A DNA stretch of 64,000 bases from an uncultured Burkholderiales bacterium. Its GTDB lineage: Bacteria; Pseudomonadota; Gammaproteobacteria; Burkholderiales; JALYOK01. The stretch spans positions 2,572 to 66,571 of the forward strand of contig CAZAWU010000002.1 of NCBI GenBank assembly GCA_964488915.1, read 5' to 3'. Below, one piece after another: positions 1-64,000 of the stretch. Under the pieces are notes generated by a model, which saw only the letters and a list, made by a program, of their open reading frames with translations, had not been told where the DNA came from and made no database searches. The translations under genes were made by a program, and so were the position numbers. How positions within the stretch are numbered: position 1 is the stretch's first letter; each line of letters starts with the position of its first letter.

Positions 1-120
1 TGAGGGCGTCAAAATCGTTCGCTTCGGCCGAGCGGAGTGTCGGGTGCGAGGATTGGGCGTTCACGATGAGCAAACTCGTTCCAGAGGGATACCCTGGTAA
101 CGGCAGCTTGCCGTGTTACT

Positions 121-1011
121 TTAGGAAACGTTGCCTGAGAATAGGTTGATGATGGCGGAAAAGTCTTTGCCGCCGTCGCCACGTGCATTCATCATTTGGT
201 AAAGCTGCTGCGCCAAGCCTCCCAGCGCTACCGGCTGCTTGGCCGCGCGCGCTGCATCCACCGCGAGGCCCAGGTCCTTTAGCATGAGTTCAGCACCAAA
301 GCCGCCAGTATAGTACCGTGAGGCAGGCGCAGTCTGAATGACGCCCGGATACGGGTTGCAAGTATCCGAACTCCAGCAGCGCCCGCTGGAAGTGTTGATG
401 ATGCCCGCCAGCAGTTTCGGATCAATGCCGAGTTTCGCCCCCAGCATCATCGCTTCCGCCGTGCCGATCATGGAAATGGCCAGCAGCATGTTGTTGCATA
501 TCTTCGCCACCTGACCGTTGCCCGAGGCACCGCAGTGCACAAAGTTCTTGCCCATCGACGCCAGGACCGGTTTTGCCCGCTCGAACGCCCCGGGGTCACC
601 GCCGACCATGAACGTCAACGTTGCGGCTTCCGCGCCGCCGGTGCCACCGGAAACAGGCGCATCGAGCATAGCATTGCCACGCTTCGCCGCGAGCGCGGCG
701 ACCGCGCGCGCCGTGTGCGGATCGATAGTGCTGCAATCGAGCAGTAGGGCGTCGCGCTGCGCAGCAGCCAACACCCCATTCGCTGTGGTATAGGCCTCGC
801 GCACGTGGGGTGAGGACGGCAGCATGGTGATGACGACCTCCGCTACCCGCGCGGCATCCGCTGCGGACGCAGCTGCCGCGGCGCCCGCGGCGCATAGCGC
901 CTCGACCGGCTCAGCCGTGAGATCGTAGACCGTCAGCGCATGGCCTGCTTTGAGTAGGTTGCGCGCCATGGGCTTGCCCATGTTGCCGAGGCCGATGAAG
1001 GCAATTTTCAT
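121..1011 (-). CDS. mmsB: 3-hydroxyisobutyrate dehydrogenase
   Basis: 296-aa ORF. N-terminal Rossmann motif MKIAFIGLGNMGKPMARNL and HIBADH/6-PGDH-type core (GGDPGAFERAKPVL, GNGQVAKICNNM). Lies directly downstream of mmsA on the same strand. Confidence 0.9.
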   Translation of the reverse strand: MKIAFIGLGNMGKPMARNLLKAGHALTVYDLTAEPVEALCAAGAAAAASAADAARVAEVVITMLPSSPHVREAYTTANGVLAAAQRDALLLDCSTIDPHTARAVAALAAKRGNAMLDAPVSGGTGGAEAATLTFMVGGDPGAFERAKPVLASMGKNFVHCGASGNGQVAKICNNMLLAISMIGTAEAMMLGAKLGIDPKLLAGIINTSSGRCWSSDTCNPYPGVIQTAPASRYYTGGFGAELMLKDLGLAVDAARAAKQPVALGGLAQQLYQMMNARGDGGKDFSAIINLFSGNVS

Positions 1012-1058
1012 TGGAAGTGAAAGGGTGAATACGTGAAGGGTATTTCCCTCGCTCGTCG

Positions 1059-2585
1059 CTATTTCAACGCGATCGTCGTGTTGACTTTGCCCGCCGACAC
1101 CGAGTCATCGAACCAGCGCGCGGTGACCGTTTTCACCTGTGTATAGAAATGCACGGCTTGCTTGCCGTAAGGTCCGAGATCGCCGAGCTTCGAGCCGCGC
1201 GAGCCGGTAAAGCTGAAAAACGGCACCGGCACCGGAATCGGCACGTTGATGCCGACTTGGCCGACATCGATCTCGTTTTGAAACTTGCGCGCAGCGGCGC
1301 CGCTTTGCGTGAAGATCGCGGTGCCGTTGCCATACGGGTTGTCGTTGATGACCTTGATTGCTTCGTCGAGCGTGTCAACGCTCACGAGCGAGAGCACCGG
1401 CCCGAAGATTTCGGTTTCGTACACTTTCATGCCGGGTTTGACGCCGGAAAGGATCGTCGGTCCGACGAAATTGCCGCTTTCGCGGCCGGGAACCTTGATG
1501 CCGCGCCCGTCGAGCTCGATCTTCGCGCCTTCTTTTGCGCCGTCGTCGATCAGACCTAAGACGCGATGCTTGGCAGCTTTCGATACCAGCGGGCCCAAGT
1601 CGGCGCCTTTCTCCGTGCCGTCTGCGACCTTGAGGGTCTTGGCCTTCTCAACGAGATCGGGAATCCATTGCTTCGCTTCACCCACCAGCACGCCGACGCT
1701 CACTGCCATGCAACGCTGCCCCGCGGCGCCAAAGGACGCACCGATGAGTGCGTTGAGCGCTTGCTCTTTGTTAGCGTCGGCCAAGACCACTGCGTGATTC
1801 TTGGCGCCCATCATCGACTGCACGCGCTTGCCGTGCTCGCTGGCGAGCCTGTAGACGTGTTCGCCCACATGGCAGGAGCCGACAAACGACACCGCCACGA
1901 TATCCCTGTGCGTGCAAAGCGCGTCGACCGCTTCTTTGCCGCCGTGCACGATGTTGAGCACGCCCGACGGCACGCCCGCTTCAATGGCGAGCTCGGCGAG
2001 CAGCATGGGCGTCATCGGGTCTTGCTCAGAAGGCTTCAGCACGAAAGTATTGCCGCATACGATCGCCATCGGGAACATCCACAGCGGAATCATCGCCGGG
2101 AAATTGAACGGCGTGATGCCCGCGCACACGCCGATCGGCTGGCGGATAGCGTAAGTATCCACGCCGTTGGCGACATTCTCGGCAAACTCCCCCATCTGCA
2201 GGCTGCCGATAGCGCAGGCGTGCTCGATCACTTCTAAGCCGCGGAAGATGTCGCCTTCAGCGTCCGGCAGCGTCTTGCCTTGCTCCGCGGTGAGCGTTTG
2301 GGCAATTCGGCTCATGTTGTCACGGACTAGTTGCTGTAGCTTGAGCATGACGCGCGCGCGTGCCGCAATCGGCGTGTTGCGCCAGGTCTTGTACGCTTCT
2401 TTTGCGGCCGCGATGGCGGCATTGACTTCGGCAGGGGTCGCGAACGGCACGCGCGCCAGCACCTCTTGCGTGGCCGGGTTGATAACGTCCTTCCACTCGT
2501 CGCTGACCGAATCGACGAACTTCCCGTTGATGAGCATCTTGACGGTCGGTGTGGGTTTGGCGACGGCTTGCAAATTGGCTGACAT
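1059..2585 (-). CDS. mmsA: methylmalonate-semialdehyde dehydrogenase (CoA-acylating), ALDH superfamily
   Basis: ALDH fold with [10 protein letters not shown] and catalytic-Cys motif GQRCMAVSV. The track ORF runs to 2759, but its first 58 codons are Arg/Thr-rich and overlap the divergent P450 start. I therefore place the start at ATG 2585 ([13 protein letters not shown]...). Confidence 0.9.
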
Positions 2586-2677
2586 AAAATCCCTGCGCGG
2601 CTGGATAGAATAGGCTGCAATTATATGCGCTGACGGGTTCGTCAGGCGGCGTACACGCAGCGCAGTGCACACCAGCG

Positions 2678-3907
2678 ATGTTTGACCATCATCAAGCGCG
2701 AACCATAGCCGAGTCGTTCGATCTGCAGGCGCTGCCCGCGGAGTTCTACGCCAACCCATACCCGTACTACGCCGCGCTGCGCGAGTACGCGCCGGTCAAG
2801 CATCTGCCGGATGGCAGCTACTTCCTCACGCGCTACGATGACGTGAGCTACGTCTACCGCAACCCAAAGCTATTCAGTTCCGATAAGAAACGCGAGTTCA
2901 AGCCGAAGTTCGGCGATTCGCTGCTTTATGAACATCATACGACCAGTCTGGTGTTCAACGATCCGCCGCTGCATACACGCGTGCGCCGCCTCATCGCGGG
3001 TGCATTGACGCCGCAAGCGATCGCGGCGATGCAGCCCGGATTGGTCGTGCTGGTCGACCGGCTGCTCGACGCCATGGGGCGTAAGGACAAGGGGGATTTG
3101 ATCGAGGATTTCGCTTCCGCAATTCCGGTCGAGATCATCGGCAATTTGCTAGCGGTACCGCACGAAGATCGAGGGCCGCTGCGCGGTTGGTCGCTGGCGA
3201 TCTTGAGCGCACTCGAACCGGTCATCAGTGCTGAAGCGGCGCAGCGGGGCAACCGCGCGGTGGCGGAATTCATCGAATACTTGACGGGATTGATCGCAAG
3301 CCGCCGCGCCCAGCCCGGCGACCCAAAGCGCGACGTACTCACACGTTTGATTCAAGGCGAGGAGAATGGCGAACGTCTTTCCGAGCGCGAGCTGTTGCAC
3401 AACTGCATTTTCTTGTTGAATGCAGGCCATGAGACCACCACCAACCTGATCGGCAACGGCCTTGTTGCGTTGCTGCACGCGCCCGAGCAGAAACAGCGGC
3501 TGATCCAGCAACCGGAGTTAATTTCCAGTGCGGTCGAGGAGTTCCTGCGCTTCGAAAGCTCCAATCAGCTCGGCAACCGGATCGCAACGCAAGCAGTGGA
3601 AGTCGGCGGCGTGGCCATGCCCGCCGAGACGCGCATCAACTTGTGCATTGGCGCCGCGAATCGCGATCCTCAGCACTTTGCCGACGCCGAGCGGCTCGAT
3701 ATTTCGCGCTGGCCGAATCGACACTTGGCGTTCGGCGGGGGCGTGCATCAGTGTATCGGCATGGGCCTCGCGCGCCTGGAGGCGGGCGTGGCCATCGGCC
3801 GGTTCCTCGCGCGTTTTCCGCACTTTGACCTTGTCGGCGAACCAGTGCGTGGGGGGCGAGCGCGATTTCGCGGATTCACTAGCGTACCTTGCAACCTGCA
3901 ACGCTAA
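2678..3907 (+). CDS. cytochrome P450
   Basis: 409 aa. I-helix motif NAGHETTTN, ExxR region, and heme-thiolate loop [14 protein letters not shown] near the C-terminus. Confidence 0.9.
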
Positions 3908-4105
3908 CCGCCATTCCACGCAAACGCTTGGCGAGTTCGCAGAAAAAAACCAAGTAAACGACGCAAACGGTGCTAGATTTCACCCGGAGATGCGCAGCGA
4001 TCTCAATGGTCTTTGTGGCCTATCGTTCCGGAGAGAGCAGAAAAAGGGTACAATTCCACGGCTTCGGAGCACCTCCGTAGCGAAATCTCCAAGCAAATCA
4101 ACAAC

Positions 4106-4181
4106 TCCCCGATAGCTCAGTCGGTAGAGCGACGGACTGTTAATCCGCAGGTCCCTGGTTCGAGCCCAGGTCGGGGAGCCA
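4106..4181 (+). tRNA. tRNA-Asn (anticodon GTT)
   Basis: 76 nt. Acceptor stem TCCCCGA/TCGGGGA, D-arm GCTCAGTCGGTAGAGC, anticodon loop CTGTTAA, T-arm CCTGGTTCGAGCCCAGG, encoded CCA. Coordinates calibrated against the stop of track ORF 3528..4115. Confidence 0.95.
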
Positions 4182-4326
4182 AATAAAACAGATAGGCGCG
4201 CATGATGTCGATGAACTCGCGCGTTTTGTTCTTTGTTCTCTTGACTGTACTTCTCTAGGCTAAGCCCTTCCGAGTGGCGCGTTGTTGGGGCAAGATGGCG
4301 GCCCGAACAACTTCAACGCTCTTCTC

Positions 4327-5388
4327 GTGAGCGATACACTCGTCGAAGTCCGAAACGGCATCGGCTTTCTCACGCTCAATCGTCCGGCGGCGCTGAACGC
4401 GCTGACCTTCGACATGCTCAAAGCCGTGCGCGCGCAACTGGAAGCTTGGGAGCGCGACCGCGGCGTGGCCGCGGTGGTGCTGCGCGGCGCTGGAGAAAAA
4501 GCCTTCTGTGCCGGCGGCGACGTGCGCGCGGTACGCGAACGCTTCCTCAGCGGCAGCAACGAGCACGAAGGCTTCTTCGCGTTCGAGTACGCGCTGGATC
4601 ACTATATTCACCACTACCCGAAACCGGTGATCGCGCTAATGCGCGGCATCATCATGGGCGGCGGGATGGGGCTCGCGCAGGGCGCCAAGCTGCGCATCGC
4701 CACCGACACCACACGCATGGCCATGCCCGAGACGCACATCGGCCTTTTCCCCGACGTTGGCGGCAGTTACTTCCTCTCGCGCCTACCGGGCGAACTCGGC
4801 GCCTACCTAGGGCTGACCGGCCACCACGTACGCACGGCCGATGTCATGTACTGCGGGCTTGCCGATATTTACTTAGCCGGCGACTACACATCTGTGCTGG
4901 AAGCCGCAATGCGCGCGTCGCCGCAAGCCTTGCTCGATATACTCAGAGCGCAAGCCGCACCACCCCCCACCCCTGCACCCCTCGCGGCAGTGCGCGCCGC
5001 CTTAGATCATCACTTCGCGCTCGCGACAGTGCCGCAGATCCTCGCTTCGCTTGAAAGCGAGCAGCGCGACGGCTACCGCGAATGGGCGCAGACCACGCTA
5101 GAGACCCTGAACAAGCGCTCGCCGCTCATGCTTTGCGTCACGCTGGAACAGTTGCGCCGCGGCAAGCGCCTATCGCTCGCGGACTGCTTCCGTATGGAAC
5201 TGAATATGATCTATCGCTGCTTCGAGGCCGGCGATTTCCTGGAAGGCGTGCGCGCGTTGTTAGTAGACAAAGACAACGCGCCGCGCTGGCGCCACGCACG
5301 CGTTGAGGAGGTGCAAGCAAGCGAACTCGAAGCCTTCTTCGCACCACGCTGGGATCCATCCTCCCACCCCCTTCGCGCGTTAAATTAG
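4327..5388 (+). CDS. 3-hydroxyisobutyryl-CoA hydrolase-type enoyl-CoA hydratase/isomerase family protein
   Basis: Crotonase-fold N-terminus (GFLTLNRPAALNAL, FCAGGDVRAV) with the long C-terminal extension typical of HIBCH. Context is valine catabolism. The start is uncertain: GTG 4327 (MSDTLVEV...) is preferred over TTG 4282. Confidence 0.8.
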   Translation: MSDTLVEVRNGIGFLTLNRPAALNALTFDMLKAVRAQLEAWERDRGVAAVVLRGAGEKAFCAGGDVRAVRERFLSGSNEHEGFFAFEYALDHYIHHYPKPVIALMRGIIMGGGMGLAQGAKLRIATDTTRMAMPETHIGLFPDVGGSYFLSRLPGELGAYLGLTGHHVRTADVMYCGLADIYLAGDYTSVLEAAMRASPQALLDILRAQAAPPPTPAPLAAVRAALDHHFALATVPQILASLESEQRDGYREWAQTTLETLNKRSPLMLCVTLEQLRRGKRLSLADCFRMELNMIYRCFEAGDFLEGVRALLVDKDNAPRWRHARVEEVQASELEAFFAPRWDPSSHPLRALN

Positions 5389-5439
5389 ATAGGCCTGGAC
5401 TACCAGACCTATCCAGGTGCTAGTATTCGAGTTTTGCGA

Positions 5440-6456
5440 TCAAACGGCAAGCCACTGTTTGTACCAGCCGACCGCATTGCCTGAAGACAATGAAAAACCG
5501 TTCACATACGCATCGAAGTGCCCGCCCGGCAGAATGACGAGCTTTTTCGGCTCGCGCGCGCTCTCGAATGCATTGATCGCAACATCGGTCGGCGTGAGGA
5601 TGTCGTTCTCCGCCACCATCATGAGAAACGGCGTCGGCGCGATGCGTGCGATGTAAGTCGCGGGACTGTATTCGATGAACTTCTCGATCGATTCCACCGT
5701 CACTTTATTCTCCCAGCGTGGCGCTTTTTTCTTGTGCGTCTCGGTGAACCACTTGTAGGAATCGCTTGTGTTGAGCACGGCGTTGTTGTCCTCCGCGACC
5801 ACGGGCAAATAGCTCACCTTGCCCGACTTGTAGCGCTCAACGCGGTCCGCCTCGAGGAACTTGATCATGCCCGCCCCCGCGGCGCGCGGCACGATCGCTT
5901 GGAAGTTGGTCCAGCCGTCCACCAGCGGCACTTGGCAAGCCACCGCTTTGATGCGCCGATCGAGCGCGCCAAGGCAGATCACATGGCCGCCGCTGTAGGA
6001 AGAACCGAACACGCCGATCTTCTCCGCGTTCACTTCGGGCTGCGCTTGCGCGAAGGTGATCGCATTGCGGAAATCTTCGATCTGCTCCCACGGAAAGATC
6101 TGACTGCGCGGTTCGCCTTCGCTCTCGCCAAGGTAGCGGTAGTCAAACGTGATAGCGACAAAACCCGCCTGGGCGAAAGCTTGCGCGTAGTCGGTGAAAT
6201 ACATTTCTTTGACAGCACTGAAGCCGTGCGCAAGCACGATGCACGGACGCTTATCGCCGCTCTTCAAATCGGCCGGCAAATACTTGAGGCCTCTGCACTT
6301 GAGCCCCTTACTCACGAACTCGATCGGTTGCCCGCCTTCGGCCGCTTGTGCCGCGCCGACAACACCTGCCGCGCTCGCGAGAATCGCACCCGCGCCGATT
6401 GTCTTGACGAAATCGCGGCGCGAAAAGCCTGCTTCTTCCTGCTGCTTCGTCCCCAT
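5440..6456 (-). CDS. Tat-signal alpha/beta hydrolase (dienelactone hydrolase / esterase-like)
   Basis: Twin-arginine leader SRRDFVKTIGAGAILASAAGVVGAAQA and nucleophile elbow GSSYSGG. 338 aa. Confidence 0.7.
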   Translation of the reverse strand: MGTKQQEEAGFSRRDFVKTIGAGAILASAAGVVGAAQAAEGGQPIEFVSKGLKCRGLKYLPADLKSGDKRPCIVLAHGFSAVKEMYFTDYAQAFAQAGFVAITFDYRYLGESEGEPRSQIFPWEQIEDFRNAITFAQAQPEVNAEKIGVFGSSYSGGHVICLGALDRRIKAVACQVPLVDGWTNFQAIVPRAAGAGMIKFLEADRVERYKSGKVSYLPVVAEDNNAVLNTSDSYKWFTETHKKKAPRWENKVTVESIEKFIEYSPATYIARIAPTPFLMMVAENDILTPTDVAINAFESAREPKKLVILPGGHFDAYVNGFSLSSGNAVGWYKQWLAV

Positions 6457-6484
6457 CCCTCTCCTCCTCTCAGTTGACCGACGT

Positions 6485-9400
6485 TTACCCTTCTACTACG
6501 ACCTCCTCGTCGCCTTCGCGTTTTGGCGGCGTCACCGCAACGTGGCTCGGCTTACGCTCCATTTTCTTGGCTAGCGTGCGCAGCAGAACGTAGAACACCG
6601 GTGTCAGCAGCAAACCGAAGAACGTCACACCGAGCATACCGGCGAACACCGCAACACCCATTGCCTGGCGCATCTCCGCACCGGCGCCCGAGGAAAGCAC
6701 CAGCGGCACCACGCCCATGACGAATGCGAACGAAGTCATCAATATCGGCCGCAGCCGCATGCGGCACGCGTGAATCGCCGCATTGACCGTGCTTTCACCG
6801 CGGTGCTCCAACTCTCGCGCAAATTCAACGATCAGGATCGCGTTCTTGCACGCCAAGCCGACCAGCACGATGAAGGCAATCTGCGTAAATATGTTGTTGT
6901 CGCCACCCATGCCGAACTTGCCGAACGCCCACACACCAAACATCGCCGATAGCAGTGCCATCGGCACGATCAGCACAACCGCTAGCGGCAACGTCCAACT
7001 TTCGTAGAGCGCAGCGAGTACCAGGAAAGCCAGCAGCACGCATAGAGGAAACACGAATACGGCCGTATTGCCAGCGAGGATTTGTTGGTAGGCCAACTCG
7101 GTCCACTCGAACTCGACACCGTTCGGCAGAGTCTCTGTCGCGAGTTTCTCCATCAACGCTTGGCCTTGGCCGCTGCTGAATCCGGGCAGAGGGCTTGCGT
7201 TGATGTCAGCGGCGAGGTAGGCGTTGTAGCGCATAGCGCGATCGGGCCCGTAACTCGGCGTAACCTGCAGCACTGAGCCGAGTGGCACCATCTCACCGCG
7301 CGCGTTGCGTGTTTTCAACTGCATGATGTCTTCGGCGTGCGAACGAAACGGCGCGTCGGCTTGCGCGATGACTTGGTACGTGCGGCCGAAGCGGTTGAAA
7401 TCATTGACGTAGAGCGAACCCAAATAAATCTGCATGGTTTCGAACACATCGGTAATCGCCACGCCAAGCTGCTTGGCTTTGACCCGATCGACCTCGGCGC
7501 GCAACTGTGGAACGTTGATCTGAAAGCTGGAGAAGGTCGCGTACGGATTGATCACGCCCGAGCCGCGCGCCTTGTTGAGCAGATCCTGCGTTGCCTTATA
7601 AAGCTCCTCGTAGCCGACGTCGCCGCGATCCTCCAGCATCATCTTGAAGCCACCGCTCGTGCCCAGCCCGAGAATCGGCGGCGGCTGTAGCACGAACACG
7701 AAGCCGTCCTCGATCACGCTGAGCTTCTGGTTGAGCGCACCGGCGATCTCGACGCCAGTCATGCCGGGGCCTCTGCGCTCGGAAAAATTCTTCAACGTGA
7801 AGAACACGATGCCCGCATTCGGTGCGTTGGAAAATCCCGCAATCGAAAGTCCCGGGAACGCCACCGAATGGCTCACACCGGGATGCTCCAGCGCCATGCT
7901 CGACATGCGCCGAATGACGGCTTCGGTGCGGTCGAGCGAGGAAGCATCCGGCAACTGCGCGATGCCAATGAGATAGTTCTTGTCCTGCTCCGGCACATAG
8001 CCGCTCGGCACCAAGCGGAACAAGAAAACCGTCGCACCGATAAGCAGCAGGTAGACCAGCATAGCGGCGGACTTGACCTTCAGCACGCGGCCCACACCAC
8101 CTGCATAGGCGTGCGACGACCACTTGAACAGCCGATTGAACGGCCGGAACACCCAGCCGAACAGCGTATCGAGTACGCGCGTCAGCGCGTCCGGTTTCGC
8201 GCCATGCGGCGGCAATAACAGGCGGCATAGCGCTGGACTGAGCGTCAGCGAGTTGAACGCCGAGATCACGGTCGAGATCGCAATCGTCAGCGCGAACTGG
8301 CGGTAGAACTGCCCGGTCAAGCCGCTGATGAACGCGATCGGGATGAACACCGCGCACAGCACCAGGCTGATGGCGATGATCGGGCCGCTCACTTCCTGCA
8401 TCGCCTTGTAAGTCGCGTCGCGCGGACTCAAGCCCTCCTCGATGTTACGCTCGACGTTTTCCACCACCACGATGGCGTCATCGACCACGATGCCGATGGC
8501 AAGCACTAGCCCGAACAGTGTGAGTGCGTTGATGGAAAACCCAAATCCCAGCATCAGTGCGAAGGTGCCGACAATCGACACCGGCACGGCGAGCAACGGA
8601 ATGATCGAAGCGCGCCATGTCTGCAAGAACAAGATGACCACCAGCACCACCAAGCTGATCGCCTCCAGCAGTGTGATCACCACTGCCTTGATGGAATCGC
8701 GCACGAACACGGTCGGATCGTAGACGATATCGTAGTCGATGCCTTGCGGGAACGACTTCTTGATCTCCACCATCGCGGCGCGTACATCGTCGGAGATCTG
8801 GATGGCGTTCGAGCCTGGCGCTTGCCAGACCACCACCGCAACAGCAGGTTTGTTGTTGAGCAGACTGCGCAGCGCGTATTGCGAAGCGCCCAATTCCGTA
8901 CGCGCCACATCGCGCAGGCGGGTCACGGCGCCATCATCGGTCGCCTTGACGATGATGTCGCCGAACTGCTCTTCCGTCACCAGCCGCCCGCCCGCATTGA
9001 CGGTCAGCTGATAGTCGGCATCCTTCGCCGCCGGCGGCGCACCGATAGTGCCCGCGGCCACTTGCACGTTCTGCTCGCGCACCGCGCGCACGACATCCGT
9101 TGCCGTCATGTCGCGCGCCGCGATCTTTTGCGGATCGAGCCACAAGCGCATGGAATAGTCGCCCGCGCCAAATATCTCCACCTGCCCGGTGCCGCGAATA
9201 CGTTTGAGCCGGTCCTTGACGTTTAGCACCGCGTAGTTGCGCAAATAGACTTCGTCGTAGCGCGCATCCGGCGAAAGCAAGTGCACGACCAGGGTGAGAT
9301 CAGGCGAACTCTTTACCACCGTCACGCCTAAGCGGCGTACGTCTTCCGGCAAGCGGGGCTCGGCCTGGCTGACGCGGTTCTGCACCAACACCTGCGCCTT

Positions 9401-9709
9401 ATCGACATCGGTACCAAGCTTGAACGTGACCGTCAGTTGCATCACGCCGTCCCCGGTCGAACCCGATTCCATGTACAACATATCCTCGACGCCGTTGATC
9501 GCCTCTTCCAACGGCGCGGCGACGGTCTCGGCAATTACTTTCGGCGTTGCGCCCGGGTAAACAGCGCGCACCACCACTGAGGGCGGTACGACCTCCGGGT
9601 ATTCGCTGATCGGCAGGCGCATGAGCGCCAGCGCGCCAGCGACAAAGATGACGATCGACAGCACCGCCGCGAAGATCGGCCGGTCGATAAAAAAACGCGA
9701 GATGTTCAT
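6485..9709 (-). CDS. RND multidrug efflux permease (AcrB/MexB family)
   Basis: About 1074 aa from ATG 9709 (MNISRFFIDRPIFAAVLSIVIFVAG, the canonical RND N-terminus). 12-TM architecture with two large periplasmic loops. The 19 codons upstream in the track ORF overlap the adaptor gene stop. Confidence 0.93.
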   Translation of the reverse strand: MNISRFFIDRPIFAAVLSIVIFVAGALALMRLPISEYPEVVPPSVVVRAVYPGATPKVIAETVAAPLEEAINGVEDMLYMESGSTGDGVMQLTVTFKLGTDVDKAQVLVQNRVSQAEPRLPEDVRRLGVTVVKSSPDLTLVVHLLSPDARYDEVYLRNYAVLNVKDRLKRIRGTGQVEIFGAGDYSMRLWLDPQKIAARDMTATDVVRAVREQNVQVAAGTIGAPPAAKDADYQLTVNAGGRLVTEEQFGDIIVKATDDGAVTRLRDVARTELGASQYALRSLLNNKPAVAVVVWQAPGSNAIQISDDVRAAMVEIKKSFPQGIDYDIVYDPTVFVRDSIKAVVITLLEAISLVVLVVILFLQTWRASIIPLLAVPVSIVGTFALMLGFGFSINALTLFGLVLAIGIVVDDAIVVVENVERNIEEGLSPRDATYKAMQEVSGPIIAISLVLCAVFIPIAFISGLTGQFYRQFALTIAISTVISAFNSLTLSPALCRLLLPPHGAKPDALTRVLDTLFGWVFRPFNRLFKWSSHAYAGGVGRVLKVKSAAMLVYLLLIGATVFLFRLVPSGYVPEQDKNYLIGIAQLPDASSLDRTEAVIRRMSSMALEHPGVSHSVAFPGLSIAGFSNAPNAGIVFFTLKNFSERRGPGMTGVEIAGALNQKLSVIEDGFVFVLQPPPILGLGTSGGFKMMLEDRGDVGYEELYKATQDLLNKARGSGVINPYATFSSFQINVPQLRAEVDRVKAKQLGVAITDVFETMQIYLGSLYVNDFNRFGRTYQVIAQADAPFRSHAEDIMQLKTRNARGEMVPLGSVLQVTPSYGPDRAMRYNAYLAADINASPLPGFSSGQGQALMEKLATETLPNGVEFEWTELAYQQILAGNTAVFVFPLCVLLAFLVLAALYESWTLPLAVVLIVPMALLSAMFGVWAFGKFGMGGDNNIFTQIAFIVLVGLACKNAILIVEFARELEHRGESTVNAAIHACRMRLRPILMTSFAFVMGVVPLVLSSGAGAEMRQAMGVAVFAGMLGVTFFGLLLTPVFYVLLRTLAKKMERKPSHVAVTPPKREGDEEVVVEG

Positions 9710-9713
9710 GCGC

Positions 9714-10946
9714 TTATTTTTTCGATTCGCCCACAGGCGCCGCTGCTGCCGCCTTAGCGGACTCACCCTCCATCGGCACTTTCTGCGGACTGATTGGCAT
9801 ACCGGGCCGCACGCGCGCCATGACGTTCGCCATGACGATCAGTTCGCCCGGCTTGAGTCCCTCTCTGACCACGCGCAGCCCGTCCACCATCGGCCCGAGT
9901 TTTACAGGCCGGTACTCGACTGTGTTGTTCTGGCCGACCGCCAGGACAAACTTCTGGCTTTGATCGGTGCCGACGGTGCGGTCGTTGACGAGCAGCGCCT
10001 TGTACGTGCCGCTGCCGACCAGTTTCAAGCGCGCAAACAAACCGGGCGTGAACAGGCGCTCTTTGTTGCTGAACACGGCGCGCGCACGAATGGTGCCGGT
10101 CTTTGGGTCTAGCTGATTGTCGACAAAATCCATTTGCCCTTCATGCGGGAAGCCCTGCTCGTTCGCCAACCCCATGAAAATCGGATTGCGGACCTCACGC
10201 GCGCTGGCCCGCTCGCCCGCGCGGGCCAGCGCGACATACTTTAAATAGATCTGCTCGTCCCCCTCAAAGTAAGCGTAGATCGGATCGAGCGAAACAATGT
10301 TAGTCAGCAGCGTACCGTCCGGCGGTCCGGAGTTCACCAAATTACCGACCGTCACTTCCGCCTTACTGACGCGCCCGGAGATTGGCGCGCGCACCACGCT
10401 GAACTCCACGTTCAGGCGCATCTGCTCGACCGCCGCTTGCGCCGCGCGGATCTGCGCTTGCGCTTCGCGCTGCTCGCTCTGGCGCTCCTGCAAATTGTCT
10501 TTTGAGACGAACTTGTCGCGCATCAACTCTTCTGCGCGCTTCAAGCGCAGTCCCGTCAGTTCGGCGCGGCTGCGCGCGCTGGCAAGCTCGGCTTGCGCAC
10601 GCTTCAAATCCGCTTCATACGGGCGCGGATCGATCACGAACAGAATATCGCCTTTGTTGACCTCCGCTCCTTCGCGGAAGTTGATGCTCTTGATGTAGCC
10701 GGAGACGCGCGGGCGCACCGCAACTTGCTGCGCCGCTTCAAGCCGGCCGGTAAACTCGTCGTACTCTTTGACGTCGCGCTCGATTACCGCGGCCACACTG
10801 ACAGGCGGCGGCGGAGGCGCAGCGGCAGCAGGCGCAACGTTCGCCGCGGAGGCTTGCTCTTGCGCCGGTTTGCAACCTACGACACTGAAGAGGCCGAGTG
10901 AGAGCGCGGTGCTGGTTAGTGTGAGAACGATTTGTGAACGATTCAT
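9714..10946 (-). CDS. RND efflux periplasmic adaptor (membrane fusion protein, AcrA/MexA family)
   Basis: 410 aa. Lipoprotein signal LSLGLFSVVGC, coiled-coil hairpin region, beta-barrel C-terminus. The stop is 4 nt before the RND permease start. Confidence 0.9.
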   Translation of the reverse strand: MNRSQIVLTLTSTALSLGLFSVVGCKPAQEQASAANVAPAAAAPPPPPVSVAAVIERDVKEYDEFTGRLEAAQQVAVRPRVSGYIKSINFREGAEVNKGDILFVIDPRPYEADLKRAQAELASARSRAELTGLRLKRAEELMRDKFVSKDNLQERQSEQREAQAQIRAAQAAVEQMRLNVEFSVVRAPISGRVSKAEVTVGNLVNSGPPDGTLLTNIVSLDPIYAYFEGDEQIYLKYVALARAGERASAREVRNPIFMGLANEQGFPHEGQMDFVDNQLDPKTGTIRARAVFSNKERLFTPGLFARLKLVGSGTYKALLVNDRTVGTDQSQKFVLAVGQNNTVEYRPVKLGPMVDGLRVVREGLKPGELIVMANVMARVRPGMPISPQKVPMEGESAKAAAAAPVGESKK

Positions 10947-11031
10947 TTCGACGGTATTGGAGAGGCTTGCACCTGGGCAATACTACAGCATCACGCCCAG
11001 CGGCTCCGCCAAATCGAGCCGCAGCATTGCT

Positions 11032-11808
11032 TTAGCGATGCTTGAACCCCGGCTTGCGCTTTTCTGCAAACGCCGTCATCCCCTCCTTCTGGTCCTCGGT
11101 ACTGAAGGTCGAATGGAACAAACGCCGCTCGAAGCGCACGCCTTCGGCGAGCGGTGTTTCGAACGCACGGTTCACTGATTCTTTCGCCATCATTACGATC
11201 GGCAATGACAGATCAGCGATTTTCTGCGCGGTCTTGATCGCCTCGGCCACCAGATCCGCTGCGGGCACGATGCGGCTAACCAAGCCGCAACGCTCGGCTT
11301 CTTGCGCGTCCATCATGCGGCCGGTAAGCGCCATCTCCATCGCCTTCGACTTACCGACGAAGCGCGGTAGACGCTGCGTGCCGCCTGCACCCGGAATAGT
11401 GCCGATGGTGATCTCAGGCTGGCCGAACTTCGCCGTCTCCGCCGCGAGAATGAAATCGCACATCATCGCCATTTCGCAGCCGCCACCGAGCGCATAGCCC
11501 GCCACGGCCGCGATCACCGGCTTGCGGCAGCTTGCGAGGCGCTCCCAATCGGCGGTGATGAAGTCCGCTTTGTAGACATCCATGTAGTTCCACTCTTTCA
11601 TTACCTTGATGTCCGCGCCTGCGGCGAAAGCTTTCTCGTTGCCGGTGATGACGAGACAGCGGATGTGGTCGTCCGCCTCGAATGCCGCCACTGCCTTGCC
11701 CAGCTCTTTCACCAGTGCGGGCGAGAGCGCGTTCAGCGCTTGCGGTCGGTTCAAGCGAATCAAGCCGACGTTGCCGTGGGTTTCGACGAGGATGTTTTCG
11801 TAGGTCAT
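11032..11808 (-). CDS. enoyl-CoA hydratase (crotonase)
   Basis: 258 aa. [13 protein letters not shown] and [10 protein letters not shown] oxyanion-hole motifs. Typical short-chain crotonase length. Confidence 0.9.
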
Positions 11809-12142
11809 GACGGCCCCGTATCGCGGTGAGAAAGTGCCGATTCTAACTCCCGCATGCTGCAGTCAGTCGCCCCCCGCTTGCTTCAGATCTGACCGAAGAC
11901 CGTGCGAGCGCACCAATCCAATGGCGCATAACCGCCGCCTTCGCAGCTTCGGAGCCCGGTGCGAGTAGGCTCGTTTGATCTTATACTATTAAGAGCATAT
12001 CCACATGTATGGCTCTCTATATAATTCATGTAGCTTATCTATGGGATGTATACCTACTACCGATGCATCAAGCTAGCCCCAGCCCAACCCGCAGCATCTG
12101 CGTACAATCGCAGATTGAGGTAACCCACTCGGAGCAGAGGTA

Positions 12143-12898
12143 ATGACATTCGATTTCAATGGCACGCGCGTAGTGGTCTGCGGCGGCAGCCGCGGCATCG
12201 GCCGCTCGATCGCGCTCGGCTTTGCGCAAGCGGGCGCAGTGGTCTCTGTGTGTGCGCGCAACGCCGATGCGCTCGCCTCGGTGCGCGCGGAATTGGAACG
12301 ATGTGGCGGGTTGGTGCACGCTGGCGTTTGCGATCTCGCGAAAGCGGATGACATCGCTAAGTACATTCCCCAAGCAGCCGCCGCGCTGGGCGGCATCGAC
12401 GTGCTCGTCAACAACGCCTCGGGTTTCGGTTTGGGTAACGACGAGAACGCGTGGCGAGCAGGCCTCGACGTAGATGTGATGGCGACGGTGCGCGCATCCG
12501 CCGTGGCGGAACCGTACTTGCTGCAGTCGAAACGCGCGGTGATTGTGAACGTCTCTTCGATCTCCGGCTATCGCGCCTCGTCCCGCACGCCGGCCTATGC
12601 CGCGGTTAAGGCGGCGATCATCAACTACACCAGTTCGCAAGCGGCGCTGCTGGCGCGCAAGGGCGTGCGCGTGAATGCGGTGGCGCCGGGTTCAATCGAG
12701 TTTCCGGGTGGATTGTGGGCACAGCGCAAGACCAACGCGCCAGAGCTTTACAACAACACGCTAAAAACTATTCCATTCGGCCGCATGGGCGCGCCGGAGG
12801 AGGTCGCCAATCTGGTGTTGTTTCTCGCTTCGCCGCTAGCAAGTTGGATTACCGGGCAGACCGTCACCGTGGACGGCGGCCAATTGCTCGGCGCGTAG
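12143..12898 (+). CDS. SDR-family oxidoreductase
   Basis: 251 aa. Cofactor motif CGGSRGIGRSIA and catalytic YAAVK (YxxxK). Confidence 0.85.
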   Translation: MTFDFNGTRVVVCGGSRGIGRSIALGFAQAGAVVSVCARNADALASVRAELERCGGLVHAGVCDLAKADDIAKYIPQAAAALGGIDVLVNNASGFGLGNDENAWRAGLDVDVMATVRASAVAEPYLLQSKRAVIVNVSSISGYRASSRTPAYAAVKAAIINYTSSQAALLARKGVRVNAVAPGSIEFPGGLWAQRKTNAPELYNNTLKTIPFGRMGAPEEVANLVLFLASPLASWITGQTVTVDGGQLLGA

Positions 12899-12900
12899 TC

Positions 12901-14799
12901 GTGAACTTTCGCATTTGGCGCCGCGCGGCGCACGCGGCTCTGGCAGTGCTTGTGCTATGCGCCTGTACGGCACGCGCTGAAAGCGTGGAAGTGCTAACCA
13001 ACAACTACGACAACGCGCGCACCGGGGCGAACCTGCGCGAGACGGTGCTGAGCGCCGCCAACGTCAGCGCCAAGACCTTCGGGCGCCTATTCAGCTACAC
13101 CGTGGACGGACCGGTGAACGCGCAGCCGCTGCTTGCACGTATCTCCGCACGGGGGCGCGAACGCGATATCGTGCTCACCGCTACCGGCAGCAATTCGGTC
13201 TACGCCTTCGATGCCCACGATGCCGGCGGTGCACCTCTGTGGACACGCCGCCTGGCGCAATTGCCAAACGGTGACATAGCAGCCCCGAGCAGTATTCTCA
13301 GCACGCCGGTGATCGATCGCGCGCAGAGCACACTCTACGTCGCCGCCGCACTGACGCTTCACAACAAGCCGAGCTTCGTACTGCACGCGCTTGATCTGCG
13401 CGATGGCAAGGACAAGCTGCCCCCGGTGGTCATCGCTGGCAGCGTCGAAGTCGACGACGAAACGATCGTATTTGAACCGTCGCCCACGCGCATCGCGGTG
13501 CAGCGCGCAGCGTTGGCGCTGGCCGCGGATAAAGTCATCATCGCCTTCGGCGGCGACTATTTCGAGGGCTGGGTGTTTGCTTATGCTAAATCCGACCTAA
13601 GCAAAGCGCCGTCGGTTTTCTGTACGACGTGTGCCAGCCGCGTAAGGGCGATTTCAAAAGTCGACTATCTCGACCAGCGCTGCATCGCGCTCGGACCCGG
13701 CGGCGGCATCTGGCAAGCAGGGCGAGGGCCGGCAGTAGATGCGGATGGCATGGTGTACTTCTTCACCGGCAACAAACAGCATGTGATCAAGGACGGCTGC
13801 ACTATCCCCTTCGCACGCAATGCCTGCGCGGTGTGCAGCACCAACGACGGCTGTGAGTGCCAGGGCAACCGCTCAGCGAACGTGTGCCGCGGGCCAGATG
13901 CATGCAATGCAAATGAGGCACAGAGCAAGCGCACGTTCGACACCAACGAAGCACTGGTCCTACTCGATGCACGCAATGGCTTGGCGCTGAAGGGCTGGTT
14001 CCGTCCAGCGAATTGGGACGCGGCGGGCGTCGATGGTTTGGAGCTGAACGATCTCGATCTCGGCGGTTCCGGTCCGCTGCTGCTGCCTGGCGACAAGCAG
14101 CTGATCGGCGGCGGTAAGCAAGGTGTCATGTACACGCTCGACACGCAGCGCGAGCAAGACTGCATCGCTTCACTGGCGCGGCCTTGCATCGCCGCAAAAC
14201 CGCTGCAGAGTTTTCAGTTGGCGCCGACGCCGGCGCGGCCGCACGAATACTTTCGCCACATGCTCGGCGGCCCGGTTCTCTGGGCGCGCGGCGCGCAAGA
14301 CGGAGGCTCGCGCGTGTTCGTATGGCGGCAGAACGATTACTTACGCAGCTACGCGCTGAACAGTGAGTTCAGCGGCTGCGACACCAAAGACCCGGCGCCG
14401 GATACGTCGCACCGCTGCGCGAGTCTCGCGCAAAGCACGGAATTTCTGGACAGCAAACACCCCGGCGGTATCTTGACGCTTTCGGCCAACGGCGCCGATG
14501 CGGCTAGCGCGATTGTGTGGGCCACGGCCAATGCCTCCAACACCGGACCAGGCAAGCTAATGGCGTTTCGCGCAGCGCCAACATCCAGCGCGCCGGACGT
14601 ACTGCAAAAGCTATGGGATAGCGACCAATGTGTCGAGGATCAAATTACCTTGGGCGCAGACTTCACACCACCCACTGTCGCCAACGGTAAAGTCTATGTC
14701 GCTACCGGCGCCAACCGCGTAGATGTGTTCGGACTGGTCGAACACAAGACGTGCACACCACCGCCACCGCAATCAACGTTGGGGCCGCTATTACAGTGA
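12901..14799 (+). CDS. secreted beta-propeller repeat protein (PQQ-like/BamB-like repeats) with a Cys-rich insert
   Basis: The track ORF starts at 12715 inside the SDR gene. GTG 12901, 2 nt after the SDR stop, gives a clean signal peptide (VNFRIWRRAAHAALAVLVLCACTARA). The N-terminal LTNNYDNARTGAN motif and repeated hydrophobic-strand/Gly pattern suggest a propeller. Exact family not established. Confidence 0.55.
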   Translation: MNFRIWRRAAHAALAVLVLCACTARAESVEVLTNNYDNARTGANLRETVLSAANVSAKTFGRLFSYTVDGPVNAQPLLARISARGRERDIVLTATGSNSVYAFDAHDAGGAPLWTRRLAQLPNGDIAAPSSILSTPVIDRAQSTLYVAAALTLHNKPSFVLHALDLRDGKDKLPPVVIAGSVEVDDETIVFEPSPTRIAVQRAALALAADKVIIAFGGDYFEGWVFAYAKSDLSKAPSVFCTTCASRVRAISKVDYLDQRCIALGPGGGIWQAGRGPAVDADGMVYFFTGNKQHVIKDGCTIPFARNACAVCSTNDGCECQGNRSANVCRGPDACNANEAQSKRTFDTNEALVLLDARNGLALKGWFRPANWDAAGVDGLELNDLDLGGSGPLLLPGDKQLIGGGKQGVMYTLDTQREQDCIASLARPCIAAKPLQSFQLAPTPARPHEYFRHMLGGPVLWARGAQDGGSRVFVWRQNDYLRSYALNSEFSGCDTKDPAPDTSHRCASLAQSTEFLDSKHPGGILTLSANGADAASAIVWATANASNTGPGKLMAFRAAPTSSAPDVLQKLWDSDQCVEDQITLGADFTPPTVANGKVYVATGANRVDVFGLVEHKTCTPPPPQSTLGPLLQ

Positions 14800-14873
14800 C
14801 GTCCTATTCATCCAGGAGTGTGGTGACCTGGGGAATAACAACGATGCACCGTTGTGCGGCCAAGCAGACACCC

Positions 14874-16661
14874 TCAAAACTGAGCGGCCTCCAACTCGAG
14901 CACCGGCGCAGCGCCGTGCATCACGCTATGTGCCAGCGCACTTGCCAGCGGCAGCGCGTTGTTGGCATAGAAGTTTGCCGTAACGATCTTCGTTTTGTAG
15001 AAATCCGCGTCGCCTTGTTTCGCCGCCAGGCGCGCGGCGGCGACTTCAGCCGAACGCGCCAGCATCCAGCCGCCGAACACGGTACCGGCCAGCTTCATGT
15101 ACGGCACTGCGCCCGCGAACACCAGCTTGGTCTGCGCCGCACCGTTCTGCATCACCCAGCGCGTGGCTTGTTCGAGCGATTTTAGGGCCGCGCCAAGCTG
15201 AGCAGTGATTGCCGCAGTTGCCTCGCTCGCGCTTAGGCGCGCAAGGTCGGACTGAATTTGTTGCAGCGCCATGGTCATGGTTTGCGCGCCGTCGCGCAGC
15301 AGTTTGCGGCCCATCAAGTCGTTCGCTTGTATGCCAGTGGTGCCTTCGTAGATCGTGGTGATGCGCGCATCGCGCAGATGTTGCGCCGCGCCGGTTTCTT
15401 CGATGAAACCCATACCGCCGTGCACTTGTACGCCCAGCGAAGCGATTTCGACCGCCAGCTCCGTACTCCAGCCTTTCACTACCGGCGTAAGCAACTCGAC
15501 CCATGCTTGCGCCTTCTTGCGCTCCACCGGATCGGGATGATGCATCGCCTGATCGAGCTTGGAACCGTCGAAACACGCAAGCGCGCGCGCCGCTTCGATG
15601 GCGCTCTTCATCGTCATCAACATACGGCGCACATCCGGGTGATGCACGATGGTGACGCGCTCTTTGTTCGAGCCGCCGATATCGGTGCCCTGCACGCGCT
15701 CACGCGCGTAAGCGCGCGCCTGCTGGTAGGCGCGATCGGCGATGCCGACGCCTTGGATGCCGACGGCGAAGCGCGCCAAGTTCATCATGATGAACATATA
15801 TTCGAGGCCGCGGTTTTCTTCGCCGACCATGTAGCCGATAGCGCCGCCCTTGTCGCCAAAGGCGAGCACTGCGGTCGGGCTGCCATGGATGCCCAGCTTG
15901 TGCTCGATGGAGACGCAGCGCACGTCATTGCGCTCTCCCAGCGAACCGTCATCGTTCACCAGGAACTTGGGCACCACGAACAGCGAAATTCCCTTCACGC
16001 CTTCCGGTGCGGTGGGCGTGCGTGCGAGCACGAGGTGGACGATGTTTTCCGCCATATCGTGCTCGCCATAGGTGATGAAAATCTTCTGACCGGTGATGCG
16101 GAAATGATTCCCTTCGGGGACCGCTTTGGAACGCACGGCAGCCAAGTCCGAACCGGCTTGCGGTTCGGTCAAATTCATAGTGCCGGTCCATTCGCCGGCA
16201 ATCATCTTGTGCAAGAACTTTTTCTTCAGCGCCGGCGAGCCGCACAATACCAGCGCTTCCGTCGCCCCGCGCGTGAGCAGCGGGCACAGCGCGAACGCCA
16301 TGTTCGAAGCGTGCCACATCTCGTCCACACAGCAGGCGAGCAATGTCGGCAAGCCTTGACCGCCGAATTCGGCCTCGGAGGCGAGGCCGTTCCACCCGGA
16401 TTCGACAAACTGTGCGTACGCTTCTTTGAACCCAGGGGCGGTGACGACGCCGTTCTCGCCCCATTTCGCACCGGTCTTGTCGCCCGCGCGGTTGAGCGGG
16501 GCCAGCACGCCGCCGGCGAACTTACCCGCTTCTTCGAGGATCTGATCGACCAAGTCTTCGCTGACTTCGGCGAAGGTGGGCATTTTGTTCACTTCTTGCA
16601 AGCCGATCACTTCCTTGATCAGGAACTGCATGTCTTTCAGCGGAGCTTGGTAGTCGCTCAT
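14874..16661 (-). CDS. large acyl-CoA dehydrogenase (about 595 aa, C-terminal-extension type)
   Basis: ACAD N-terminal, middle and C-terminal domains plus an extra C-terminal domain. Sits directly downstream of etfB-etfA on the same strand. Confidence 0.88.
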   Translation of the reverse strand: MSDYQAPLKDMQFLIKEVIGLQEVNKMPTFAEVSEDLVDQILEEAGKFAGGVLAPLNRAGDKTGAKWGENGVVTAPGFKEAYAQFVESGWNGLASEAEFGGQGLPTLLACCVDEMWHASNMAFALCPLLTRGATEALVLCGSPALKKKFLHKMIAGEWTGTMNLTEPQAGSDLAAVRSKAVPEGNHFRITGQKIFITYGEHDMAENIVHLVLARTPTAPEGVKGISLFVVPKFLVNDDGSLGERNDVRCVSIEHKLGIHGSPTAVLAFGDKGGAIGYMVGEENRGLEYMFIMMNLARFAVGIQGVGIADRAYQQARAYARERVQGTDIGGSNKERVTIVHHPDVRRMLMTMKSAIEAARALACFDGSKLDQAMHHPDPVERKKAQAWVELLTPVVKGWSTELAVEIASLGVQVHGGMGFIEETGAAQHLRDARITTIYEGTTGIQANDLMGRKLLRDGAQTMTMALQQIQSDLARLSASEATAAITAQLGAALKSLEQATRWVMQNGAAQTKLVFAGAVPYMKLAGTVFGGWMLARSAEVAAARLAAKQGDADFYKTKIVTANFYANNALPLASALAHSVMHGAAPVLELEAAQF

Positions 16662-16702
16662 GATTCCTCCAGCGATGCGGGGCTTGCGCCCGTTTGTTCC
16701 GG

Positions 16703-17638
16703 TTACTTGCTCAAGGCTGCGGTGAGTTCAGGCACGGCTTGGAACAAGTCGGCCACTAACCCATAGTCGGCCACTTGGAAAATCGGCGCCTCGGCGTCTT
16801 TGTTGATTGCGACAATCACTTTGCTGTCCTTCATGCCGGCGAGATGCTGGATCGCACCGGAAATGCCAACAGCAATGTAGAGATCCGGTGCCACGACCTT
16901 GCCGGTTTGCCCGACTTGGTAGTCGTTCGGCACGAAACCCGAATCCACCGCCGCGCGCGAAGCGCCGATCGCGGCATTAAGCTTCTCCGCGAGCGCTTCG
17001 AGAATTTTGAAGTTTTCCCCATTCTGCATGCCGCGCCCTCCAGAAACCACCACGCGCGCCGAGGCGAGTTCTGGACGATCGGACTTGGTAAGTTCTTGGC
17101 CGACGAATTCCACATTCGCATTGACCGTGCCGGACGAAACGTTCTCGACCGGCGCGCTGCCGCCGCTGGCGGGCACGGCATCGAACGCAGTCGTGCGCAC
17201 GGTTATGACCTTGATCGCATCCTTCGATTGCACCGTCGCCAGGGCATTGCCGGCGTAGATGGGGCGCACGAAGGTGTCGGGCGAGACGACTTCAGTGATG
17301 TCGGAAATTTGCGCGACATCGAGGCGCGCGGCCACGCGCGGCATGAAATTCTTGCCGGAAGTCGTCGCAGGCGCGAGCACGTGCGTGTAGTTCTTGGCGA
17401 GGGAGATTACCAGTTCGGCCAAGTTTTCCGCGAGCTGATGGGCATAAACCGGAGCGTCCGCAGCGAGCACTTTGGCGACCCCTGGGACTTGCGCGGCAGC
17501 TTGCGCAGCGGCGCCGCAGCCCTGGCCAGCTACGAGTACGTGAATGTCGCCGCCCAGTTTCTGGGCGGCGGCCACGGCGTTGCGCGTGGCCAGCTTGGTG
17601 TTGGTGTTGTCGTGCTCAGCGATGACTAGGGTGGGCAT
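16703..17638 (-). CDS. etfA: electron transfer flavoprotein alpha subunit
   Basis: 311 aa. [11 protein letters not shown] start and C-terminal FAD-binding signature [16 protein letters not shown]. Confidence 0.95.
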
Positions 17639-17761
17639 GAAATCGGTTGCTCCAAAATTAAGCTGACTGGATCCCGGCTTGTGCCGAGAAGATTTAGCAC
17701 GCCGGAGGAAACTTGGATGGCCGCCTCCGCGGGGATGATAATGAGCTCATGCGGCTGTGCC

Positions 17762-18514
17762 TCACGAGATGACTTTCGCTTCGCTGCGCAATCGGTTGAC
17801 CAAATCCGCGACGTCTTTGACCAGCACGCCGCCTTTGCGCTTCGGCGGCTCCTGCACTCTAAGCGTAGTCAAGCGCGGCGTCGCATCGACACCCAGCGTT
17901 GCGGGCGTCACCGTGTCGAGCGGCTTTTTCTTCGCCTTCATGATGTTCGGCAGCGTTGCGTAGCGCGGCGTATTCAAGCGCAGATCGGTGGTGATGATCG
18001 CGGGCAATTTCACTTTGATCGTTTCCAGGCCACCATCAACTTCGCGTGTGACCGTGGCCGCGTTGTCGGCGATTACAACTTTGGACGCAAACGTTGCCTG
18101 CGGCCAGCCGAGCAACGCCGCCAGCATCTGGCCCGTTTGATTGGCATCGTCGTCAATTGCCTGCTTGCCAAGTATGACCAATTGCGGAGCTTCCTTGTCA
18201 CAGAGCGCTTTCAGCAATTTGGCGACAGCAAGCGGCTGCAATTCCACGTTCGTTTCAACTAGCAGCGCGCGATCCGCGCCGAGCGCGAGCGCGGATCGCA
18301 ACGTTTCCCCACAGGCCGCGGCGCCCATGGAGACGGCAACGATTTCGCTAACCGTGCTGGCTTCCTTCAGGCGCACGGCTTCCTCGACCGCGATTTCGTC
18401 GAAGGGATTCATCGCCATCTTTACGTTGTCTGTTTCCACGCCGCTGCCGTCAGCCTTGACGCGGATTTTCACGTTGTAATCAACTAGCCGCTTGACGGCC
18501 ACGAGAACTTTCAT
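17762..18514 (-). CDS. etfB: electron transfer flavoprotein beta subunit
   Basis: Start moved to ATG 18514 ([19 protein letters not shown], the canonical EtfB N-terminus). About 250 aa. Confidence 0.95.
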
Positions 18515-18611
18515 GCGAACTCCTGGAGAGTAACGAGTACCGCCCGATTCCAACTGCGGAAAAAGAGGTTATTTTACCGGCACTTGACCTTCCCCGGGCA
18601 GCTAAGGATAT

Positions 18612-18819
18612 GGCAACATTGGAGTGTTTAACTCCCGGCCAAGGGAACGTTTCCGCCGTTGGCAACGTTGAATTGGTCAAAAGGCAACGTTTTGTTGTAA
18701 AATTCTGCAAAAGCACAGAGGGATACCGAGCGGATTTGGGCGGATTCCTATACTGCAGGCAGCGTTGCCGGACGGGAGGACCGGGCAGCGAAGCACTCTA
18801 GATAAACCGGGAACGTTGC
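18612..18819. promoter_or_regulatory. array of six GGCAACGTT-like boxes in the divergent etfB / tandem-HTH intergenic region (putative operators)
   Basis: Read directly from the sequence:
- GGCAACATT at 18612-18620
- GGGAACGTT at 18643-18651
- GGCAACGTT at 18661-18669
- GGCAACGTT at 18683-18691
- AGCGTTGCC (reverse complement GGCAACGCT) at 18761-18769
- GGGAACGTTGC at 18809-18819
Coordinates calibrated on track ORF 18610..18801. Confidence 0.5.
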
Positions 18820-18842
18820 AAAGAGAGGTTCGGAAAACAGCT

Positions 18843-19388
18843 ATGGATATGAAAAACTACAACAGCGACAATCTGCTTGATCTCGCCAAGCGCAAGTTGG
18901 GTGTCGACAGCGATTACGCGCTCGCCCTTCAGCTCGGCGTGAACCGCTCAGTGATTAGCCGCATCCGCACTGGCAATCGTCGCATCAGCGCCAAGACGAT
19001 TGTCAAGATCCAGGGCATCACGGGTTTGACCATGGAAGACATCAAGCGCGTCACTAACGACACGCGCCGAGTGTTCCGCTCGCAGCCCAAGCGCTATCGC
19101 GACCGCGCCATGTCGCCCGCGCCGAATCCCTCGAAAGCGACCAACCACATTGCTCGTTTGTTCGATTTCGTGCGCCTGAAACTGGGCCTGCGCTCGAACA
19201 AAGAACTTGCGAACATTCTCGAAACCGATGTCTCCGTGCTCAGCCACATGCGCACCGGATTCCGTCCGCTGAGCGCAAACGTGATCGTCAAGATCCAAGA
19301 GACCACCGGCCTTTCGCTCGAAGGCATCAACGGCATCCTGACCGGCAAAATGTTGCCGCCGGCCGTTCCCGCCAAGAAGCGCGCTTAA
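18843..19388 (+). CDS. DNA-binding protein with two tandem Xre/Cro-CI-type HTH domains
   Basis: Start placed at ATG 18843 (SD-like GAGAGG upstream). The protein has two homologous units of about 60 aa:
- LLDLAKRKLGVDSDYALALQLGVNRSVISRIRTGNRRISAKTIVKIQGITGLTMEDI
- LFDFVRLKLGLRSNKELANILETDVSVLSHMRTGFRPLSANVIVKIQETTGLSLEGI. Confidence 0.7.
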   Translation: MDMKNYNSDNLLDLAKRKLGVDSDYALALQLGVNRSVISRIRTGNRRISAKTIVKIQGITGLTMEDIKRVTNDTRRVFRSQPKRYRDRAMSPAPNPSKATNHIARLFDFVRLKLGLRSNKELANILETDVSVLSHMRTGFRPLSANVIVKIQETTGLSLEGINGILTGKMLPPAVPAKKRA

Positions 19389-19410
19389 TCGCCAGCGCCC
19401 CCGCCCGCTG

Positions 19411-19447
19411 AAAACGCCGAGCGCCCTGCTCGGCGTTTTTGTTTTTT
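19411..19447 (+). terminator. rho-independent terminator after the tandem-HTH gene
   Basis: AAAA, then 8-bp stem CGCCGAGC (19415-19422), loop GCCCT, stem GCTCGGCG (19428-19435), followed by TTTTTGTTTTTT. Confidence 0.85.
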
Positions 19448-19476
19448 GCAGCAAGCCACGCACGCGACGCGCTCTA

Positions 19477-19482
19477 TATAAT
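19477..19482 (+). promoter_or_regulatory. candidate -10 hexamer TATAAT upstream of the FAD oxidase gene
   Basis: Perfect TATAAT 30 nt upstream of ATG 19512. No convincing -35 element. Confidence 0.3.
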
Positions 19483-19511
19483 CGCGCACTCGCCATAGCA
19501 GCCAAGGGTTC

Positions 19512-20933
19512 ATGTCCTCCCCCAACTCTCGCGCGTTGTTGGAAACGTTCGCAAGCATCGTCGGTGCAGCGCATGTCATCACCGATACGGAAACGTTGCG
19601 GCCTTATGTTATCGACTGGCGCGGCCGCTACGTCGGCAACGCCCTGTGCGCCGTACGCCCGGGCAACACAGAGCAAACCGCCGCCCTCGTGCGCATCTGC
19701 GCCCAACACAAAACGCCGATCGTGCCGCAAGGCGGCAACACCGGGCTATGCGGCGCGTCCGTGCCGGATCAACGCGGCAACGCCGTCGTGCTTAACCTCA
19801 CGCGTCAGAACCGAGTACGCGCGCTCGATCTCGAGAACAATACCATCTGCGTCGAAGCCGGCTGCGTGCTCGCCAACGTTCAAGCGGCCGCCGCCAACGT
19901 TGACCGCTTGTTCCCCGTGAGCCTCGCCGCACAGGGAAGCTGCACCATCGGCGGCAACGTCGCCACCAACGCCGGCGGCGTGCAAGTGCTGCGTTACGGC
20001 AACACACGCGAACAAGTCCTGGGCATGGAGGTCGTGTTGCCGGACGGCCGCGTGTGGGACGGCTTGCGCGGCTTGCGCAAAGACAACACCGGCTACGATC
20101 TCAAACAAGCTTTCATCGGCGCGGAGGGCACGCTCGGCGTGATCACCGCGATCATGCTTAAGCTCTATCCGCGTCCACGCCAGCAGGCGACCGCTTGGGT
20201 CGCGCTGCGTGATCCTGCGGCAGCGGTTACGTTGTTGCAAGCACTACGCGAACAAGTCGGCGAGCGCGTTACTGCGTTCGAGCTGGTCTCGCGCTTGTGC
20301 TTGGAATTGGTGCTGAAGCACATCCCAGGCGCGCACGATCCGTTGCCTGAACCCTCACCCTGGTACGTGTTGATCGAATGCTCGGACGAAAATGCCGCCG
20401 CCACGCTTGGCAACGCGTTGGAACAAGCCCTGGCGCGCGCCTACGAACAGCAACTCGTCACCAACGCTGCCGTTGCCGACAGCGCCGCGCAGGCGCAAGC
20501 GCTGTGGGCGTTGCGCGAAAACATCTCCGAGGCGCAACGCTTGGAAGGCGCCAACGTCAAACACGACGTTTCCATCCCGCTATCGCACATTGCCGCGTTC
20601 GTCGCTGCTGGCGCGCAGCGCCTTTTGCAAGCGTTCCCTGGCGTGCGCTTGGTGGTGTTCGGGCATGTCGGCGACGGCAACTTGCACTACAACGTCTCTG
20701 CTGCCGAGGGGCAAGACGTGCGCGCATTCATGGCGCAAGCGGAAGCGGTCAACCGCATCGTGCACGATCTGGTACACGAAAATAACGGCAGCATCAGTGC
20801 CGAGCACGGCATCGGCCAACTCAAGCGCGAAGAATTACCGCGCTACAAGCCGCCAATCGAATTGGAACTGATGCGTGCGCTCAAGCGCGCGTGGGATCCG
20901 GACAACATCATGAATCCGGGCAAAATCTTCTAA
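19512..20933 (+). CDS. FAD-linked oxidase, D-2-hydroxyglutarate dehydrogenase-like
   Basis: 473 aa. The motifs PQGGNTGLCGASVP, GGNVATNAGGVQVLRYGN and LRKDNTGYDLKQAFIGAEGTLGVIT closely follow the D2HGDH/GlcD-family signature as I remember it from eukaryotic D2HGDH. Confidence 0.8.
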   Translation: MSSPNSRALLETFASIVGAAHVITDTETLRPYVIDWRGRYVGNALCAVRPGNTEQTAALVRICAQHKTPIVPQGGNTGLCGASVPDQRGNAVVLNLTRQNRVRALDLENNTICVEAGCVLANVQAAAANVDRLFPVSLAAQGSCTIGGNVATNAGGVQVLRYGNTREQVLGMEVVLPDGRVWDGLRGLRKDNTGYDLKQAFIGAEGTLGVITAIMLKLYPRPRQQATAWVALRDPAAAVTLLQALREQVGERVTAFELVSRLCLELVLKHIPGAHDPLPEPSPWYVLIECSDENAAATLGNALEQALARAYEQQLVTNAAVADSAAQAQALWALRENISEAQRLEGANVKHDVSIPLSHIAAFVAAGAQRLLQAFPGVRLVVFGHVGDGNLHYNVSAAEGQDVRAFMAQAEAVNRIVHDLVHENNGSISAEHGIGQLKREELPRYKPPIELELMRALKRAWDPDNIMNPGKIF

Positions 20934-21364
20934 GCGCTCTGCCGCGCCAAATCGCCGCGCGCAGAGGGTCGGCGCGATTCGCGCGCGCTCGTCAGCAAAT
21001 AGCACAGCAATCCGACGAAACACGCCAAGACGAAGCATTTGTTGATGAACCAGTTCGTGCGCCAGATCGTCCACTCCGGCGCTGGGAGGAACAACGCGAA
21101 CTTGGTCACGATGATGATGATCTCCACCACGGCAACCACCAGAGCAAGCGCATAGGTGTAGCGCGGCTGCGTGAGCAGCGCCCAACCGAGCCAGATGTGC
21201 GCGACCCACCAGAAGTCGAGCATCACGTACCGGCCGAGCGGCGCGCCTTCCGCCAGCGCGAACGCGACGGGAAAAATGAACTTGATCACCAGCGTCCACG
21301 CCGCCAGGATGAACAAGAAGTGCGCGAAAAAGCGGTTGGCGGATGATACCGACGGCGCAGCCAT
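20930..21364 (-). CDS. small integral membrane protein (about 4 TM), function unknown
   Basis: 144 aa and hydrophobic (FFAHFLFILAAWTLVIKFIFPVAF...). Starts 4 nt after the stop of the upstream Tat-AKR gene. Confidence 0.55.
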   Translation of the reverse strand: MAAPSVSSANRFFAHFLFILAAWTLVIKFIFPVAFALAEGAPLGRYVMLDFWWVAHIWLGWALLTQPRYTYALALVVAVVEIIIIVTKFALFLPAPEWTIWRTNWFINKCFVLACFVGLLCYLLTSARESRRPSARGDLARQSA

Positions 21365-21367
21365 GCG

Positions 21368-22552
21368 CTAGCTCAACAATGCGGCCGTCTGCCGCGTGAA
21401 CTGCGCGATCGGTACGCCCGCCGGACATGCGTTCAAGCACGACTGATTCGCGCAAGTCAGACACGCTACCGCGCCGCCGGCGATCTGCACATACTCTTCT
21501 CGCGCCAAACGCGCATCACGGTAGTCGCGCGCATACATGCGCGTGCGCAGCACTTCAGCGATCTGCACTTGTTGCGGGCAGCTTTCTTCACACGCATTGC
21601 ACGCCGGGCGACAGTAGTTACCGTCCTGCAGCTGCGCGTAGCGCGCGAGCAGATCGATATCGTATTGGCTCAGCTTGGCATCGCCGGAGGCGCCGAGGTA
21701 TTCGTCGATCTGCTCCTTGCTCGTCATGGAAATGATCGCGGCGTCCACGTTCGGATTCGTCAATGTCCAGCGCAGCGCCGCTTGCGCGAATGTACCGCCG
21801 CGCTCATACGGTCGCATGTCGTTCAAACGCCCGCCCATCAGCACCTTCATCGCCACCACGCCGACATCTTTCTGCTTCGCCTTCTTCAACACGCGCGGTA
21901 GATCTTCCTGGATCGCGGCCCAATGAAAAGTATGCCGCAGCTTATCGACGAAACCAGGATCCGTGCCAAAACTGTGCGCCACCAGAATGACATCGACTAA
22001 GTTTTTTTCGATCGCGTAGTCGAGACATTCGACCAGGTGCCCGCCGTGCCCGGACATGCCACGAAAGCGGATCTTGCCCTGCTTCCTCGCCAGCTCCGTT
22101 GCTTCCAACCATTCCGGGTTTTGCATGCGGCGCACATCGTTGACCGAGTGGTTGAAGTAGATGTCGACGTAATCGGTCTGCAAGCGGCGTAGACTGGCTT
22201 CCAGCGAGCGCATGATTTCCGCGCGCGTCTCGCTCGCACCCGCCTTGGTCTTGGTGGCGAGAATCACCTGCTCGCGCTTGCCGCGCAGCGCTTGGCCGAT
22301 CGCTTCTTCCGAGCTTCCGCCGCGGTAGCTCTCCGCCGTGTCGAAATAGTTGATGCCGCGTTCGAGCGCGTGCTGCACGAGATCCGGATCGGCTGAACTG
22401 GCGGAGCCGAACGACACATCGGAAATCTTGAGTTCGGTGCGCCCCAGCCGCACTTGGCGTTGCACGCGCGGCGCGGGTGCCGCGGCGCTCGGCGTGACTG
22501 CGGTGCTTAGTCCCAGCGCGGCGGTGGCTGCAAGAAAATCGCGTCGATACAT
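21368..22552 (-). CDS. Tat-signal aldo/keto reductase fused to a C-terminal di-cluster ferredoxin-like Cys domain
   Basis: Leader MYRRDFLAATAALGLSTAV, AKR core, and C-terminal CRPACNACEESCP and CLTCANQSCLNACP motifs. Confidence 0.75.
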   Translation of the reverse strand: MYRRDFLAATAALGLSTAVTPSAAAPAPRVQRQVRLGRTELKISDVSFGSASSADPDLVQHALERGINYFDTAESYRGGSSEEAIGQALRGKREQVILATKTKAGASETRAEIMRSLEASLRRLQTDYVDIYFNHSVNDVRRMQNPEWLEATELARKQGKIRFRGMSGHGGHLVECLDYAIEKNLVDVILVAHSFGTDPGFVDKLRHTFHWAAIQEDLPRVLKKAKQKDVGVVAMKVLMGGRLNDMRPYERGGTFAQAALRWTLTNPNVDAAIISMTSKEQIDEYLGASGDAKLSQYDIDLLARYAQLQDGNYCRPACNACEESCPQQVQIAEVLRTRMYARDYRDARLAREEYVQIAGGAVACLTCANQSCLNACPAGVPIAQFTRQTAALLS

Positions 22553-22659
22553 TCGCTTTGCCTCCTCGTCACCTGGCTCCAGAGACAGGCGTGAGTAACC
22601 ATTGAATAATCGCTACGGCCTTTACTCTTGAACACATACTGCCATGCTATCGGTGTGAA

Positions 22660-23232
22660 TCAGCCCCGCCCAAGCGCATAAAATTCGCGGTTCGGCCGCA
22701 TCCCGGTCAGATTCGCCATGCGATTTGACAACGCGAATAGCGCCGCAATTCCGCCGATGTCCCAAATATCGTCATCCGTGAATCCATGCGCGCGCAGCGC
22801 CTCGAAATCGCTCGGCTCCACTTTGTAAGATTCCGCCGCCACTCTCACGGCGAAATCCAGCATCGCGCGCTGACGCGGCGTCAGTGGTGCCTTGCGGTAG
22901 TTGACTGCGATCTGATCGCCGAGCAACGGGTCTTTCGCGTAGATGCGCAAAATCGCGCCGTGGGCCACCACACAATACTCGCAGTGATTCACCGCACTCG
23001 TTGCCACCACGATCATCTCGCGCTCGGCTTTCGTGATGCTGCCTGGTTTCAGCATCAGCGCATCGTAGTAGGCGAAGAACGCACGGAACTCGTCCGGCCG
23101 GTGCGCCAGCACGATGAACACATTCGGGATAAAGCCGGACTTCTCCTGCACCGCGAGGATGCGCTCGCGCACATCAGTGGGTAGGTTTTCGAGTTTTGGG
23201 ACAGGGAAGCGGGAGATCGGCAGGTCAGGCAT
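22660..23232 (-). CDS. carboxymuconolactone decarboxylase / AhpD-like peroxidase-related protein
   Basis: 190 aa. AhpD-type CxxC motif NHCEYCVVAHG. Confidence 0.75.
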   Translation of the reverse strand: MPDLPISRFPVPKLENLPTDVRERILAVQEKSGFIPNVFIVLAHRPDEFRAFFAYYDALMLKPGSITKAEREMIVVATSAVNHCEYCVVAHGAILRIYAKDPLLGDQIAVNYRKAPLTPRQRAMLDFAVRVAAESYKVEPSDFEALRAHGFTDDDIWDIGGIAALFALSNRMANLTGMRPNREFYALGRG

Positions 23233-23386
23233 GGACTCGGATTAGCTCATTGGGGAAGGCAATGAGTATAAACCCGAAGACCATGAATTCGACCGCACCG
23301 CCGGCAACGGCCAAGCACCGGCGGCGCGATTGGCTTCTGACGTGCGCGGGCGCCGCGAAAGCCGACGGACGCGCCGCGCCAGTGCG

Positions 23387-24118
23387 CTATGGCTTCGCCA
23401 CCAACTTCGGCACGGAAACGCTGCCTTTGAATTGGATGCTCCAGTTGATCTTCTTGATTGGAACCTGTGCAAACGCATCCCCCTCGGGTGCGGTTATGCG
23501 CGCGGAACTCACTTCTCCCGGACACACCTCGCCCCAAAACACCGGCTGGATCAACATCATCTTGCCGTCGGGCATATCGGTTAAGAAATTGACCGTACCG
23601 CCGCCGGGGGCGCATTTGCTCGTGTCGATCTTGACGTCGACCTGAACGAGATCGCTGCTGCCCTGCGAGCCAATGGCGCGCACGCTGCCCGCTGCAGATT
23701 CGTGCCGGGCACCACCGGAGCGAATCGGCAAACCCAAGAACTGCTCAAACTGAGCCTTCGCTTTCTGCGAAGGTCCATACGCGCCGGCGAGCATCCACCG
23801 GCCCTTGGTTCCATCGGGGGCATCAAACCCTTCGATATCCACCCATAGATAGGACGCGCTATACGGGCCGGTGTTGTAGCCGTCCGCCGTCGTATAGATG
23901 TTGATGCCGCCGGTCATTTCTTTGGTCGGCGTCACGCCAGGGGGCAGCATGCGCTTGAGTGCGGCTTCGTCCCACGTCACGCCCGTCGTGATGGTATTGA
24001 AGCCCGTGAGCAAATAGGGCGGCGGCACGAGGGCGTCTTCACTGTACGCGGCCGCGACAAAACTCAAGCCGACTGCCGCGACGCTTGCTGTACATAGCGC
24101 ATGACGATTACGGTTCAT
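23387..24118 (-). CDS. secreted hypothetical protein (possibly acetoacetate-decarboxylase-like fold)
   Basis: Start moved to ATG 24118, which gives the signal peptide MNRNRHALCTASVAAVGLSFVAAAYS. No diagnostic motif recognised; the ADC-like suggestion is weak. Confidence 0.45.
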   Translation of the reverse strand: MNRNRHALCTASVAAVGLSFVAAAYSEDALVPPPYLLTGFNTITTGVTWDEAALKRMLPPGVTPTKEMTGGINIYTTADGYNTGPYSASYLWVDIEGFDAPDGTKGRWMLAGAYGPSQKAKAQFEQFLGLPIRSGGARHESAAGSVRAIGSQGSSDLVQVDVKIDTSKCAPGGGTVNFLTDMPDGKMMLIQPVFWGEVCPGEVSSARITAPEGDAFAQVPIKKINWSIQFKGSVSVPKLVAKP

Positions 24119-24382
24119 CGCGAATCTCCTTTGTACGTGTTGGCAAGTGATGTGACCTGACGGCCCCAACGAGAGGCCGGTTGGCAGAGCAACGTTCCCG
24201 AATGCAATCCGAACGCTCCGCTACTTGCGTTCGCTCTCCCAGGCTCCGGAACATCCGAGACTCGCATCGCGGGACGAGGCTACGTCAGCGCCTCAACGCA
24301 CAGTTTTCACACTAGTTGGGTACGTATCCCCTCGGTATCAGGGGGGAATTGTGTGGATTGAGCGTTAGGACGGACGAAAAAC

Positions 24383-25237
24383 TTACGCGAGCAAGAACGC
24401 GCGCACCGCCTCGATTTGATCTTGCGCCATCAGCGCCGGCGCGTGGCCGACGCCGTCGAATTCCACTGCCTGCGTGCCTGGTCGCGCAGCGAGCATCTGC
24501 TCGAGCGTGTCGGCGAGCAGCAAATCCGATTGCGTGCCACGCAGGACCAGTGTTGGGCAGCGCAACGCCTGCCACACCGGCCAGAGCGCGATGTCGTTCA
24601 ATGGGCCAGCGAAGGCGTGCCCTATACTGGGGTCATAATGCAACGTGTAATCTCTAAAATCCTTATTCTTCACGCTATACTGTGTGAGGTGATGCCATTG
24701 TTTAGATGTCAACGCACCAAAACCCGCGAGCGTCTCACGCAGGTACGCCTCAACCGCCGCAAGATCGGCGAACGCCGGGGCTTTGCCGACGTACTGCGCA
24801 AGCCGCTCCAATGCCGCCTTCGGAATGAACGGCCCGACATCGTTGATGACGAACTTACCGATCGGCGCGTTCGGCTGCGCGGCCAGCATCATGCCAACCA
24901 AACCACCCATCGAGGTGCCGACCCAATCGACACGATCGACGTTCAATCGCGCGATCAGCGCGTTCATGTCCGCGCAGTATTGCGGATATGCGTAGTCCTG
25001 CGCATGAGATAACCAATCGCTACACCCGCGCCCAACCACATCCGGACAGACCACGCGGAAATCGCGCGCCAACTCGCGCGCCAGAAAATCGAAGTCGCGC
25101 CCGTTGCGCGTGAGGCCGTGCACGCACACGACCACGCGGGGACTGTCTGCATCACCCCATTCGACGTAGGCGACGCGGTGGAAGCCGCGCGGGCCTAAGC
25201 CTTGGAAGTAGTGCTGGCGTGGCTCGATCACGTCCAC
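24383..25237 (-). CDS. alpha/beta hydrolase
   Basis: 284 aa. HG oxyanion motif VCVHGLTRNG and nucleophile elbow GTSMGG. GTG start 3 nt after the pentapeptide gene stop. Confidence 0.8.
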   Translation of the reverse strand: MDVIEPRQHYFQGLGPRGFHRVAYVEWGDADSPRVVVCVHGLTRNGRDFDFLARELARDFRVVCPDVVGRGCSDWLSHAQDYAYPQYCADMNALIARLNVDRVDWVGTSMGGLVGMMLAAQPNAPIGKFVINDVGPFIPKAALERLAQYVGKAPAFADLAAVEAYLRETLAGFGALTSKQWHHLTQYSVKNKDFRDYTLHYDPSIGHAFAGPLNDIALWPVWQALRCPTLVLRGTQSDLLLADTLEQMLAARPGTQAVEFDGVGHAPALMAQDQIEAVRAFLLA

Positions 25238-25240
25238 GCA

Positions 25241-25741
25241 CTAATCCAGTAGCGCCCGCTCACGCCCTTCCACCTTGTCCCATCCCTTCGCCTGATCCAA
25301 TCCGCGCACATCCTTGAACACCGCGCCGACAACGTTCGCTTCGGTGAAGTCCGCGCCGGCCACGTGCGCACCGGTCAAGTCCGCCCGCGACATATTCGCG
25401 CCAGATAAATTCGCGCCGCGCAAATCGGCGAACTCCAGCACACACCGGTTCAAATCCGCTCCCGCGAGATCGGCGTTGCGCAGCTTCGTGCCCCGCAGTT
25501 TGGCACCGGCAAAGTTCACTTGCACAAGCTGGCTGCCCAAGAAAGACGCTTCGCTGACATCCACGCCGGAGAAATCCAGCCTGCTCAGATCAAGGCCGGA
25601 TAGATCTTTGCCGGCTAAGCTTTGCATGCCGACATGATGCCGTTGTATCAGCAGCGCGGCGATTTCCTCGCGCGAGAACTCCGCAGCGTGACCCGTGACG
25701 GAGGCCACGGCCAGCATGGGGATAATCGCAGTGCACTTCAT
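25241..25741 (-). CDS. periplasmic pentapeptide-repeat protein
   Basis: Start at ATG 25741 gives the signal peptide MKCTAIIPMLAVASVTGHA. Long A(D/N)LxG repeat run (ADLRGANLSGANMSRADLTGAHVAGADFTEANV). The ATG overlaps the fccB stop (ATGA). Confidence 0.8.
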   Translation of the reverse strand: MKCTAIIPMLAVASVTGHAAEFSREEIAALLIQRHHVGMQSLAGKDLSGLDLSRLDFSGVDVSEASFLGSQLVQVNFAGAKLRGTKLRNADLAGADLNRCVLEFADLRGANLSGANMSRADLTGAHVAGADFTEANVVGAVFKDVRGLDQAKGWDKVEGRERALLD

Positions 25742-27027
25742 CCCAGCATGTCTTGCCAAATGTTCTGCGCCCAAGAGAATGCGAAATCTCCTTCGAGATT
25801 ACTCGCTTCTTTCGACAAACCGCCGGCTTCCTTGACCGGTTCTAGCACCTTTTTCTCTGCGTTGTACTGGTGCACCGAAGCGACGTGGATGACTTGCTTG
25901 TCGTCGACAAAGCTGTAGCAAGTGTTTACCGCCACCGGCGTTAGGTTGGGCGCGTGCCCGCTAAGCAGCTCAATGATCGCCGCGGCGGCGATCTTGCCGT
26001 GCTGGTTTGCCATGTGGCCGGACTTCGGCATCGCCGGTCCGGCCAAGGTAGCGTCGCCCAGTACGTGAACGCCGGGCACGACTTTCGATTCCATGGTGAG
26101 CCAATCGATATCACACCATTTGTTGTTGGTGGTGATAAGTCCGGTGTTCTTCGCAATGTCGGCGGCGCGCTGCGGCGGCACGACATTGAGTACATCCGCC
26201 TTGACGTCGTCGAACTCCAGCTTCGCCGTCTTGGTCGCGACATCCACATCCATCAGCCTGCTGTTCGGCCGATATTCGATGATGCCGCCGTACATTTCCT
26301 TGAAAATCTTGTCGAACAGCGCCGGTTTGGAAATGATCTTGTCGTTGGCGTCCAGCACCAACACCTTGGACTTCGGCTTGGCTTGCTTGAAAAAGTGCGC
26401 CGCTTGGCAAGCACGCTCATAGGGCCCGGGGGGGCACCGGTATGGCGCCAGTGGAATACTGATGGCGAACACGCCACCGTCGGGCATCGCTTCCAGTTGC
26501 TTGCGCAGCGCCACCGTCTGTGCGCCAGCTTTCCATGCGTGCAGAATTTGTTCACGCGCGGTCGCGTCCCGCAGCGCTGGCACTTGATCCCAGAGAAACT
26601 CGACCCCGGGTGACATCACCAAGCGCTCGTAACGTAGCGTTTGGCCGCCGGCGAGTTTGACTTCGCGTTTCGCGGCGTCGACATCGATGACTTCGTCATG
26701 CACCACGTGCACGCGTTCTTTCTGCAGCGCCGCGTAACCGCGCGTGATGTCGGCGAGCGACTTGCTGCCGCCGATAATGAGATTCGACAGCGGGCAAGAA
26801 ACAAATTCTTTGTCGCGCTCGACGAGCGTCACATTCACGTCCGGCCCGCCCCAGCGCTTCAAGTAGCGCGCGGCTGTCGCACCGCCGAAACCGCCGCCGA
26901 TGACGACGACGTTGTATTTTCCGCCGCCGCTGGCGGTTGAGGCGCATCCGCCAAGGGAAAGTGAGGAAAACGCCGCGGCCGCCGCTGCACCGCCCTTCAG
27001 AAAATCGCGTCGATTCATCGTTCGCAT
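25738..27027 (-). CDS. fccB: flavocytochrome c sulfide dehydrogenase, flavoprotein subunit
   Basis: 429 aa. Tat leader MNRRDFLKGGAAAAAAFSSLSLGG and FAD dinucleotide fold VVVIGGGFGGATAARYLK. Immediately downstream of a small c-type cytochrome gene. Confidence 0.85.
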   Translation of the reverse strand: MRTMNRRDFLKGGAAAAAAFSSLSLGGCASTASGGGKYNVVVIGGGFGGATAARYLKRWGGPDVNVTLVERDKEFVSCPLSNLIIGGSKSLADITRGYAALQKERVHVVHDEVIDVDAAKREVKLAGGQTLRYERLVMSPGVEFLWDQVPALRDATAREQILHAWKAGAQTVALRKQLEAMPDGGVFAISIPLAPYRCPPGPYERACQAAHFFKQAKPKSKVLVLDANDKIISKPALFDKIFKEMYGGIIEYRPNSRLMDVDVATKTAKLEFDDVKADVLNVVPPQRAADIAKNTGLITTNNKWCDIDWLTMESKVVPGVHVLGDATLAGPAMPKSGHMANQHGKIAAAAIIELLSGHAPNLTPVAVNTCYSFVDDKQVIHVASVHQYNAEKKVLEPVKEAGGLSKEASNLEGDFAFSWAQNIWQDMLG

Positions 27028-27035
27028 GCCGCCTC

Positions 27036-27335
27036 CTATTTCTGCGCCGCGAAGTAGTCGGCGATCAGCTTGAGCTGTGCGTCGGTGAAGCCCTTGGCGA
27101 TCTGATGCATGATCGTCGCAGGGCGTGTGCCTTCCTTGAATTCGGCAAGTTTGGTCAGCATATCTTGCGCATTTTGCCCTGCCAACTTAGCGACGCTGCC
27201 GGCCGAGCGCCCATCCGTGCCGTGGCAATTCGCGCAAGTCGCGGCCAAGTTGCGCGCAGTGTGGTCTGCCGCCGTACCATGTGCGAGCGCGCTCGGCACA
27301 ATTGCGCAAAGCAGCAGCGCATGGAGAAGTTTCAT
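27036..27335 (-). CDS. fccA: monoheme cytochrome c (FCSD cytochrome subunit-like)
   Basis: Start moved to ATG 27335 (MKLLHALLLCAIVPSALAHG signal peptide). Single CANCHG heme motif. About 99 aa. Confidence 0.75.
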   Translation of the reverse strand: MKLLHALLLCAIVPSALAHGTAADHTARNLAATCANCHGTDGRSAGSVAKLAGQNAQDMLTKLAEFKEGTRPATIMHQIAKGFTDAQLKLIADYFAAQK

Positions 27336-27432
27336 TGAGTCGTCCTTGTGATGATTCGCGTCGATCCGGTCAAGTGCGCTGGATGCTGCACCGGCGTTGA
27401 GCGTCATTGTACGAGCCCGTGCGCACGCGGAT

Positions 27433-27508
27433 TTCTTAAGCGCACATTATCTTATACTGCTAAATGCCTATGATGGTTAATCGCTATTTTACTTATTCTT
27501 AAGTGTAC
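27433..27508. promoter_or_regulatory. 13-nt direct repeat TTCTTAAGYGYAC (two copies, 63 bp apart) in an AT-rich intergenic island
   Basis: TTCTTAAGCGCAC at 27433-27445 and TTCTTAAGTGTAC at 27496-27508, upstream of orphan ORF 27617. Confidence 0.3.
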
Positions 27509-27616
27509 TCTGGCTACAGTATTACACTCGAAGCGATTTTCTAAGCCTTTCACGCTGTGCGCGTCCAAGACTCTTTGTTACAGTAGGCTTCCACACTTTG
27601 CCCAGAGGCCACCACC

Positions 27617-28198
27617 ATGACCCCACCAGTCGATCCGAACAATGTGTTGATGACGGGCGAGAACTCATTTATCCGCTTAAGCAAGGATGGCGGCAAGAAT
27701 CAATCCGACCGCATCAGCCATTGGCGCGTACTGTGGTGCCCCGCGGGCAGCGGTCACGCGCTGTTCATGCAAAGCGAATTGACCGGCGGCAAGGTGAAGA
27801 TCTACGGCGATAACGTCGCGGTCGTACGCTGGCTGCAGCAGAGCATCGAAACGCTACTTTTTCCCGCTTTTGCTGACACCTCGCTCCCGGTGTCCAACGC
27901 CGAATTCGCCCGCGCCGGAGGTCCGCCGAGCAGCGCGACGGAAACAGTTATCTCCAGCCGGGACGAAATCATTCTAACGTGGCACGATTGCATCGAACCG
28001 TTCGTGCTCACCCAACCGCCTGGATTCAATAACCGTCCGATCGGTGTGTTCAGCACCTTCTTCCCTGCGCGTGCTGCACAGGTTGAAATGAACGGCAGCT
28101 TCGCCACCGGCAGTCCCTGGCCGGAAATGCGCGGCGACCGCCAATCCAGCAGCGCGTGCCTGGCGTGGTCCGAGAGTTGGGTGAAGCCGCGCGGCTAA
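27617..28198 (+). CDS. hypothetical protein (no recognisable motif, no signal peptide or TM)
   Basis: 193-aa ORF with non-shadow-like composition, preceded by about 200 bp of AT-rich DNA. No overlapping better ORF. Confidence 0.5.
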   Translation: MTPPVDPNNVLMTGENSFIRLSKDGGKNQSDRISHWRVLWCPAGSGHALFMQSELTGGKVKIYGDNVAVVRWLQQSIETLLFPAFADTSLPVSNAEFARAGGPPSSATETVISSRDEIILTWHDCIEPFVLTQPPGFNNRPIGVFSTFFPARAAQVEMNGSFATGSPWPEMRGDRQSSSACLAWSESWVKPRG

Positions 28199-28210
28199 GA
28201 GGGCATTTAG

Positions 28211-30778
28211 TTAAGCCGGCTGATTCGCGTCGTACACCTCGACGCGGTTGCGGCCGCTGCGCTTGGCCCGGTAAAGCGCGCGATCGGCCGCGCTCATCAG
28301 CACCTGCGCATCCCTGCCGTGCTCGGGATAGAGGGCTACGCCGCAAGAGATGCTGATGTGCCCGAGCGCCTCGGCGCGCGAGCGCACGCTCAGTTGCTCC
28401 ACAGCACGGCGCAGACCCTCAGCACGCTCACGCGCCGCATCGCCGCCCGCCTCCGGCATCAGCACCACGAACTCCTCGCCGCCCAAGCGGCACACGACAT
28501 CGCTCGCGCGCGTCTGCCGTTCCAATACCTGGGCGAGCGCTTGCAGGACTTCGTCGCCTGCCTCGTGCCCGAAGCGGTCATTGAAGCTCTTGAAGTAGTC
28601 CACGTCGAGCAGCAGCAGCGCCAACCCGGTAGGCTTGCGCTGAGCACGCGCCAGCTCGCGCACCAGCGACTCTTCAAAAAACCTTCGGTTGAAGAGTTTT
28701 GTCAACGGGTCACGAATGGATTGATTGCGCAATGTCTCGCGCAAGCGAATATTGGCGATGGCCAAAGCAACATAATCGGCCACTGTTTCAGCGTTGCTCC
28801 GGCCCGCCGTAGCCGAGAGCGGCAAAGCCGGTGCTACCGCGTCCCTTGCGCGTTGCTCCACGAACAACAAGCCCAGCGTCTCCGTTTGCGCCGACATGGG
28901 CACACATAGATAAGCGCCCGGCGCGTGGCTGTGATCAACGTGAGCGCACATCAGATCCGCGCTCGTGCCCGGCCACTCGTAGGGTTGCCCGCGGCGCAAC
29001 GCCCAGCAACTCATGGGTTCAAACACGTGCTCGGTCACCACGACATCGCCCCAGCTCGCCACGCACTCCAAGTAGTTGCGCGAACTCGGCATAACATACA
29101 GAGCGCCGGCGCTGTCCGGCAAAAGCTGCGGCGCGAATCGCTCCACGCTGCGATAGGCTTCGGCCAAGCTCATGCACGCCTGCAGCGTTTCCGCCAGCTC
29201 GTTGAGTAGAGCCGTTTGGCGTTGGCTGCGCGCTAAAGCCTCGTTTACGCCAGCCAGTTCCTTGGTGCGCTCTTTCACTTGATGATCGAGCACCAGATAG
29301 GAATCGCGCAGCGCCGCTTCGGTTTGTTTTTGCTCGGTCACGTCGCGGTGCGTGCCGATCATACGCCGCGCCCCGCGCGCATCGGTGATGATGGTGCCGC
29401 GCGTAGCGATCCAGCGGTAGCTGCCGTCGCGATGCCGTAAGCGAAATTCAACGTCATAATTCGCGGCCTTGCCGTCGCGATACGCGACAGCAGCCGCCAC
29501 GATGCCCACACGGTCGTCCGGATGGAGCCGGCTTTCCCACTCTTCGAACCTGCTCTGCAGCTCGTTCGGGCTGTAGCCAAGTTGCTGTTTCCAGATCGGC
29601 GAAAAATACACTTCGTTGGTATCGAGATTCCAATCCCAAATGCCGGTGTTGGAGGCTTGCACTGCCAACTCGAAGCGAGATTCATTCTCGCGCAACGCCG
29701 CGGTCATCTGTGTGGCGAGCGCCTCGGCGCGCGCGCGCCCCGTCGCCAAATTGCGCAGCGCGCCAAACAACAACAAACTTAAAGCCGTACCTCCAGCCAG
29801 CACCGCCCAAGGCCAATCCCCTAGCACCCGGCTCTCGTACGCGGGCAAACTGCCGATGTAAAGTCGCCAGTCGCGCCCGCTTACGCGCAACTCCACGGCG
29901 CGTTCGAAACGCGGACGGATCGATCCGGCGCCGCGCAAGACCTTGTCGCTGTCGAGCATCAAGGCATCAGGCTCGACTCGAGCGCCGTCGTACAACTCCA
30001 AATCCAAATCCAGCGGTTTGCCTTCGAAGATCCCTCGGAGCAAATCACCAACTCGAAATGGACTGTAAGCGTACCCGGCTAACGCGGCGCGCCGCTGCTC
30101 GACCGTCGCAGTAGGCACCCCACGGCGGTAAACAGGCACGTACATGAGGAAACCGGCTTGCGCATCCTGCTCGGTTTCTTGCACCAGTTTCACTTTACCG
30201 GACAAGCGCGCTTCACCGCTGTCGCGTGCCGCCTGCATCGCGGCGCGCCGCACTGACTCGGAGAACATGTCGTAACCGAAGGCGCGCAAGTTGCGTCCGG
30301 TGAATGGCTCCAGGTAGACGATTGCGGTGTATTCCTCGCGCGCACCGGGCGGGGTAACGTCATAAGTCGGAAAGCCCTCGGCGCGCACGGCGGCGATGTG
30401 CGCGGGCAGCTCTTCCGGTGCGATACGGGCGGCGAAACCCACACCTTGGATGCCCGGGTAGGCGCGATCCAGCACCAGCGCTTCGACATACTCACGCCAC
30501 GCAGTACGGTTCAGGCTCGACGATGCATGCGCGAAACCAGCGACGCCGTGCAAGATCTGCTCGTAGGACAACATGCGCCGCTGAATCGCATACTTGGTCT
30601 GCTGCACATGGTTGTCGAAGTCCTCTTGTGCAGCGCGCTGCTCGCGGTCGCGCACGCTGCGCCAGACCCATAGTGTCGCCACCAACGCACAGACCAACAC
30701 CACCCACGCGAGCGCCTTGCTCCAGGCCAACGAACGCGCTGGCGTTCCGCCGTCCCCCTTATTGTGATCGTTCTGCAA
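28211..30778 (-). CDS. membrane sensor diguanylate cyclase (CHASE-TM-PAS-GAF-GGDEF)
   Basis: 855 aa. N-terminal TM plus CHASE-like periplasmic domain, PAS (WDWNLDTNEVYFSPIWKQQLGY), GAF-like segment, and a C-terminal GGDEF domain with RLGGEEFVVLM. Confidence 0.88.
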   Translation of the reverse strand: MQNDHNKGDGGTPARSLAWSKALAWVVLVCALVATLWVWRSVRDREQRAAQEDFDNHVQQTKYAIQRRMLSYEQILHGVAGFAHASSSLNRTAWREYVEALVLDRAYPGIQGVGFAARIAPEELPAHIAAVRAEGFPTYDVTPPGAREEYTAIVYLEPFTGRNLRAFGYDMFSESVRRAAMQAARDSGEARLSGKVKLVQETEQDAQAGFLMYVPVYRRGVPTATVEQRRAALAGYAYSPFRVGDLLRGIFEGKPLDLDLELYDGARVEPDALMLDSDKVLRGAGSIRPRFERAVELRVSGRDWRLYIGSLPAYESRVLGDWPWAVLAGGTALSLLLFGALRNLATGRARAEALATQMTAALRENESRFELAVQASNTGIWDWNLDTNEVYFSPIWKQQLGYSPNELQSRFEEWESRLHPDDRVGIVAAAVAYRDGKAANYDVEFRLRHRDGSYRWIATRGTIITDARGARRMIGTHRDVTEQKQTEAALRDSYLVLDHQVKERTKELAGVNEALARSQRQTALLNELAETLQACMSLAEAYRSVERFAPQLLPDSAGALYVMPSSRNYLECVASWGDVVVTEHVFEPMSCWALRRGQPYEWPGTSADLMCAHVDHSHAPGAYLCVPMSAQTETLGLLFVEQRARDAVAPALPLSATAGRSNAETVADYVALAIANIRLRETLRNQSIRDPLTKLFNRRFFEESLVRELARAQRKPTGLALLLLDVDYFKSFNDRFGHEAGDEVLQALAQVLERQTRASDVVCRLGGEEFVVLMPEAGGDAARERAEGLRRAVEQLSVRSRAEALGHISISCGVALYPEHGRDAQVLMSAADRALYRAKRSGRNRVEVYDANQPA

Positions 30779-30814
30779 GTACTTGCTTCCTTACCCGCTG
30801 GGCCGGCCAGCCAA

Positions 30815-32491
30815 TCACGCTGTTCCAGCTAGCTTCCTCGCTTGCTCACGCAAGACAAACTTCTGAATTTTTCCCGTGGAAGTTTTCGGTATCGGCCCGA
30901 AAATCACTGTCTTCGGTACTTTGAAACGCGCCAAGCGCGCGCGGCAGAACTCGATCATTTCCGCTTCCGTCGCTTGCGCGCCTTCTTTCAGCTCCACGAA
31001 CGCGCACGGCGTCTCGCCCCACTTCTCGTCGTGGCGCGCGACCACCGCTGCGAGCATCACCGCTGGGTGCCGATGCAGCACATCTTCGACTTCGAGCGAG
31101 GAAATATTCTCGCCACCGGAGATGATGATGTCCTTGGAGCGGTCCTTGATCTTGGCGTAGCCATCCGGATACCACACGGCCAAGTCGCCGCTGTGAAACC
31201 AGCCGCCGGCAAAAGACTCTTCGGTGGCTTTTTTGTTCTTGAGATAACCCTTCATAGTCATGTTGCCGCGGAAGAATATCTCGCCCATGGTCTCGCCGTC
31301 CTTGGGGACCGGCTGCAGCGTGACCGGGTCGGCGACCATCATGTCTTCCTGTAGCTGATACGGCTTCCCCTGGCGGCCGTTCATCTGTGCGCGTTCTTCC
31401 AGCGAAAGCGCATCCCATTCGGGATGCTGCGGGCAGACTGCCGCCGGGCCGTACACTTCGGTCAGACCGTACACATGCATCAAGTGAAAGCCCATGCGCT
31501 CCATGCCTTCGATCACCGCTACCGGTGGCGCGGCGCCGGCGACGAATACGTTCACTCTGTGATCGATGCCCTGCCGCCATTCGGGCGGCGCATTGATGAG
31601 TGTGGCCTGTACGATCGGCGCGCCGCAGTAGTGCGTCACTTTGTGTTCGCGAATGAGGTCGAAGATGAGCTTGGCGTCGACCTTGCGCAAGCACACGTTG
31701 GTGCCTGAAACCGCCGCGATCACCCAGGGAAAGGTCCACCCATTGCAGTGGAACATCGGCAATGTCCAAAGATACACGGGTAGCGGTGACATGCCCTGCC
31801 ACGCTAACACATTGCCCACCGAGCTCAGATACGCGCCGCGGTGATGCGTGACCACACCTTTCGGATTCCCGGTGGTCCCGGAGGTGTAGCCCAGGGCAAT
31901 GGCGTCCCATTCATCGCCCGGTAGACGAAAAGCGAAGTTCGGCTCCCCCTGCTGCAAGAACGCCTCATACTCCATTTCGCCCAAGAGCTTGTTGGCCACG
32001 TATTTGCGCTCGCCTTCCGCATCGGCCGTATCGCGGAAATACTGCGCATCGTCGATATCGATCACCAACGGCCTTTTGTCCGTCAACGTCAGCGCCTTTT
32101 CGATGATGGGCGCGAATTCACGCTCAGTGAGCAGTACTTTGGCTTCGCCGTGGTTTAACTGAAACGCGATCGCCTCGGCGTCGAGGCGTGTATTGAGCGC
32201 ATTGATCACCGCGCCGCTCATCGGAATGCCGAAGTGCGCTTCGTACATGGCGATGATGTTCGAGCACATGATCGCGACCGTATCGCCAGTGCCGATGCCG
32301 CACTGAGCTAGCGCGGAGGCGAAGCGCCGGCAACGCTCGTAGGTCTGCGCCCATGTGATGTGGCGCTTGCCGTGAATCAAAGCGAGGCGCTGGGGATAAA
32401 CCGATGCTGTCCAGCGCAGGAAGCTCAGCGGACTAAGCGCCGTGTAGTTTGCTTGGTTCTTTTGCAGGTCGACGTTGTACCAATTTGGCAT
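30815..32491 (-). CDS. acyl-CoA synthetase / AMP-dependent ligase
   Basis: 558 aa. AMP-binding signature [11 protein letters not shown] and C-terminal [10 protein letters not shown]. Confidence 0.9.
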
Positions 32492-32530
32492 ACGAAAAAC
32501 CTAAGGTGCATGTGTGTGAGATACACAATC

Positions 32531-32597
32531 CCGTTCGCCCTGAGCCGGTCGAAGGGCCTCGGAAATCAGTGTGGTTCGACAAGCTCACCGCGAACGG
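32531..32597. repeat. REP/MITE-like imperfect palindrome
   Basis: Left arm CCGTTCGCCCTGAGCCGGTCGAA (32531-32553). Right arm TTCGACAAGCTCACCGCGAACGG (32575-32597), whose reverse complement is CCGTTCGCGGTGAGCTTGTCGAA. The element translates as the spurious peptide PVRPEPVEG...WFDKLTANG. Confidence 0.6.
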
Positions 32598-32694
32598 AAC
32601 AGGCAAACTGTGCGCAGGGCGCCTGCAGCCATTTCGCCCATTCTGCCCCGAGTCCGCTCGGTTTGCCACCACCGTTCGCTCAAGGGGCCTCGGT

Positions 32695-32700
32695 TATAAT
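32695..32700 (+). promoter_or_regulatory. candidate -10 hexamer TATAAT upstream of scoA
   Basis: Perfect TATAAT 28 nt upstream of ATG 32728. No clear -35 element. Confidence 0.3.
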
Positions 32701-32727
32701 CGCCGCGCATATCCGATAGGAAAGGTG

Positions 32728-33432
32728 ATGAACAAGCTCTATCCCAGCGCTCAAGCTGCACTTGCGGGCGTCGTCAAAAACAACCAACTTATCGCAGTCG
32801 GTGGCTTCGGCTTGTGCGGCATTCCCGAGGCGCTCATTGCCGCGCTGCGCGATTCGAGCGTCAAAGGCTTGACCGTCATTTCCAACAACGCCGGCGTCGA
32901 CGGCTTCGGCCTCGGCTTGCTGCTGGAGACGCGCCAGATCAAGAAAATGATCTCCTCTTACGTCGGCGAGAACAAAGAGTTCGAACGCCAATATCTCGCC
33001 AACGAACTCGAACTCGAGTTCACCCCGCAAGGCACACTAGCGGAGAAACTCCGCGCGGGAGGCGCCGGCATTCCAGCGTTTTTCACCCGTACCGGCGTCG
33101 GCACACTGGTAGCCGAAGGCAAGGAAACGCGTGAGTTCGACGGTCATGTCTACGTTATGGAGCGCGCACTCAACCCGGAAGTGGCTCTCGTCAAAGCCCA
33201 CATCGCGGATAAGAGCGGCAACTTGGTATTCCGCCGCACCGCACGCAACTTCAATCCTGCGGCGGCGATGGCCGGCAAGACCACCATCGTCGAAGTGGAA
33301 CACCTGGTCGAAGTCGGCGACCTCGATCCTGACGACGTGCATCTGCCCGGCATCTACGTACATCGCATCGTCGTCAACGCACACCCGGAAAAGCGCATCG
33401 AGAAGCGCACGATTTCAGAGAAGAAGGCTTAA
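32728..33432 (+). CDS. scoA: succinyl-CoA:3-ketoacid CoA-transferase subunit A
   Basis: Start at ATG 32728 ([37 protein letters not shown]). About 234 aa. The upstream part of the track ORF is the translated REP element. Confidence 0.92.
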
Positions 33433-33436
33433 GCAT

Positions 33437-34075
33437 ATGCCTTGGACCCAAGACCAAATGGCCGCGCGCGCCGCGCAAGAACTGCAAGACGGCTTCTACG
33501 TTAATCTCGGCATCGGCTTACCGACGCTGGTTGCAAACCACGTGCGTAAAGACATCGAAGTGTGGCTACAGAGCGAAAACGGCATGCTCGGTATCGGTCC
33601 TTTCCCGACGGAAGATGAGGTAGACGCCGATCTCATCAACGCCGGCAAGCAAACCGTCACCACGATCGCCGGGTCATCCATCTTCGGTTCGCACGACAGC
33701 TTCGCCATGATTCGAGGGGGCAAGATCAATTTGTCAATCCTCGGCGCCATGCAGGTGAGCGAGAACGGTGACCTCGCTAACTGGATGATCCCCGGCAAGA
33801 TGGTCAAAGGCATGGGTGGCGCCATGGATCTGGTCGCGGGCGTCGGGCGGGTGCTGGTGTTGATGGAGCATGTGGCGAAAAAGAAAGATGGCACCACCGA
33901 CATGAAAATCTTACCCAAATGCACGCTGCCGCTAACGGGTGTCGGCGTGGTAAACCGCATCATCACCGATTTGGGGGTCATGGACATCACCCCGCGGGGA
34001 ATTAAAGTTGTGGAACTAGCGCCGGGGGTAACGCAGGAGGAAATTCAATCGAAAACGGCAGTGCCGCTAGGCTAG
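33437..34075 (+). CDS. scoB: succinyl-CoA:3-ketoacid CoA-transferase subunit B
   Basis: Start at ATG 33437 ([30 protein letters not shown]). Catalytic-Glu region [12 protein letters not shown]. About 212 aa. Confidence 0.92.
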
Positions 34076-34201
34076 GCGTAAGCTAGGCGCGACTTGTCTT
34101 TGCGCCGCGCGTACTCCAACTATTCGTTCAAGTTGTTGGCTTCTCACCAGTAGAGGCCCAGTGAGGGCCTGGTTCCACTGATCCAATCATCCTGAAGCAA
34201 T

Positions 34202-34277
34202 TGGAGCGGGAGACGAGTCTCGAACTCGCGACCTCAACCTTGGCAAGGTTGCGCTCTACCAACTGAGCTACTCCCGC
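34202..34277 (-). tRNA. tRNA-Gly (anticodon GCC)
   Basis: The reverse complement reads GCGGGAGTAGCTCAGTTGGTAGAGCGCAACCTTGCCAAGGTTGAGGTCGCGAGTTCGAGACTCGTCTCCCGCTCCA (76 nt, CCA encoded). Coordinates calibrated on spurious track ORF 34128..34313. Confidence 0.95.
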
Positions 34278-34449
34278 AAGAGCGAGCGCGAATTCTACGC
34301 GTTCGCGGCTCAACGTGTCAAACTGGTCAGCCTACAGGGCCATGTACTATCTGACAAATCACTTCTGAAGCAACCGACCAGCCCTTACTCTTCCTTAGTA
34401 TAGATCAAGGCCTGCTGCATCGCCACGCGGGCCGAGCGCAGGCTGCGCA

Positions 34450-34725
34450 TCAATTCACCGGAACCGTACCTGTCTTCGCGCAAGCATCCGGAATCAAGTG
34501 GGTATCCGGTGCGATCGCTTCCAGCGGCGACGCATAAATTGCATAGCCTGAGTCGCGATGCCACTGCAGGTAAGCGTCGACTTCGGCGTTCTGGGGCGAT
34601 TGTGCCCCCGAGGTGGCGGTGCTTGGTCTGACTGCCTTGCCCGCTTCAGTCTCTGTCATTCGCCCCGCATTGGCGCTGATCGCCACAATGCTCAGTACTA
34701 TCGCCAGGGCCAGTTTTTCGCGCAT
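34450..34725 (-). CDS. small secreted hypothetical protein
   Basis: 91 aa. Signal peptide MREKLALAIVLSIVAISANA and a good SD (GGAGG 5 nt before the ATG). Confidence 0.55.
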   Translation of the reverse strand: MREKLALAIVLSIVAISANAGRMTETEAGKAVRPSTATSGAQSPQNAEVDAYLQWHRDSGYAIYASPLEAIAPDTHLIPDACAKTGTVPVN

Positions 34726-34823
34726 CGGTGCCTCCGCTTTGATCGGTTGGGGCCAAAAGTCTGGTGCAATTGATGCGCCGCGTCAACGCTTGCACCAGTG
34801 TGCTGCGGCCCCGCTCAGGTAGT

Positions 34824-35495
34824 ATGGCTGACACGATGAACGCACGCATCGATCATTTGGTTGTCGTCGCTGCTTCGCTCGCACAGGGCGCGGCCTGGGT
34901 TCGCGCGAGCTTCGGAGCGGAGCCGGCGGCGGGCGGCCAGCATCTGTTCATGGGCACGCACAACCTATTGCTGCGCGTCGGCGCCGACGTGTACCTGGAG
35001 ATCATTGCTATCGATCCCGCGCAACCACAGCCGGCGCGGGCGCGCTGGTTTGAGATGGATCGCCCCTACATGCAGGTCGCAGTGCGAGACGCACCGCGTT
35101 TGGTTCATTTCGTCGCACGCACGGACGATCTCGACTCCGCGATGCAGCGCGCCAAGCATGCGCCCGGCGTCGCGCTTGCCGCCTCGCGCGGTCAATTGCG
35201 CTGGCGCATCACTGTGCCGCAGGACGGCGCGCTCATCGAGCAGGGTTTGGTGCCGACTTTGATTCAGTGGCAAGGCGCCGCGCCGAGCGTGCTATTACCC
35301 GATTCCGCTGTGCGCCTGCGCCGTGTCGCAGCGAGACATCCTGAACCTGCGCGCTTGCAAACTCTGTACGACGCGATTGGATTGGAAGGCGTGACGGTCG
35401 AAGCCGGTACGCAGTCCGAATTGATCGCCGAGTTCGACACACCCGCGGGCGCGCTGCACCTTAGCAGCAAACCGACTGTCCGGTCGCGCGCCTAA
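34824..35495 (+). CDS. VOC/glyoxalase-like domain protein
   Basis: Start at ATG 34824 (MADTMNARIDHLVVVAASLAQGAAW). The IDHLVV... and GTHNLLLRVG pattern is typical of the glyoxalase-like domain family. Confidence 0.6.
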   Translation: MADTMNARIDHLVVVAASLAQGAAWVRASFGAEPAAGGQHLFMGTHNLLLRVGADVYLEIIAIDPAQPQPARARWFEMDRPYMQVAVRDAPRLVHFVARTDDLDSAMQRAKHAPGVALAASRGQLRWRITVPQDGALIEQGLVPTLIQWQGAAPSVLLPDSAVRLRRVAARHPEPARLQTLYDAIGLEGVTVEAGTQSELIAEFDTPAGALHLSSKPTVRSRA

Positions 35496-35695
35496 TTGTC
35501 GCGCTCGAACGCTTCGACCTCGACGCTATCGCTCGGGTACGCACGGCGAGCGACGCTCGCGACTTTCACGGCGGGCGCTTTACGCGCGTAAGCTTGTGCG
35601 TTGGCGGCATTGCTCCAACGCCCGTCTGCGTTGAAATAAACGGGTCGCGATTGATTCTTACGCACGCGGCGCACGCGAAACCATTGCTGTTTCAT
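35492..35695 (-). CDS. possible small basic protein (67 aa) downstream of pgsA
   Basis: ATG 2 nt after the pgsA stop: MKQQWFRVRRVRKNQSRPVYFNADGRW... No family recognised and the SD is weak. Its end overlaps the convergent VOC gene stop. Confidence 0.3.
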   Translation of the reverse strand: MKQQWFRVRRVRKNQSRPVYFNADGRWSNAANAQAYARKAPAVKVASVARRAYPSDSVEVEAFERDN

Positions 35696-35697
35696 GA

Positions 35698-36294
35698 CTA
35701 GGCTTCGATTTCTCTCGGCTTCTTGCGCGGCCGCGCGGCGATCGGCAATGCCATTCTGAGGTAGTGGAACATAGACCACAGCGTCAGTGCGGCGGCGACC
35801 CAAATCAGCCAGGTGCCGACTTGCTTCGCGTTGAACAATCCAAACACGCTGTCGCGATACAGTAAGAACGGAATCGCGACCATCTGCGCGATGGTTTTGA
35901 TTTTGCCGAGCACCGACACCGCGACGCTTTTGCTTTCTCCCAATTGCGCCATCCACTCGCGCAGCGCCGAGATGGCGATCTCACGCCCAATGATGATGAA
36001 CGCGACCGCGGCATTCACGCGGTTGAGCTCCACCAAACAAACCAGCGCCGCCGCCACCATGAGTTTGTCCGCTACCGGGTCGAGGAAGGCGCCGAAGGCG
36101 GAGGTCTGATTCCAACTGCGTGCCAAGTAGCCATCGAGCCAGTCGGTCAGCGCTGCGGCGATGAAAATTCCCATCGCGGCCAAATTGCCGTTGCGGCTGT
36201 CGATCAACTCTTCCGGGAGGTACAAAATTGCGACGAACAGCGGCACCAGCAGGATGCGCAGCCACGTCAGCAGCATCGGAATGTTGAATGGCAT
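35698..36294 (-). CDS. pgsA: CDP-diacylglycerol--glycerol-3-phosphate 3-phosphatidyltransferase
   Basis: 198 aa. CDP-alcohol phosphatidyltransferase motif DWLDGYLAR...GAFLDPVADK. Confidence 0.93.
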   Translation of the reverse strand: MPFNIPMLLTWLRILLVPLFVAILYLPEELIDSRNGNLAAMGIFIAAALTDWLDGYLARSWNQTSAFGAFLDPVADKLMVAAALVCLVELNRVNAAVAFIIIGREIAISALREWMAQLGESKSVAVSVLGKIKTIAQMVAIPFLLYRDSVFGLFNAKQVGTWLIWVAAALTLWSMFHYLRMALPIAARPRKKPREIEA

Positions 36295-36352
36295 GCGTAT
36301 CAGTTTACCGAAAAACCTTCTAGTCTCGAAACGTTAGTGTCGCAGCGAACGC

Positions 36353-38167
36353 TCAATGCAGTTGCGCATAAATCTTGTGCGCGAGTTCGCGGCTGATACC
36401 CTCCACCATCGCCAGATCGTCCGCGCTCGCCGAGAGCACACCACGCAAACCGCCGAAGTGCGTCAGCAGTTTCTGCCTGCGCTTGGCGCCGATGCCAGAA
36501 ATCTCTTCCAACGACGATTTCACCCGCGCTTTGCCGCGGCGATTGCGGTGGCCAGTAATGGCGAAGCGATGCGCCTCGTCGCGGATCTGCTGGATGAGAT
36601 GCAAGGCCGGATGATCGGCGCCTAGTTGCAGCGTTTCCTCGCGGTCGGGGAACACCAACTGCTCCAGCCCGGCTTTGCGCGCTTCGCCCTTGGCGATGCC
36701 GACGATCGGCACGCCGCTGACGCCCAGCTCATTCAAGATCTCGGCCGCCGCGCCCACTTGCCCTTTGCCGCCGTCGATGAACACCAGATCCGGCAGCACG
36801 CCCTCCCCCGCGCTGACTTTGCCGTAGCGCCGCGCCAGCACTTCACGCATGGCGCCATAATCGTCGCCGGGTTTGACTTCGCGCATGTTGTAGCGCCGGT
36901 ATTGGCTCGGCTGCAGCTTGCCCTGGTCAAACACCACGCACGCGGCGACCGCCGCCTCGCCCATGGTGTGACTGATATCGAAGCATTCGAAGCGCTGGGC
37001 TTCCGCAGGAAGCGAAAGCGCGGCACGTAACTGTTCCAGCCGCTGCGCCTGCGCCCCGTCGCTGGTGCGCCGCTGCGCCAGGGCCAGTTCGGCGTTCTGC
37101 AGCGCCATCGTCAGCCAGTGGCCCAGCTCGCCGGTTGCGCGGCTTTTGATCTGCACCTTGCGGCCGGCCTGCTCCGAAAGAGCGGCCGCGATCGCCGCGC
37201 CGCCGTCCTGCTCGCCGTCGCCCAACTCGACATTGCTGAGGATTACGCTCGGCGCTTGCCGGTCGGCGTAGTGTTGCATCAGAAACGCCTCGACCACCTC
37301 CGCCATCTCCGCGCCTTCGGCGTTGCTGGGGAACAAGCTCTTGTCACCTAAATGACGACCGCCACGCACCATCACGAAATTGACGCAGACCATACCGCCT
37401 TCGGTGCGCGCGGCGACGATGTCGACGTCGCGCTCGGACTCGCTCACCACGTATTGCTTGGTGATGACGCGCTGCAGCGACTGGATCTGATCGCGAAACA
37501 CCGCAGCCTGCTCGAACTCGAGCGCCGCGGAGGCAGCCTCCATCTGCTGCTGCAGCCCGCGCAGCACCTCCTCCGGTTTGCCCGCCAGGAACAACTTCGC
37601 GTGGCCGATGTCGCGCGCATAGTCGGCAACATCGATGGTGCCGACACACGGCGCCGAACAGCGCTTGATCTGGTGCAACAGGCACGGACGCGAGCGGTTG
37701 GCGAACACCGTGTCTTCACAGGTGCGCAGACGAAAGACTTTTTGCAGCACGCCGATGGTTTCGCGTACCGCCCAGGCGGTGGCGTAGGGACCGTAGTAGT
37801 CGTTGCTCTTGTCGAACGCGCCGCGATAGAAACGGATCTGCGGAAAGGCGTGTCCGGTCACCATGATATAGGGGTAACTTTTATCATCCCGAAACATGAT
37901 GTTATAACGTGGATTTAAAGATTTTATGAGATTATTTTCGAGGATCAACGCTTCCCACTCAGTGCGTGTGACCGTCGTTTCCACACTCGCTACTTGCCCT
38001 ACCATGATCTGGGTGCGCGGGCTGAGCGAGGTTTTCTGGAAGTAGGAGGACACCCGCTTCTTCAAGTCACGCGCTTTGCCGACGTAGATGACATCGCCTT
38101 GCGTGCTCAACATTCGATATACCCCTGGAAGATTAGGGATGTCTTTTAGAATCGTCTTGATATCCAG
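36353..38167 (-). CDS. uvrC: excinuclease ABC subunit C
   Basis: GIY-YIG N-terminus (VIYVGKARDLKKRVSSYF), UvrBC-interaction, endonuclease and C-terminal HhH domains. The first ATG (38113) cuts off the conserved N-terminus. The frame stays open upstream and encodes LDIKTILKDIPNLPGVYR, so I extend to CTG 38167. The exact start is uncertain. Confidence 0.9.
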   Translation of the reverse strand: MDIKTILKDIPNLPGVYRMLSTQGDVIYVGKARDLKKRVSSYFQKTSLSPRTQIMVGQVASVETTVTRTEWEALILENNLIKSLNPRYNIMFRDDKSYPYIMVTGHAFPQIRFYRGAFDKSNDYYGPYATAWAVRETIGVLQKVFRLRTCEDTVFANRSRPCLLHQIKRCSAPCVGTIDVADYARDIGHAKLFLAGKPEEVLRGLQQQMEAASAALEFEQAAVFRDQIQSLQRVITKQYVVSESERDVDIVAARTEGGMVCVNFVMVRGGRHLGDKSLFPSNAEGAEMAEVVEAFLMQHYADRQAPSVILSNVELGDGEQDGGAAIAAALSEQAGRKVQIKSRATGELGHWLTMALQNAELALAQRRTSDGAQAQRLEQLRAALSLPAEAQRFECFDISHTMGEAAVAACVVFDQGKLQPSQYRRYNMREVKPGDDYGAMREVLARRYGKVSAGEGVLPDLVFIDGGKGQVGAAAEILNELGVSGVPIVGIAKGEARKAGLEQLVFPDREETLQLGADHPALHLIQQIRDEAHRFAITGHRNRRGKARVKSSLEEISGIGAKRRQKLLTHFGGLRGVLSASADDLAMVEGISRELAHKIYAQLH

Positions 38168-38186
38168 AGTTATTCCCCTAGATGTA

Positions 38187-38849
38187 TCAAGGAATTAAAG
38201 CGCGGATTCGCGTGAATACTTCGGCGAACATCGGTTCGGTCAAACGCCCGGTCTGCGTGTTGTAGCGGCTGCAATGATAGCTATCGACCAGCCAGCGCCG
38301 CTCATCCAAACTGTGACGTGCCCCGTGCGCAAAGGCAAACGCGCGCGCTCTTAGATTCATCGCCTGCAAGACGGCATCGTGAGCGATCTTGCCCAATGCC
38401 AGCACCACTACTACCTCGTTCGAATTCTCAAGTTCATGCTTCAAGTAATTGTTGCACGTTCGAATTTCCGTGGTCGTAGGTTTGTTTTCCGGCGGCACAC
38501 ACTTGACCGCGTTGGTAATGCGGCAATCGGTAAGCCGCAAGCGATCGCGCGCATGCGCCGACGTTGGCTGGCTGGCGAATCCAAACCGGTGCAGCGTTCG
38601 ATACAGCAGCAAGCCGGCATGATCGCCGGTGAACGGTCGTCCGGTGCGATTCGCCCCATGCATACCCGGGGCGAGCCCAACGATCAGCAGACGCGCTTGC
38701 GCATCGCCGAACGGTGCAACCGGGCGCGCATGGTAGTCCGGGTGCTCGGCACGCACCGCACCCAAGTATTCAGCCAAACGCGGACAGCGGCGGCAGTCTA
38801 AATTGAAGTCAGCGCTCGGCGCGCTAGACGGTTTTCGAGCAGAGGTCAT
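38187..38849 (-). CDS. uracil-DNA glycosylase, family 4/5 (Fe-S type)
   Basis: 220 aa. CRRCPRL Cys motif and active-site region GLAPGMHGANRTGRPFTGD. Confidence 0.85.
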   Translation of the reverse strand: MTSARKPSSAPSADFNLDCRRCPRLAEYLGAVRAEHPDYHARPVAPFGDAQARLLIVGLAPGMHGANRTGRPFTGDHAGLLLYRTLHRFGFASQPTSAHARDRLRLTDCRITNAVKCVPPENKPTTTEIRTCNNYLKHELENSNEVVVVLALGKIAHDAVLQAMNLRARAFAFAHGARHSLDERRWLVDSYHCSRYNTQTGRLTEPMFAEVFTRIRALIP

Positions 38850-38935
38850 GAAAGTGGCTCGCGGGCGCGCATTCTGAGGCAGGTCGGTGCGTCATGTAAA
38901 ATGGCGGTCTTTTTCGAAGGGCGAGAGCAGTTTTC

Positions 38936-39502
38936 ATGGCAAAGGTTAATGCAACGGAGATCCGCGCGGGCAACTTGCTCGAGTGGGACAAGCGCATCTG
39001 GCGCGTGCTGAAGTCGCACCACGTACACGTGGGCGGACGCGGCGGCGCGTACATGCAAGTGGAGATGAAAGATATCGAAGTCGGCACCAAGACCAACCAG
39101 CGCTTTCGCACCGACGAGAAAATCGAGCGCGCCTTTGTCGAACCGCGCGAGTTGCAGTATTTGTATCAAGACGGCGAAAACTACATCTTCATGGACAAAG
39201 AATCCTACGAGCAGTTGTCCTTGTCGGCGGAATTTCTCGAGGGTCAAACCGGCTTCTTGCTGCCCAACACCGACGTGCAGGTCAATTTTCATAACGAGCG
39301 CCCGATCGGTTTGGAATTACCGGCCTCCGTCGTGTTGACGGTGGTGGAGACGGAACCGGGCATCAGGAATGCCACCGCCACCACCACCTACAAACCGGCC
39401 AAAATGGACACCGGTATGATCGTACAAGTGCCGCCGTTCGTGAACGAAGGCGAAAAGATTCGCGTCAATACGGACACCGGCGAATACATCGAGCGCATGT
39501 AG
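38936..39502 (+). CDS. efp: elongation factor P
   Basis: 188 aa. EF-P three-domain pattern (YLYQDGENYIFMDKESYEQL, VVETEPGIRNATATTTYKPA, GEKIRVNTDTGEYIERM). The modification-loop tip reads HVGGRGGAY, with Arg at the tip. Confidence 0.9.
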   Translation: MAKVNATEIRAGNLLEWDKRIWRVLKSHHVHVGGRGGAYMQVEMKDIEVGTKTNQRFRTDEKIERAFVEPRELQYLYQDGENYIFMDKESYEQLSLSAEFLEGQTGFLLPNTDVQVNFHNERPIGLELPASVVLTVVETEPGIRNATATTTYKPAKMDTGMIVQVPPFVNEGEKIRVNTDTGEYIERM

Positions 39503-39654
39503 CCGCCCGCCGCACCGCCACTTTTACGAACCTTTTACAAACTCTTCACCAACACCTCACCACTCATTCACGCCGCCTGACTAGTCTTCGCACTGAGCCG
39601 CGACCCGCTTTGGGCGCGGCGGCTAAAGGACTAACAAGGACAAAGGAAACGGCG

Positions 39655-40992
39655 ATGAATCAACCCCAAGGCATCTCAAACATTTGCGCGCGCTTGTGCG
39701 CCGCGCTGCTCGCGTCGGCCGCGCTCGCGGCGCACGCGCAACCGGTCCAGTTGAACGTGGCGCTCGGTTCGCCGCTGGTGCTGGCTGGCGCCAAACAGAC
39801 GGCGGTCGTCAAAGTGGCGCTGACCGGCGCCGAAGCGCAATCCCAGGGCGAGCGCACGCCCGTCAATGTCGCGATCGTGCTCGACCGTTCCGGTTCGATG
39901 GCGGGCGAGAAAATCGTGCACGCCAAGCAAGCGGCCGCCATGGCGGTCGAGCGGCTCAACGCCAGCGACGTGGCCAGCGTCATCACTTACGATGATGTGG
40001 TGAAGGTGGTTGTGCCCGCCACCAAAGTTGCCGACAAAAGTGTGTTCCGCCGCGCCATCGCTCGCATCCAGCCGGGCGGCAGCACGGCGCTATTTGCCGG
40101 CGTCGCTAAAGGCGCCACCGAAGTCGAAAAATACTTGCAGCGCGAACGCGTGAACCGCGTCATTCTGCTTTCGGACGGTTTGGCCAACGTGGGGCCTAGC
40201 TCGCCGGAGGAGCTGGGCAGCCTAGGCGCCTCACTCGCCAAGCAAGGCATCAGCGTCACCACCATCGGCCTGGGCTTGGGCTACAACGAAGACTTGATGG
40301 CACGCCTGGCCGGCATGAGCGACGGCAGCCACGCCTTCGTCGAGCATCCGCAAGAGCTCGCCCGCATCTTCGACGCCGAGTTCGGTGACGTGCTCTCCGT
40401 GATCGCGCAAGAGGTCAAGATCAACATCCGCTGCGCCGACGGTATCAAGCCGCTGCGCGTGCTGGGCCGCGAAGCCGATATCGCCGGACAAAACGTGGTG
40501 TTGGGCATGAACCAGCTTTACGGCGCACAAGAGAAGTTCGTGCTACTGGAAGTGGAAGTGCCCGCGGGGCAGGCCGGCCAGCAGCGCGCCGTGGCGGAGG
40601 TCGACGTCGCCTACTTCAATACCGGCACGCGCCAGACCGAGCGTTTAGCGAACAAAGTCGCGCTAAGCTACAGCGAATCAGCAGACAAAGTAGCGCGTGC
40701 CACCGACAAGAAAGTCATGGCGGACACGGTGGAACAAGTCGCCAATACCATCAGCAAAGAAGCAGTAAAGCTCAAGGATGAAGGCAAGATCACCGAAGCG
40801 CGCAGCAAACTCGAGGAAGGTGCGAAATACTTGGAGCAAAATGCGCAGCAATACCAAGACCCGAAACTGGGCCGCTTGAGCAGCGAGTTCAAGAAGGATT
40901 CCGCGGAGCTGGACGACGAGAAGGAGTGGAATCGCAAACGCAAGAGCATGGTCAAGCGGCAGTACTCAACCGAGAAGCAACAGAAATTTTGA
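39655..40992 (+). CDS. secreted von Willebrand factor A (VWA) domain protein with a charged coiled-coil-like tail
   Basis: Start at ATG 39655 (signal peptide ...CAALLASAALAAHA). MIDAS motif VLDRSGSMAGEKI. C-terminal K/E-rich region. Confidence 0.8.
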   Translation: MNQPQGISNICARLCAALLASAALAAHAQPVQLNVALGSPLVLAGAKQTAVVKVALTGAEAQSQGERTPVNVAIVLDRSGSMAGEKIVHAKQAAAMAVERLNASDVASVITYDDVVKVVVPATKVADKSVFRRAIARIQPGGSTALFAGVAKGATEVEKYLQRERVNRVILLSDGLANVGPSSPEELGSLGASLAKQGISVTTIGLGLGYNEDLMARLAGMSDGSHAFVEHPQELARIFDAEFGDVLSVIAQEVKINIRCADGIKPLRVLGREADIAGQNVVLGMNQLYGAQEKFVLLEVEVPAGQAGQQRAVAEVDVAYFNTGTRQTERLANKVALSYSESADKVARATDKKVMADTVEQVANTISKEAVKLKDEGKITEARSKLEEGAKYLEQNAQQYQDPKLGRLSSEFKKDSAELDDEKEWNRKRKSMVKRQYSTEKQQKF

Positions 40993-41060
40993 CAGTAACC
41001 GAGACAGTCGCCGCCGCGTGAATAGCCGCGGCGGCGTTTTCGATCGGATGAGCGAAACGC

Positions 41061-42632
41061 TTGCGCCGTAAAGCCCTAATCGCCCTGCTTCTTATCGTCG
41101 TCCTGCCGGTCGCGGCGTTGGGCTGGCTGGGCTTGCGCCTGCAAAGCAGCGAACGCCAAGCGTTAGAGCATCGCGTGCAGACGCTGATCGATGCGCAACT
41201 GGTCGCCATCGACGATTCACTGAGCGCCTATTTCACCGCCCGCCGCGGCGAGTTGCTTGCGGAGATCGATGCGCTCGCCGACGGTACCGCAGCCCTGCGC
41301 AACTATGCACGCGAGCGGCCTCTGGTGCGGCAGGTCTTTATCATGGACGCGAAAGGCGAGCGCCTGCACCCACCGACCAACGCAGCGCTGACCGAAGCCG
41401 AGCGGCGCTTTCTCCAGCGCAGCGCCGACATCTGGCGCAATCGCGACATTCTCTACCAAAGCGTCGAGGCGCTGCCCCCGCAAGAACAGTCGAGCAACGG
41501 CGAGCCGAAGCGCAGCGACGGTTGGTACGTGTGGCATTGGGGCACAGAAACGGACCTCATCTTCTGGCGGCGCAGCGCACAGCGCCTGATCGGTATCGAA
41601 CTCGAACCGGCACGTGTGAAAGCCGACTTGATCGCCCTATTGCCGGCCAGCGGTAGCGCCGATGACAGGCTCGGGCAGGCGCGCGTGCAATTGATCGACG
41701 ATCGCGGCACCGTGGCTTACCAGTGGGGCGCGTATCAACCCAAGGCCGAAGCAAAAGCCTTGGCGCTGCGGCCGCTTAGCCACCCGCTCGGCAGTTGGAA
41801 GTTGGCCTACTACGCGCCGGCCGTTGCCGCCGGCGGCGGCGCGCGTGCTCTTACCCTCGGCAGCGCACTCGCCGCGCTGGCGCTGGCGCTCGGCGGGCTG
41901 GGTTGGTTCTTGTATCGTGAGCACACGCGCGCAGCGCGCTTGGCCGCGCAGCGCGTCAACTTCGTCAATCAGGTATCGCACGAACTGAAAACGCCGCTGA
42001 CGAATATTCGCATGTACGCCGAACTGCTGAACGAACACATCGAAGCCGCCGAGGAAAAACCGCGCCGCTACCTCGACATCATCGTCGCCGAGAGCCAACG
42101 CTTGTCGCGCCTAATCTTGAACGTACTTAGCTTCGGACGCATGCAGCGCGAGGTGCTGCGGCTGCATCGCCAACCGGGCTGCGTCGATGACGTAGTCGGC
42201 GCGACGCTGGAGGCATTTCGCCCGGCGTTGGAGACCAAGGCCATGGCGATCTCGTTCGCGCGCGGCGCACCCGCTACCGTCAGCCTCGACCGCGATGCGC
42301 TCGAGCAAATCCTCAACAATCTGTTCAGCAACGTCGAAAAGTACGCGGCCGGCGGCGCGCGCTTGGAAGTGACCACATCGCAAGATGCGCGGCGCAGCAC
42401 CGTGCGTGTGCGCGACTACGGTGCCGGCATTCCCAGACGCGAGCGCGAGCGCATCTTCGAACCCTTCTATCGCCTGAGCTCCAAACTCAGCGATGGCGTC
42501 ACCGGCACCGGTATCGGCTTGACTATCGCACGCGAACTGGCGCGCCAACACGGCGGCGATCTGCAGCTACTCGACAGCGAACCCGGCGCGCTCTTTGAAG
42601 TAAGTTTGGAGACAGCCGGAGGTCCGACATGA
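41061..42632 (+). CDS. two-TM sensor histidine kinase with a large periplasmic domain
   Basis: 523 aa, TTG start. H-box VSHELKTPLTNIRMYAELL and an HATPase_c domain (GTGIGLTIARELARQHGG). Confidence 0.88.
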   Translation: MRRKALIALLLIVVLPVAALGWLGLRLQSSERQALEHRVQTLIDAQLVAIDDSLSAYFTARRGELLAEIDALADGTAALRNYARERPLVRQVFIMDAKGERLHPPTNAALTEAERRFLQRSADIWRNRDILYQSVEALPPQEQSSNGEPKRSDGWYVWHWGTETDLIFWRRSAQRLIGIELEPARVKADLIALLPASGSADDRLGQARVQLIDDRGTVAYQWGAYQPKAEAKALALRPLSHPLGSWKLAYYAPAVAAGGGARALTLGSALAALALALGGLGWFLYREHTRAARLAAQRVNFVNQVSHELKTPLTNIRMYAELLNEHIEAAEEKPRRYLDIIVAESQRLSRLILNVLSFGRMQREVLRLHRQPGCVDDVVGATLEAFRPALETKAMAISFARGAPATVSLDRDALEQILNNLFSNVEKYAAGGARLEVTTSQDARRSTVRVRDYGAGIPRRERERIFEPFYRLSSKLSDGVTGTGIGLTIARELARQHGGDLQLLDSEPGALFEVSLETAGGPT

Positions 42633-43315
42633 AAGTGCTGGTCGCCGAAGACGATGCGCACATCCGTCGCGGGCTGCAAGATCTGCTCGAAGGCGAGGGT
42701 TACACCACCATCGCCGCGCCCGACGGCGACCAAGCGCTGGCGCTGTTCGGCAGCGAACGGCCCGACTTTGTGCTGCTCGACATCATGATGCCCAAGAGCG
42801 ACGGCTACCAAGTATGCCGCGAGATCCGGCGCGTGAACGCCGAGGTGCCAGTGATTTTCATCTCCGCCAAGTCGGAGGAGATCGACCGCGTGGTCGGCTT
42901 GGAACTCGGCGCGGACGATTTCATCATGAAACCATTCGGCACGCGCGAAGTTGTCGCGCGCATCCGCGCAGTCACGCGTCGCTGTCTGCGCCGCAGTGAG
43001 GAAACCGCTGCAGCGCAAGTCTTGCGCATGGGTGATTTGGAAGTGCTGCCGGCCGAACTGCGTGCGCGCCGGGGCGATCATGTTATTGAGCTGAGTCTGC
43101 GCGATGTGCGCATCCTGCAGCTGCTGCACCGCCAGCGCGGCAAAGTCGTCAGCCGCGAAGAGTTGTACAGCGAATGCTGGGGCCGCGCGCATTTTCCCAG
43201 CAGTCGCACGCTCGATCAGCACGTCTCAAAGCTGCGCAAAGCGATCGAGCTCGATGCGCGCAACCCTGCCATCGTTCTCACCGTGCACGGTATCGGCTAC
43301 CGCTACGACGGTTAG
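42629..43315 (+). CDS. OmpR-family response regulator
   Basis: 228 aa. Receiver domain (VLLDIMMPKSDG) plus winged-helix output (TVHGIGYRY). ATGA overlap with the kinase stop. Confidence 0.92.
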   Translation: MKVLVAEDDAHIRRGLQDLLEGEGYTTIAAPDGDQALALFGSERPDFVLLDIMMPKSDGYQVCREIRRVNAEVPVIFISAKSEEIDRVVGLELGADDFIMKPFGTREVVARIRAVTRRCLRRSEETAAAQVLRMGDLEVLPAELRARRGDHVIELSLRDVRILQLLHRQRGKVVSREELYSECWGRAHFPSSRTLDQHVSKLRKAIELDARNPAIVLTVHGIGYRYDG

Positions 43316-43418
43316 CCACGCACAAGTCCGGGCGCGCCCGCCTCGGCTTCGTCGTATCTCGGCGAGTCGCTGGGTTATACTCGTTCGAGCCCGCTTTCGC
43401 TTTACTACCACACTTGAC

Positions 43419-44441
43419 ATGAATCGCAACGACGCTCTGCTCGCGGATTGGCATGCGCGTGCCCAACGTCTCCAAGACGAGGTACGCCATGCGGTGATCG
43501 GTCAGGACCCCATCGTGAAACTGATCGCCACTGCCATATTCGCGCGCGGCCATGTGCTGCTCGAAGGCGATGTCGGCGTCGGCAAGACCACCATGCTGCG
43601 CGCGTTCGCGCGCGCCGTCGGCGGAGCGTTTGCGCGCGTAGAAGGCACGGTCGATCTGCTACCGAACGATCTGCTCTACTACACCTACATCGCCGCCGAC
43701 GGCAACCCGCGCGTCGATCCGGGTCCACTGCTGCAGCATGAAGACCGGTTATCAATCTTCTTTTTCAATGAGATCAATCGCGCGCGCCCGCAAGTGCACT
43801 CGCTGCTGTTGCGCGCAATGGCGGAGAAGACCGCGTACGCTTTCAGCCGCGAGTACAGCTTCCCGCATTTGACGGTGTTCGCCGACCGCAACCGCGTGGA
43901 GAAGGAGGAGACATTCGAAATCTCCTCCGCGGCGCGCGATCGCTTCATGTTCGAGTTGCAGGTGGAAACGCCGCGCGACGAGCCGACGCAGCGTGCGCTC
44001 ATGTTCGATCCGGTGTTCCATGATACCGAGCTGCTGCTCGAGCGCGTCGCCGCCGCGGTGCTGCCGTATGCCGAACTAAACGTCATCGGCGCGCTCATTC
44101 AAGAAGAGGTGCGTGCAAGCCCCGAGTTGGAGCGCTACGCGCTGCAACTTTGGCAGGCCACGCGTGCGCCGCAGGATTTCGGCGTGCGCATCGATGGGGT
44201 CAACATGGCGCTGTTGCTCGCAGCCGGTGCCAGCCCGCGCGGCATGAGCATGCTGCTACGTGCCGCACGCGTCACCGCCTGGCTCGACAATCGCACGTTC
44301 GTCACGCCGGAGGATATCCACGGCGTATTTGGCCCGGCGATAGTGCATCGCATCTTTCTGAGCCCGGTGTACGAATTGCGCCGCGCCGAGATCGCCCACG
44401 CGCTCGCAGCGCAGATTCTCGCCAAGATTGCCGCGCCTTAA
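43419..44441 (+). CDS. MoxR-family AAA+ ATPase
   Basis: Start at ATG 43419 (MNRNDALLADW...). Walker A LLEGDVGVGKTTM and Walker B region IFFFNEINRARPQV. About 340 aa. Confidence 0.9.
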   Translation: MNRNDALLADWHARAQRLQDEVRHAVIGQDPIVKLIATAIFARGHVLLEGDVGVGKTTMLRAFARAVGGAFARVEGTVDLLPNDLLYYTYIAADGNPRVDPGPLLQHEDRLSIFFFNEINRARPQVHSLLLRAMAEKTAYAFSREYSFPHLTVFADRNRVEKEETFEISSAARDRFMFELQVETPRDEPTQRALMFDPVFHDTELLLERVAAAVLPYAELNVIGALIQEEVRASPELERYALQLWQATRAPQDFGVRIDGVNMALLLAAGASPRGMSMLLRAARVTAWLDNRTFVTPEDIHGVFGPAIVHRIFLSPVYELRRAEIAHALAAQILAKIAAP

Positions 44442-44518
44442 CTTATACCGGCAGCAGGATTATCCAGTCTGTCAAAATACACAACATTCTTCATAGAATA
44501 GAACGTACAGTATTAACG

Positions 44519-45421
44519 ATGTCGGGACAGATCCATTACCGCATTGCCTGGCGCGCCCGCACTGCTTTCCCCGGTGCGCATGCAAGCACGCAAAGCGGCG
44601 GCGGGCAGGAATTCAGTCATCACGTGCCGCTCATCGACGCGCCCGATCCGCGCCGGCTCGACCTGCATGCTTCGCTCAAAGATGCGTTCGGCAGTTGGCT
44701 GGTGCGGCGCTTCCGCCAGCGCAGCGGCATCTCCGTTTATGTGCTGGCGGACCTATCGGCTTCGATGGGATTTCGCGGTCGCGCGCATAAACTCAACACC
44801 CTCGCCGACCTCACGCAAGCGCTCGCCTACTCCGCGCATCGCAGCGGCGACCGGTTCGGATTTTTCGGTTGTGGCGAAAGTTTGCGCGCAGAGTGGTTTT
44901 TGCCCGCAAGCCAACAAGCGGGCGCCGGCCTCGCGCTGGCTGAGCGGCTGCGACAGTACACCCCCACGGACACGCATGCGGACGGGTTGCTGGAGGGTTG
45001 CGCTCACATCGCGCGGCAGCGCTCGTTGGTATTCCTGGTGTCGGACTTTCACTTCGATCTGGCTCTGCTCGACGAATTGCTCGCCCGGTTGACACGGCAT
45101 CAAGTGATCCCGGTGGTACTGTGGGATCGCGCCGAGTTCGAAACACCGGCGCGCTGGGGCTTGGCGCGCCTGCGCGATGCGGAATCGCAGCGGACGCGCT
45201 TCGTCGTTCTGACACCGCGGTTTGCAGCCGATCTGTCGCGGCTGTTCGCGCAACGCCGTGCGCTGCTCGCCGCGCGCTTCATGCAGCAACAGACCAAACC
45301 GCTGTTCCTGTTCGACGGCTTCGATGCCGATCTCATTACCGCCTATTTCCACTCCGACGCTCCCGGCGACCCGGTCAGCGCTGACGACGATGGCCAAGCG
45401 ATTCCTGCTTACGCTCACTAG
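44519..45421 (+). CDS. DUF58-family protein (MxaS-like)
   Basis: Start at ATG 44519. VWA-like degenerate MIDAS VLADLSASMGF. Always found next to MoxR ATPases. About 300 aa. Confidence 0.8.
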   Translation: MSGQIHYRIAWRARTAFPGAHASTQSGGGQEFSHHVPLIDAPDPRRLDLHASLKDAFGSWLVRRFRQRSGISVYVLADLSASMGFRGRAHKLNTLADLTQALAYSAHRSGDRFGFFGCGESLRAEWFLPASQQAGAGLALAERLRQYTPTDTHADGLLEGCAHIARQRSLVFLVSDFHFDLALLDELLARLTRHQVIPVVLWDRAEFETPARWGLARLRDAESQRTRFVVLTPRFAADLSRLFAQRRALLAARFMQQQTKPLFLFDGFDADLITAYFHSDAPGDPVSADDDGQAIPAYAH

Positions 45422-46304
45422 CGCGCTGCTCGCGTGCTCGCTGCGCGGCGCGGCCGCGGCCCCGGTTGTGCAAGAACTCTCCAATACTGTCTCGCAGCAT
45501 TTCGGCTTACTGGTCGGCGACCGGTTCACACAGCAGGTGCGTGTCGCGGTGGCGGCGCCGCACGAGCTCGATCGCAATTCATTGCCAAAGAAGGGGCGCG
45601 CCAACCGCTGGCTCGAATTGCAACACGTCGAGCTCAGCCACACTGCTGCCGCCACGGCGCACGACTACCTACTGACGCTGAAGTACCAAGTGATCACGAG
45701 TGACGAGATCGTCAGTCTCGCCGCGCTGCCGCGCCCGGCCCTGCGCTTCAGCGCTGCCGGGATGGAATCGCTCGCACTGCGCCTGGGCGAACAGCACGTG
45801 AGCATCTCGCCCATCAGCGATACCGATGCTTGGGAGCGCGAGGGCTTGCAGGCGCTGCGCCCGGAGCATGGGACGCCGCTCATGGACGTGACCGCGACGA
45901 AACAGCGCATGGCGGGCTACGCCGCGGCATTGGCGCTGCTTGGATTGTTCTGGCTCTATCGCATCTACGGTGCGCCGTTTGTTGCCCGCAGCCGCGGCCC
46001 GTTCATGCGCGCCTGGCGCGCTTTGCGACGACAACAGGCCGGCGATGCCGCCGCGCTTCGCAGTGCGATGTTGCAACTGCATCGTGCCTTCGACGCTACT
46101 TTCGGCAAGAGCGTTTTACGCAGTGAAGTCGAGACTTTTCTTGTGCAGCACCCACGCTTCGCGGCGCAGCGCGACGCCATCGAGCGTTTCTTCGACGCCT
46201 CGCGCTACGCGTTTTACGGCGATGCCGGCGGCAGCGCAGCGACTCTGGCCGAGTTGCGTGAGTTCGCTCGGCGCTTGAGTTTGGTCGAGCGAGGATTGAC
46301 GTGA
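45390..46304 (+). CDS. signal-peptide plus single-TM protein of the MoxR/VWA cluster (position of MxaA / BatD-like)
   Basis: ATG 45390 (MAKRFLLTLTSALLACSL...). Internal TM GYAAALALLGLFWLYRIYG. Overlaps the DUF58 gene end by 32 nt. The assignment rests on position only. Confidence 0.55.
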   Translation: MAKRFLLTLTSALLACSLRGAAAAPVVQELSNTVSQHFGLLVGDRFTQQVRVAVAAPHELDRNSLPKKGRANRWLELQHVELSHTAAATAHDYLLTLKYQVITSDEIVSLAALPRPALRFSAAGMESLALRLGEQHVSISPISDTDAWEREGLQALRPEHGTPLMDVTATKQRMAGYAAALALLGLFWLYRIYGAPFVARSRGPFMRAWRALRRQQAGDAAALRSAMLQLHRAFDATFGKSVLRSEVETFLVQHPRFAAQRDAIERFFDASRYAFYGDAGGSAATLAELREFARRLSLVERGLT

Positions 46305-47272
46305 AGTTTGAGTATTCGTGGGCGCTCCTGTTGCTGCCGCTCGCGCTGCTAGCTCTGTTCGGCCGCAGCCGCAGCGCGCTCACCTATCCTTGGCTTGCGC
46401 TGACACCGCGGCACCGCGCTTCGACTCTGCTCGATTGGCTGCTGCGCGCGTTGCTCCTGCTGGCGCTGGCGGGGCTGGCGTTCGCGTTGGCACGGCCGTA
46501 CCAGCCGGAAGCGCGCGTCGAGCGCTACGGGCGCGGCGCGCAGATCGTGCTGCTGCTCGATCGCAGCCGCAGCATGGATCAAGGCTTCGGCCGCCGCGAA
46601 GGCGACGGTTCCGGCGAAAGCAAGGCGCGGGTGGCGCAGCGACTGCTGCTGCAATTCACCGCCAAACGCCGCGACGATCTGTTCGGCATGATGGCTTTCA
46701 GCGGTTTGCCGATCCCGGTGGCCGATTTCACGCAGCAGCCCGAGTTCGTGCGCGCCGCCATCGCGGCGACGACATTGGACAAAGGCTTGTCGGAAACAGA
46801 CATCGGCCGCGGTCTGCTCGCCGCACTGCACTATTTCGACGATCGCCCCTACACCGGCTCGCGCATCGTGCTGCTGGTTTCCGATGGCGGCGATCGCATT
46901 GACGTCGATCTACGCCAAGAGATCACGCGCCTGGCGCGCTTGCATCGAGTCGGACTCTATTGGATTTACATACGCTCCTTCTACAGCCCCGGGCTGAAAG
47001 ACGTTTCGGACGAGTACGCGCAGACCGTGCCAGAGATGTTTCTGCATCGCTTCTTCCAATCTCTCGGCGTGCCCTATCGCAACTACGAGGCCGAGGATCC
47101 GGAAGCGATGGCGCGCGCAATCGAAGACGTGAACCGCTTGGAGACGCTGCCGATCCGCTACCAAGCCGTGCTAGCGCGCCAAGACCTCGCGCATTGGGGT
47201 TATGCGGTGGCTTTTGTCGCACTGGCATTGGTCGCCGCCGCGCGCTTTGCCGAACGCACGCGCTGGGCATGA
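46301..47272 (+). CDS. membrane-anchored VWA domain protein (BatA/MxaC-like)
   Basis: 323 aa. N-terminal MKFEYSWALLLLPLALLALF (BatA-type N-terminus) and MIDAS LLLDRSRSMDQ. GTGA overlap with the upstream stop. Confidence 0.85.
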   Translation: MKFEYSWALLLLPLALLALFGRSRSALTYPWLALTPRHRASTLLDWLLRALLLLALAGLAFALARPYQPEARVERYGRGAQIVLLLDRSRSMDQGFGRREGDGSGESKARVAQRLLLQFTAKRRDDLFGMMAFSGLPIPVADFTQQPEFVRAAIAATTLDKGLSETDIGRGLLAALHYFDDRPYTGSRIVLLVSDGGDRIDVDLRQEITRLARLHRVGLYWIYIRSFYSPGLKDVSDEYAQTVPEMFLHRFFQSLGVPYRNYEAEDPEAMARAIEDVNRLETLPIRYQAVLARQDLAHWGYAVAFVALALVAAARFAERTRWA

Positions 47273-47829
47273 GCACGCGCACGTTGCCGCGCTCCGCACG
47301 GTGGAGTATCGCCGCCGCCTTACTGTTGTTGGCGTTGCTCGCGTTCGAGACGTGGCGCTTGCAGCAGCAGCAAGGCGTCAACGCGCGCGTTCTTGCAGAA
47401 AATCCGCAGACGCTCTCCGCGACCGATGCGCTGGAAGTGATTCATGCCGAAGCGCTGCGTCTAGGGCATGCCGGCAAAGCACGCGAGGCGCATGAATTGT
47501 ATGCGCGCGTGGCGATGCACGGCTCGCGCGAGTTGCGGCTGCGCGCGGAATACAACCACGCTAACTTGTTGTTGCGTGAAGCGCTGGCGCTGCGCGGCGA
47601 CAGTGAAACGGACGACGGACGTTCACTTCCCGTGCTGGAGCTGGCCAAGGAGTCGTACCGTAAGGTGCTGCGCGAAGCGCCGGAAATTTGGGACGCACGC
47701 TACAACTTGGAACGCGCTTTGCGCCTTGCGCCTGAGCCGCCCGAGGTGGAGGAAGGCGCCGGCCCGGCCCCGCGCCAGCGCGAGCGTGCCCCGACGACTA
47801 TGCGCGGGGAAACTTTGGGGTTGCCATGA
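47269..47829 (+). CDS. small TM / TPR-like protein (BatC/MxaK-like position)
   Basis: ATG 47269 (ATGA overlap). TM SIAAALLLLALLAF followed by a helical-repeat-like region ending ...WDARYNLERALRL. Confidence 0.55.
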   Translation: MSTRTLPRSARWSIAAALLLLALLAFETWRLQQQQGVNARVLAENPQTLSATDALEVIHAEALRLGHAGKAREAHELYARVAMHGSRELRLRAEYNHANLLLREALALRGDSETDDGRSLPVLELAKESYRKVLREAPEIWDARYNLERALRLAPEPPEVEEGAGPAPRQRERAPTTMRGETLGLP

Positions 47830-48788
47830 AGCTGCGCTTGCGCAAGGGCGAGGCTTGGGCGCTGCTGACCGCCCTGTTGCTGATCGCAGCGGCGCTGCTG
47901 CGGCCCAGCATGCAACGCAGCGGCGCGCTGCATTCGTTGCTGATAGTAATCGACATCACGCAGAGCATGAACGTGCGCGACGTTCGGCTCGAAGGTCAGC
48001 CGGCTAGCCGGCTGGTGGCGGCGAAATCCGCCGTTCGCCAAACCATGCTCGACCTGCAATGCGGTTCGCGCGTCGGGCTCGCTGTTTTCAGCGAATACCG
48101 GACCCTCACGCTGTTCGCGCCGGTCGAGGTATGCGCCAATTTCACCGAACTGAGCGCGGCGCTCGAGCGCATCGACGGCCGCATGTCTTGGGCCGGCGCC
48201 AGCGAAATCGCCAAAGGCGTGAGTTTCGCGCTGCGCACACAACACGCCTTAGCAGAGCGCCCGTTGATCGTATTCTTCACCGACGGGCACGAGTCGCCTC
48301 CGCTCGATCCGCGCTTTCGCACTCGCTTCGACTCGATGCCGGGACCAGAGCGCGGCGTTTTCGTCGGCATGGGCGGCGATCGGCCGGCGCCGATCCCCAA
48401 GTTTGGCCCAGCGGGGCAGCCGCTGGGGTTCTGGCGCGCCGACGAAGTGCTGCACGACGATCCGCACAACCTCGGGCGCGGCGGCAGCGTGCGCGAGGAA
48501 GGCACCGTAGACGAGAGCGGCGCACAGATCGCGGCCAAGCGCACCGGCAACGAACACTTATCGTCGCTGCGCGAGCACTACCTGCGCGGCTTGAGCGAGG
48601 AAACGGGGTTCGGTTACGTGCGTTATGCCGACGCGCTACAGACTAGCGCCGCACTGCGGGCGTTACCGCCAAGCAAAGTGGCGCGCTCCGCCGTGGCTAT
48701 CGATTGGCTACCGGCCGCCGCCGCGCTGCTAGTGCTTGTGGCAACATTGCTGACCGGCCTGCTGCCGCGCCGATCCGCCTTGGCCTGA
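47826..48788 (+). CDS. membrane-anchored VWA domain protein (BatB/MxaL-like)
   Basis: 320 aa. N-terminal TM, MIDAS IVIDITQSMNVRD, C-terminal TM. ATGA overlap with the upstream stop. Confidence 0.85.
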   Translation: MKLRLRKGEAWALLTALLLIAAALLRPSMQRSGALHSLLIVIDITQSMNVRDVRLEGQPASRLVAAKSAVRQTMLDLQCGSRVGLAVFSEYRTLTLFAPVEVCANFTELSAALERIDGRMSWAGASEIAKGVSFALRTQHALAERPLIVFFTDGHESPPLDPRFRTRFDSMPGPERGVFVGMGGDRPAPIPKFGPAGQPLGFWRADEVLHDDPHNLGRGGSVREEGTVDESGAQIAAKRTGNEHLSSLREHYLRGLSEETGFGYVRYADALQTSAALRALPPSKVARSAVAIDWLPAAAALLVLVATLLTGLLPRRSALA

Positions 48789-48790
48789 CC

Positions 48791-50230
48791 ATGCTCTACT
48801 ATCCGCGCTCGTTCTTAAAGCTCATTCTGTTGGCCTTGACGCTGGTCACGCTGCCGCTCGGCTTCGCCTTTTACACCGCGGCGAAATCGATCGACCGCCT
48901 CGCCAACCAAAGCCAACGCGCGGTGTACGAAGCCGTGCAAGCCACGCAAGCCGGCAAGACGCTGCGCGACCGTGTGGTGGACCTAGAGCGGGCGGCGCGG
49001 CAATACTTGGTGCTGGAAGAGCCCACGGTGTTTGAAGCCTACAAGAAGATCCACGGCGATTTCGTCAATGCCGCGCGCGGCCTCGAGACCAACCCGCTCG
49101 ATCCCGAGCAGAGGAAGCAGCTCAAGCAACTGGTCGAACGCGAAGCCAAACTCTACGGCACACTGCTGGCCACACCCGACCGCTCCTTCGATGTGAAGAC
49201 CATGATCGGCGAATACGAAGGGCTCGGCAAATCCGCGCAGCAACTTTATCGCAGCACCGATGCGCTGGTAGAGCGCCAAGTGGAAACGATGCGCAGCGCC
49301 ACGGCCAAAGCGCAAGAAACCATCTTTTGGCAAGGCATCGCGTTGGTGCCGCTTGCGGTGCTGGTGGCGATCGGCGCCACCATTCTGATCACGCGGCCAT
49401 TCGAGCAGATCAACGACGCCATCCGCCAAATGGGTGATGGTGAGCTGCTCAAACCGGTCAAAGTCGTTGGTCCACACGATCTAGTCAACTTGGGCCGCCG
49501 GCTGGATTGGCTGCGCTTGCGCTTGCTCGAGCTCGAACAGCAGAAGAACAAATTCTTGCAGCGCATCTCCCACGAACTGAAAACGCCGTTGACCGCCCTG
49601 CGCGAAGGCAGCGAGCTGTTAGCCGACGAGGTGGTCGGCAAGCTGACCGAACAACAGCGCGAGGTGTGCACGATCCTGCGCCACAAATCGGTTCAGTTGC
49701 AGCGCCTGATCGAAAACTTGCTCAACTACAGCGCTACCGAATTCCACCGCGCGCTGCCGCGACCGGAACTCATCGATCTCTCAGCGATCCTAACGAAGGT
49801 AGTAGCCGAACAAAAACTCGCGTTGCGCGCACGCGGTTTGCGCTGCAAGTACGAAGGAACGCCGATCCAACTCGAAGCCGATCCCGAGATGCTTCGGGTC
49901 ATCTTCGATAACCTGTTGTCAAATGCAATCAAGTTTTCCCCGCAGGGGGGCGCGATTATAATCAGTGGTGCCGTGCGCGTACCGCACGCAATCATCGAAG
50001 TAGCAGATCAGGGCCCAGGCGTCGGCGATGCGGATATGCACCGCATATTCGATGCATTCTACGAGGGACAGGCGCCGGCGGAGAGCCCCGTCAAAGGCAG
50101 CGGTCTAGGGTTAGCCATCTGCCGCGACTACGTGAATGCGCACCACGGGCGGATCGAGGTCGTGCCCGGCGTCGCCTCCGGCGCGCTCTTCCGGGTAACG
50201 TTACCACTAGAACAAGGCCCACAAACATGA
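48791..50230 (+). CDS. sensor histidine kinase (two TM, HAMP, HisKA, HATPase; GlrK/QseE-like architecture)
   Basis: ATG 48791, 2 nt after the VWA gene stop. H-box ISHELKTPLTALREGSELL and G-box GSGLGLAICRDY. About 479 aa. Confidence 0.88.
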   Translation: MLYYPRSFLKLILLALTLVTLPLGFAFYTAAKSIDRLANQSQRAVYEAVQATQAGKTLRDRVVDLERAARQYLVLEEPTVFEAYKKIHGDFVNAARGLETNPLDPEQRKQLKQLVEREAKLYGTLLATPDRSFDVKTMIGEYEGLGKSAQQLYRSTDALVERQVETMRSATAKAQETIFWQGIALVPLAVLVAIGATILITRPFEQINDAIRQMGDGELLKPVKVVGPHDLVNLGRRLDWLRLRLLELEQQKNKFLQRISHELKTPLTALREGSELLADEVVGKLTEQQREVCTILRHKSVQLQRLIENLLNYSATEFHRALPRPELIDLSAILTKVVAEQKLALRARGLRCKYEGTPIQLEADPEMLRVIFDNLLSNAIKFSPQGGAIIISGAVRVPHAIIEVADQGPGVGDADMHRIFDAFYEGQAPAESPVKGSGLGLAICRDYVNAHHGRIEVVPGVASGALFRVTLPLEQGPQT

Positions 50231-50997
50231 ACGCTAGAACAACGACGATAACAGCGATCGTATTGCACTTGGCGGCTTGCACGCCGCTCGAACCGGTCGC
50301 GCAACCGAACACGCCGCCGCCCGTGCCGATTATCCAGGCGCGTAGCAGCGACACGGATTTGCTGCTCGCGCGCTTCGAAGTAACGCGCACTTTTTCCAAG
50401 GAAGAGCTTAAAGCGGAAACAGCCAGCGCGCAACGCCGGCTCGCCACCATGCCGACGCCGTACGCGCGCACCGAGTTGGCGTTGTTGTTGAGCGCTCCGC
50501 ATGCCGAAACGCGCGATCTGCCGCAGGCATTGAAATTGCTTCAGGATGTCATACGAGATGCGCAAAGCAGCGGCGCGTTAAAAAACTTTGCTTCCGCACT
50601 GCATGAGCATTTGACTGCGGCGGCGCGGCAAGAAGAGAACGTCTCCAATTTGTCACAGCGAGTGAGCGCCGAACGCAAGCGCGCGGATCAACTCCAAACC
50701 AAACAGGATGGCGCTGCCCAACAATTCGAACAAAAACTCAAGGACGAGCAAAAGCGCTTGGAAGCGGTCATCAACCGGCAGGAAGAGAACATCCAGCAAC
50801 TCACCGGAAGACTGCGCGAAGAACAAAAACGCGCCGACGACTTGCAGGAAAAGCTCGACGCAATCATGAAGATCGAGAAGAGCTTGATCGAGCGTCAGCA
50901 AACCAAGGAGGCGCCGCCAAAGGAAGCAGCGCCCAAGGAAACACCGAAAGAATCACCCAAGGACATACCGAGAGAAGCGCCGAAGGAACCCAAGTAA
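50227..50997 (+). CDS. coiled-coil lipoprotein with a Pro-Lys-Glu repeat tail (QseG-like position)
   Basis: Lipobox VLHLAAC, long Q/E/K/R-rich helical region, tail EAPPKEAAPKETPKESPKDIPREAPKEPK. ATGA overlap with the kinase stop. Confidence 0.75.
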   Translation: MNARTTTITAIVLHLAACTPLEPVAQPNTPPPVPIIQARSSDTDLLLARFEVTRTFSKEELKAETASAQRRLATMPTPYARTELALLLSAPHAETRDLPQALKLLQDVIRDAQSSGALKNFASALHEHLTAAARQEENVSNLSQRVSAERKRADQLQTKQDGAAQQFEQKLKDEQKRLEAVINRQEENIQQLTGRLREEQKRADDLQEKLDAIMKIEKSLIERQQTKEAPPKEAAPKETPKESPKDIPREAPKEPK

Positions 50998-50999
50998 GC

Positions 51000-52358
51000 A
51001 TGACCACTCCTTACAAAATTCTGCTCGTCGATGATGACTTGGAGATATTGCGGCTGATATCGATCCGGCTCACCGGCGCTGGCTATCAAGTGACCGCGCT
51101 GGACAGCGCGGAGAAAGCCTTGGCCAGTTTGCAGCAAACGCGCCCGCATATCGTCGTCACCGATTTGAAAATGAGCGGGATGAGCGGCATGGCGCTATTC
51201 GACGCCGTGCAGACAATCAACCCGGCGCTGCCGGTGATCGTCCTAACCGCGCACGCGACAGTACCGGATGCGGTGGAAGCGACAAAGCGCGGCGTGTTCG
51301 GCTATTTGACCAAACCGTTTGACAGCAAGGTTCTGCTTGCGCACATCGAGCGCGCGCTCGCGCTGAGCGGTAATAGCGCGGGGCCGGCCGATGCCGGTGC
51401 GGACTGGCGCCAAGATATCGTCACACGTAGCGCGCGCATGGAAGATTTGCTTAGCCAGATACTGCTGGTGGCGGACAGCGATGCCAGCGTTCTCATTCAA
51501 GGTGAGAGCGGCACCGGCAAGGAAATGTTGGCGAAGGCGCTGCACAAGGCCAGCCGGCGCCGCGACCGCCCGTTTGTGGCGATCAATTGCGGCGCCATCC
51601 CCGAAGCGCTGCTCGAGTCGGAGCTATTCGGTCACACCAAGGGGTCTTTCACCGGTGCGATGCGCGATCATCAAGGCCTATTCGTCGCTGCTAACGGCGG
51701 GACGTTGTTGCTCGACGAGATTGGCGACATGCCGCTGGCGCTGCAAGTCAAGCTGCTGCGCGTGCTGCAAGATCGCGCGGTGCGCCCCGTCGGTTCGACG
51801 CAAACCCAGGCGGTCGATGTGCGCATTATCTCCGCGACGCATCGCAATCTCGAACAGCACATGGCGCAAGGCCAATTCCGTGAGGATTTGTTCTACCGCC
51901 TGAACGTCGTCTCCTTGGTGGTGCCGCCGCTAGCCGAGCGCCGCGAGGACGTGCCGCTGCTTGCCACATACTTTCTCAATAAACTGGCGCAACGCTACCG
52001 CAAACACATTACCGGATTCGCACCCGATGCGATGGAGGCATTGGTGAGCGCAGCTTGGCCAGGAAACGTGCGCCAGCTCATCAATGTCGTCGAGCAAGCG
52101 ATGGCGCTTTGCACCACGCCGATCGTGCCCCTCTCACTAGTGCAGAAGTGCTTGCAGGGCGAGCACGAGACCATCCCGTCGTTTGAAGACGCGCGCCGGC
52201 GCTTTGAACGTGACTACCTCATTCAGGTACTAAAGATAACCAACGGCAACGTGACGCACGCAGCACGCCTTGCTCGCCGCAACCGCACTGAGTTCTACAA
52301 GCTGCTGCAACGCAACCAGCTCGACCCGGGCACCTTCAAAGCCGAGGCGCACGCCTAA
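51000..52358 (+). CDS. sigma-54-dependent response regulator (NtrC family; GlrR/QseF-like)
   Basis: 452 aa. Receiver domain, AAA+ domain with GESGTGKEMLAKALH and ESELFGHTKGSFTGA (GAFTGA-type loop), and a C-terminal Fis-type HTH. Confidence 0.93.
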   Translation: MTTPYKILLVDDDLEILRLISIRLTGAGYQVTALDSAEKALASLQQTRPHIVVTDLKMSGMSGMALFDAVQTINPALPVIVLTAHATVPDAVEATKRGVFGYLTKPFDSKVLLAHIERALALSGNSAGPADAGADWRQDIVTRSARMEDLLSQILLVADSDASVLIQGESGTGKEMLAKALHKASRRRDRPFVAINCGAIPEALLESELFGHTKGSFTGAMRDHQGLFVAANGGTLLLDEIGDMPLALQVKLLRVLQDRAVRPVGSTQTQAVDVRIISATHRNLEQHMAQGQFREDLFYRLNVVSLVVPPLAERREDVPLLATYFLNKLAQRYRKHITGFAPDAMEALVSAAWPGNVRQLINVVEQAMALCTTPIVPLSLVQKCLQGEHETIPSFEDARRRFERDYLIQVLKITNGNVTHAARLARRNRTEFYKLLQRNQLDPGTFKAEAHA

Positions 52359-52383
52359 CTGCGTCCCTGGAGCGCACTTGTGT

Positions 52384-52401
52384 TGTCTCCATTCGGAGAC
52401 A
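52384..52401. promoter_or_regulatory. TGTC-N10-GACA palindrome (candidate enhancer/UAS 1)
   Basis: TGTCTCCATTCGGAGACA; the extended palindrome is TTGTCTCC-ATTC-GGAGACAA. Lies about 170 bp upstream of the -12 element. Confidence 0.45.
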
Positions 52402-52449
52402 AATAAAGTGATTATTTTTCAAGCCTCTGGGATTGGCAACGGACTGCAA

Positions 52450-52467
52450 CGTCGCCGATCGGCGACA
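52450..52467. promoter_or_regulatory. cGTC-N10-GACA palindrome (candidate enhancer/UAS 2)
   Basis: CGTCGCCGATCGGCGACA; the core GTCGCCGATCGGCGAC is a perfect 16-nt palindrome. Lies about 105 bp upstream of the -12 element. Confidence 0.4.
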
Positions 52468-52522
52468 GATCAAGTGCGCCGACCTTCGTCGCGATCGCTA
52501 TGTCCTCTCCGTTTTCCTGGTA

Positions 52523-52535
52523 TATCAATCACTTA
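52523..52535 (+). promoter_or_regulatory. candidate IHF site
   Basis: TATCAATCACTTA matches WATCAANNNNTTR at every defined position. Lies in an A/T-rich tract between the palindromes and the -24 element. Confidence 0.35.
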
Positions 52536-52551
52536 ACAATCAATTCTGAAT

Positions 52552-52567
52552 TGGCACGTTGTCTGCT
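52552..52567 (+). promoter_or_regulatory. sigma-54 (-24/-12) promoter
   Basis: TGGCACGTTGTCTGCT, with GG at 52553-52554 and GC at 52565-52566. The spacing is exactly that of TGGCACG-N4-TTGCW (11/12 of the fixed consensus positions by my count). Confidence 0.6.
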
Positions 52568-52576
52568 ACCTCTTGC

Positions 52577-52672
52577 GTAGATCGCCGTTTGGCGCAGGCA
52601 GCAGCATCCGAATAAGTTGTCACTGTGCTGCGGGGCAAGTTGGCCCAAAGGCCGGCAAGCCCCGCGTTTTTT
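52577..52672 (+). ncRNA. candidate sigma-54-dependent small RNA or terminator-containing leader (about 95 nt)
   Basis: The predicted start is about 12 nt after the -12 GC. Internal hairpins are CGCC-GUUU-GGCG (52583-52594) and GCAGCA/UGCUGC (52601-52606 / 52626-52631). It ends in the intrinsic terminator at 52630-52672. The 5-prime end is predicted only. Confidence 0.4.
52630..52672 (+). terminator. rho-independent terminator
   Basis: Outer stem GCGGGGC (52630-52636) / GCCCCGC (52659-52665), inner stem TTGGCC/GGCCGG, loop CAAA, followed by TTTTTT (52667-52672). Confidence 0.75.
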
Positions 52673-52711
52673 GCACAAGGGACGCAACCACAAAACCAGG
52701 AGTCAGAACTT

Positions 52712-52963
52712 ATGTCTTCAAGCGCGAGGACGCTATGCGCGACCTGCCAGTGCAAGACCGTGGAGTTTGTAATCGCTTTTTCCGGGCCGACCAGTTGTAG
52801 ATCCGCCGACGTCTGCCGCTACGATGAACCAGGCTACCCCTGGAAGATCTATTGCGACAAGTACAAGACGCACGCCGCTCCCGCGCATCTCACCGCCGTT
52901 TCCTCAGAACAGCTCGTTGCGCAAACGGGCACCGATAATACAAGAGGGGTTCATGCAAACTGA
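52712..52963 (+). CDS. small Cys-rich hypothetical protein (83 aa)
   Basis: SD AGGAG (52698-52702) 9 nt before ATG 52712. MSSSARTLCATCQCKTVEF...CRSADVCRYDEPGYPWKIYCDKY, with six Cys. No family recognised. Confidence 0.4.
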   Translation: MSSSARTLCATCQCKTVEFVIAFSGPTSCRSADVCRYDEPGYPWKIYCDKYKTHAAPAHLTAVSSEQLVAQTGTDNTRGVHAN

Positions 52964-53150
52964 AAGCGAAGCCACCGTAAACCCGCCGCAGACCCGCGAC
53001 TACAAACTCGGCTTCATGTCACGCCGCCGCCGTCTGCGTAACCGCTGGAACATTCACATGCGCAAGGATGAGCGGGCGCAAGCGAAAACGAATCGCAACG
53101 ACGCTGCCGTTGATAAGCCGACGCAGTCGCTCGCAGCAAACCAAAAGTAA
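52953..53150 (+). CDS. small basic hypothetical protein (65 aa)
   Basis: SD-like AGAGGGG before ATG 52953. MQTESEATVNPPQTRDYKLGFMSRRRRLRNRWNIHMRKDERAQAK... Overlaps the previous ORF end by 11 nt. Confidence 0.3.
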   Translation: MQTESEATVNPPQTRDYKLGFMSRRRRLRNRWNIHMRKDERAQAKTNRNDAAVDKPTQSLAANQK

Positions 53151-53178
53151 CTAACTTCACTCGCCGGCGCCTACACGC

Positions 53179-54180
53179 TTAAGCGTAGCGGCTGAGCAAC
53201 TCCAAATTGTCGCGGTAAGGATGGGCGGTCATCAGCGCGCCAGCTGTGGCCGCGTGCATCGACATGCGCAAAGCCGCCGCATGGTCCTGGTAGGGCGGGA
53301 ATGCAGCGAGGAGCTCGTCGGCCACATCCGGGGCATTGCATACTAGCACCATGTTACAGCCGGCATTAAGTGCCCGTGCCACTCTCCCTTGAATACCTCC
53401 GTCTGCTTGTGCGCCTTCCATGCTCAAATCGTCGCTGAAAATAACCCCCTGAAAGGCCAACCGCATGCGCAAAATCTGCTGTAGCCAGAACGGCGAGTAA
53501 CCCGCCGGAAGAGCATCGACCGCTGGGTAGATCACGTGCGCCGGCATCACCCCTCCGAGTAGCGGCGCCAGCCGGGCGAACGGGACCAGGTCGGACTGCT
53601 CGATCTGCGCAAAGCTGCGCGCATCCGTCGCCACTTCGTGATGTGTATCGGCGCGCACATAGCCATGACCGGGGAAATGCTTCGCCACAGCGCGCACACC
53701 GGCGGCGCCCAAGCCCTCGATCAATGCGGTGCCCAGCGCAGCCACCGCCTGCGCGTCGCTATGCAGCGCGCGATCGCCAATGACGCTGCTCGAGCCGTAG
53801 TCCAGATCAAGCACCGGTGCGAAACTAAAGTCCACGCCGTGGCTGCTCAGTTCGGTGCCGATGATGGATCCGACCGCGCGCGCAAGCGATTCGCCCGCGC
53901 GCTGGTCTGAATCCCACACCTGCCCTAAGTGGCGCATCGGTGGAATCGCAGTGAACCCGCTGCGGAAACGCTGGACGCGGCCACCTTCGTGATCTGCCGC
54001 AATCAGCAAGGGCGGATCGCGCAGATTGCGGATCGCGTGAGTCAACGCGCGCAGCTGCCGTGGCGACTCGTAGTTGCGCGCGAACAAAATTACACCGCCG
54101 ACGCGCGGATGAGCTAGGCGGCGCCGATCCTCGTCGGTCAGTTCAGTGCCGGCGACGTCCAACATTACGGGTCCAAGCAT
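53179..54180 (-). CDS. nagZ: beta-N-acetylhexosaminidase
   Basis: 333 aa. [37 protein letters not shown] and the GH3 motif KHFPGHG. Confidence 0.92.
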
Positions 54181-54213
54181 GTGCAGGTCCGAGTACGAGA
54201 AAATCGTTGCGCG

Positions 54214-54621
54214 CTAAGCACGCTCCAAGATCACAAACGCCATCGCTACATCCAACTCGTCGGTGATCGAGATGTGCGCTGCGCCAATGCCCCACTCCGC
54301 CATGCACGCAGCCAACTGCGGGTGCGGCACGATCAGCGGCTTGCCGCGCCGATCATGTCCGACTTCGATGTAGCGCCACGTCACCGGTGTGCGAATTCCT
54401 GTCCCCATGGCTTTGGAGAACGCTTCCTTCGCGGCGAAGCGCTTAGCGAGAAAGCGCTCCGGGGCTTTGCGCCGCTGGTAGTCAGTGTACTCGCGCTCGG
54501 CCAGAATGCGCCGTGCAAAACGATCGCCAAATCGCGTCAAAGCTTGCTGGACGCGGGCGACCGAAATAATGTCCGTGCCGATGCCGTAGATCAGCGCCGG
54601 AGCGCTCGGTGGCGCGCTCAT
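54214..54621 (-). CDS. acpS: holo-[acyl-carrier-protein] synthase
   Basis: Start at ATG 54621 (ATGA overlap with the pdxJ stop). [14 protein letters not shown] motif. About 135 aa. Confidence 0.9.
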
Positions 54622-55349
54622 CGTGAGCGCGCCGCCGCGTTCATCAACTGCTTCATTTCGCGCACCGCCGCTTGCCAACCAACGAACAGTGCGTGCGCCA
54701 CAATGGCGTGCCCGATGTTCAACTCGCGCACTTGCGCCAGCGCGGCGATCGGTCCGACGTTGTGATAGTGCAAGCCGTGTCCAGCGTTGACCACCAGGCC
54801 GATCGACTGCGCGTGCTGCGCGGCGTCGCGGATGCGCGTCAACGCTGCCGCGCGCGCTTGGCGCTGCTCAGCCTCCGCATAGGCGCCGGTGTGAATCTCG
54901 ATAACCGGCGCCTCGACGCTTTTGGCAGCCTGGATTTGTTGCAGGTCGGGATCGATGAACAGCGACACGCGAATGCCCGCCGCTCCGAGCCGGGCAACGG
55001 CGGTGGCAATCTTTGCGCGTTGCGCAATCACGTCCAGCCCGCCCTCGGTGGTCAACTCCTGGCGGCGCTCCGGTACTAAGCACACGTCGTGCGGTTTGAT
55101 GCGCAGTGCAAAATCGATCATCGCGTCGGTGACGGCCAATTCGAGGTTCATGCGCGTGCGCATTACTTCGCGCAGCACCTCCACGTCGCGGTCTTGGATG
55201 TGCCGCCGGTCTTCGCGCAGGTGTAGCGTGATCGCATCCGCACCGGCCGTTTCCGCGAGCAATGCGGCTTCGATCGGGCTCGGGTAGCGCGTGCCGCGCG
55301 CTTGCCGCAGCGTCGCGACGTGATCGATATTGACGCCGAGCTCGATCAT
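54618..55349 (-). CDS. pdxJ: pyridoxine 5-phosphate synthase
   Basis: [20 protein letters not shown]-terminus from ATG 55349. An alternative GTG at 55370 overlaps the recO stop. Confidence 0.92.
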
Positions 55350-55366
55350 CGGTTCGCGTTCGCGCC

Positions 55367-56083
55367 TCACAGCGCTTGCAAATCGCGCAGCAGCTGGCGC
55401 GTATGCAAGGGCTGGCCGTTGAGATGGTGATTGATGGCTGCGCGCATGAGTTGTTTGCTTTGCTGGCTGGTGACCGGATCGCTGTAGTCGGCGCGATCCA
55501 TATCCAGAAACGTCTTGCCGAGGAATTTTACTGTATCGCCGCCTGCGATATGCGCCAGCGGACCGCGGTCGAAGCTAAAGCCGTACGAGCGTTGCGCTTG
55601 CACCGCTTCATCGGTATCCGCGGTGCGCACCAGACTCAAGGCATATCCTAGCTCACGCAGCAGCGCGAGTTCGAAGCCGCGCAGCAGCGGTTCGACGTGA
55701 GTGGTTTGGCTTAGCTGCGGCAGCAACGCGCGATACACGTCGTAGAGCTGCTCATGCGCATCTTCGCGCGCGATCAGCTTGAGCAGTAGCTCATTCAGAT
55801 AAAAGCCGCACAGCAGCGCCAAGCCGCGCAGGGGCGTGTGCGCCACCACCCATTCCGCGGCTGCCAGCGTACGCAGCTCGGATTTGCCGAACCAGCTCAG
55901 CAACATCGGTTGAAACTGGCGGATCAGCCCGCGCATCCCGGAACGCGGCCGCCGCGCACCTTTGGCTACCAATGCAATGCGCCCATGATGCCGACTGAAA
56001 GCTTCGACAATGAAGCTGGTTTCTTGATACGGATAGGTGTGCAAGACAAAACACTCATCCTGCAACCGCTTTTCGGCGCTCAT
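55367..56083 (-). CDS. recO: DNA repair protein RecO
   Basis: 238 aa. Conserved position between era and pdxJ, with an OB-fold N-terminus ([19 protein letters not shown]). Confidence 0.88.
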
Positions 56084-56086
56084 GCC

Positions 56087-56989
56087 TTACCCGCTCGCCT
56101 CACCCAGCCCAAGTTGGCGCAGTGTGGCCGGCTGCTCGGTCCAATTCGCTTTTACTTTGATCCAAGTCTGCAACCGCACGCGCCCACCGAACAACTGCTC
56201 CATGGCGCGGCGGGCACGCGTGCCGATCTCCTTTAACCTCGCGCCGCCTTTACCGATCACGATCGCTTTGTGGCTGTCTTTGGCCACAAAGATGGTAGCG
56301 TGAATCTCGCGAACTCCGGCAAGCTCGCGAAACGACTCGATGACCACCGCACTGCCGAAAGGCACTTCCTGCGCGAGCTGCTGAAACAGCTGCTCGCGCA
56401 CCAATTCGGCGGCGAGAAAGCGCTCGGTGCGATCGGTGAGTTGATCCTCGTCGAAATGAGCGGGACCGAGCGGTAGCTGCGCCTTAAGGCATGCGAGCAG
56501 TTCCTGCAACTGCGCGCCCGACTTGGCGCTGACCGGAACGATATCGGCGATCGAAAAGCGCGCAGCTACGTCCTGCAGCCACGGCAGCAGCGTGTTCTTT
56601 TGTTTGACGCGGTCGACTTTGTTGGCGATCATCACGCGCGGGCGCGCCTGCGGCAGCAGATTGAACACGGCGGCATCTGCTGCTACGGTGCGGCCGGCCT
56701 CCACTACCCAGCCGATGACATCTGCTTCGGCCAACACCGCCTCGGCGGCACGGTTCAACACGCGGCTCAGTGGATCGCGATGCGCATACTGAATCCCCGG
56801 ACTGTCGATCAACAGGAACTGCACGTCCGGCTCGGTGCGCACCCCCAATATCCGGTGCCGCGTGGTCTGCGGCTTCGGCGCCGTGATACTAAGATGGGCG
56901 CCAACCAGCGTGTTGAAGAGCGTTGATTTACCGACATTTGGCCGGCCGACTAGGGCTACGCTGCCGCAGCGAAATACCGTTTCATTCAC
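56087..56989 (-). CDS. era: GTPase Era
   Basis: 300 aa. G1 motif VALVGRPNVGKSTLFN, G3 motif DSPG, and a C-terminal KH domain. Confidence 0.95.
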   Translation of the reverse strand: MNETVFRCGSVALVGRPNVGKSTLFNTLVGAHLSITAPKPQTTRHRILGVRTEPDVQFLLIDSPGIQYAHRDPLSRVLNRAAEAVLAEADVIGWVVEAGRTVAADAAVFNLLPQARPRVMIANKVDRVKQKNTLLPWLQDVAARFSIADIVPVSAKSGAQLQELLACLKAQLPLGPAHFDEDQLTDRTERFLAAELVREQLFQQLAQEVPFGSAVVIESFRELAGVREIHATIFVAKDSHKAIVIGKGGARLKEIGTRARRAMEQLFGGRVRLQTWIKVKANWTEQPATLRQLGLGEASG

Positions 56990-57653
56990 CGTGGATCAGT
57001 GCGTATGCGCGTTCAGCCGCCGCCATTTCAGCAATGCGGCGGCTCGGTCCTTCGCCTTCGGTGACGACGTTGCGTGATGCGATGCGGCACGCAACCCGAA
57101 AACGCTGATCGTGCGCGGCGCCGCTCACTTCGACGACGTTGTACTCCGGCAGCGGCAGGCGCTTGCCTTGCAGCAGTTCCTGCAAGCGCGTCTTAGGATC
57201 TTTCTCCACCGCCCCCGGTTCCAAGTGCACCAGGCGTTCAGCGAATAGTCGGCTCACCAGCGTCTGCGCCGCCACCAGCCCGCCATCCACGAGGACTGCG
57301 CCGACCATCGCTTCCAGCGCATCGGCAAGAATGGACGGGCGCCGAAAGCCGCCGCTGCGTAACTCTCCCTCGCCCAGCAGCAAATACTGCCCCAGATCGA
57401 TTTCTTGCGCCACTTCGTATAGCGATTGCCTCTTGACCAGCGCTGCGCGCAAACGGCTAAGATCGCCTTCCGGGAGCTTGGGAAAGCGCGTAAAAAGCTC
57501 CGTCGCGATGGTCAGATTGAGCAGGCTGTCGCCCAGGAACTCCAAACGCTCATTGTGCTGCGCGCCATGGCTACGGTGCGTCAGCGCCGCCCGCAGCAAT
57601 TCGCGGTCGTTGAAGCGATAGCCGATACGCTGCTCAAAACCGGGCAAGTCCAC
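56982..57653 (-). CDS. rnc: ribonuclease III
   Basis: Signature ERLEFLGDS and ALTHRS, with a C-terminal dsRBD. I prefer GTG 57653 (MDLPGFEQRIGYRF...). The track start TTG 57722 would overlap the DUF4845 gene by 35 nt. Confidence 0.92.
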   Translation of the reverse strand: MDLPGFEQRIGYRFNDRELLRAALTHRSHGAQHNERLEFLGDSLLNLTIATELFTRFPKLPEGDLSRLRAALVKRQSLYEVAQEIDLGQYLLLGEGELRSGGFRRPSILADALEAMVGAVLVDGGLVAAQTLVSRLFAERLVHLEPGAVEKDPKTRLQELLQGKRLPLPEYNVVEVSGAAHDQRFRVACRIASRNVVTEGEGPSRRIAEMAAAERAYALIHGE

Positions 57654-57687
57654 CGTTTCACCCGGATGACCCGTTGTTCGTTTTGCT

Positions 57688-58038
57688 TTACTTTGCAGAG
57701 GAGGCGGAGAAATCGATGACAAGTTTGATATTGCCGAACAGCGGCACGGTCACCGGATAATTGACCGTCACGACTGCGGCGCCGCCATCCTTGCTGATCT
57801 CGAGCTGATCCGAACCGACACTCTTGACGTCGTTGATGGAGGCACGGCGCGAGAACGCATCTTTGATTTCGCGCGTCGAGCCGTTGATCTCCCCGGTCTC
57901 GGCGAGTGTGTGCAAGGTTCGCTTCACCGCGAAGTACTCCAAGTACGCCGGAAACACTTTCATCCCGATAATCGCCGCCAAGATGAGAAAGACGATCAAC
58001 AGGAAACTTGTCAACGCGCCGCCTGATTGTCTATTCAT
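57688..58038 (-). CDS. DUF4845-like small membrane-anchored protein
   Basis: 116 aa. N-terminal TM ALTSFLLIVFLILAAIIGMKVF followed by PAYLEYFAVKRTL. Conserved position between lepB and rnc. Confidence 0.7.
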   Translation of the reverse strand: MNRQSGGALTSFLLIVFLILAAIIGMKVFPAYLEYFAVKRTLHTLAETGEINGSTREIKDAFSRRASINDVKSVGSDQLEISKDGGAAVVTVNYPVTVPLFGNIKLVIDFSASSAK

Positions 58039-58060
58039 TCGTGTCCCTCCCCTTTTGACC

Positions 58061-59113
58061 TCAATTGATGCGCGTGCCGATGCGCTTGATCTCGCTCCAG
58101 TTAAGCCAGATCAAAAACGCTTTGCCGACGATGTGATCTTCCGGAACAAAGCCCCAGTAGCGGCTGTCCGAACTGCGATCGCGATTGTCGCCCATCATGA
58201 AGTAGTGCCCCGCGGGCACGCGGCAAGTGAAGCCTTCCGCGTCATAGGTGCAAGCGCCTTTGTGCTCGAAGTCCTCCACGCGCATCACATGCAACGTGCT
58301 TTGCGTATCCTCGATCAACGTCGCGTGCTCATGCCCGCTGATGGTCTCGGTAAATTGGCGCGACTCCACCAGCTGCAGCTGTCCGGTTTCCTGTCCCGTA
58401 TCGCGGTACTGGAACGCGCCGATCTCTTGCATCGGCACCGCTTCGCCGTTTATCGTGAGCTTCTTGTTTCGGTATGTCACTGTATCGCCGGGAATGCCGA
58501 TCACGCGCTTGATATAGTCGAGCGTCTGGTTCTTGGGGTAGCGGAACACCATGACATCACCGCGCTGCGGATCGCCGACGGGAAGGATCTTGACGTTAGC
58601 GACCGGCAAGCGCACGCCATAAGCGAACTTGTTTACCAGGATGAAATCGCCCACCAGCAGCGTCGGGATCATTGAACCGGAAGGAATGCGAAACGGTTCG
58701 ACCAAGAATGAGCGGACCACGAAAACGATTAGGATCACCGGGAAAAAACTCGCGCCCAGTTCGCGCCAGATCGGCACTTGCAGCATCTTGGCGGCGTCAG
58801 CCTTCGCCGCGGCTCCAGCCGTTTTGGGTTCAGGCGCCGCAGCGGGCGCGCTCGCGGCGCTTCGCTTGTTGGCGTAGCGATCCCATAGCCAAATCAGCCC
58901 GGTGGCAACGGTCGCCAACAGCAAGACAGCCGCAAAACTCATCACCTTAAGCAGCAACCCAAAGCCGGCGATAAAGCAGGCGAGATACGCGAACTGCGTA
59001 TACGGCAGAAACGCCTCCTTGAGGCGTGAGGCGTTGTTCGCCGTCACCAGATCCCAGACGACGATGGGTGTACTGATGACTAGAGCAATGATGCCGATCG
59101 TAGCCAAATCCAT
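58061..59113 (-). CDS. lepB: signal peptidase I
   Basis: 350 aa. Catalytic Ser box IPSGSMIPTL, Lys box, and GDNRDRSSDSRYWG. Confidence 0.95.
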   Translation of the reverse strand: MDLATIGIIALVISTPIVVWDLVTANNASRLKEAFLPYTQFAYLACFIAGFGLLLKVMSFAAVLLLATVATGLIWLWDRYANKRSAASAPAAAPEPKTAGAAAKADAAKMLQVPIWRELGASFFPVILIVFVVRSFLVEPFRIPSGSMIPTLLVGDFILVNKFAYGVRLPVANVKILPVGDPQRGDVMVFRYPKNQTLDYIKRVIGIPGDTVTYRNKKLTINGEAVPMQEIGAFQYRDTGQETGQLQLVESRQFTETISGHEHATLIEDTQSTLHVMRVEDFEHKGACTYDAEGFTCRVPAGHYFMMGDNRDRSSDSRYWGFVPEDHIVGKAFLIWLNWSEIKRIGTRIN

Positions 59114-59116
59114 CGC

Positions 59117-60907
59117 CTAACTCTCCACCTGCAAGATCGCGAGAAACGCCTCTTGCGGAATCTCAACGCTGCCCACCTGCTTCATGCGCTTCTTGCCCTC
59201 TTTCTGCTTTTCCAACAGTTTGCGCTTACGGGTAATGTCCCCGCCATAGCATTTCGCTAACACGTTCTTGCGCAGCGCCTTGACCGTTTCGCGCGCGATG
59301 ATCTGCGACCCGATGGCGGCTTGCACGGCGACATCGAACATTTGGCGTGGGATCAGTTGACGCATCTTGGCCGCCAGTTCGCGTCCGCGATACTGCGCGT
59401 TGTCGCGATGCACCATGAGTGAGAGCGCATCGACTTTCTCGCTGTTGATAAGGATGTCGAGTTTGACCACGTCGGCCGTACGGTACTCTTTGAAATCGTA
59501 GTCAAGCGATGCATAGCCGCGCGAGACCGATTTTAGCTTGTCGAAAAAATCCATTACGACTTCGTTCATGGGCATTTCGTAGGTCAACACGACCTGCCGC
59601 CCGGTATAGTGCATGTTCTTTTGCGTGCCGCGCTTGCTGGTGCACAGCGTGATGACCGGGCCGACATAGTCTTGCGGCACCAGTATGGTCGCTGTAATGA
59701 TCGGTTCGCGAATCTCTTCGATCTTCGATAGCTCCGGCAAGCGCGCGGGATTCTCGACCTCGAGTGTCGTCCCATCGCGTAACACCACTTGATAGACCAC
59801 CGTCGGCGCCGTGGTGATCAAGTCCAAGTCGTACTCGCGCTCCAAGCGCTCCTGCACGATATCCATGTGCAACAGCCCCAGAAAGCCGCAACGAAAACCG
59901 AAACCGAGCGCCTGCGAGGTTTCCGGCTCGAAGTGCAGCGATGCATCGTTCAAGCGCAACTTCTCCAGCGCGTCGCGCAGCGCGTCATACTCGTTCGGTT
60001 CCACCGGATAGAGTCCGGCAAACACCTGGGGTTTGATCTCTTTGAAACCGGGCAGAGGCTGTGCCGCCGGTCGGTGGGCCAAGGTAACGGTATCACCGAC
60101 GCGCGCCGCTTTTAGCTCGCGAATGCCGGAAATGATGAAACCAACTTCTCCCGCGGACAGTTCGTCGCGCGTCTGCGACTTCGGAGTGAAGACGCCGACT
60201 TGCTCGCACAGCACACTGACGCCGGTCGACATCAGCAATATCTTGTCCTTGGTGCGCAGCCGCCCATCGACCACGCGTACCAGCATCACTACGCCCACGT
60301 AGTTATCGAACCACGAATCGATGATGAGCGCCTTCAGCGGACCATCCGGATCGCCCTTGGGCGGCGAAATGCGCGCGATCACGCCTTCCAACACGTCGGC
60401 GATGCCCTCGCCCGTTTTGGCGCTGACGCGAATCGCGTCGCTGGCGTCTATCCCGATGATGTCTTCGATCTCCGCCTTGACGCGTTCAGGATCGCCGGAA
60501 GGCAAATCGATCTTGTTGAGCACCGGCACCACTTCGACCCCCTGCTCGATCGCCGTGTAGCAATTAGCCACGGTCTGCGCTTCCACACCCTGCGAAACGT
60601 CTACGACGAGTAGCGCGCCTTCGCACGCTGACAGCGAGCGTGACACCTCGTAGGAAAAATCGACGTGCCCCGGGGTGTCGATCAAGTTCAGTTGGTAGAG
60701 CTGACCGTCGCGCGCGCGGTAGTTGAGTGCCGCCGTCTGCGCTTTGATGGTAATGCCGCGTTCTCGCTCGAGATCCATCGAATCGAGCACTTGCGCCTCC
60801 ATTTCACGCTGCGATAGCCCCCCACAAAGCTCGATGATGCGGTCCGCCAGAGTGGATTTGCCGTGATCGATGTGCGCGATGATGGAGAAATTGCGAATGA
60901 GATTCAT
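59117..60907 (-). CDS. lepA: translation elongation factor 4
   Basis: 596 aa. [16 protein letters not shown]1 motif and the LepA-specific C-terminal domain. Confidence 0.96.
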
Positions 60908-60979
60908 GCCATTGCGGCCAAAAGCCTAACCTGGCATTTTACCGTAGGAAACCGAGCGTGGGGGAAGGGTTACTACAAG

Positions 60980-61205
60980 GCGCGGGGAACTCCGGGCGAA
61001 AGCAGGCGAAGCCTGGGCTTCACCCATCTTCGCGTCCCCGCGCTCGTACTTGGAAACGAAGTCGAGGAAACAGGTTGCGCTGGGCGCATCAAGGTGCCAG
61101 CAGCATGCGGCCTCCGTTGCTTTTCACTTCAAAGTGCGCCCGGCGCACTCTGTTTCCTCGACTCCGCCCGCAATAGCGAGCGCGGGGGCAGGGGGTTCCC
61201 CGCGC
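60980..61205. repeat. nested inverted-repeat region between degP/mucD and lepA
   Basis: Three inverted-repeat pairs, plus a shared flanking 11-mer:
- GCGCGGGGA (60980-60988) pairs with TCCCCGCGC (61035-61043).
- GTCGAGGAAACAG (61061-61073) pairs with CTGTTTCCTCGAC (61150-61162).
- GCGCGGGG (61180-61187) pairs with CCCCGCGC (61198-61205).
- The 11-mer GCGCGGGGAAC occurs at 60980-60990 and inverted at 61195-61205. Confidence 0.6.
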
Positions 61206-61220
61206 CTAGTAGTACGCTCA

Positions 61221-62609
61221 TCACCCAGCGCCAAGGCGCAGCGTGATGAACTGGGTCGACTCTCCGCGCTTGACCAGCAGAGCGACGTTGCGCCGCCCTT
61301 CGAGTTTGGCCACGGCCTGGTTGAACTGATCGAGGTTCTTTACTTCGGTGTTGTTGATGGACAGAACAACGTCTCCGGCCCGGATGCCCGCCTTGCTCGC
61401 CGGTCCCTGCGCATCCTCAACCAGCAGCCCGGACTCGACGTCGAGCTGTTTGCGCTGCTCGGCGGTGAGTTCGGACAGCGTCAGACCAAGCTTGTTGCCC
61501 TCGCTCTTACCCTTCTTGGGCGTCTTAGACGAGGCTATCTTTTCCTGCGGCAGTTCGGCCAAGGTTACGGCGATGTCCTTGGTCTGGCCGTCTTTGCTTT
61601 GCCCCTTGCTGCGCCAGACCTGCACGTTTACTTTGCTGCCTGGTTTGGTGGCCGCCACCAAGCGCGGCAGATCGTTCGACGTGTTTACCGGCTTGCCGTC
61701 GAACTTAAGAATGACGTCGCCCGGCTCGAACCCAGCTTTATCCGCCGGCCCGCCGCGCTCCACCGAGGCGATGACCGCCCCTGCGGGCTTCGGCAAACCC
61801 AAGGAATCGGCCAAATCCTTGGTCACTTCCTGAATTACCACCCCTAGCCAACCACGGCTGACTTTGCCGCTTTTGCGCAACTGATCGGATACGTCCATGG
61901 CCACATCGATGGGAATGGCGAACGACAGGCCCATGAACCCACCGGTGCGGCTGTAAATCTGCGAATTGATACCGACGACTTCCCCTTTCATGTTGAAAAG
62001 CGGGCCGCCGGAATTGCCTGGGTTGATCGCCACGTCGGTCTGTATAAACGGCACGTAATTCTCCTGCGGTAGCGCACGCCCTTTGGCACTTACAATGCCG
62101 GCGGTGACCGTATTCTCGAAACCGAATGGCGAACCGATCGCCACCACCCATTCGCCGACTCGCAGCTGATTCGGATCTCCCATGGTGAGCTTGGGCAGAC
62201 CGGCCGCTTCGATTTTGATCAACGCCACGTCGGTGCGCTTATCGGCGCCGATGACTTTGGCTTTGAACTCGCGCTTGTCGGTAAGCGTCACCGTGATGTC
62301 GTCGGCGGCGGCTACGACGTGCGCATTGGTCAAGATATAGCCGTCGGCGCTGATGATGAAGCCCGAGCCGAGCGAACGGTTGTCCTCGTCGCGTGGGCCC
62401 GGCTGTTGCGGGCCGAAGCGCCGGAAGAACTCGAACATCGGGTCATCTTCCGGGATGCCTTCCATACCGCGTGCAGCCGAGGTGGTGCTGACGTTCACCA
62501 CAGCCGGCCCTTGTTTCTCGGCTAGATCGGTGAAATCCGGCAGTTCGCGCCCCAGAGCGGCGCCGGCAAAAGTAAGGCTGGTGATGCAAAGCAGAAAAAA
62601 TCGGTTCAT
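61221..62609 (-). CDS. degP: periplasmic serine endoprotease DegP/MucD (HtrA family, two PDZ domains)
   Basis: 462 aa. Signal peptide, catalytic region GNSGGPLFN, and tandem PDZ domains. Position downstream of rseB and the rseC-like gene. Confidence 0.93.
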   Translation of the reverse strand: MNRFFLLCITSLTFAGAALGRELPDFTDLAEKQGPAVVNVSTTSAARGMEGIPEDDPMFEFFRRFGPQQPGPRDEDNRSLGSGFIISADGYILTNAHVVAAADDITVTLTDKREFKAKVIGADKRTDVALIKIEAAGLPKLTMGDPNQLRVGEWVVAIGSPFGFENTVTAGIVSAKGRALPQENYVPFIQTDVAINPGNSGGPLFNMKGEVVGINSQIYSRTGGFMGLSFAIPIDVAMDVSDQLRKSGKVSRGWLGVVIQEVTKDLADSLGLPKPAGAVIASVERGGPADKAGFEPGDVILKFDGKPVNTSNDLPRLVAATKPGSKVNVQVWRSKGQSKDGQTKDIAVTLAELPQEKIASSKTPKKGKSEGNKLGLTLSELTAEQRKQLDVESGLLVEDAQGPASKAGIRAGDVVLSINNTEVKNLDQFNQAVAKLEGRRNVALLVKRGESTQFITLRLGAG

Positions 62610-62693
62610 GCGTGTGTACGCTCAAGACGCGTCAAAGAGATAAAAATTCTACTTGGTTTGGCGTGGCCGTGCGGCCGCCAAAGGCGGCTTGGC

Positions 62694-63011
62694 CTAGCCG
62701 TGGCGGCGAGAATGGCGCCGCAGCGCGTACCAGCCGCAGAGTGCGGCAACGACGAGCGCTGCCACGGCCAGCCAGTCCTGCGTGATTTGCAGGCGTGCGA
62801 ACAAGGCCAGTGTCGCCGCGAACAAGGCCAGCGGCAGCGCGAACGCCCGCAACCCCAGCCCCAAGAACTGGCCGGCAGCGCGCTCGGACTGCGCCGCGCT
62901 GCCGCGGAGCTTGCGGCCCGGAAGCAAACCGAACCAAAGGCGGCAGCCGTGCATACCGCATTCGTTACTGCATGCAGTTGCGTCTGAAGTGTCGCAACCA
63001 GGTTGATTCAT
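62694..63011 (-). CDS. short RseC/MucC-like membrane protein
   Basis: 105 aa. Cys cluster CSNECGMHGC followed by two hydrophobic helices. Position between rseB and degP. The alternative overlapping ORF 62632..62961 looks like a shadow frame. Confidence 0.45.
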   Translation of the reverse strand: MNQPGCDTSDATACSNECGMHGCRLWFGLLPGRKLRGSAAQSERAAGQFLGLGLRAFALPLALFAATLALFARLQITQDWLAVAALVVAALCGWYALRRHSRRHG

Positions 63012-63034
63012 GAATGCAATCTCAAGCCAGTATC

Positions 63035-64000
63035 CTACTTTCGCAGGCTAACTGCATTGGCAACTTGCTTGAGCGAAACCTGCGGCACTTCGCCGAGCAC
63101 GGTGATGTGATGATCGTCGAGTTCCTTGGTAAGCACCGAGACGAGCCCGAGCTGGCGCGGGCCACGCAATGCCGGTGGAATACTGCTTTTCGGCTCAATG
63201 AACACCGAGATCGCAGCCAACCCGTCCGAAAACACAATTTGGCGCACCGGCTCCGCGCGCCCGTGCATGCGCCGCTGCATCTCCATTATTTTGCGAAAGC
63301 CCGCCGGGATATCGCGGATGTGCCAACCGCTTTCCGGCGCATTGCGCTCCCAGTTGGACGCATCGGTGCGCCAACTGCGCTGCGCCTCCGCGTAGGCAGA
63401 GCGCAACGATTGGCGCGTTATGTGGGCGCCGATATCCAGGGCGGTGAAAGCCACCTGCTCGGCCGGTTCGCCGCGTTCGTCCGCGATCGCAGCTTTCAGC
63501 AGCAAACCAGTTTTCAGCTCCGCGCACAGGCGATGAGCGTAGCGCAATTGATCCTTGGGGCGCAGCCAAATCACTTGGCAATCGTAGCCCGCCACGCGCT
63601 CCGTCGCGCCGAGCCGCAGCTCATAGTGCGCGACCAGCCCCTCGGGATTGTCGCCGATCAACGCCGGGAAGTAGCGCCGCGCCCGGCCTTGCTCGAGCTT
63701 GACCATGCGGCTTTCCGGGTAGTAGCAGTGCACGGTTTCGTTCTCGCGCACGATCTCGCGCGGCGGGCCATCCAGCGCTTCTAGCTTTTCCGCTTCGCCG
63801 CTGGCGTCGTAGAGATGCGAAATGCGCATGGTTTCCATGCGCGGCCCCAGCTGGTGCACGAACGTCCCGCTATAGGTCAGCTCACGCGCAGCCGCGGCGA
63901 TACGGGGCAACCAATTGCTGGCGTCCGCTGCCGGCTTCTTTTCTTGCGCCAGCACGATGCCGGCGGCGAATAGCGGTAAACAAGCGAGAGCAGCGACTCT
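63035..64000 (-). CDS. rseB: sigma-E regulatory protein RseB/MucB (5-prime end beyond the window)
   Basis: The frame stays open to the window edge and the upstream codons read ...RVAALACLPLFAAGIVLAQEKK (signal peptide), so the gene is 5-prime partial. The body resembles RseB (TFVHQLGPRMETMRISH, VHCYYPESRMV). Confidence 0.8.
   Translation of the reverse strand, partial: RVAALACLPLFAAGIVLAQEKKPAADASNWLPRIAAAARELTYSGTFVHQLGPRMETMRISHLYDASGEAEKLEALDGPPREIVRENETVHCYYPESRMVKLEQGRARRYFPALIGDNPEGLVAHYELRLGATERVAGYDCQVIWLRPKDQLRYAHRLCAELKTGLLLKAAIADERGEPAEQVAFTALDIGAHITRQSLRSAYAEAQRSWRTDASNWERNAPESGWHIRDIPAGFRKIMEMQRRMHGRAEPVRQIVFSDGLAAISVFIEPKSSIPPALRGPRQLGLVSVLTKELDDHHITVLGEVPQVSLKQVANAVSLRK

What the first reader, a model, noticed from the sequence alone, without database searches (positions are those of the whole stretch)
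43419..48788. mxaRSACKL / Bat-like MoxR-DUF58-VWA module with no client enzyme in sight
Six consecutive genes make up the module:
- MoxR AAA+ ATPase
- DUF58 protein
- signal-peptide plus one-TM protein
- TM-anchored VWA protein
- small TM/TPR-like protein
- second TM-anchored VWA protein

Start/stop overlaps occur at 46301 (GTGA), 47269 (ATGA) and 47826 (ATGA). The order equals mxaR-S-A-C-K-L of methylotroph methanol dehydrogenase clusters, where the module is needed for maturation and metal insertion of a periplasmic enzyme. It also resembles the Bacteroides batA-E aerotolerance operon.

No mxaF/xoxF-type PQQ dehydrogenase, cytochrome cL or pqq gene is present anywhere in this 64-kb window. 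The substrate of this chaperone-like module is therefore unknown. The last VWA gene ends 2 nt before a sensor kinase gene, which suggests the module and a signalling system are co-expressed.
Basis: partly seen in the sequence, partly recalled or inferred. Interest (0 to 1): 0.65.

Follow-up and report, generated by a model that had tools for sequence, protein, structure and literature searches.

The report
Detached methanol-dehydrogenase maturation gene set
These six genes are a real copy of the machinery that methanol-using bacteria need to load the metal into their PQQ methanol dehydrogenase; the likely client, a lanthanide-type XoxF enzyme, sits on another contig, so the "missing client" is largely explained, and such detached copies are already reported.

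Summary
Six co-directional genes lie at 43419-48788, with overlaps at 46301, 47269 and 47826, and a kinase gene starts 2 nt after the last one.

The genes are true mxaRSACKL homologues, not generic Bat genes:
- The third protein belongs to the MxaA family.
- The ATPase carries signature motifs shared with MxaR of canonical mxaFJGIRSACKLD clusters.
- The same gene order recurs in all 80 related loci.

The window lacks a client, but the genome does not. It encodes a lanthanide-signature XoxF (with cytochrome and MoxJ-like genes beside it in the sister genome), pqqC, and at least eleven more PQQ dehydrogenase genes.

The nearest modules outside the family have xoxF directly after the sixth gene. 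Across 301 genomes of the order, MxaA and XoxF-like genes co-occur strongly (40 of 46 against 19 of 255).

Adjacency to the kinase-lipoprotein-sigma-54 regulator trio is conserved in all 13 assessable genomes of this family, mostly with gaps of 23 nt or less. It is found in none of 62 loci elsewhere. The trio exists alone across the order.

Verdict: a new member of a known kind. The modestly interesting points are the family-specific junction with a GlrK/QseG/GlrR-like system and the implied service to a lanthanide enzyme.

The parts
43419..44441 (+). mxaR-type MoxR AAA+ ATPase (340 aa), cytoplasmic
   Evidence: - Pfam AAA_3 81 bits and AAA_lid_2.
- Walker A GDVGVGKTT and Walker B FFFNEINRARPQV are shared with MxaR of canonical mxaF clusters. 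The genome's two generic MoxR paralogues lack them.
- Orthologues at 66-83% identity occur in all 14 genomes of the family.
44442..44518 (+). 77-nt AT-rich spacer between mxaR and mxaS; the point where synteny breaks in relatives
   Evidence: - Sequence read.
- In genus g2, two unrelated genes are inserted here.
- In genus g4, the MoxR gene lies on another contig beside uvrC, and surE precedes DUF58.
44519..45421 (+). mxaS-like DUF58 protein (300 aa), cytoplasmic VWA-like with MIDAS DLSAS
   Evidence: - Pfam DUF58 81 bits.
- MIDAS motif present.
- No hydrophobic segment.
- It labels the second gene in all related loci.
45390..46304 (+). mxaA-like bitopic membrane protein (304 aa)
   Evidence: - Homologues are named 'mxaA protein' by JGI.
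- The alignment shows a conserved LHRAFD motif.
- The AF2 model has mean pLDDT 85. It shows a signal helix (2-17), a beta-sandwich (27-139), a long helix (168-201) and a helical C-terminal domain (204-300).
- The fold search gave only generic Ig-like or TRAP-beta-like sandwiches.
46301..47272 (+). mxaC-like VWA protein (323 aa) with two N-terminal and one C-terminal hydrophobic helices, MIDAS DRSRS
   Evidence: Pfam VWA_2 and VWA. Motif. Hydrophobic segments. It is always the best match of the fourth gene in related loci.
47269..47829 (+). mxaK-like small protein (186 aa): N-terminal anchor helix, helical region, Pro/Glu-rich tail
   Evidence: No Pfam match. Faint BatC match at E = 0.005. It matches the fifth gene of canonical mxa clusters at 26-114 bits.
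47826..48788 (+). mxaL-like VWA protein (320 aa) anchored at both ends, MIDAS DITQS
   Evidence: - Pfam VWA_2 46 bits. Motif.
- The N-terminus carries 4 Lys/Arg and the C-terminal tail has RR, so the VWA domain is probably periplasmic. This is an inference.
- It is the best match of the sixth gene in related loci.
48791..52358 (+). Neighbouring trio, not part of the Mxa module: HAMP histidine kinase (48791-50230), coiled-coil lipoprotein (50227-50997), sigma-54 response regulator (51000-52358)
   Evidence: - The regulator's best NCBIfam match is GlrR, at 620.8 bits against a cut-off of 763.
- The trio is found in all 14 genomes of the family and in other families of the order without the module.
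- A sigma-54 -24/-12 element, TGGCACGTTGTCTGCT, lies at 52552-52567.
39655..43315 (+). Genus-specific upstream insert, probably a separate unit: secreted VWA protein (39655-40992), terminator (41009-41036), histidine kinase (41061-42632), OmpR-type regulator (42629-43315)
   Evidence: Pfam. Terminator. The insert is present only in the window and in the same-genus genome G001.

Best explanation
The six genes are a functional MxaRSACKL-type maturation module. It belongs to the beta/gammaproteobacterial clade whose members commonly sit next to lanthanide-type xoxF. In this family the module has become physically detached from its client.

Shown elsewhere for MxaFI: MxaR, S, A, C, K and L are all needed to put the metal ion into the PQQ-loaded active site of the periplasmic methanol dehydrogenase (PMC12276312).

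Inferred here, mechanism:
- The cytoplasmic MxaR ATPase and the DUF58/MxaS adaptor act on the cytoplasmic helical domain of the bitopic MxaA.
- MxaA's periplasmic beta-sandwich works together with the membrane-anchored, MIDAS-bearing VWA domains of MxaC and MxaL and with the helical MxaK.
- Together they deliver the metal to a PQQ dehydrogenase.

Inferred here, client:
- The most likely client is XoxF, encoded beside metH on another contig with XoxG-like and MoxJ-like genes.
- The genome's other lanthanide-signature PQQ alcohol dehydrogenases may be served too.
- The metal is therefore probably a lanthanide rather than Ca2+.

Junction with the kinase:
- The GlrK/QseG/GlrR-like trio immediately downstream is an older, autonomous unit.
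- In the ancestor of this family the module came to lie directly upstream of it. mxaSACKL and the trio are probably co-transcribed.
- Nothing shows that the trio regulates or senses the module.
For: Identity:
- MxaA-family homology.
- R-S-A-C-K-L order in all 80 related loci. In 39 of the 60 assessable ones a PQQ dehydrogenase lies within 5 kb upstream of mxaR; the six read all carry the Ca-type DYA signature of mxaF.
- MxaR-clade motifs and intact MIDAS motifs.
- dN/dS of 0.10-0.21 against the sister genome, although dS is saturated.

Client:
- The genome has a XoxF-like gene scoring 669 bits on TIGR03075, with the DFD lanthanide signature. It also has pqqC.
- In sister genome G001, xoxF is followed by a c-type cytochrome and a MoxJ-family protein that scores 272.7 bits on TIGR03871, above the cut-off.
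- XoxF orthologues (80-93% identity) are present in 8 of 8 high-quality genomes of the family.
- In the concatenated S+A+C+L tree, the family's modules form a clade with support 1.0 together with L016 and L017, where xoxF follows mxaL directly. L014 and L022 have the same layout.
- In 301 genomes of the order, 40 of 46 MxaA-positive genomes have a XoxF-like gene, against 19 of 255 MxaA-negative ones (Fisher p = 7e-29). In at least 8 genomes xoxF lies directly after the module on the same strand.

Function of the module: PMC12276312.

Detached extra mxaRSACKL copies, including in strains without mxaFI: PMC4109929.

Junction:
- The mxaL-to-kinase gap is 1-23 nt in 9 of 11 measured genomes of the family.
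- No terminator-like site lies between the genes.
Against: - No genome of this family has xoxF near the module.
- XoxF occurs without MxaA in 19 sampled genomes, so the module is not generally required for XoxF.
- A review states that mxaACKLD and mxaRSEH are not required for XoxF (PMC11845868).
- In M. extorquens AM1, mxaRSACKL is strongly down-regulated with lanthanum while XoxF1 works (PMC6414531).
- The co-occurrence statistic is not corrected for phylogeny. Its threshold also admits MxaF-like enzymes.
- Topology and the coupling mechanism rest on a hydrophobicity scan and one AF2 model.
Confidence: 0.6

Rival explanations
1. The module serves not XoxF specifically, but one or several of the other PQQ alcohol dehydrogenases in this unusually quinoprotein-rich genome (PedH/ExaF-like or uncharacterised types).
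For: - At least 12 TIGR03075-family genes are present, five above the cut-off.
- Six carry the lanthanide-type Asp signature.
- The module is linked to none of them, so linkage cannot choose between them.
Against: - Where clade-B modules are linked to an enzyme, it is always the XoxF orthologue, at 70-83% identity to the genome's own XoxF.
- Within the family only XoxF was tested for conservation. It is present in all high-quality genomes.
Confidence: 0.17
2. In this family the module has been recruited to a general envelope role of the Bat/RL3499 kind. It forms one functional operon with the GlrK/QseG/GlrR-like envelope signalling system and is independent of PQQ enzymes.
For: - The mxaSACKL-kinase junction is kept, mostly with gaps of 23 nt or less, in all 13 assessable genomes of the family. 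Meanwhile the upstream side was rearranged three different ways.
- The module is never linked to xoxF in the family.
- The proteins show faint similarity to BatA and BatC.
Against: - The adjacency traces to a single ancestral event and is absent in 62 of 62 loci outside the family.
- The trio works alone elsewhere in the order.
- The only good sigma-54 promoter lies after glrR, not before the module.
- The module is orthologous to xoxF-adjacent modules.
- Bat-specific models score far below their cut-offs.
Confidence: 0.15
3. The genes are a decaying remnant of a lost MxaFI system, as proposed for partial mxa clusters in Sphaerotilus.
For: - PMC13300288 interprets mxa fragments in genomes that have only XoxF as remnants.
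- No MxaF-type (DYA) enzyme is found in this genome.
Against: - All six frames are intact with conserved catalytic and MIDAS motifs.
- dN/dS is 0.10-0.21.
- Orthologues persist across four genera.
- The module belongs to the clade linked to xoxF, not to the mxaF-linked clade.
Confidence: 0.04
4. It is a MoxR-vWA conflict or defence system.
For: The ATPase also matches Pfam bpMoxR (MoxR of MoxR-vWA-beta-propeller ternary systems) at 37 bits.
Against: - That match overlaps the general MoxR core.
- PADLOC gives nothing beyond P-loop-level hits with E of about 5e-4.
- There is no beta-propeller or effector gene.
- The genes sit among housekeeping genes and are vertically conserved.
Confidence: 0.01

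Closest known systems
mxaRSACKL accessory genes of the mxaFJGIRSACKLD methanol dehydrogenase operon (Methylorubrum extorquens, Hyphomicrobium, Paracoccus)
   Same: - Same six proteins in the same order.
- MxaA-family third gene.
- MxaR-specific Walker A and B motifs.
- MIDAS-bearing S, C and L proteins.
- All six are shown to be needed for Ca2+ insertion into MxaFI (PMC12276312).
   Different: - No mxaFJGI upstream and no mxaD downstream.
- The module belongs to a separate, well-supported beta/gamma clade.
- The genome has only lanthanide-signature enzymes, so the metal and the client differ.
Detached or extra mxaRSACKL clusters of Methylophilaceae and other XoxF-bearing Betaproteobacteria (PMC4109929)
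   Same: - Copies lie away from the dehydrogenase structural genes and lack mxaD.
- They are present even in strains without mxaFI and belong to the core genome together with xoxF.
   Different: - Here there is a single copy.
- It is joined to a two-component operon.
- In one genus the ATPase gene is split off to another locus.
xoxF-adjacent mxaRSACKL modules of Rhodocyclaceae/Burkholderiales MAGs (loci L014-L017, L022, L042)
   Same: They are the closest relatives of the window's module outside its family. XoxF there is 70-83% identical to the genome's own XoxF.
   Different: There xoxF follows mxaL directly. Here the kinase-lipoprotein-regulator trio occupies that position.
Bacteroides/Leptospira Bat (aerotolerance) operon and other MoxR-DUF58-VWA envelope operons
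   Same: The general architecture is shared: MoxR, DUF58, a small membrane protein, TM-anchored VWA proteins and a TPR-like protein.
   Different: - The BatA N-terminal domain scores below threshold. The BatA, BatB and BatC models reach 15-32 bits against cut-offs of 175-380.
- No BatD or BatE is present.
- The third gene is MxaA-family.
GlrK(QseE)/QseG/GlrR(QseF) with sigma-54-dependent glmY of Enterobacterales (for the neighbouring trio)
   Same: The kinase-lipoprotein-sigma-54 regulator order is shared. A sigma-54 promoter lies directly downstream.
   Different: - The regulator is below the GlrR equivalog cut-off.
- The kinase's best NCBIfam hit is CreC.
- No such operon is known to be preceded by an Mxa-type module.

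Membership tests
MxaRSACKL maturation module | Six genes in the order MoxR - DUF58 - MxaA - VWA - MxaK - VWA on one strand, tightly packed | tested here: met
   The same order holds in 80 of 80 related loci, with position-specific best matches.
MxaRSACKL maturation module | The third gene is homologous to MxaA of canonical mxaFJGIRSACKLD clusters | tested here: met
   - Homologues are named mxaA by JGI.
- The conserved LHRAFD block retrieved Hyphomicrobium, Xanthobacter, Paracoccus and Methylopila mxa clusters.
MxaRSACKL maturation module | The ATPase belongs to the MxaR subclade rather than to generic MoxR | tested here: met
   GDVGVGKTT and FFFNEINRARPQV are shared with MxaR of mxaF-linked loci. 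The genome's two generic MoxR paralogues lack them. Those paralogues are about 30% identical to this ATPase.
MxaRSACKL maturation module | Physical linkage to a PQQ methanol dehydrogenase gene (mxaF or xoxF) | tested here: not met
   No PQQ dehydrogenase lies on contig C2. xoxF is on C253, and it is unlinked in every genome of the family. The literature accepts detached copies as members (PMC4109929).
MxaRSACKL maturation module | Co-occurrence with a PQQ methanol dehydrogenase and PQQ synthesis in the same genome | tested here: met
   Across the order the split is 40 of 46 against 19 of 255.
MxaRSACKL maturation module | Required for metal insertion into the dehydrogenase | not testable with these tools
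   Shown only for MxaFI (PMC12276312). For XoxF the literature says it is not required in model alphaproteobacteria (PMC11845868, PMC6414531).
Bat aerotolerance operon | BatA-type N-terminal domain (PF07584) and BatA/BatB/BatC family matches | tested here: not met
   PF07584 scores 17.3 bits against a cut-off of 25.9. BatA_Lepto reaches 32 of 380, BatB_Lepto 15 of 350 and BatC_Lepto 16 of 175.
Bat aerotolerance operon | BatD and BatE genes following the VWA genes | tested here: not met
   The genes after VWA2 are a histidine kinase, a coiled-coil lipoprotein and a sigma-54 regulator.
GlrK/QseG/GlrR (QseEGF) system (neighbouring trio) | The regulator is a GlrR equivalog | tested here: inconclusive
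   NF011695 is the best hit, at 620.8 bits, but the cut-off is 763.
GlrK/QseG/GlrR (QseEGF) system (neighbouring trio) | Kinase - lipoprotein - sigma-54 regulator order with a sigma-54 promoter downstream | tested here: met
   The sigma-54 element lies at 52552-52567 with one mismatch.
Anti-phage MoxR-vWA systems | Match to known defence-system protein models | tested here: not met
   PADLOC gives only two P-loop-level hits with E of about 5e-4.

The most novel reading that the evidence does not exclude
The beta/gammaproteobacterial clade of MxaRSACKL is the hitherto missing lanthanide-insertion machinery for XoxF-type dehydrogenases. This would run against the current statement that XoxF needs no Mxa accessory proteins.

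In this family, expression of the module would also be wired into one operon with a GlrK/QseG/GlrR-like envelope sensor. Metal loading of periplasmic quinoproteins and a sigma-54/small-RNA response would then be coordinated.
Probability: 0.15. Interest if true: 0.7.

Novelty: new member of a known kind. Interest (0 to 1): 0.33.

Why it matters
How lanthanides are placed into XoxF and related enzymes is not settled. Reviews state that the Mxa accessory genes are dispensable for XoxF.

This locus and its relatives point the other way for one group of organisms:
- A distinct clade of mxaRSACKL co-occurs with lanthanide-signature xoxF across many betaproteobacterial families and often abuts it.
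- The clade is kept under purifying selection in a genome in which no Ca-signature (MxaF-type DYA) PQQ dehydrogenase was found.

This suggests a concrete experiment in cultivable relatives.

The window itself mainly contributes an annotation result: the 'orphan' module has an obvious candidate client elsewhere in the genome. It also adds a family-specific operon junction with a two-component system, whose meaning is open.

Tried and rejected
1. Joint decay of xoxF, mxaR and mxaL in family genome G009. All three are frame-broken there. So is the housekeeping metH next to xoxF, so the breaks are assembly errors and carry no signal.

2. A shared regulatory motif among the regions upstream of mxaR, mxaS, xoxF and the propeller gene. 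Only short, chance-level 10-mers were found.

3. A sigma-54 promoter in front of the module, as a GlrR target. None was found. The only good site is downstream of glrR, and the total number of hits is below the chance expectation.

4. The defence-system reading. PADLOC was negative.

5. A fold search with the MxaA model. It returned only generic Ig-like or TRAP-beta sandwiches and gave no functional lead.

6. Public sequencing runs, to test co-transcription.

7. The other two MoxR-DUF58 loci of the genome (C5, C49). They are about 30% identical, have different partners and are not near a PQQ dehydrogenase. They are not second Mxa modules.

8. Look-ups of earlier notes by place and by sequence for relatives returned nothing.


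Full report
**Observation.**
- MoxR 43419-44441
- DUF58 44519-45421
- a signal-peptide/one-TM protein 45390-46304
- VWA 46301-47272
- a small anchored helical protein 47269-47829
- VWA 47826-48788

The overlaps GTGA (46301), ATGA (47269) and ATGA (47826) are real. The kinase ATG at 48791 lies 2 nt after the TGA of the last VWA gene. Two junction details were not in the finding. A 77-nt AT-rich spacer separates MoxR from DUF58, and DUF58 overlaps the third gene by 32 nt.

Pfam confirms AAA_3 with AAA_lid_2, DUF58, and VWA_2 twice. The BatA N-terminal domain is below threshold. The third and fifth proteins match no family. DUF58 and both VWA proteins keep DxSxS/DxTxS MIDAS motifs.

**What it is.** The third protein is the most diagnostic.
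- Its database homologues are called 'mxaA protein' by JGI.
- They share a signal peptide, a periplasmic region, one TM helix and a cytoplasmic region with an invariant LHRAFD block.

Using that alignment, 80 loci were retrieved from species-representative genomes. In every one the genes around MxaA follow the order MoxR, DUF58, MxaA, VWA, small helical protein, VWA. The window's fourth and sixth proteins always match the fourth and sixth positions best. In 39 of the 60 loci with enough upstream sequence, a PQQ dehydrogenase lies within 5 kb upstream of mxaR. The six of these that were read carry the Ca-type signature DEWDYAG. They are the classical mxaFJGIRSACKL(D) clusters of Hyphomicrobium, Ancylobacter, Methyloligella, Paracoccus and others.

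The window's ATPase shares GDVGVGKTT (Walker A) and FFFNEINRARPQV (Walker B region) with these MxaR proteins. The genome's two other MoxR paralogues have the generic GxPGxGKT and LLADEINRA. They are only about 30% identical and have other partners.

The Bat-specific models score far below their cut-offs, and defence-system models do not match. The module is therefore a member of the Mxa accessory family. It resembles Bat operons only in general architecture.

**The client.** The window's contig has no PQQ dehydrogenase, but the genome has many. The genome is a 447-contig assembly estimated at 90% complete. It has 22 matches to TIGR03075, five of them above the cut-off.
- The best match, on the 5.2-kb contig C253, is cut by the contig end. 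It lies after metH and a YVTN-type propeller gene.
- In the same-genus genome G001 the full gene (601 aa, 93% identical) is followed by a c-type cytochrome. After that comes a MoxJ-family protein that scores above the TIGR03871 cut-off. This is a xoxF-xoxG-xoxJ-like cluster.
- The enzyme has DEWDFDG. This includes the extra Asp that coordinates lanthanides in XoxF and PedH and that MxaF lacks (PMC11845868).
- All six dehydrogenases of the genome that carry this motif have the Asp, and none has the MxaF-type Ala.
- pqqC is present.

**Comparative evidence for the link to XoxF.** A concatenated tree of MxaS, A, C and L splits the modules into two clades, each with support 1.0.
- One is an alphaproteobacterial clade: 37 loci with a PQQ dehydrogenase (mxaF where read) upstream and five with none in the flank.
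- The other is a beta/gamma clade that contains no mxaF-linked member.

The window's family forms a clade (support 1.0) with L016 and L017, where a lanthanide-signature xoxF follows mxaL directly. L014 and L022, which are also in the tree, have the same layout, as do L015 and L042, which were left out of it.

In an even sample of 301 genomes of the order:
- MxaA is present in 46 genomes, and a XoxF-like gene (E of 1e-120 or better) in 59.
- 40 of the 46 MxaA-positive genomes have the XoxF-like gene, against 19 of 255 MxaA-negative ones (Fisher p = 7e-29).
- The test is not corrected for phylogeny, and the threshold also admits MxaF.
- In at least eight genomes from three families, xoxF lies directly after the module on the same strand. 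In five more it is about 5.5 kb away.

Within the window's family, every high-quality genome has both the module and a XoxF orthologue, and they are always unlinked. Against the sister genome the six genes show dN/dS of 0.10-0.21, with dS saturated. This argues against a relic.

**Mechanism.**
- Shown in the literature: in M. extorquens, and in an E. coli reconstitution, MDH made without any one of mxaR, S, A, C, K or L lacks Ca2+ and is inactive. High Ca2+ in vitro rescues it (PMC12276312).
- Shown here: MoxR and DUF58 have no hydrophobic segment. VWA2 is anchored at both ends, with positive charges at its N-terminus and in its C-terminal tail. VWA1 has three hydrophobic helices, and the fifth protein has one N-terminal anchor.
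- The AF2 model of MxaA (mean pLDDT 85) shows a signal helix, a beta-sandwich (27-139), a long helix (168-201) and a cytoplasmic helical domain of about 100 residues. It has only generic Ig-like structural neighbours.
- Inferred: MxaA is the transmembrane link between the cytoplasmic ATPase-adaptor pair and the periplasmic MIDAS domains that hand the metal to the enzyme. In this organism the metal would be a lanthanide.

The last point runs against current statements that XoxF does not need these genes (PMC11845868). It also runs against the strong repression of mxaRSACKL by lanthanum in M. extorquens (PMC6414531). Those data concern the alphaproteobacterial, mxaF-linked clade.

**The kinase junction.** The downstream trio is a HAMP kinase, a coiled-coil lipoprotein and a sigma-54 regulator whose best hit is GlrR, below the equivalog cut-off.
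- The trio is found across the order. In other families unrelated genes lie upstream of it.
- In this family, mxaSACKL lies directly upstream of the trio in all 13 genomes where contigs allow a judgement. These cover genera g1, g2 and g4.
- The measured gaps are 1, 2, 7, 10, 21 (four times), 23, 78 and 139 nt.
- No terminator-like site lies at the junction.

The upstream side, in contrast, differs between genera:
- In the window's genus, a secreted VWA protein, a kinase and an OmpR-type regulator are inserted between efp and mxaR.
- In g2, two metabolic genes are inserted between mxaR and mxaS.
- In g4, mxaR stays next to uvrC while mxaSACKL and the trio lie next to surE.

Outside the family, none of 62 assessable loci has a kinase after mxaL. 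The only good sigma-54 promoter in the region is after glrR (52552-52567).

The adjacency is therefore one ancestral event that has been stably kept. Co-transcription is likely. Functional coupling is possible but unsupported.

**Novelty.** Detached mxaRSACKL copies without mxaD, including in strains lacking mxaFI, are described for Methylophilaceae (PMC4109929). Mxa fragments are also reported in XoxF-only Sphaerotilus (PMC13300288). The locus is thus a new member of a known kind.

What is not described, to my knowledge:
- the operon junction with a GlrK/QseG/GlrR-like system;
- the separability of mxaR at the AT-rich spacer;
- the occurrence of the module in a genome in which no Ca-signature (MxaF-type DYA) PQQ dehydrogenase was found.

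**Limits.**
- The genome is an incomplete metagenome assembly.
- The XoxF clade was assigned by signature and similarity, not by a dedicated tree.
- All statements about the client and the metal are inferences from gene context and co-occurrence.

Noticed in passing
window 39520-39575 (upstream of the secreted VWA gene that starts at 39655): - Five half-sites are phased at 11 bp: TTTTAC, TTTTAC, CTTCAC, CCTCAC, ATTCAC.
- The hexamers are conserved in the same-genus genome, while the spacers between them differ.
- This looks like an OmpR/PhoB-type binding array.
- The adjacent OmpR-family regulator (42629-43315) is the obvious candidate. That would tie the upstream kinase-regulator pair to the secreted VWA gene rather than to the Mxa module.
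   Followed up: partly
window 43419-44441 (residues 50-58 and about 118-130 of the ATPase): All MxaR-clade ATPases, including those of canonical mxaF operons, have Asn in place of the Walker-B Asp (FFFNEINRA against LLADEINRA). They also have Val in place of the Walker-A Pro (GDVGVGKTT). This also explains the low AAA_3 score: 81 bits, against about 210 for the genome's generic MoxR paralogues.
   Followed up: partly
window 41009-41036: A strong terminator-like hairpin (10 G-C pairs followed by TTTT) lies right after the secreted VWA gene. It separates that gene from the following kinase-regulator pair.
   Followed up: no
window about 43375-43395: A TATACT element about 36 nt upstream of the mxaR start (its last base lies 36 nt before the ATG) is conserved between the window and the sister genome in an otherwise diverged spacer. 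It is a candidate -10 box for a promoter of mxaR's own.
   Followed up: no
own genome, contigs C253, C64, C28, C6, C166, C62, C156, C65, C5, C434, C71, C203 and others: The genome has an unusually large set of PQQ-dependent dehydrogenase genes: 22 matches to TIGR03075, representing at least 12 genes. Every one that carries the motif has the lanthanide-type Asp. The organism looks heavily invested in lanthanide quinoproteins.
   Followed up: partly
L133 and L134 (genome G009 of the same family): Frame breaks occur in metH, xoxF, mxaR and mxaL alike. The assembly appears to be riddled with indel errors and should not be used to infer pseudogenes.
   Followed up: yes
window 52552-52567: A sigma-54 -24/-12 element (TGGCACGTTGTCTGCT, one mismatch) lies about 200 nt after the GlrR-like gene. 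It is the only good match in the 64-kb window.
   Followed up: partly

Follow-up and report, generated by a model that had tools for sequence, protein, structure and literature searches.

A predicted sigma-54-dependent short RNA followed by two small genes beside a GlrR-like regulator gene of an uncultured Burkholderiales bacterium

The GlrK/QseG/GlrR system of the Enterobacterales, to which the small RNAs GlmY and sigma-54-type GlmZ belong, has a regulator of the same family as that of the locus described here and shares its kinase-lipoprotein-regulator gene order. To our knowledge, GlrR/QseF control of sRNAs is known only from the Enterobacterales (GlmY, GlmZ). In Vibrio, Qrr is a sigma-54-dependent sRNA of ~100 nt beside the NtrC-family regulator LuxO; it has an intrinsic terminator and a long stretch of unpaired nucleotides that is absolutely conserved. 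In Pseudomonas, the sigma-54-dependent RNA gene of CrcZ (CbrA/CbrB) lies immediately downstream of the gene for its NtrC-family activator; CrcZ is ~400 nt long, sequesters Hfq/Crc via repeated A-rich motifs and is not followed by small ORFs. Judged by its sequence, the present locus is an uncatalogued instance of this known layout, a predicted sigma-54-dependent RNA beside an NtrC-type activator. The original prediction had claimed this arrangement, and a conserved promoter, sites for the adjacent activator and a non-coding region bounded by a terminator were all found, the transcript itself being predicted.

The features of the locus are collected in Table 1, with positions numbered within the window (the whole stretch of 64,000 nucleotides that was analysed). 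The first three genes have the order of qseEGF, which was the same in all relatives. Analysis of the kinase revealed it to have 30% identity to E. coli GlrK across 474 aa (E 1e-66); its start may be further downstream than 48704, because the kinases of the relatives are 477–479 aa long. The sequence of the lipoprotein encoded by the middle gene was not significantly similar to that of E. coli QseG (E 0.075). The regulator had been called GlrR/QseF-like, which was borne out: GlrR was its best NCBIfam model (620.8 bits, compared to 420 bits for NtrC), it shared 56% identity with E. coli GlrR over the full length (444 aa), and the recognition helix GNVTHAAR.A.RNRTEFYKLL was identical between the two proteins. 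The score of 620.8 bits was below the curated NCBIfam GlrR equivalog cutoff (763 bits), and we class the protein, on sequence, as a divergent betaproteobacterial relative of GlrR and not a strict equivalog.

Table 1. Predicted features of the locus, in window coordinates
Feature	Position	Strand	Sequence or remark
Sensor histidine kinase, GlrK/QseE-like	48704..50230	+	HAMP, HisKA and HATPase_c domains
Lipoprotein, in QseG position	50227..50997	+	Coiled coil and Pro/Lys-rich tail; lipobox LAAC at residues 15–18
GlrR/QseF-like sigma-54 enhancer-binding response regulator	51000..52358	+	REC, Sigma54_activat and HTH_8 domains
Predicted upstream activator site 1 (ABS1)	52384..52401	none	TGTC-N10-GACA; TGTCTCCATTCGGAGACA
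Predicted upstream activator site 2 (ABS2)	52450..52467	none	CGTC-N10-GACA; CGTCGCCGATCGGCGACA
IHF-like site	52523..52535	+	TATCAATCACTTA
Sigma-54 -24/-12 promoter	52552..52567	+	TGGCAC-N6-TGCT; TGGCACGTTGTCTGCT
Predicted short RNA / leader	52578..52672	+	3′-end is the U-tract
5′ hairpin SL1	52583..52594	+	CGCC GUUU GGCG
22-nt core	52614..52635	+	AAGUUGUCACUGUGCUGCGGGG / AAGTTGTCACTGTGCTGCGGGG; mostly unpaired; last 6 nt form the terminator 5′ arm
Intrinsic terminator	52630..52672	+	GCGGGGC AA GTTGGCC CAAA GGCCGGC AA GCCCCGC G TTTTTT
Shine-Dalgarno sequence of ORF A	52698..52702	+	AGGAG, within the conserved block AAAACYAGGAGTCAGAA
ORF A	52712..52963	+	83 aa, Cys-rich, conserved CxxC...C...C, no signal peptide
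ORF B	52953..53150	+	65 aa, basic, motif F-x-S-RRRRLRNRWNIHMRKDERAQ; 11-nt overlap with the end of ORF A

The original prediction had placed four DNA motifs and a hairpin behind the regulator gene, and every one of them was found exactly at the position given in Table 1. It had also given TGTCN10GACA as the GlrR motif and cited an IHF consensus, both of which agree with PMC3045617. The centre of ABS1 was 161 bp, and that of ABS2 ~95 bp, upstream of the -24 GG. The two sites were 66 bp apart, and the spacing was 65–66 bp across all close relatives. A sigma-70-like promoter was looked for on the + strand between 50500 and 54500 and none was found; sigma-70-like hexamers on the - strand (52439..52411) were rejected, as they were absent as a conserved feature in the relatives.

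This geometry was close to that of E. coli glmY, in which ABS1 and ABS2 are 63 bp apart and lie 163 and 100 bp from the GG. The GlmY system also shares TGTC-N10-GACA sites, an IHF-type site, a sigma-54 promoter and an RNA gene that abuts the two-component operon, although it has three ABSs compared to the two found here. Across 15 promoters the ABS-to-promoter distances fell on one face of the helix (R ~0.6 at 10.5–11 bp, p ~0.005), and no such phasing signal was seen at 7, 8 or 13 bp.

Single motifs were not rare in the 64 kb of the window: YGTC-N10-GACR was found twice, both times at the locus, against 6.2 expected, TGGCAY-N6-TGCT once against 0.38 expected and WATCAANNNNTTR twice against 0.71 expected. 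No single motif being significantly enriched, the motifs could be read as a functionless cluster produced by chance. The weight of the evidence lies in their ordered clustering within 184 bp behind the GlrR-like gene and, above all, in their conservation. The comparison set consisted of eight close relatives and a distant one (L100), giving nine distinct loci, all metagenomic, and ABS1, ABS2, the -24/-12 elements, the 22-nt core, the terminator and the U-tract were kept in the eight close relatives and the distant one. Conservation at orthologous loci had been named beforehand as a check, and promoter, palindromes and hairpins were retained in the nine loci. The YGTC...GACA of ABS1 was unchanged in eight relatives; ABS2 remained an inverted repeat, without mismatch over 6 bp or more, in all nine loci, with five different inner triplets; and the TGGCA and TGCT of the sigma-54 promoter were unchanged in 9/9. 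The TCAAT..TTA of the IHF-like site was retained in six of the eight close relatives and was degenerate in L088, L098 and L100. Neutral divergence among the relatives was near saturation, with only 13% of the four-fold degenerate sites of the adjacent regulator gene invariant and a pairwise identity of only 46–61% at these sites. The ordered arrangement behind a cognate regulator, the retention of every element in nine loci despite such divergence, the fixed spacing of the ABSs and the helical phasing all speak against chance, which the comparative data effectively refute and to which we assign a negligible probability.

We infer a transcription start at 52577–52579, which by analogy with glmY would be 52579. 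The predicted RNA would be ~94–95 nt long here and 91–107 nt over the nine loci. Its fold (-43.7 kcal/mol, z = -3.6) was more stable than that of any of 200 shuffled sequences. The sequence of SL1 was different in every relative, and a hairpin was there each time when the sequences were folded one by one. The terminator was present in 9/9 loci and consists of a 7-bp outer stem, a 7-bp inner stem and a CAAA loop, followed by G and U6; the hairpin alone had a predicted free energy of -29.4 kcal/mol. Owing to the internal loop in the stem, a simple terminator scan had failed to pick it up. The outer stem was invariant (6+6 nt), its seventh pair being C-G, U-A or U-G, whereas the inner stems varied in sequence with pairing always kept, in a covarying manner. 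Column-wise covariation was weak, the outer stem being invariant and the inner stem and SL1 unalignable by column, and per-sequence folding was used instead.

The 22-nt core was identical in eight distinct sequences and differed by two changes in the distant L100, with AAYAAG preceding the invariant segment. For 22 neutral columns to be invariant, a naive estimate of the probability is ~4e-20. The core showed no three-base periodicity, and the distance from its GTG to the ATG of ORF A, taken modulo 3, was 0, 2, 1, 0, 0, 2, 2, 0 and 0 in the nine loci, with an in-frame stop in L088. As there was no codon periodicity and the frame to ORF A was not kept, the constraint acts on RNA or DNA and not on protein. 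An upstream extension of ORF A from the GTG at 52625 through the hairpin is ruled out by the same drifting frame and the L088 stop. The long open reading frame at 52573..52800 and the 5′ part of that at 52625..52963 had been dismissed in the original prediction as explanations of the hairpin, rightly on the same evidence.

Constraint without codon periodicity would also be expected of a DNA-level element, such as a repressor operator or a roadblock at ~+36 to +57, and within the core there is indeed a half-site, TGTC, as well as a short inverted repeat, CAC-T-GTG. The core has neither full dyad symmetry nor a match to TGTC-N10-GACA, however, and the conserved block runs into the terminator, both arms of which are complementary as well as conserved, and this argues for an RNA element. 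We therefore regard an operator or roadblock as very improbable. At the RNA level, we propose that the invariant segment is the functional face of the molecule, a base-pairing seed that is probably chaperone-assisted. The invariance of the outer stem exceeds the needs of a plain terminator and, together with the overlap of the core and the 5′ arm, is as compatible with an attenuation or protein-binding site as with a seed.

The start of ORF A lies 39 nt past the U-tract. Homologues of ORF A, 57–72% identical, were present in all nine loci and in two further loci, L091 and L092, and the differences among relatives were mostly synonymous. In ORF B, third codon positions were free to vary, 2/30 being invariant compared to 23–24/30 at positions 1 and 2. 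These patterns mark ORF A and ORF B as real genes under protein-level selection, apparently translationally coupled, and read-through of the terminator must then occur. A weak MxaI-like motif was noted in ORF A. An AlphaFold2 model of ORF A (pLDDT 45.6) was too poor for a fold search and was discarded.

The original prediction had offered either a stand-alone sRNA or a leader of the two small genes. The leader was supported by the 39-nt gap, the lack of an intervening promoter and the arrangement in L091 and L092, where the same ABS/sigma-54 module drives the ORF A homologue directly, without core, terminator or ORF B; a free-standing gene was not supported. On the sequence evidence, the description as a leader leaves room for the terminated product, which may act as an sRNA. 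The RNA could nevertheless be a plain 5′ leader with no trans function, in which the terminator damps or insulates expression of the two small genes and also stops transcripts that run on from the regulator operon, and the core is kept for a reason at the mRNA level (a site for an RNase, for Hfq or for another global factor, or the target of another sRNA). This agrees with its location, flanked by the promoter on one side and on the other by two real genes that have no further promoter, with the direct cargo status of ORF A in relatives and with the lack of a strong terminator between the regulator gene and the 52630–52672 hairpin. However, 22 invariant unpaired nucleotides amid saturated neutral divergence go far beyond what damping needs, and a 5′ hairpin, a conserved single-stranded stretch and a terminator with U-tail make up the usual architecture of a stable sRNA. 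We consider a plain leader unlikely.

ORF B contains an invariant arginine-rich block, RRRRLRNRWN, and co-occurred strictly with the core and terminator, being found in 9/9 loci with these elements and in neither of the two loci (L091 and L092) where the same promoter precedes ORF A and the elements are missing. Such a pattern hints at a joint function of ORF B and the RNA element. One form of such a partnership is a cis-acting attenuator, in which the core and the lower terminator stem bind a factor that chooses between termination and read-through, the short RNA being a by-product; in its most specific form, the Arg-rich motif of ORF B would bind the nascent leader and suppress the terminator in a positive feedback. 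The overlap of the core with the 5′ arm, the fixed outer and freely varying inner stem, the co-occurrence of a real protein bearing the invariant block, and the tiny size of the ORF B family, which is confined to the present context (only 6 clusters among 1.84 billion representatives), are all in keeping with attenuation. The co-occurrence is, however, based on very few independent lineages. Arg-rich peptides normally bind a structured hairpin, and the sequence of SL1, the sole hairpin before the terminator, is not conserved; no alternative antiterminator pairing was conserved; ORF B resembled neither phage N nor any entry of Pfam, PHROGs or the PDB, in all three of which a search gave no match; and ordinary partial read-through would suffice for expression of ORF A and ORF B. 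We rate attenuation as rather unlikely. The further suggestion that ORF B is a dedicated Arg-rich RNA-binding micro-protein, recognising in its own leader the lower stem and the invariant 22-nt segment and serving as an antiterminator or as a private partner of the short RNA, is doubtful.

Rfam contained no match at gathering score, and none at E<=10 in the region 52300–53200. A covariance model of the RNA (R1) gave 77–108 bits in the close relatives and 32 bits in L100, and a search with it of the window and 50 other loci revealed no second copy of the RNA; the element was present as one copy per locus, in only nine distinct loci. Scanning of a metagenome collection gave no match to the exact 22-mer and no confirmed match to the ORF B pattern, the collection evidently lacking the clade. 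Among possible targets, no outlier complementarity to the core was detected in a duplex scan of the whole window or in 156 translation-initiation regions within it. The best non-self pairing of the core with a long contiguous run, at ~35230 (-), was antisense within a + strand ORF and was rejected. Pairing of the RNA in cis with the downstream ORF A/B mRNA was also rejected, as the predicted sites differed in every relative.

The reading that we favour, with about even confidence, is that one sigma-54 promoter has two outputs, a short trans-acting regulatory RNA and a read-through mRNA. Control would lie with the products of the operon immediately upstream, namely the GlrK-like kinase, the lipoprotein that partners it and the GlrR-like regulator. 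The phosphorylated regulator would bind the two YGTC-N10-GACR sites ~95 and 161 bp upstream of the -24 GG, and an IHF-type bend would bring it to sigma-54 RNA polymerase at TGGCAC-N6-TGCT, with transcription presumably starting at ~52578/9. Most transcripts would end at the 52630–52672 terminator, an efficiency that we infer, to give an RNA of ~94 nt made up of a 5′ hairpin, the unpaired invariant 22-nt segment and the terminator hairpin with its U-tail. A minority would read through and allow ORF A and the coupled ORF B to be translated. The short RNA would presumably act in trans on targets that are likewise conjectural.

Set against the described systems, the RNA predicted here showed no homology to GlmY or GlmZ, with no Rfam match to them at E<=10 and pairwise alignment at chance level. 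A heptamer that lies just 5′ of the terminator in GlmZ, GUUGUCA, was shared with the RNA here and was discounted as within chance, and there was no glmS in the window. GlmY (184 nt) and GlmZ (172–207 nt) are longer than the ~94 nt predicted here. The RNA lies downstream of the regulator gene, whereas GlmY lies upstream of the kinase gene, and, unlike GlmY, it is followed by small protein genes predicted to be co-transcribed, in a betaproteobacterial host. By analogy, Qrr/LuxO resembles the predicted RNA in layout, size, conserved unpaired segment and terminator; there is no sequence relation, the regulator subfamily is different, and the RNA here has one copy and would also be an mRNA leader. 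CrcZ resembles it in its position behind the activator gene, whereas a single conserved segment is found here and small ORFs follow.

The two small genes bring further parallels. The Brt RNAs of Bartonella (PMC5387305) form RNA and small-protein tandems with downstream Trp DNA-binding proteins. Such tandems, and sRNAs that arise by premature termination within 5′ leaders, appear to be similar to the present locus in having a short terminated RNA and then a small protein gene that needs read-through; they appear to differ in promoter type and regulator, have no sequence relation to it, and here two coupled ORFs follow. In lambda N/nut, as here, a very small Arg-rich protein is encoded past a terminator that needs read-through. 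This is a resemblance only, as N and ORF B are not homologous, no boxB-like hairpin is conserved here, and the locus is chromosomal and sigma-54-driven. If the ORF B reading were true, the locus would, in its antitermination version, be a chromosomal, sigma-54-coupled, N-like feedback switch, and RNA and peptide would have arisen jointly as a two-part module between the GlrR-type promoter and the older cargo ORF A.

The cargo of the promoter was swapped between lineages and comprised periplasmic EF-hand proteins, small secreted proteins, ORF A alone, or the RNA with ORF A and ORF B. The locus forms a compact, testable unit of ~800 bp containing enhancer, promoter, RNA and two micro-proteins, and the strict co-occurrence of the RNA core with the arginine-rich micro-protein offers a tangible starting point in the search for a new RNA-protein pair. 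The results suggest that an unrelated RNA is under the control of a GlrR-type system in uncultured Betaproteobacteria, the enhancer geometry being essentially the same. If so, the tie of this envelope-associated two-component system to riboregulation would be older, or more often re-invented, than has been thought.

The gene at 51000–52358 encoded a regulator with REC, sigma-54 AAA+ and Fis-HTH domains. GlrR was by far its top NCBIfam model (620.8 bits, short of the equivalog cutoff of 763 bits; 420 for NtrC), and the protein shared 56% identity over its full length with Escherichia coli GlrR as well as the same recognition helix (GNVTHAAR.A.RNRTEFYKLL), in agreement with the original prediction of a GlrR/QseF-like regulator. 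The kinase gene located 5′ in the same operon showed 30% identity to GlrK. Between the two, 50227–50997 (+) encoded a lipoprotein with a LAAC lipobox, an extended coiled coil and a tail rich in Pro and Lys; its position was that of QseG, but no sequence similarity to QseG was detected (E 0.075). The opposite strand downstream encoded nagZ, acpS, pdxJ, recO, era, rnc, lepB and lepA. On the 5′ side of the kinase, several consecutive genes for VWA-domain (BatA/BatB-like) proteins occupied 39610–48788 (+), together with that of another histidine kinase (41061–42632). As relatives keep the VWA genes adjacent to the kinase, these may form one larger unit. Upstream of lepA, the ORFs at 61221–62609 and 63035–63955 (−) had N-termini that resembled DegP/MucD and RseB/MucB by eye, which suggests that an rpoE-type envelope-stress cluster lies approximately 10 kb away from the GlrR-like genes. 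GlrR/QseF of E. coli is also an activator of rpoE. No pair of an activator site and a sigma-54 promoter was seen at the 61221–63955 cluster.

All of the DNA elements predicted after the regulator gene, and the hairpin, were confirmed (see table). The consensus sequences on which that reading relied, TGTCN10GACA for GlrR and that for IHF, match those of Göpel et al. (PMC3045617). Single motifs occurred in the 64 kb at a statistically unremarkable frequency. The case for the element comes from motif order, position and conservation.

Features of the locus and cargo genes behind the same type of promoter at other loci (L-numbers)
Feature	Location	Strand	Description
ABS1 (upstream activator site)	52384–52401		TGTCTCCATTCGGAGACA
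ABS2 (upstream activator site)	52450–52467		CGTCGCCGATCGGCGACA
IHF-like site	52523–52535		TATCAATCACTTA
Sigma-54 −24/−12 promoter	52552–52567		TGGCACGTTGTCTGCT
Terminator hairpin	52630–52672		7-bp GC outer stem, 7-bp inner stem, CAAA loop, then G and six T
ORF A	52712–52963	+	83 aa; start 39 nt after T-tract, behind conserved AGGAG
ORF B	52953–53150	+	65 aa; 11-nt overlap with end of ORF A
Cargo	L089 1728–1982; L090 4682–4984		EF-hand periplasmic proteins
Cargo	L001 ~4457; L003 ~7517; L004 ~3425		Small proteins with hydrophobic, signal-peptide-like N-termini
Cargo	L091 4847–5100; L092 4616–4876		ORF A homologue alone

Close relatives of the regulator (89–94% identical) were all on metagenome contigs, and the related regulators were labelled Burkholderiales or Betaproteobacteria MAGs; the analysis was computational throughout and drew on uncultured organisms. 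Eight distinct intergenic versions from the close relatives were compared, together with a ninth, far more distant one (L100) that was reached via ORF B. The regulator genes had diverged strongly at neutral sites, four-fold degenerate positions showing 46–61% pairwise identity, with only 13% of positions invariant. Across these loci ABS1 (YGTC...GACA), ABS2 (CGTC...GAC), the promoter (TGGCA and TGCT), the outer six pairs of the terminator stem, the T-tract and a block ahead of the ORF A ATG (AAAACYAGGAGTCAGAA) were nevertheless invariant or nearly so. A 22-nt core, AAGTTGTCACTGTGCTGCGGGG, was invariant in the close relatives and carried two changes in L100. The naive probability of 22 consecutive invariant neutral columns is ~4e-20, and a chance cluster of motifs is hardly conceivable. 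The IHF-like site was retained in six of the eight close relatives. Promoter, palindromes and terminator hairpin were thus retained in the nine versions, as the original prediction had asked of orthologous loci.

ABS2 formed a perfect inverted repeat of at least 6 bp at all nine loci while its inner triplet was GCC, TCC, GCT, TCT or GTC; both half-sites therefore co-vary. Symmetry was lower in ABS1 and in the sites at E. coli glmY. Spacing between ABS1 and ABS2 was 65–66 bp in all close relatives and 63–67 bp in more distant ones, and the distance from ABS2 to the promoter fell into classes of 63–64, 74, 84–88, 94–98 and 104 bp, approximately one helical turn apart. A Rayleigh test gave R ~0.6 at 10.5–11 bp (p ~0.005, ignoring relatedness) and no signal at periods of 7, 8 or 13 bp. 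E. coli glmY has a regulator of the same family, the same site motif and a matching enhancer geometry: its activator sites are 63 bp apart, with centres 100 and 163 bp from the −24 GG, compared to 66 bp, and 95 and 161 bp, in the window. This conserved geometry strongly supports a functional promoter, and the module is very probably GlrR-type and sigma-54-dependent. A promoter scan around the locus revealed no sigma-70-like promoter on the strand of ORF A and ORF B (+). Between ABS1 and ABS2, the minus strand carried a pair of sigma-70-like hexamers (TTGCCA-17-AATAAT, 10/12 matches) at 52439..52411 that faced the 3′-terminal part of the regulator gene; the −10 hexamer varied among relatives. 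The adjacent TTTCA (52417–52421), however, was invariant.

An RNA starting near 52577–52579 would be 94–96 nt long (91–107 nt across the nine loci), with a predicted fold of −43.7 kcal/mol (z = −3.6); the terminator alone folded to −29.4 kcal/mol. A simple terminator scan did not flag the hairpin at 52630–52672 because its stem carries an internal loop. All nine versions had three parts: a 5′ hairpin unlike in sequence in each lineage; a mostly unpaired stretch of AAYAAG followed by the core; and the terminator, in which the inner stem varied in sequence with pairing always kept and the seventh outer pair alternated between C-G, U-A and U-G. The RNA region is non-coding, as the distance from the GTG in the core to the ORF A ATG was not kept in frame (0, 2, 1, 0, 0, 2, 2, 0 and 0 modulo 3) and one relative had an in-frame stop. 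On the same grounds the long ORFs 52573..52800 and 52625..52963 were rejected as artefacts upstream of 52712, which bears out the earlier view that they do not account for the hairpin. Membership of the GlmY/GlmZ RNA families was also rejected, as Rfam gave no match even at E ≤ 10 and alignment with E. coli GlmY and GlmZ was at chance level. A covariance model of the element recovered no further copy from the window or from 50 other loci. Within the 64-kb window no trans or cis target was found, and glmS was absent.

Homologues of ORF A were present at all nine loci, with mostly synonymous nucleotide changes and four conserved cysteines (CxxC...C...C). Its sole outside resemblance was weak, a C-x5-C-x4-PG(F/Y)P-x-KI motif common to the methanol dehydrogenase small (beta) subunit (PF02315, 24.8 bits, cutoff 27; six PDB profile matches, all MxaI chains, E 0.0015–0.8). 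It had no signal peptide, and its AlphaFold2 model was poor (pLDDT 46). ORF B contained an invariant block, F-x-S-RRRRLRNRWNIHMRKDERAQ, with the arginine-rich sequence RRRRLRNRWN(I/V)xM(R/V)K; in this block 2/30 third codon positions were invariant, compared to 23–24/30 first and second positions; this free variation at third positions indicates that ORF B is translated. Its family comprised six clusters among 1.84 billion representatives, with no annotation in Pfam, PHROGs or PDB, and was found only at loci with the RNA core and leader terminator.

Both ORFs are under selection and have no other promoter, which requires a terminator that is leaky or regulated. The sigma-54 promoter would therefore give rise both to a short RNA ending at the terminator and to an mRNA that reads through into the two ORFs. 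Of the two alternatives originally offered, comparison favoured the terminator-bearing leader, and the free-standing RNA gene was rejected. Stable trans-acting sRNAs typically combine a hairpin, a conserved single-stranded stretch and a terminator with an AAYAAG motif and a U-tail, and the favoured reading, at about even odds, is that the short RNA acts in trans. The main rival is a cis attenuator in which a protein, possibly ORF B through its arginine-rich motif, binds the invariant segment. In its favour, the core overlaps one arm of the terminator, the outer stem does not vary, and RNA element and ORF B strictly co-occur. Against it, a conserved hairpin upstream of the terminator, conserved alternative pairing and homology to known antiterminators are all lacking, and we consider it unlikely. 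A plain leader is rather improbable, and a DNA operator very much so.

At betaproteobacterial loci with regulators 59–79% identical, activator sites and a sigma-54 promoter recurred right after the regulator gene with varying cargo, such that the promoter module is conserved while its cargo is swapped between lineages. L091 and L092 lacked the core, leader terminator and ORF B, so ORF A is an older cargo of this promoter; core and terminator appeared jointly with ORF B in the lineage that includes the window and L100. In L001 (67% identical), 4304–4460 contained a sigma-54 promoter, a short hairpin and a U-rich run (GCACGAGCUCGUGU UCGUUAUUUUCUU) ahead of an ORF, and may be an independent leader terminator behind a GlrR-type promoter.

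GlmY/GlrR, Qrr/LuxO and CrcZ/CbrB each pair a sigma-54-dependent RNA with an adjacent NtrC-family activator gene, and the window locus shares this arrangement. Its unusual feature is that the predicted RNA also serves as leader to the genes of two micro-proteins, of which one is arginine-rich.
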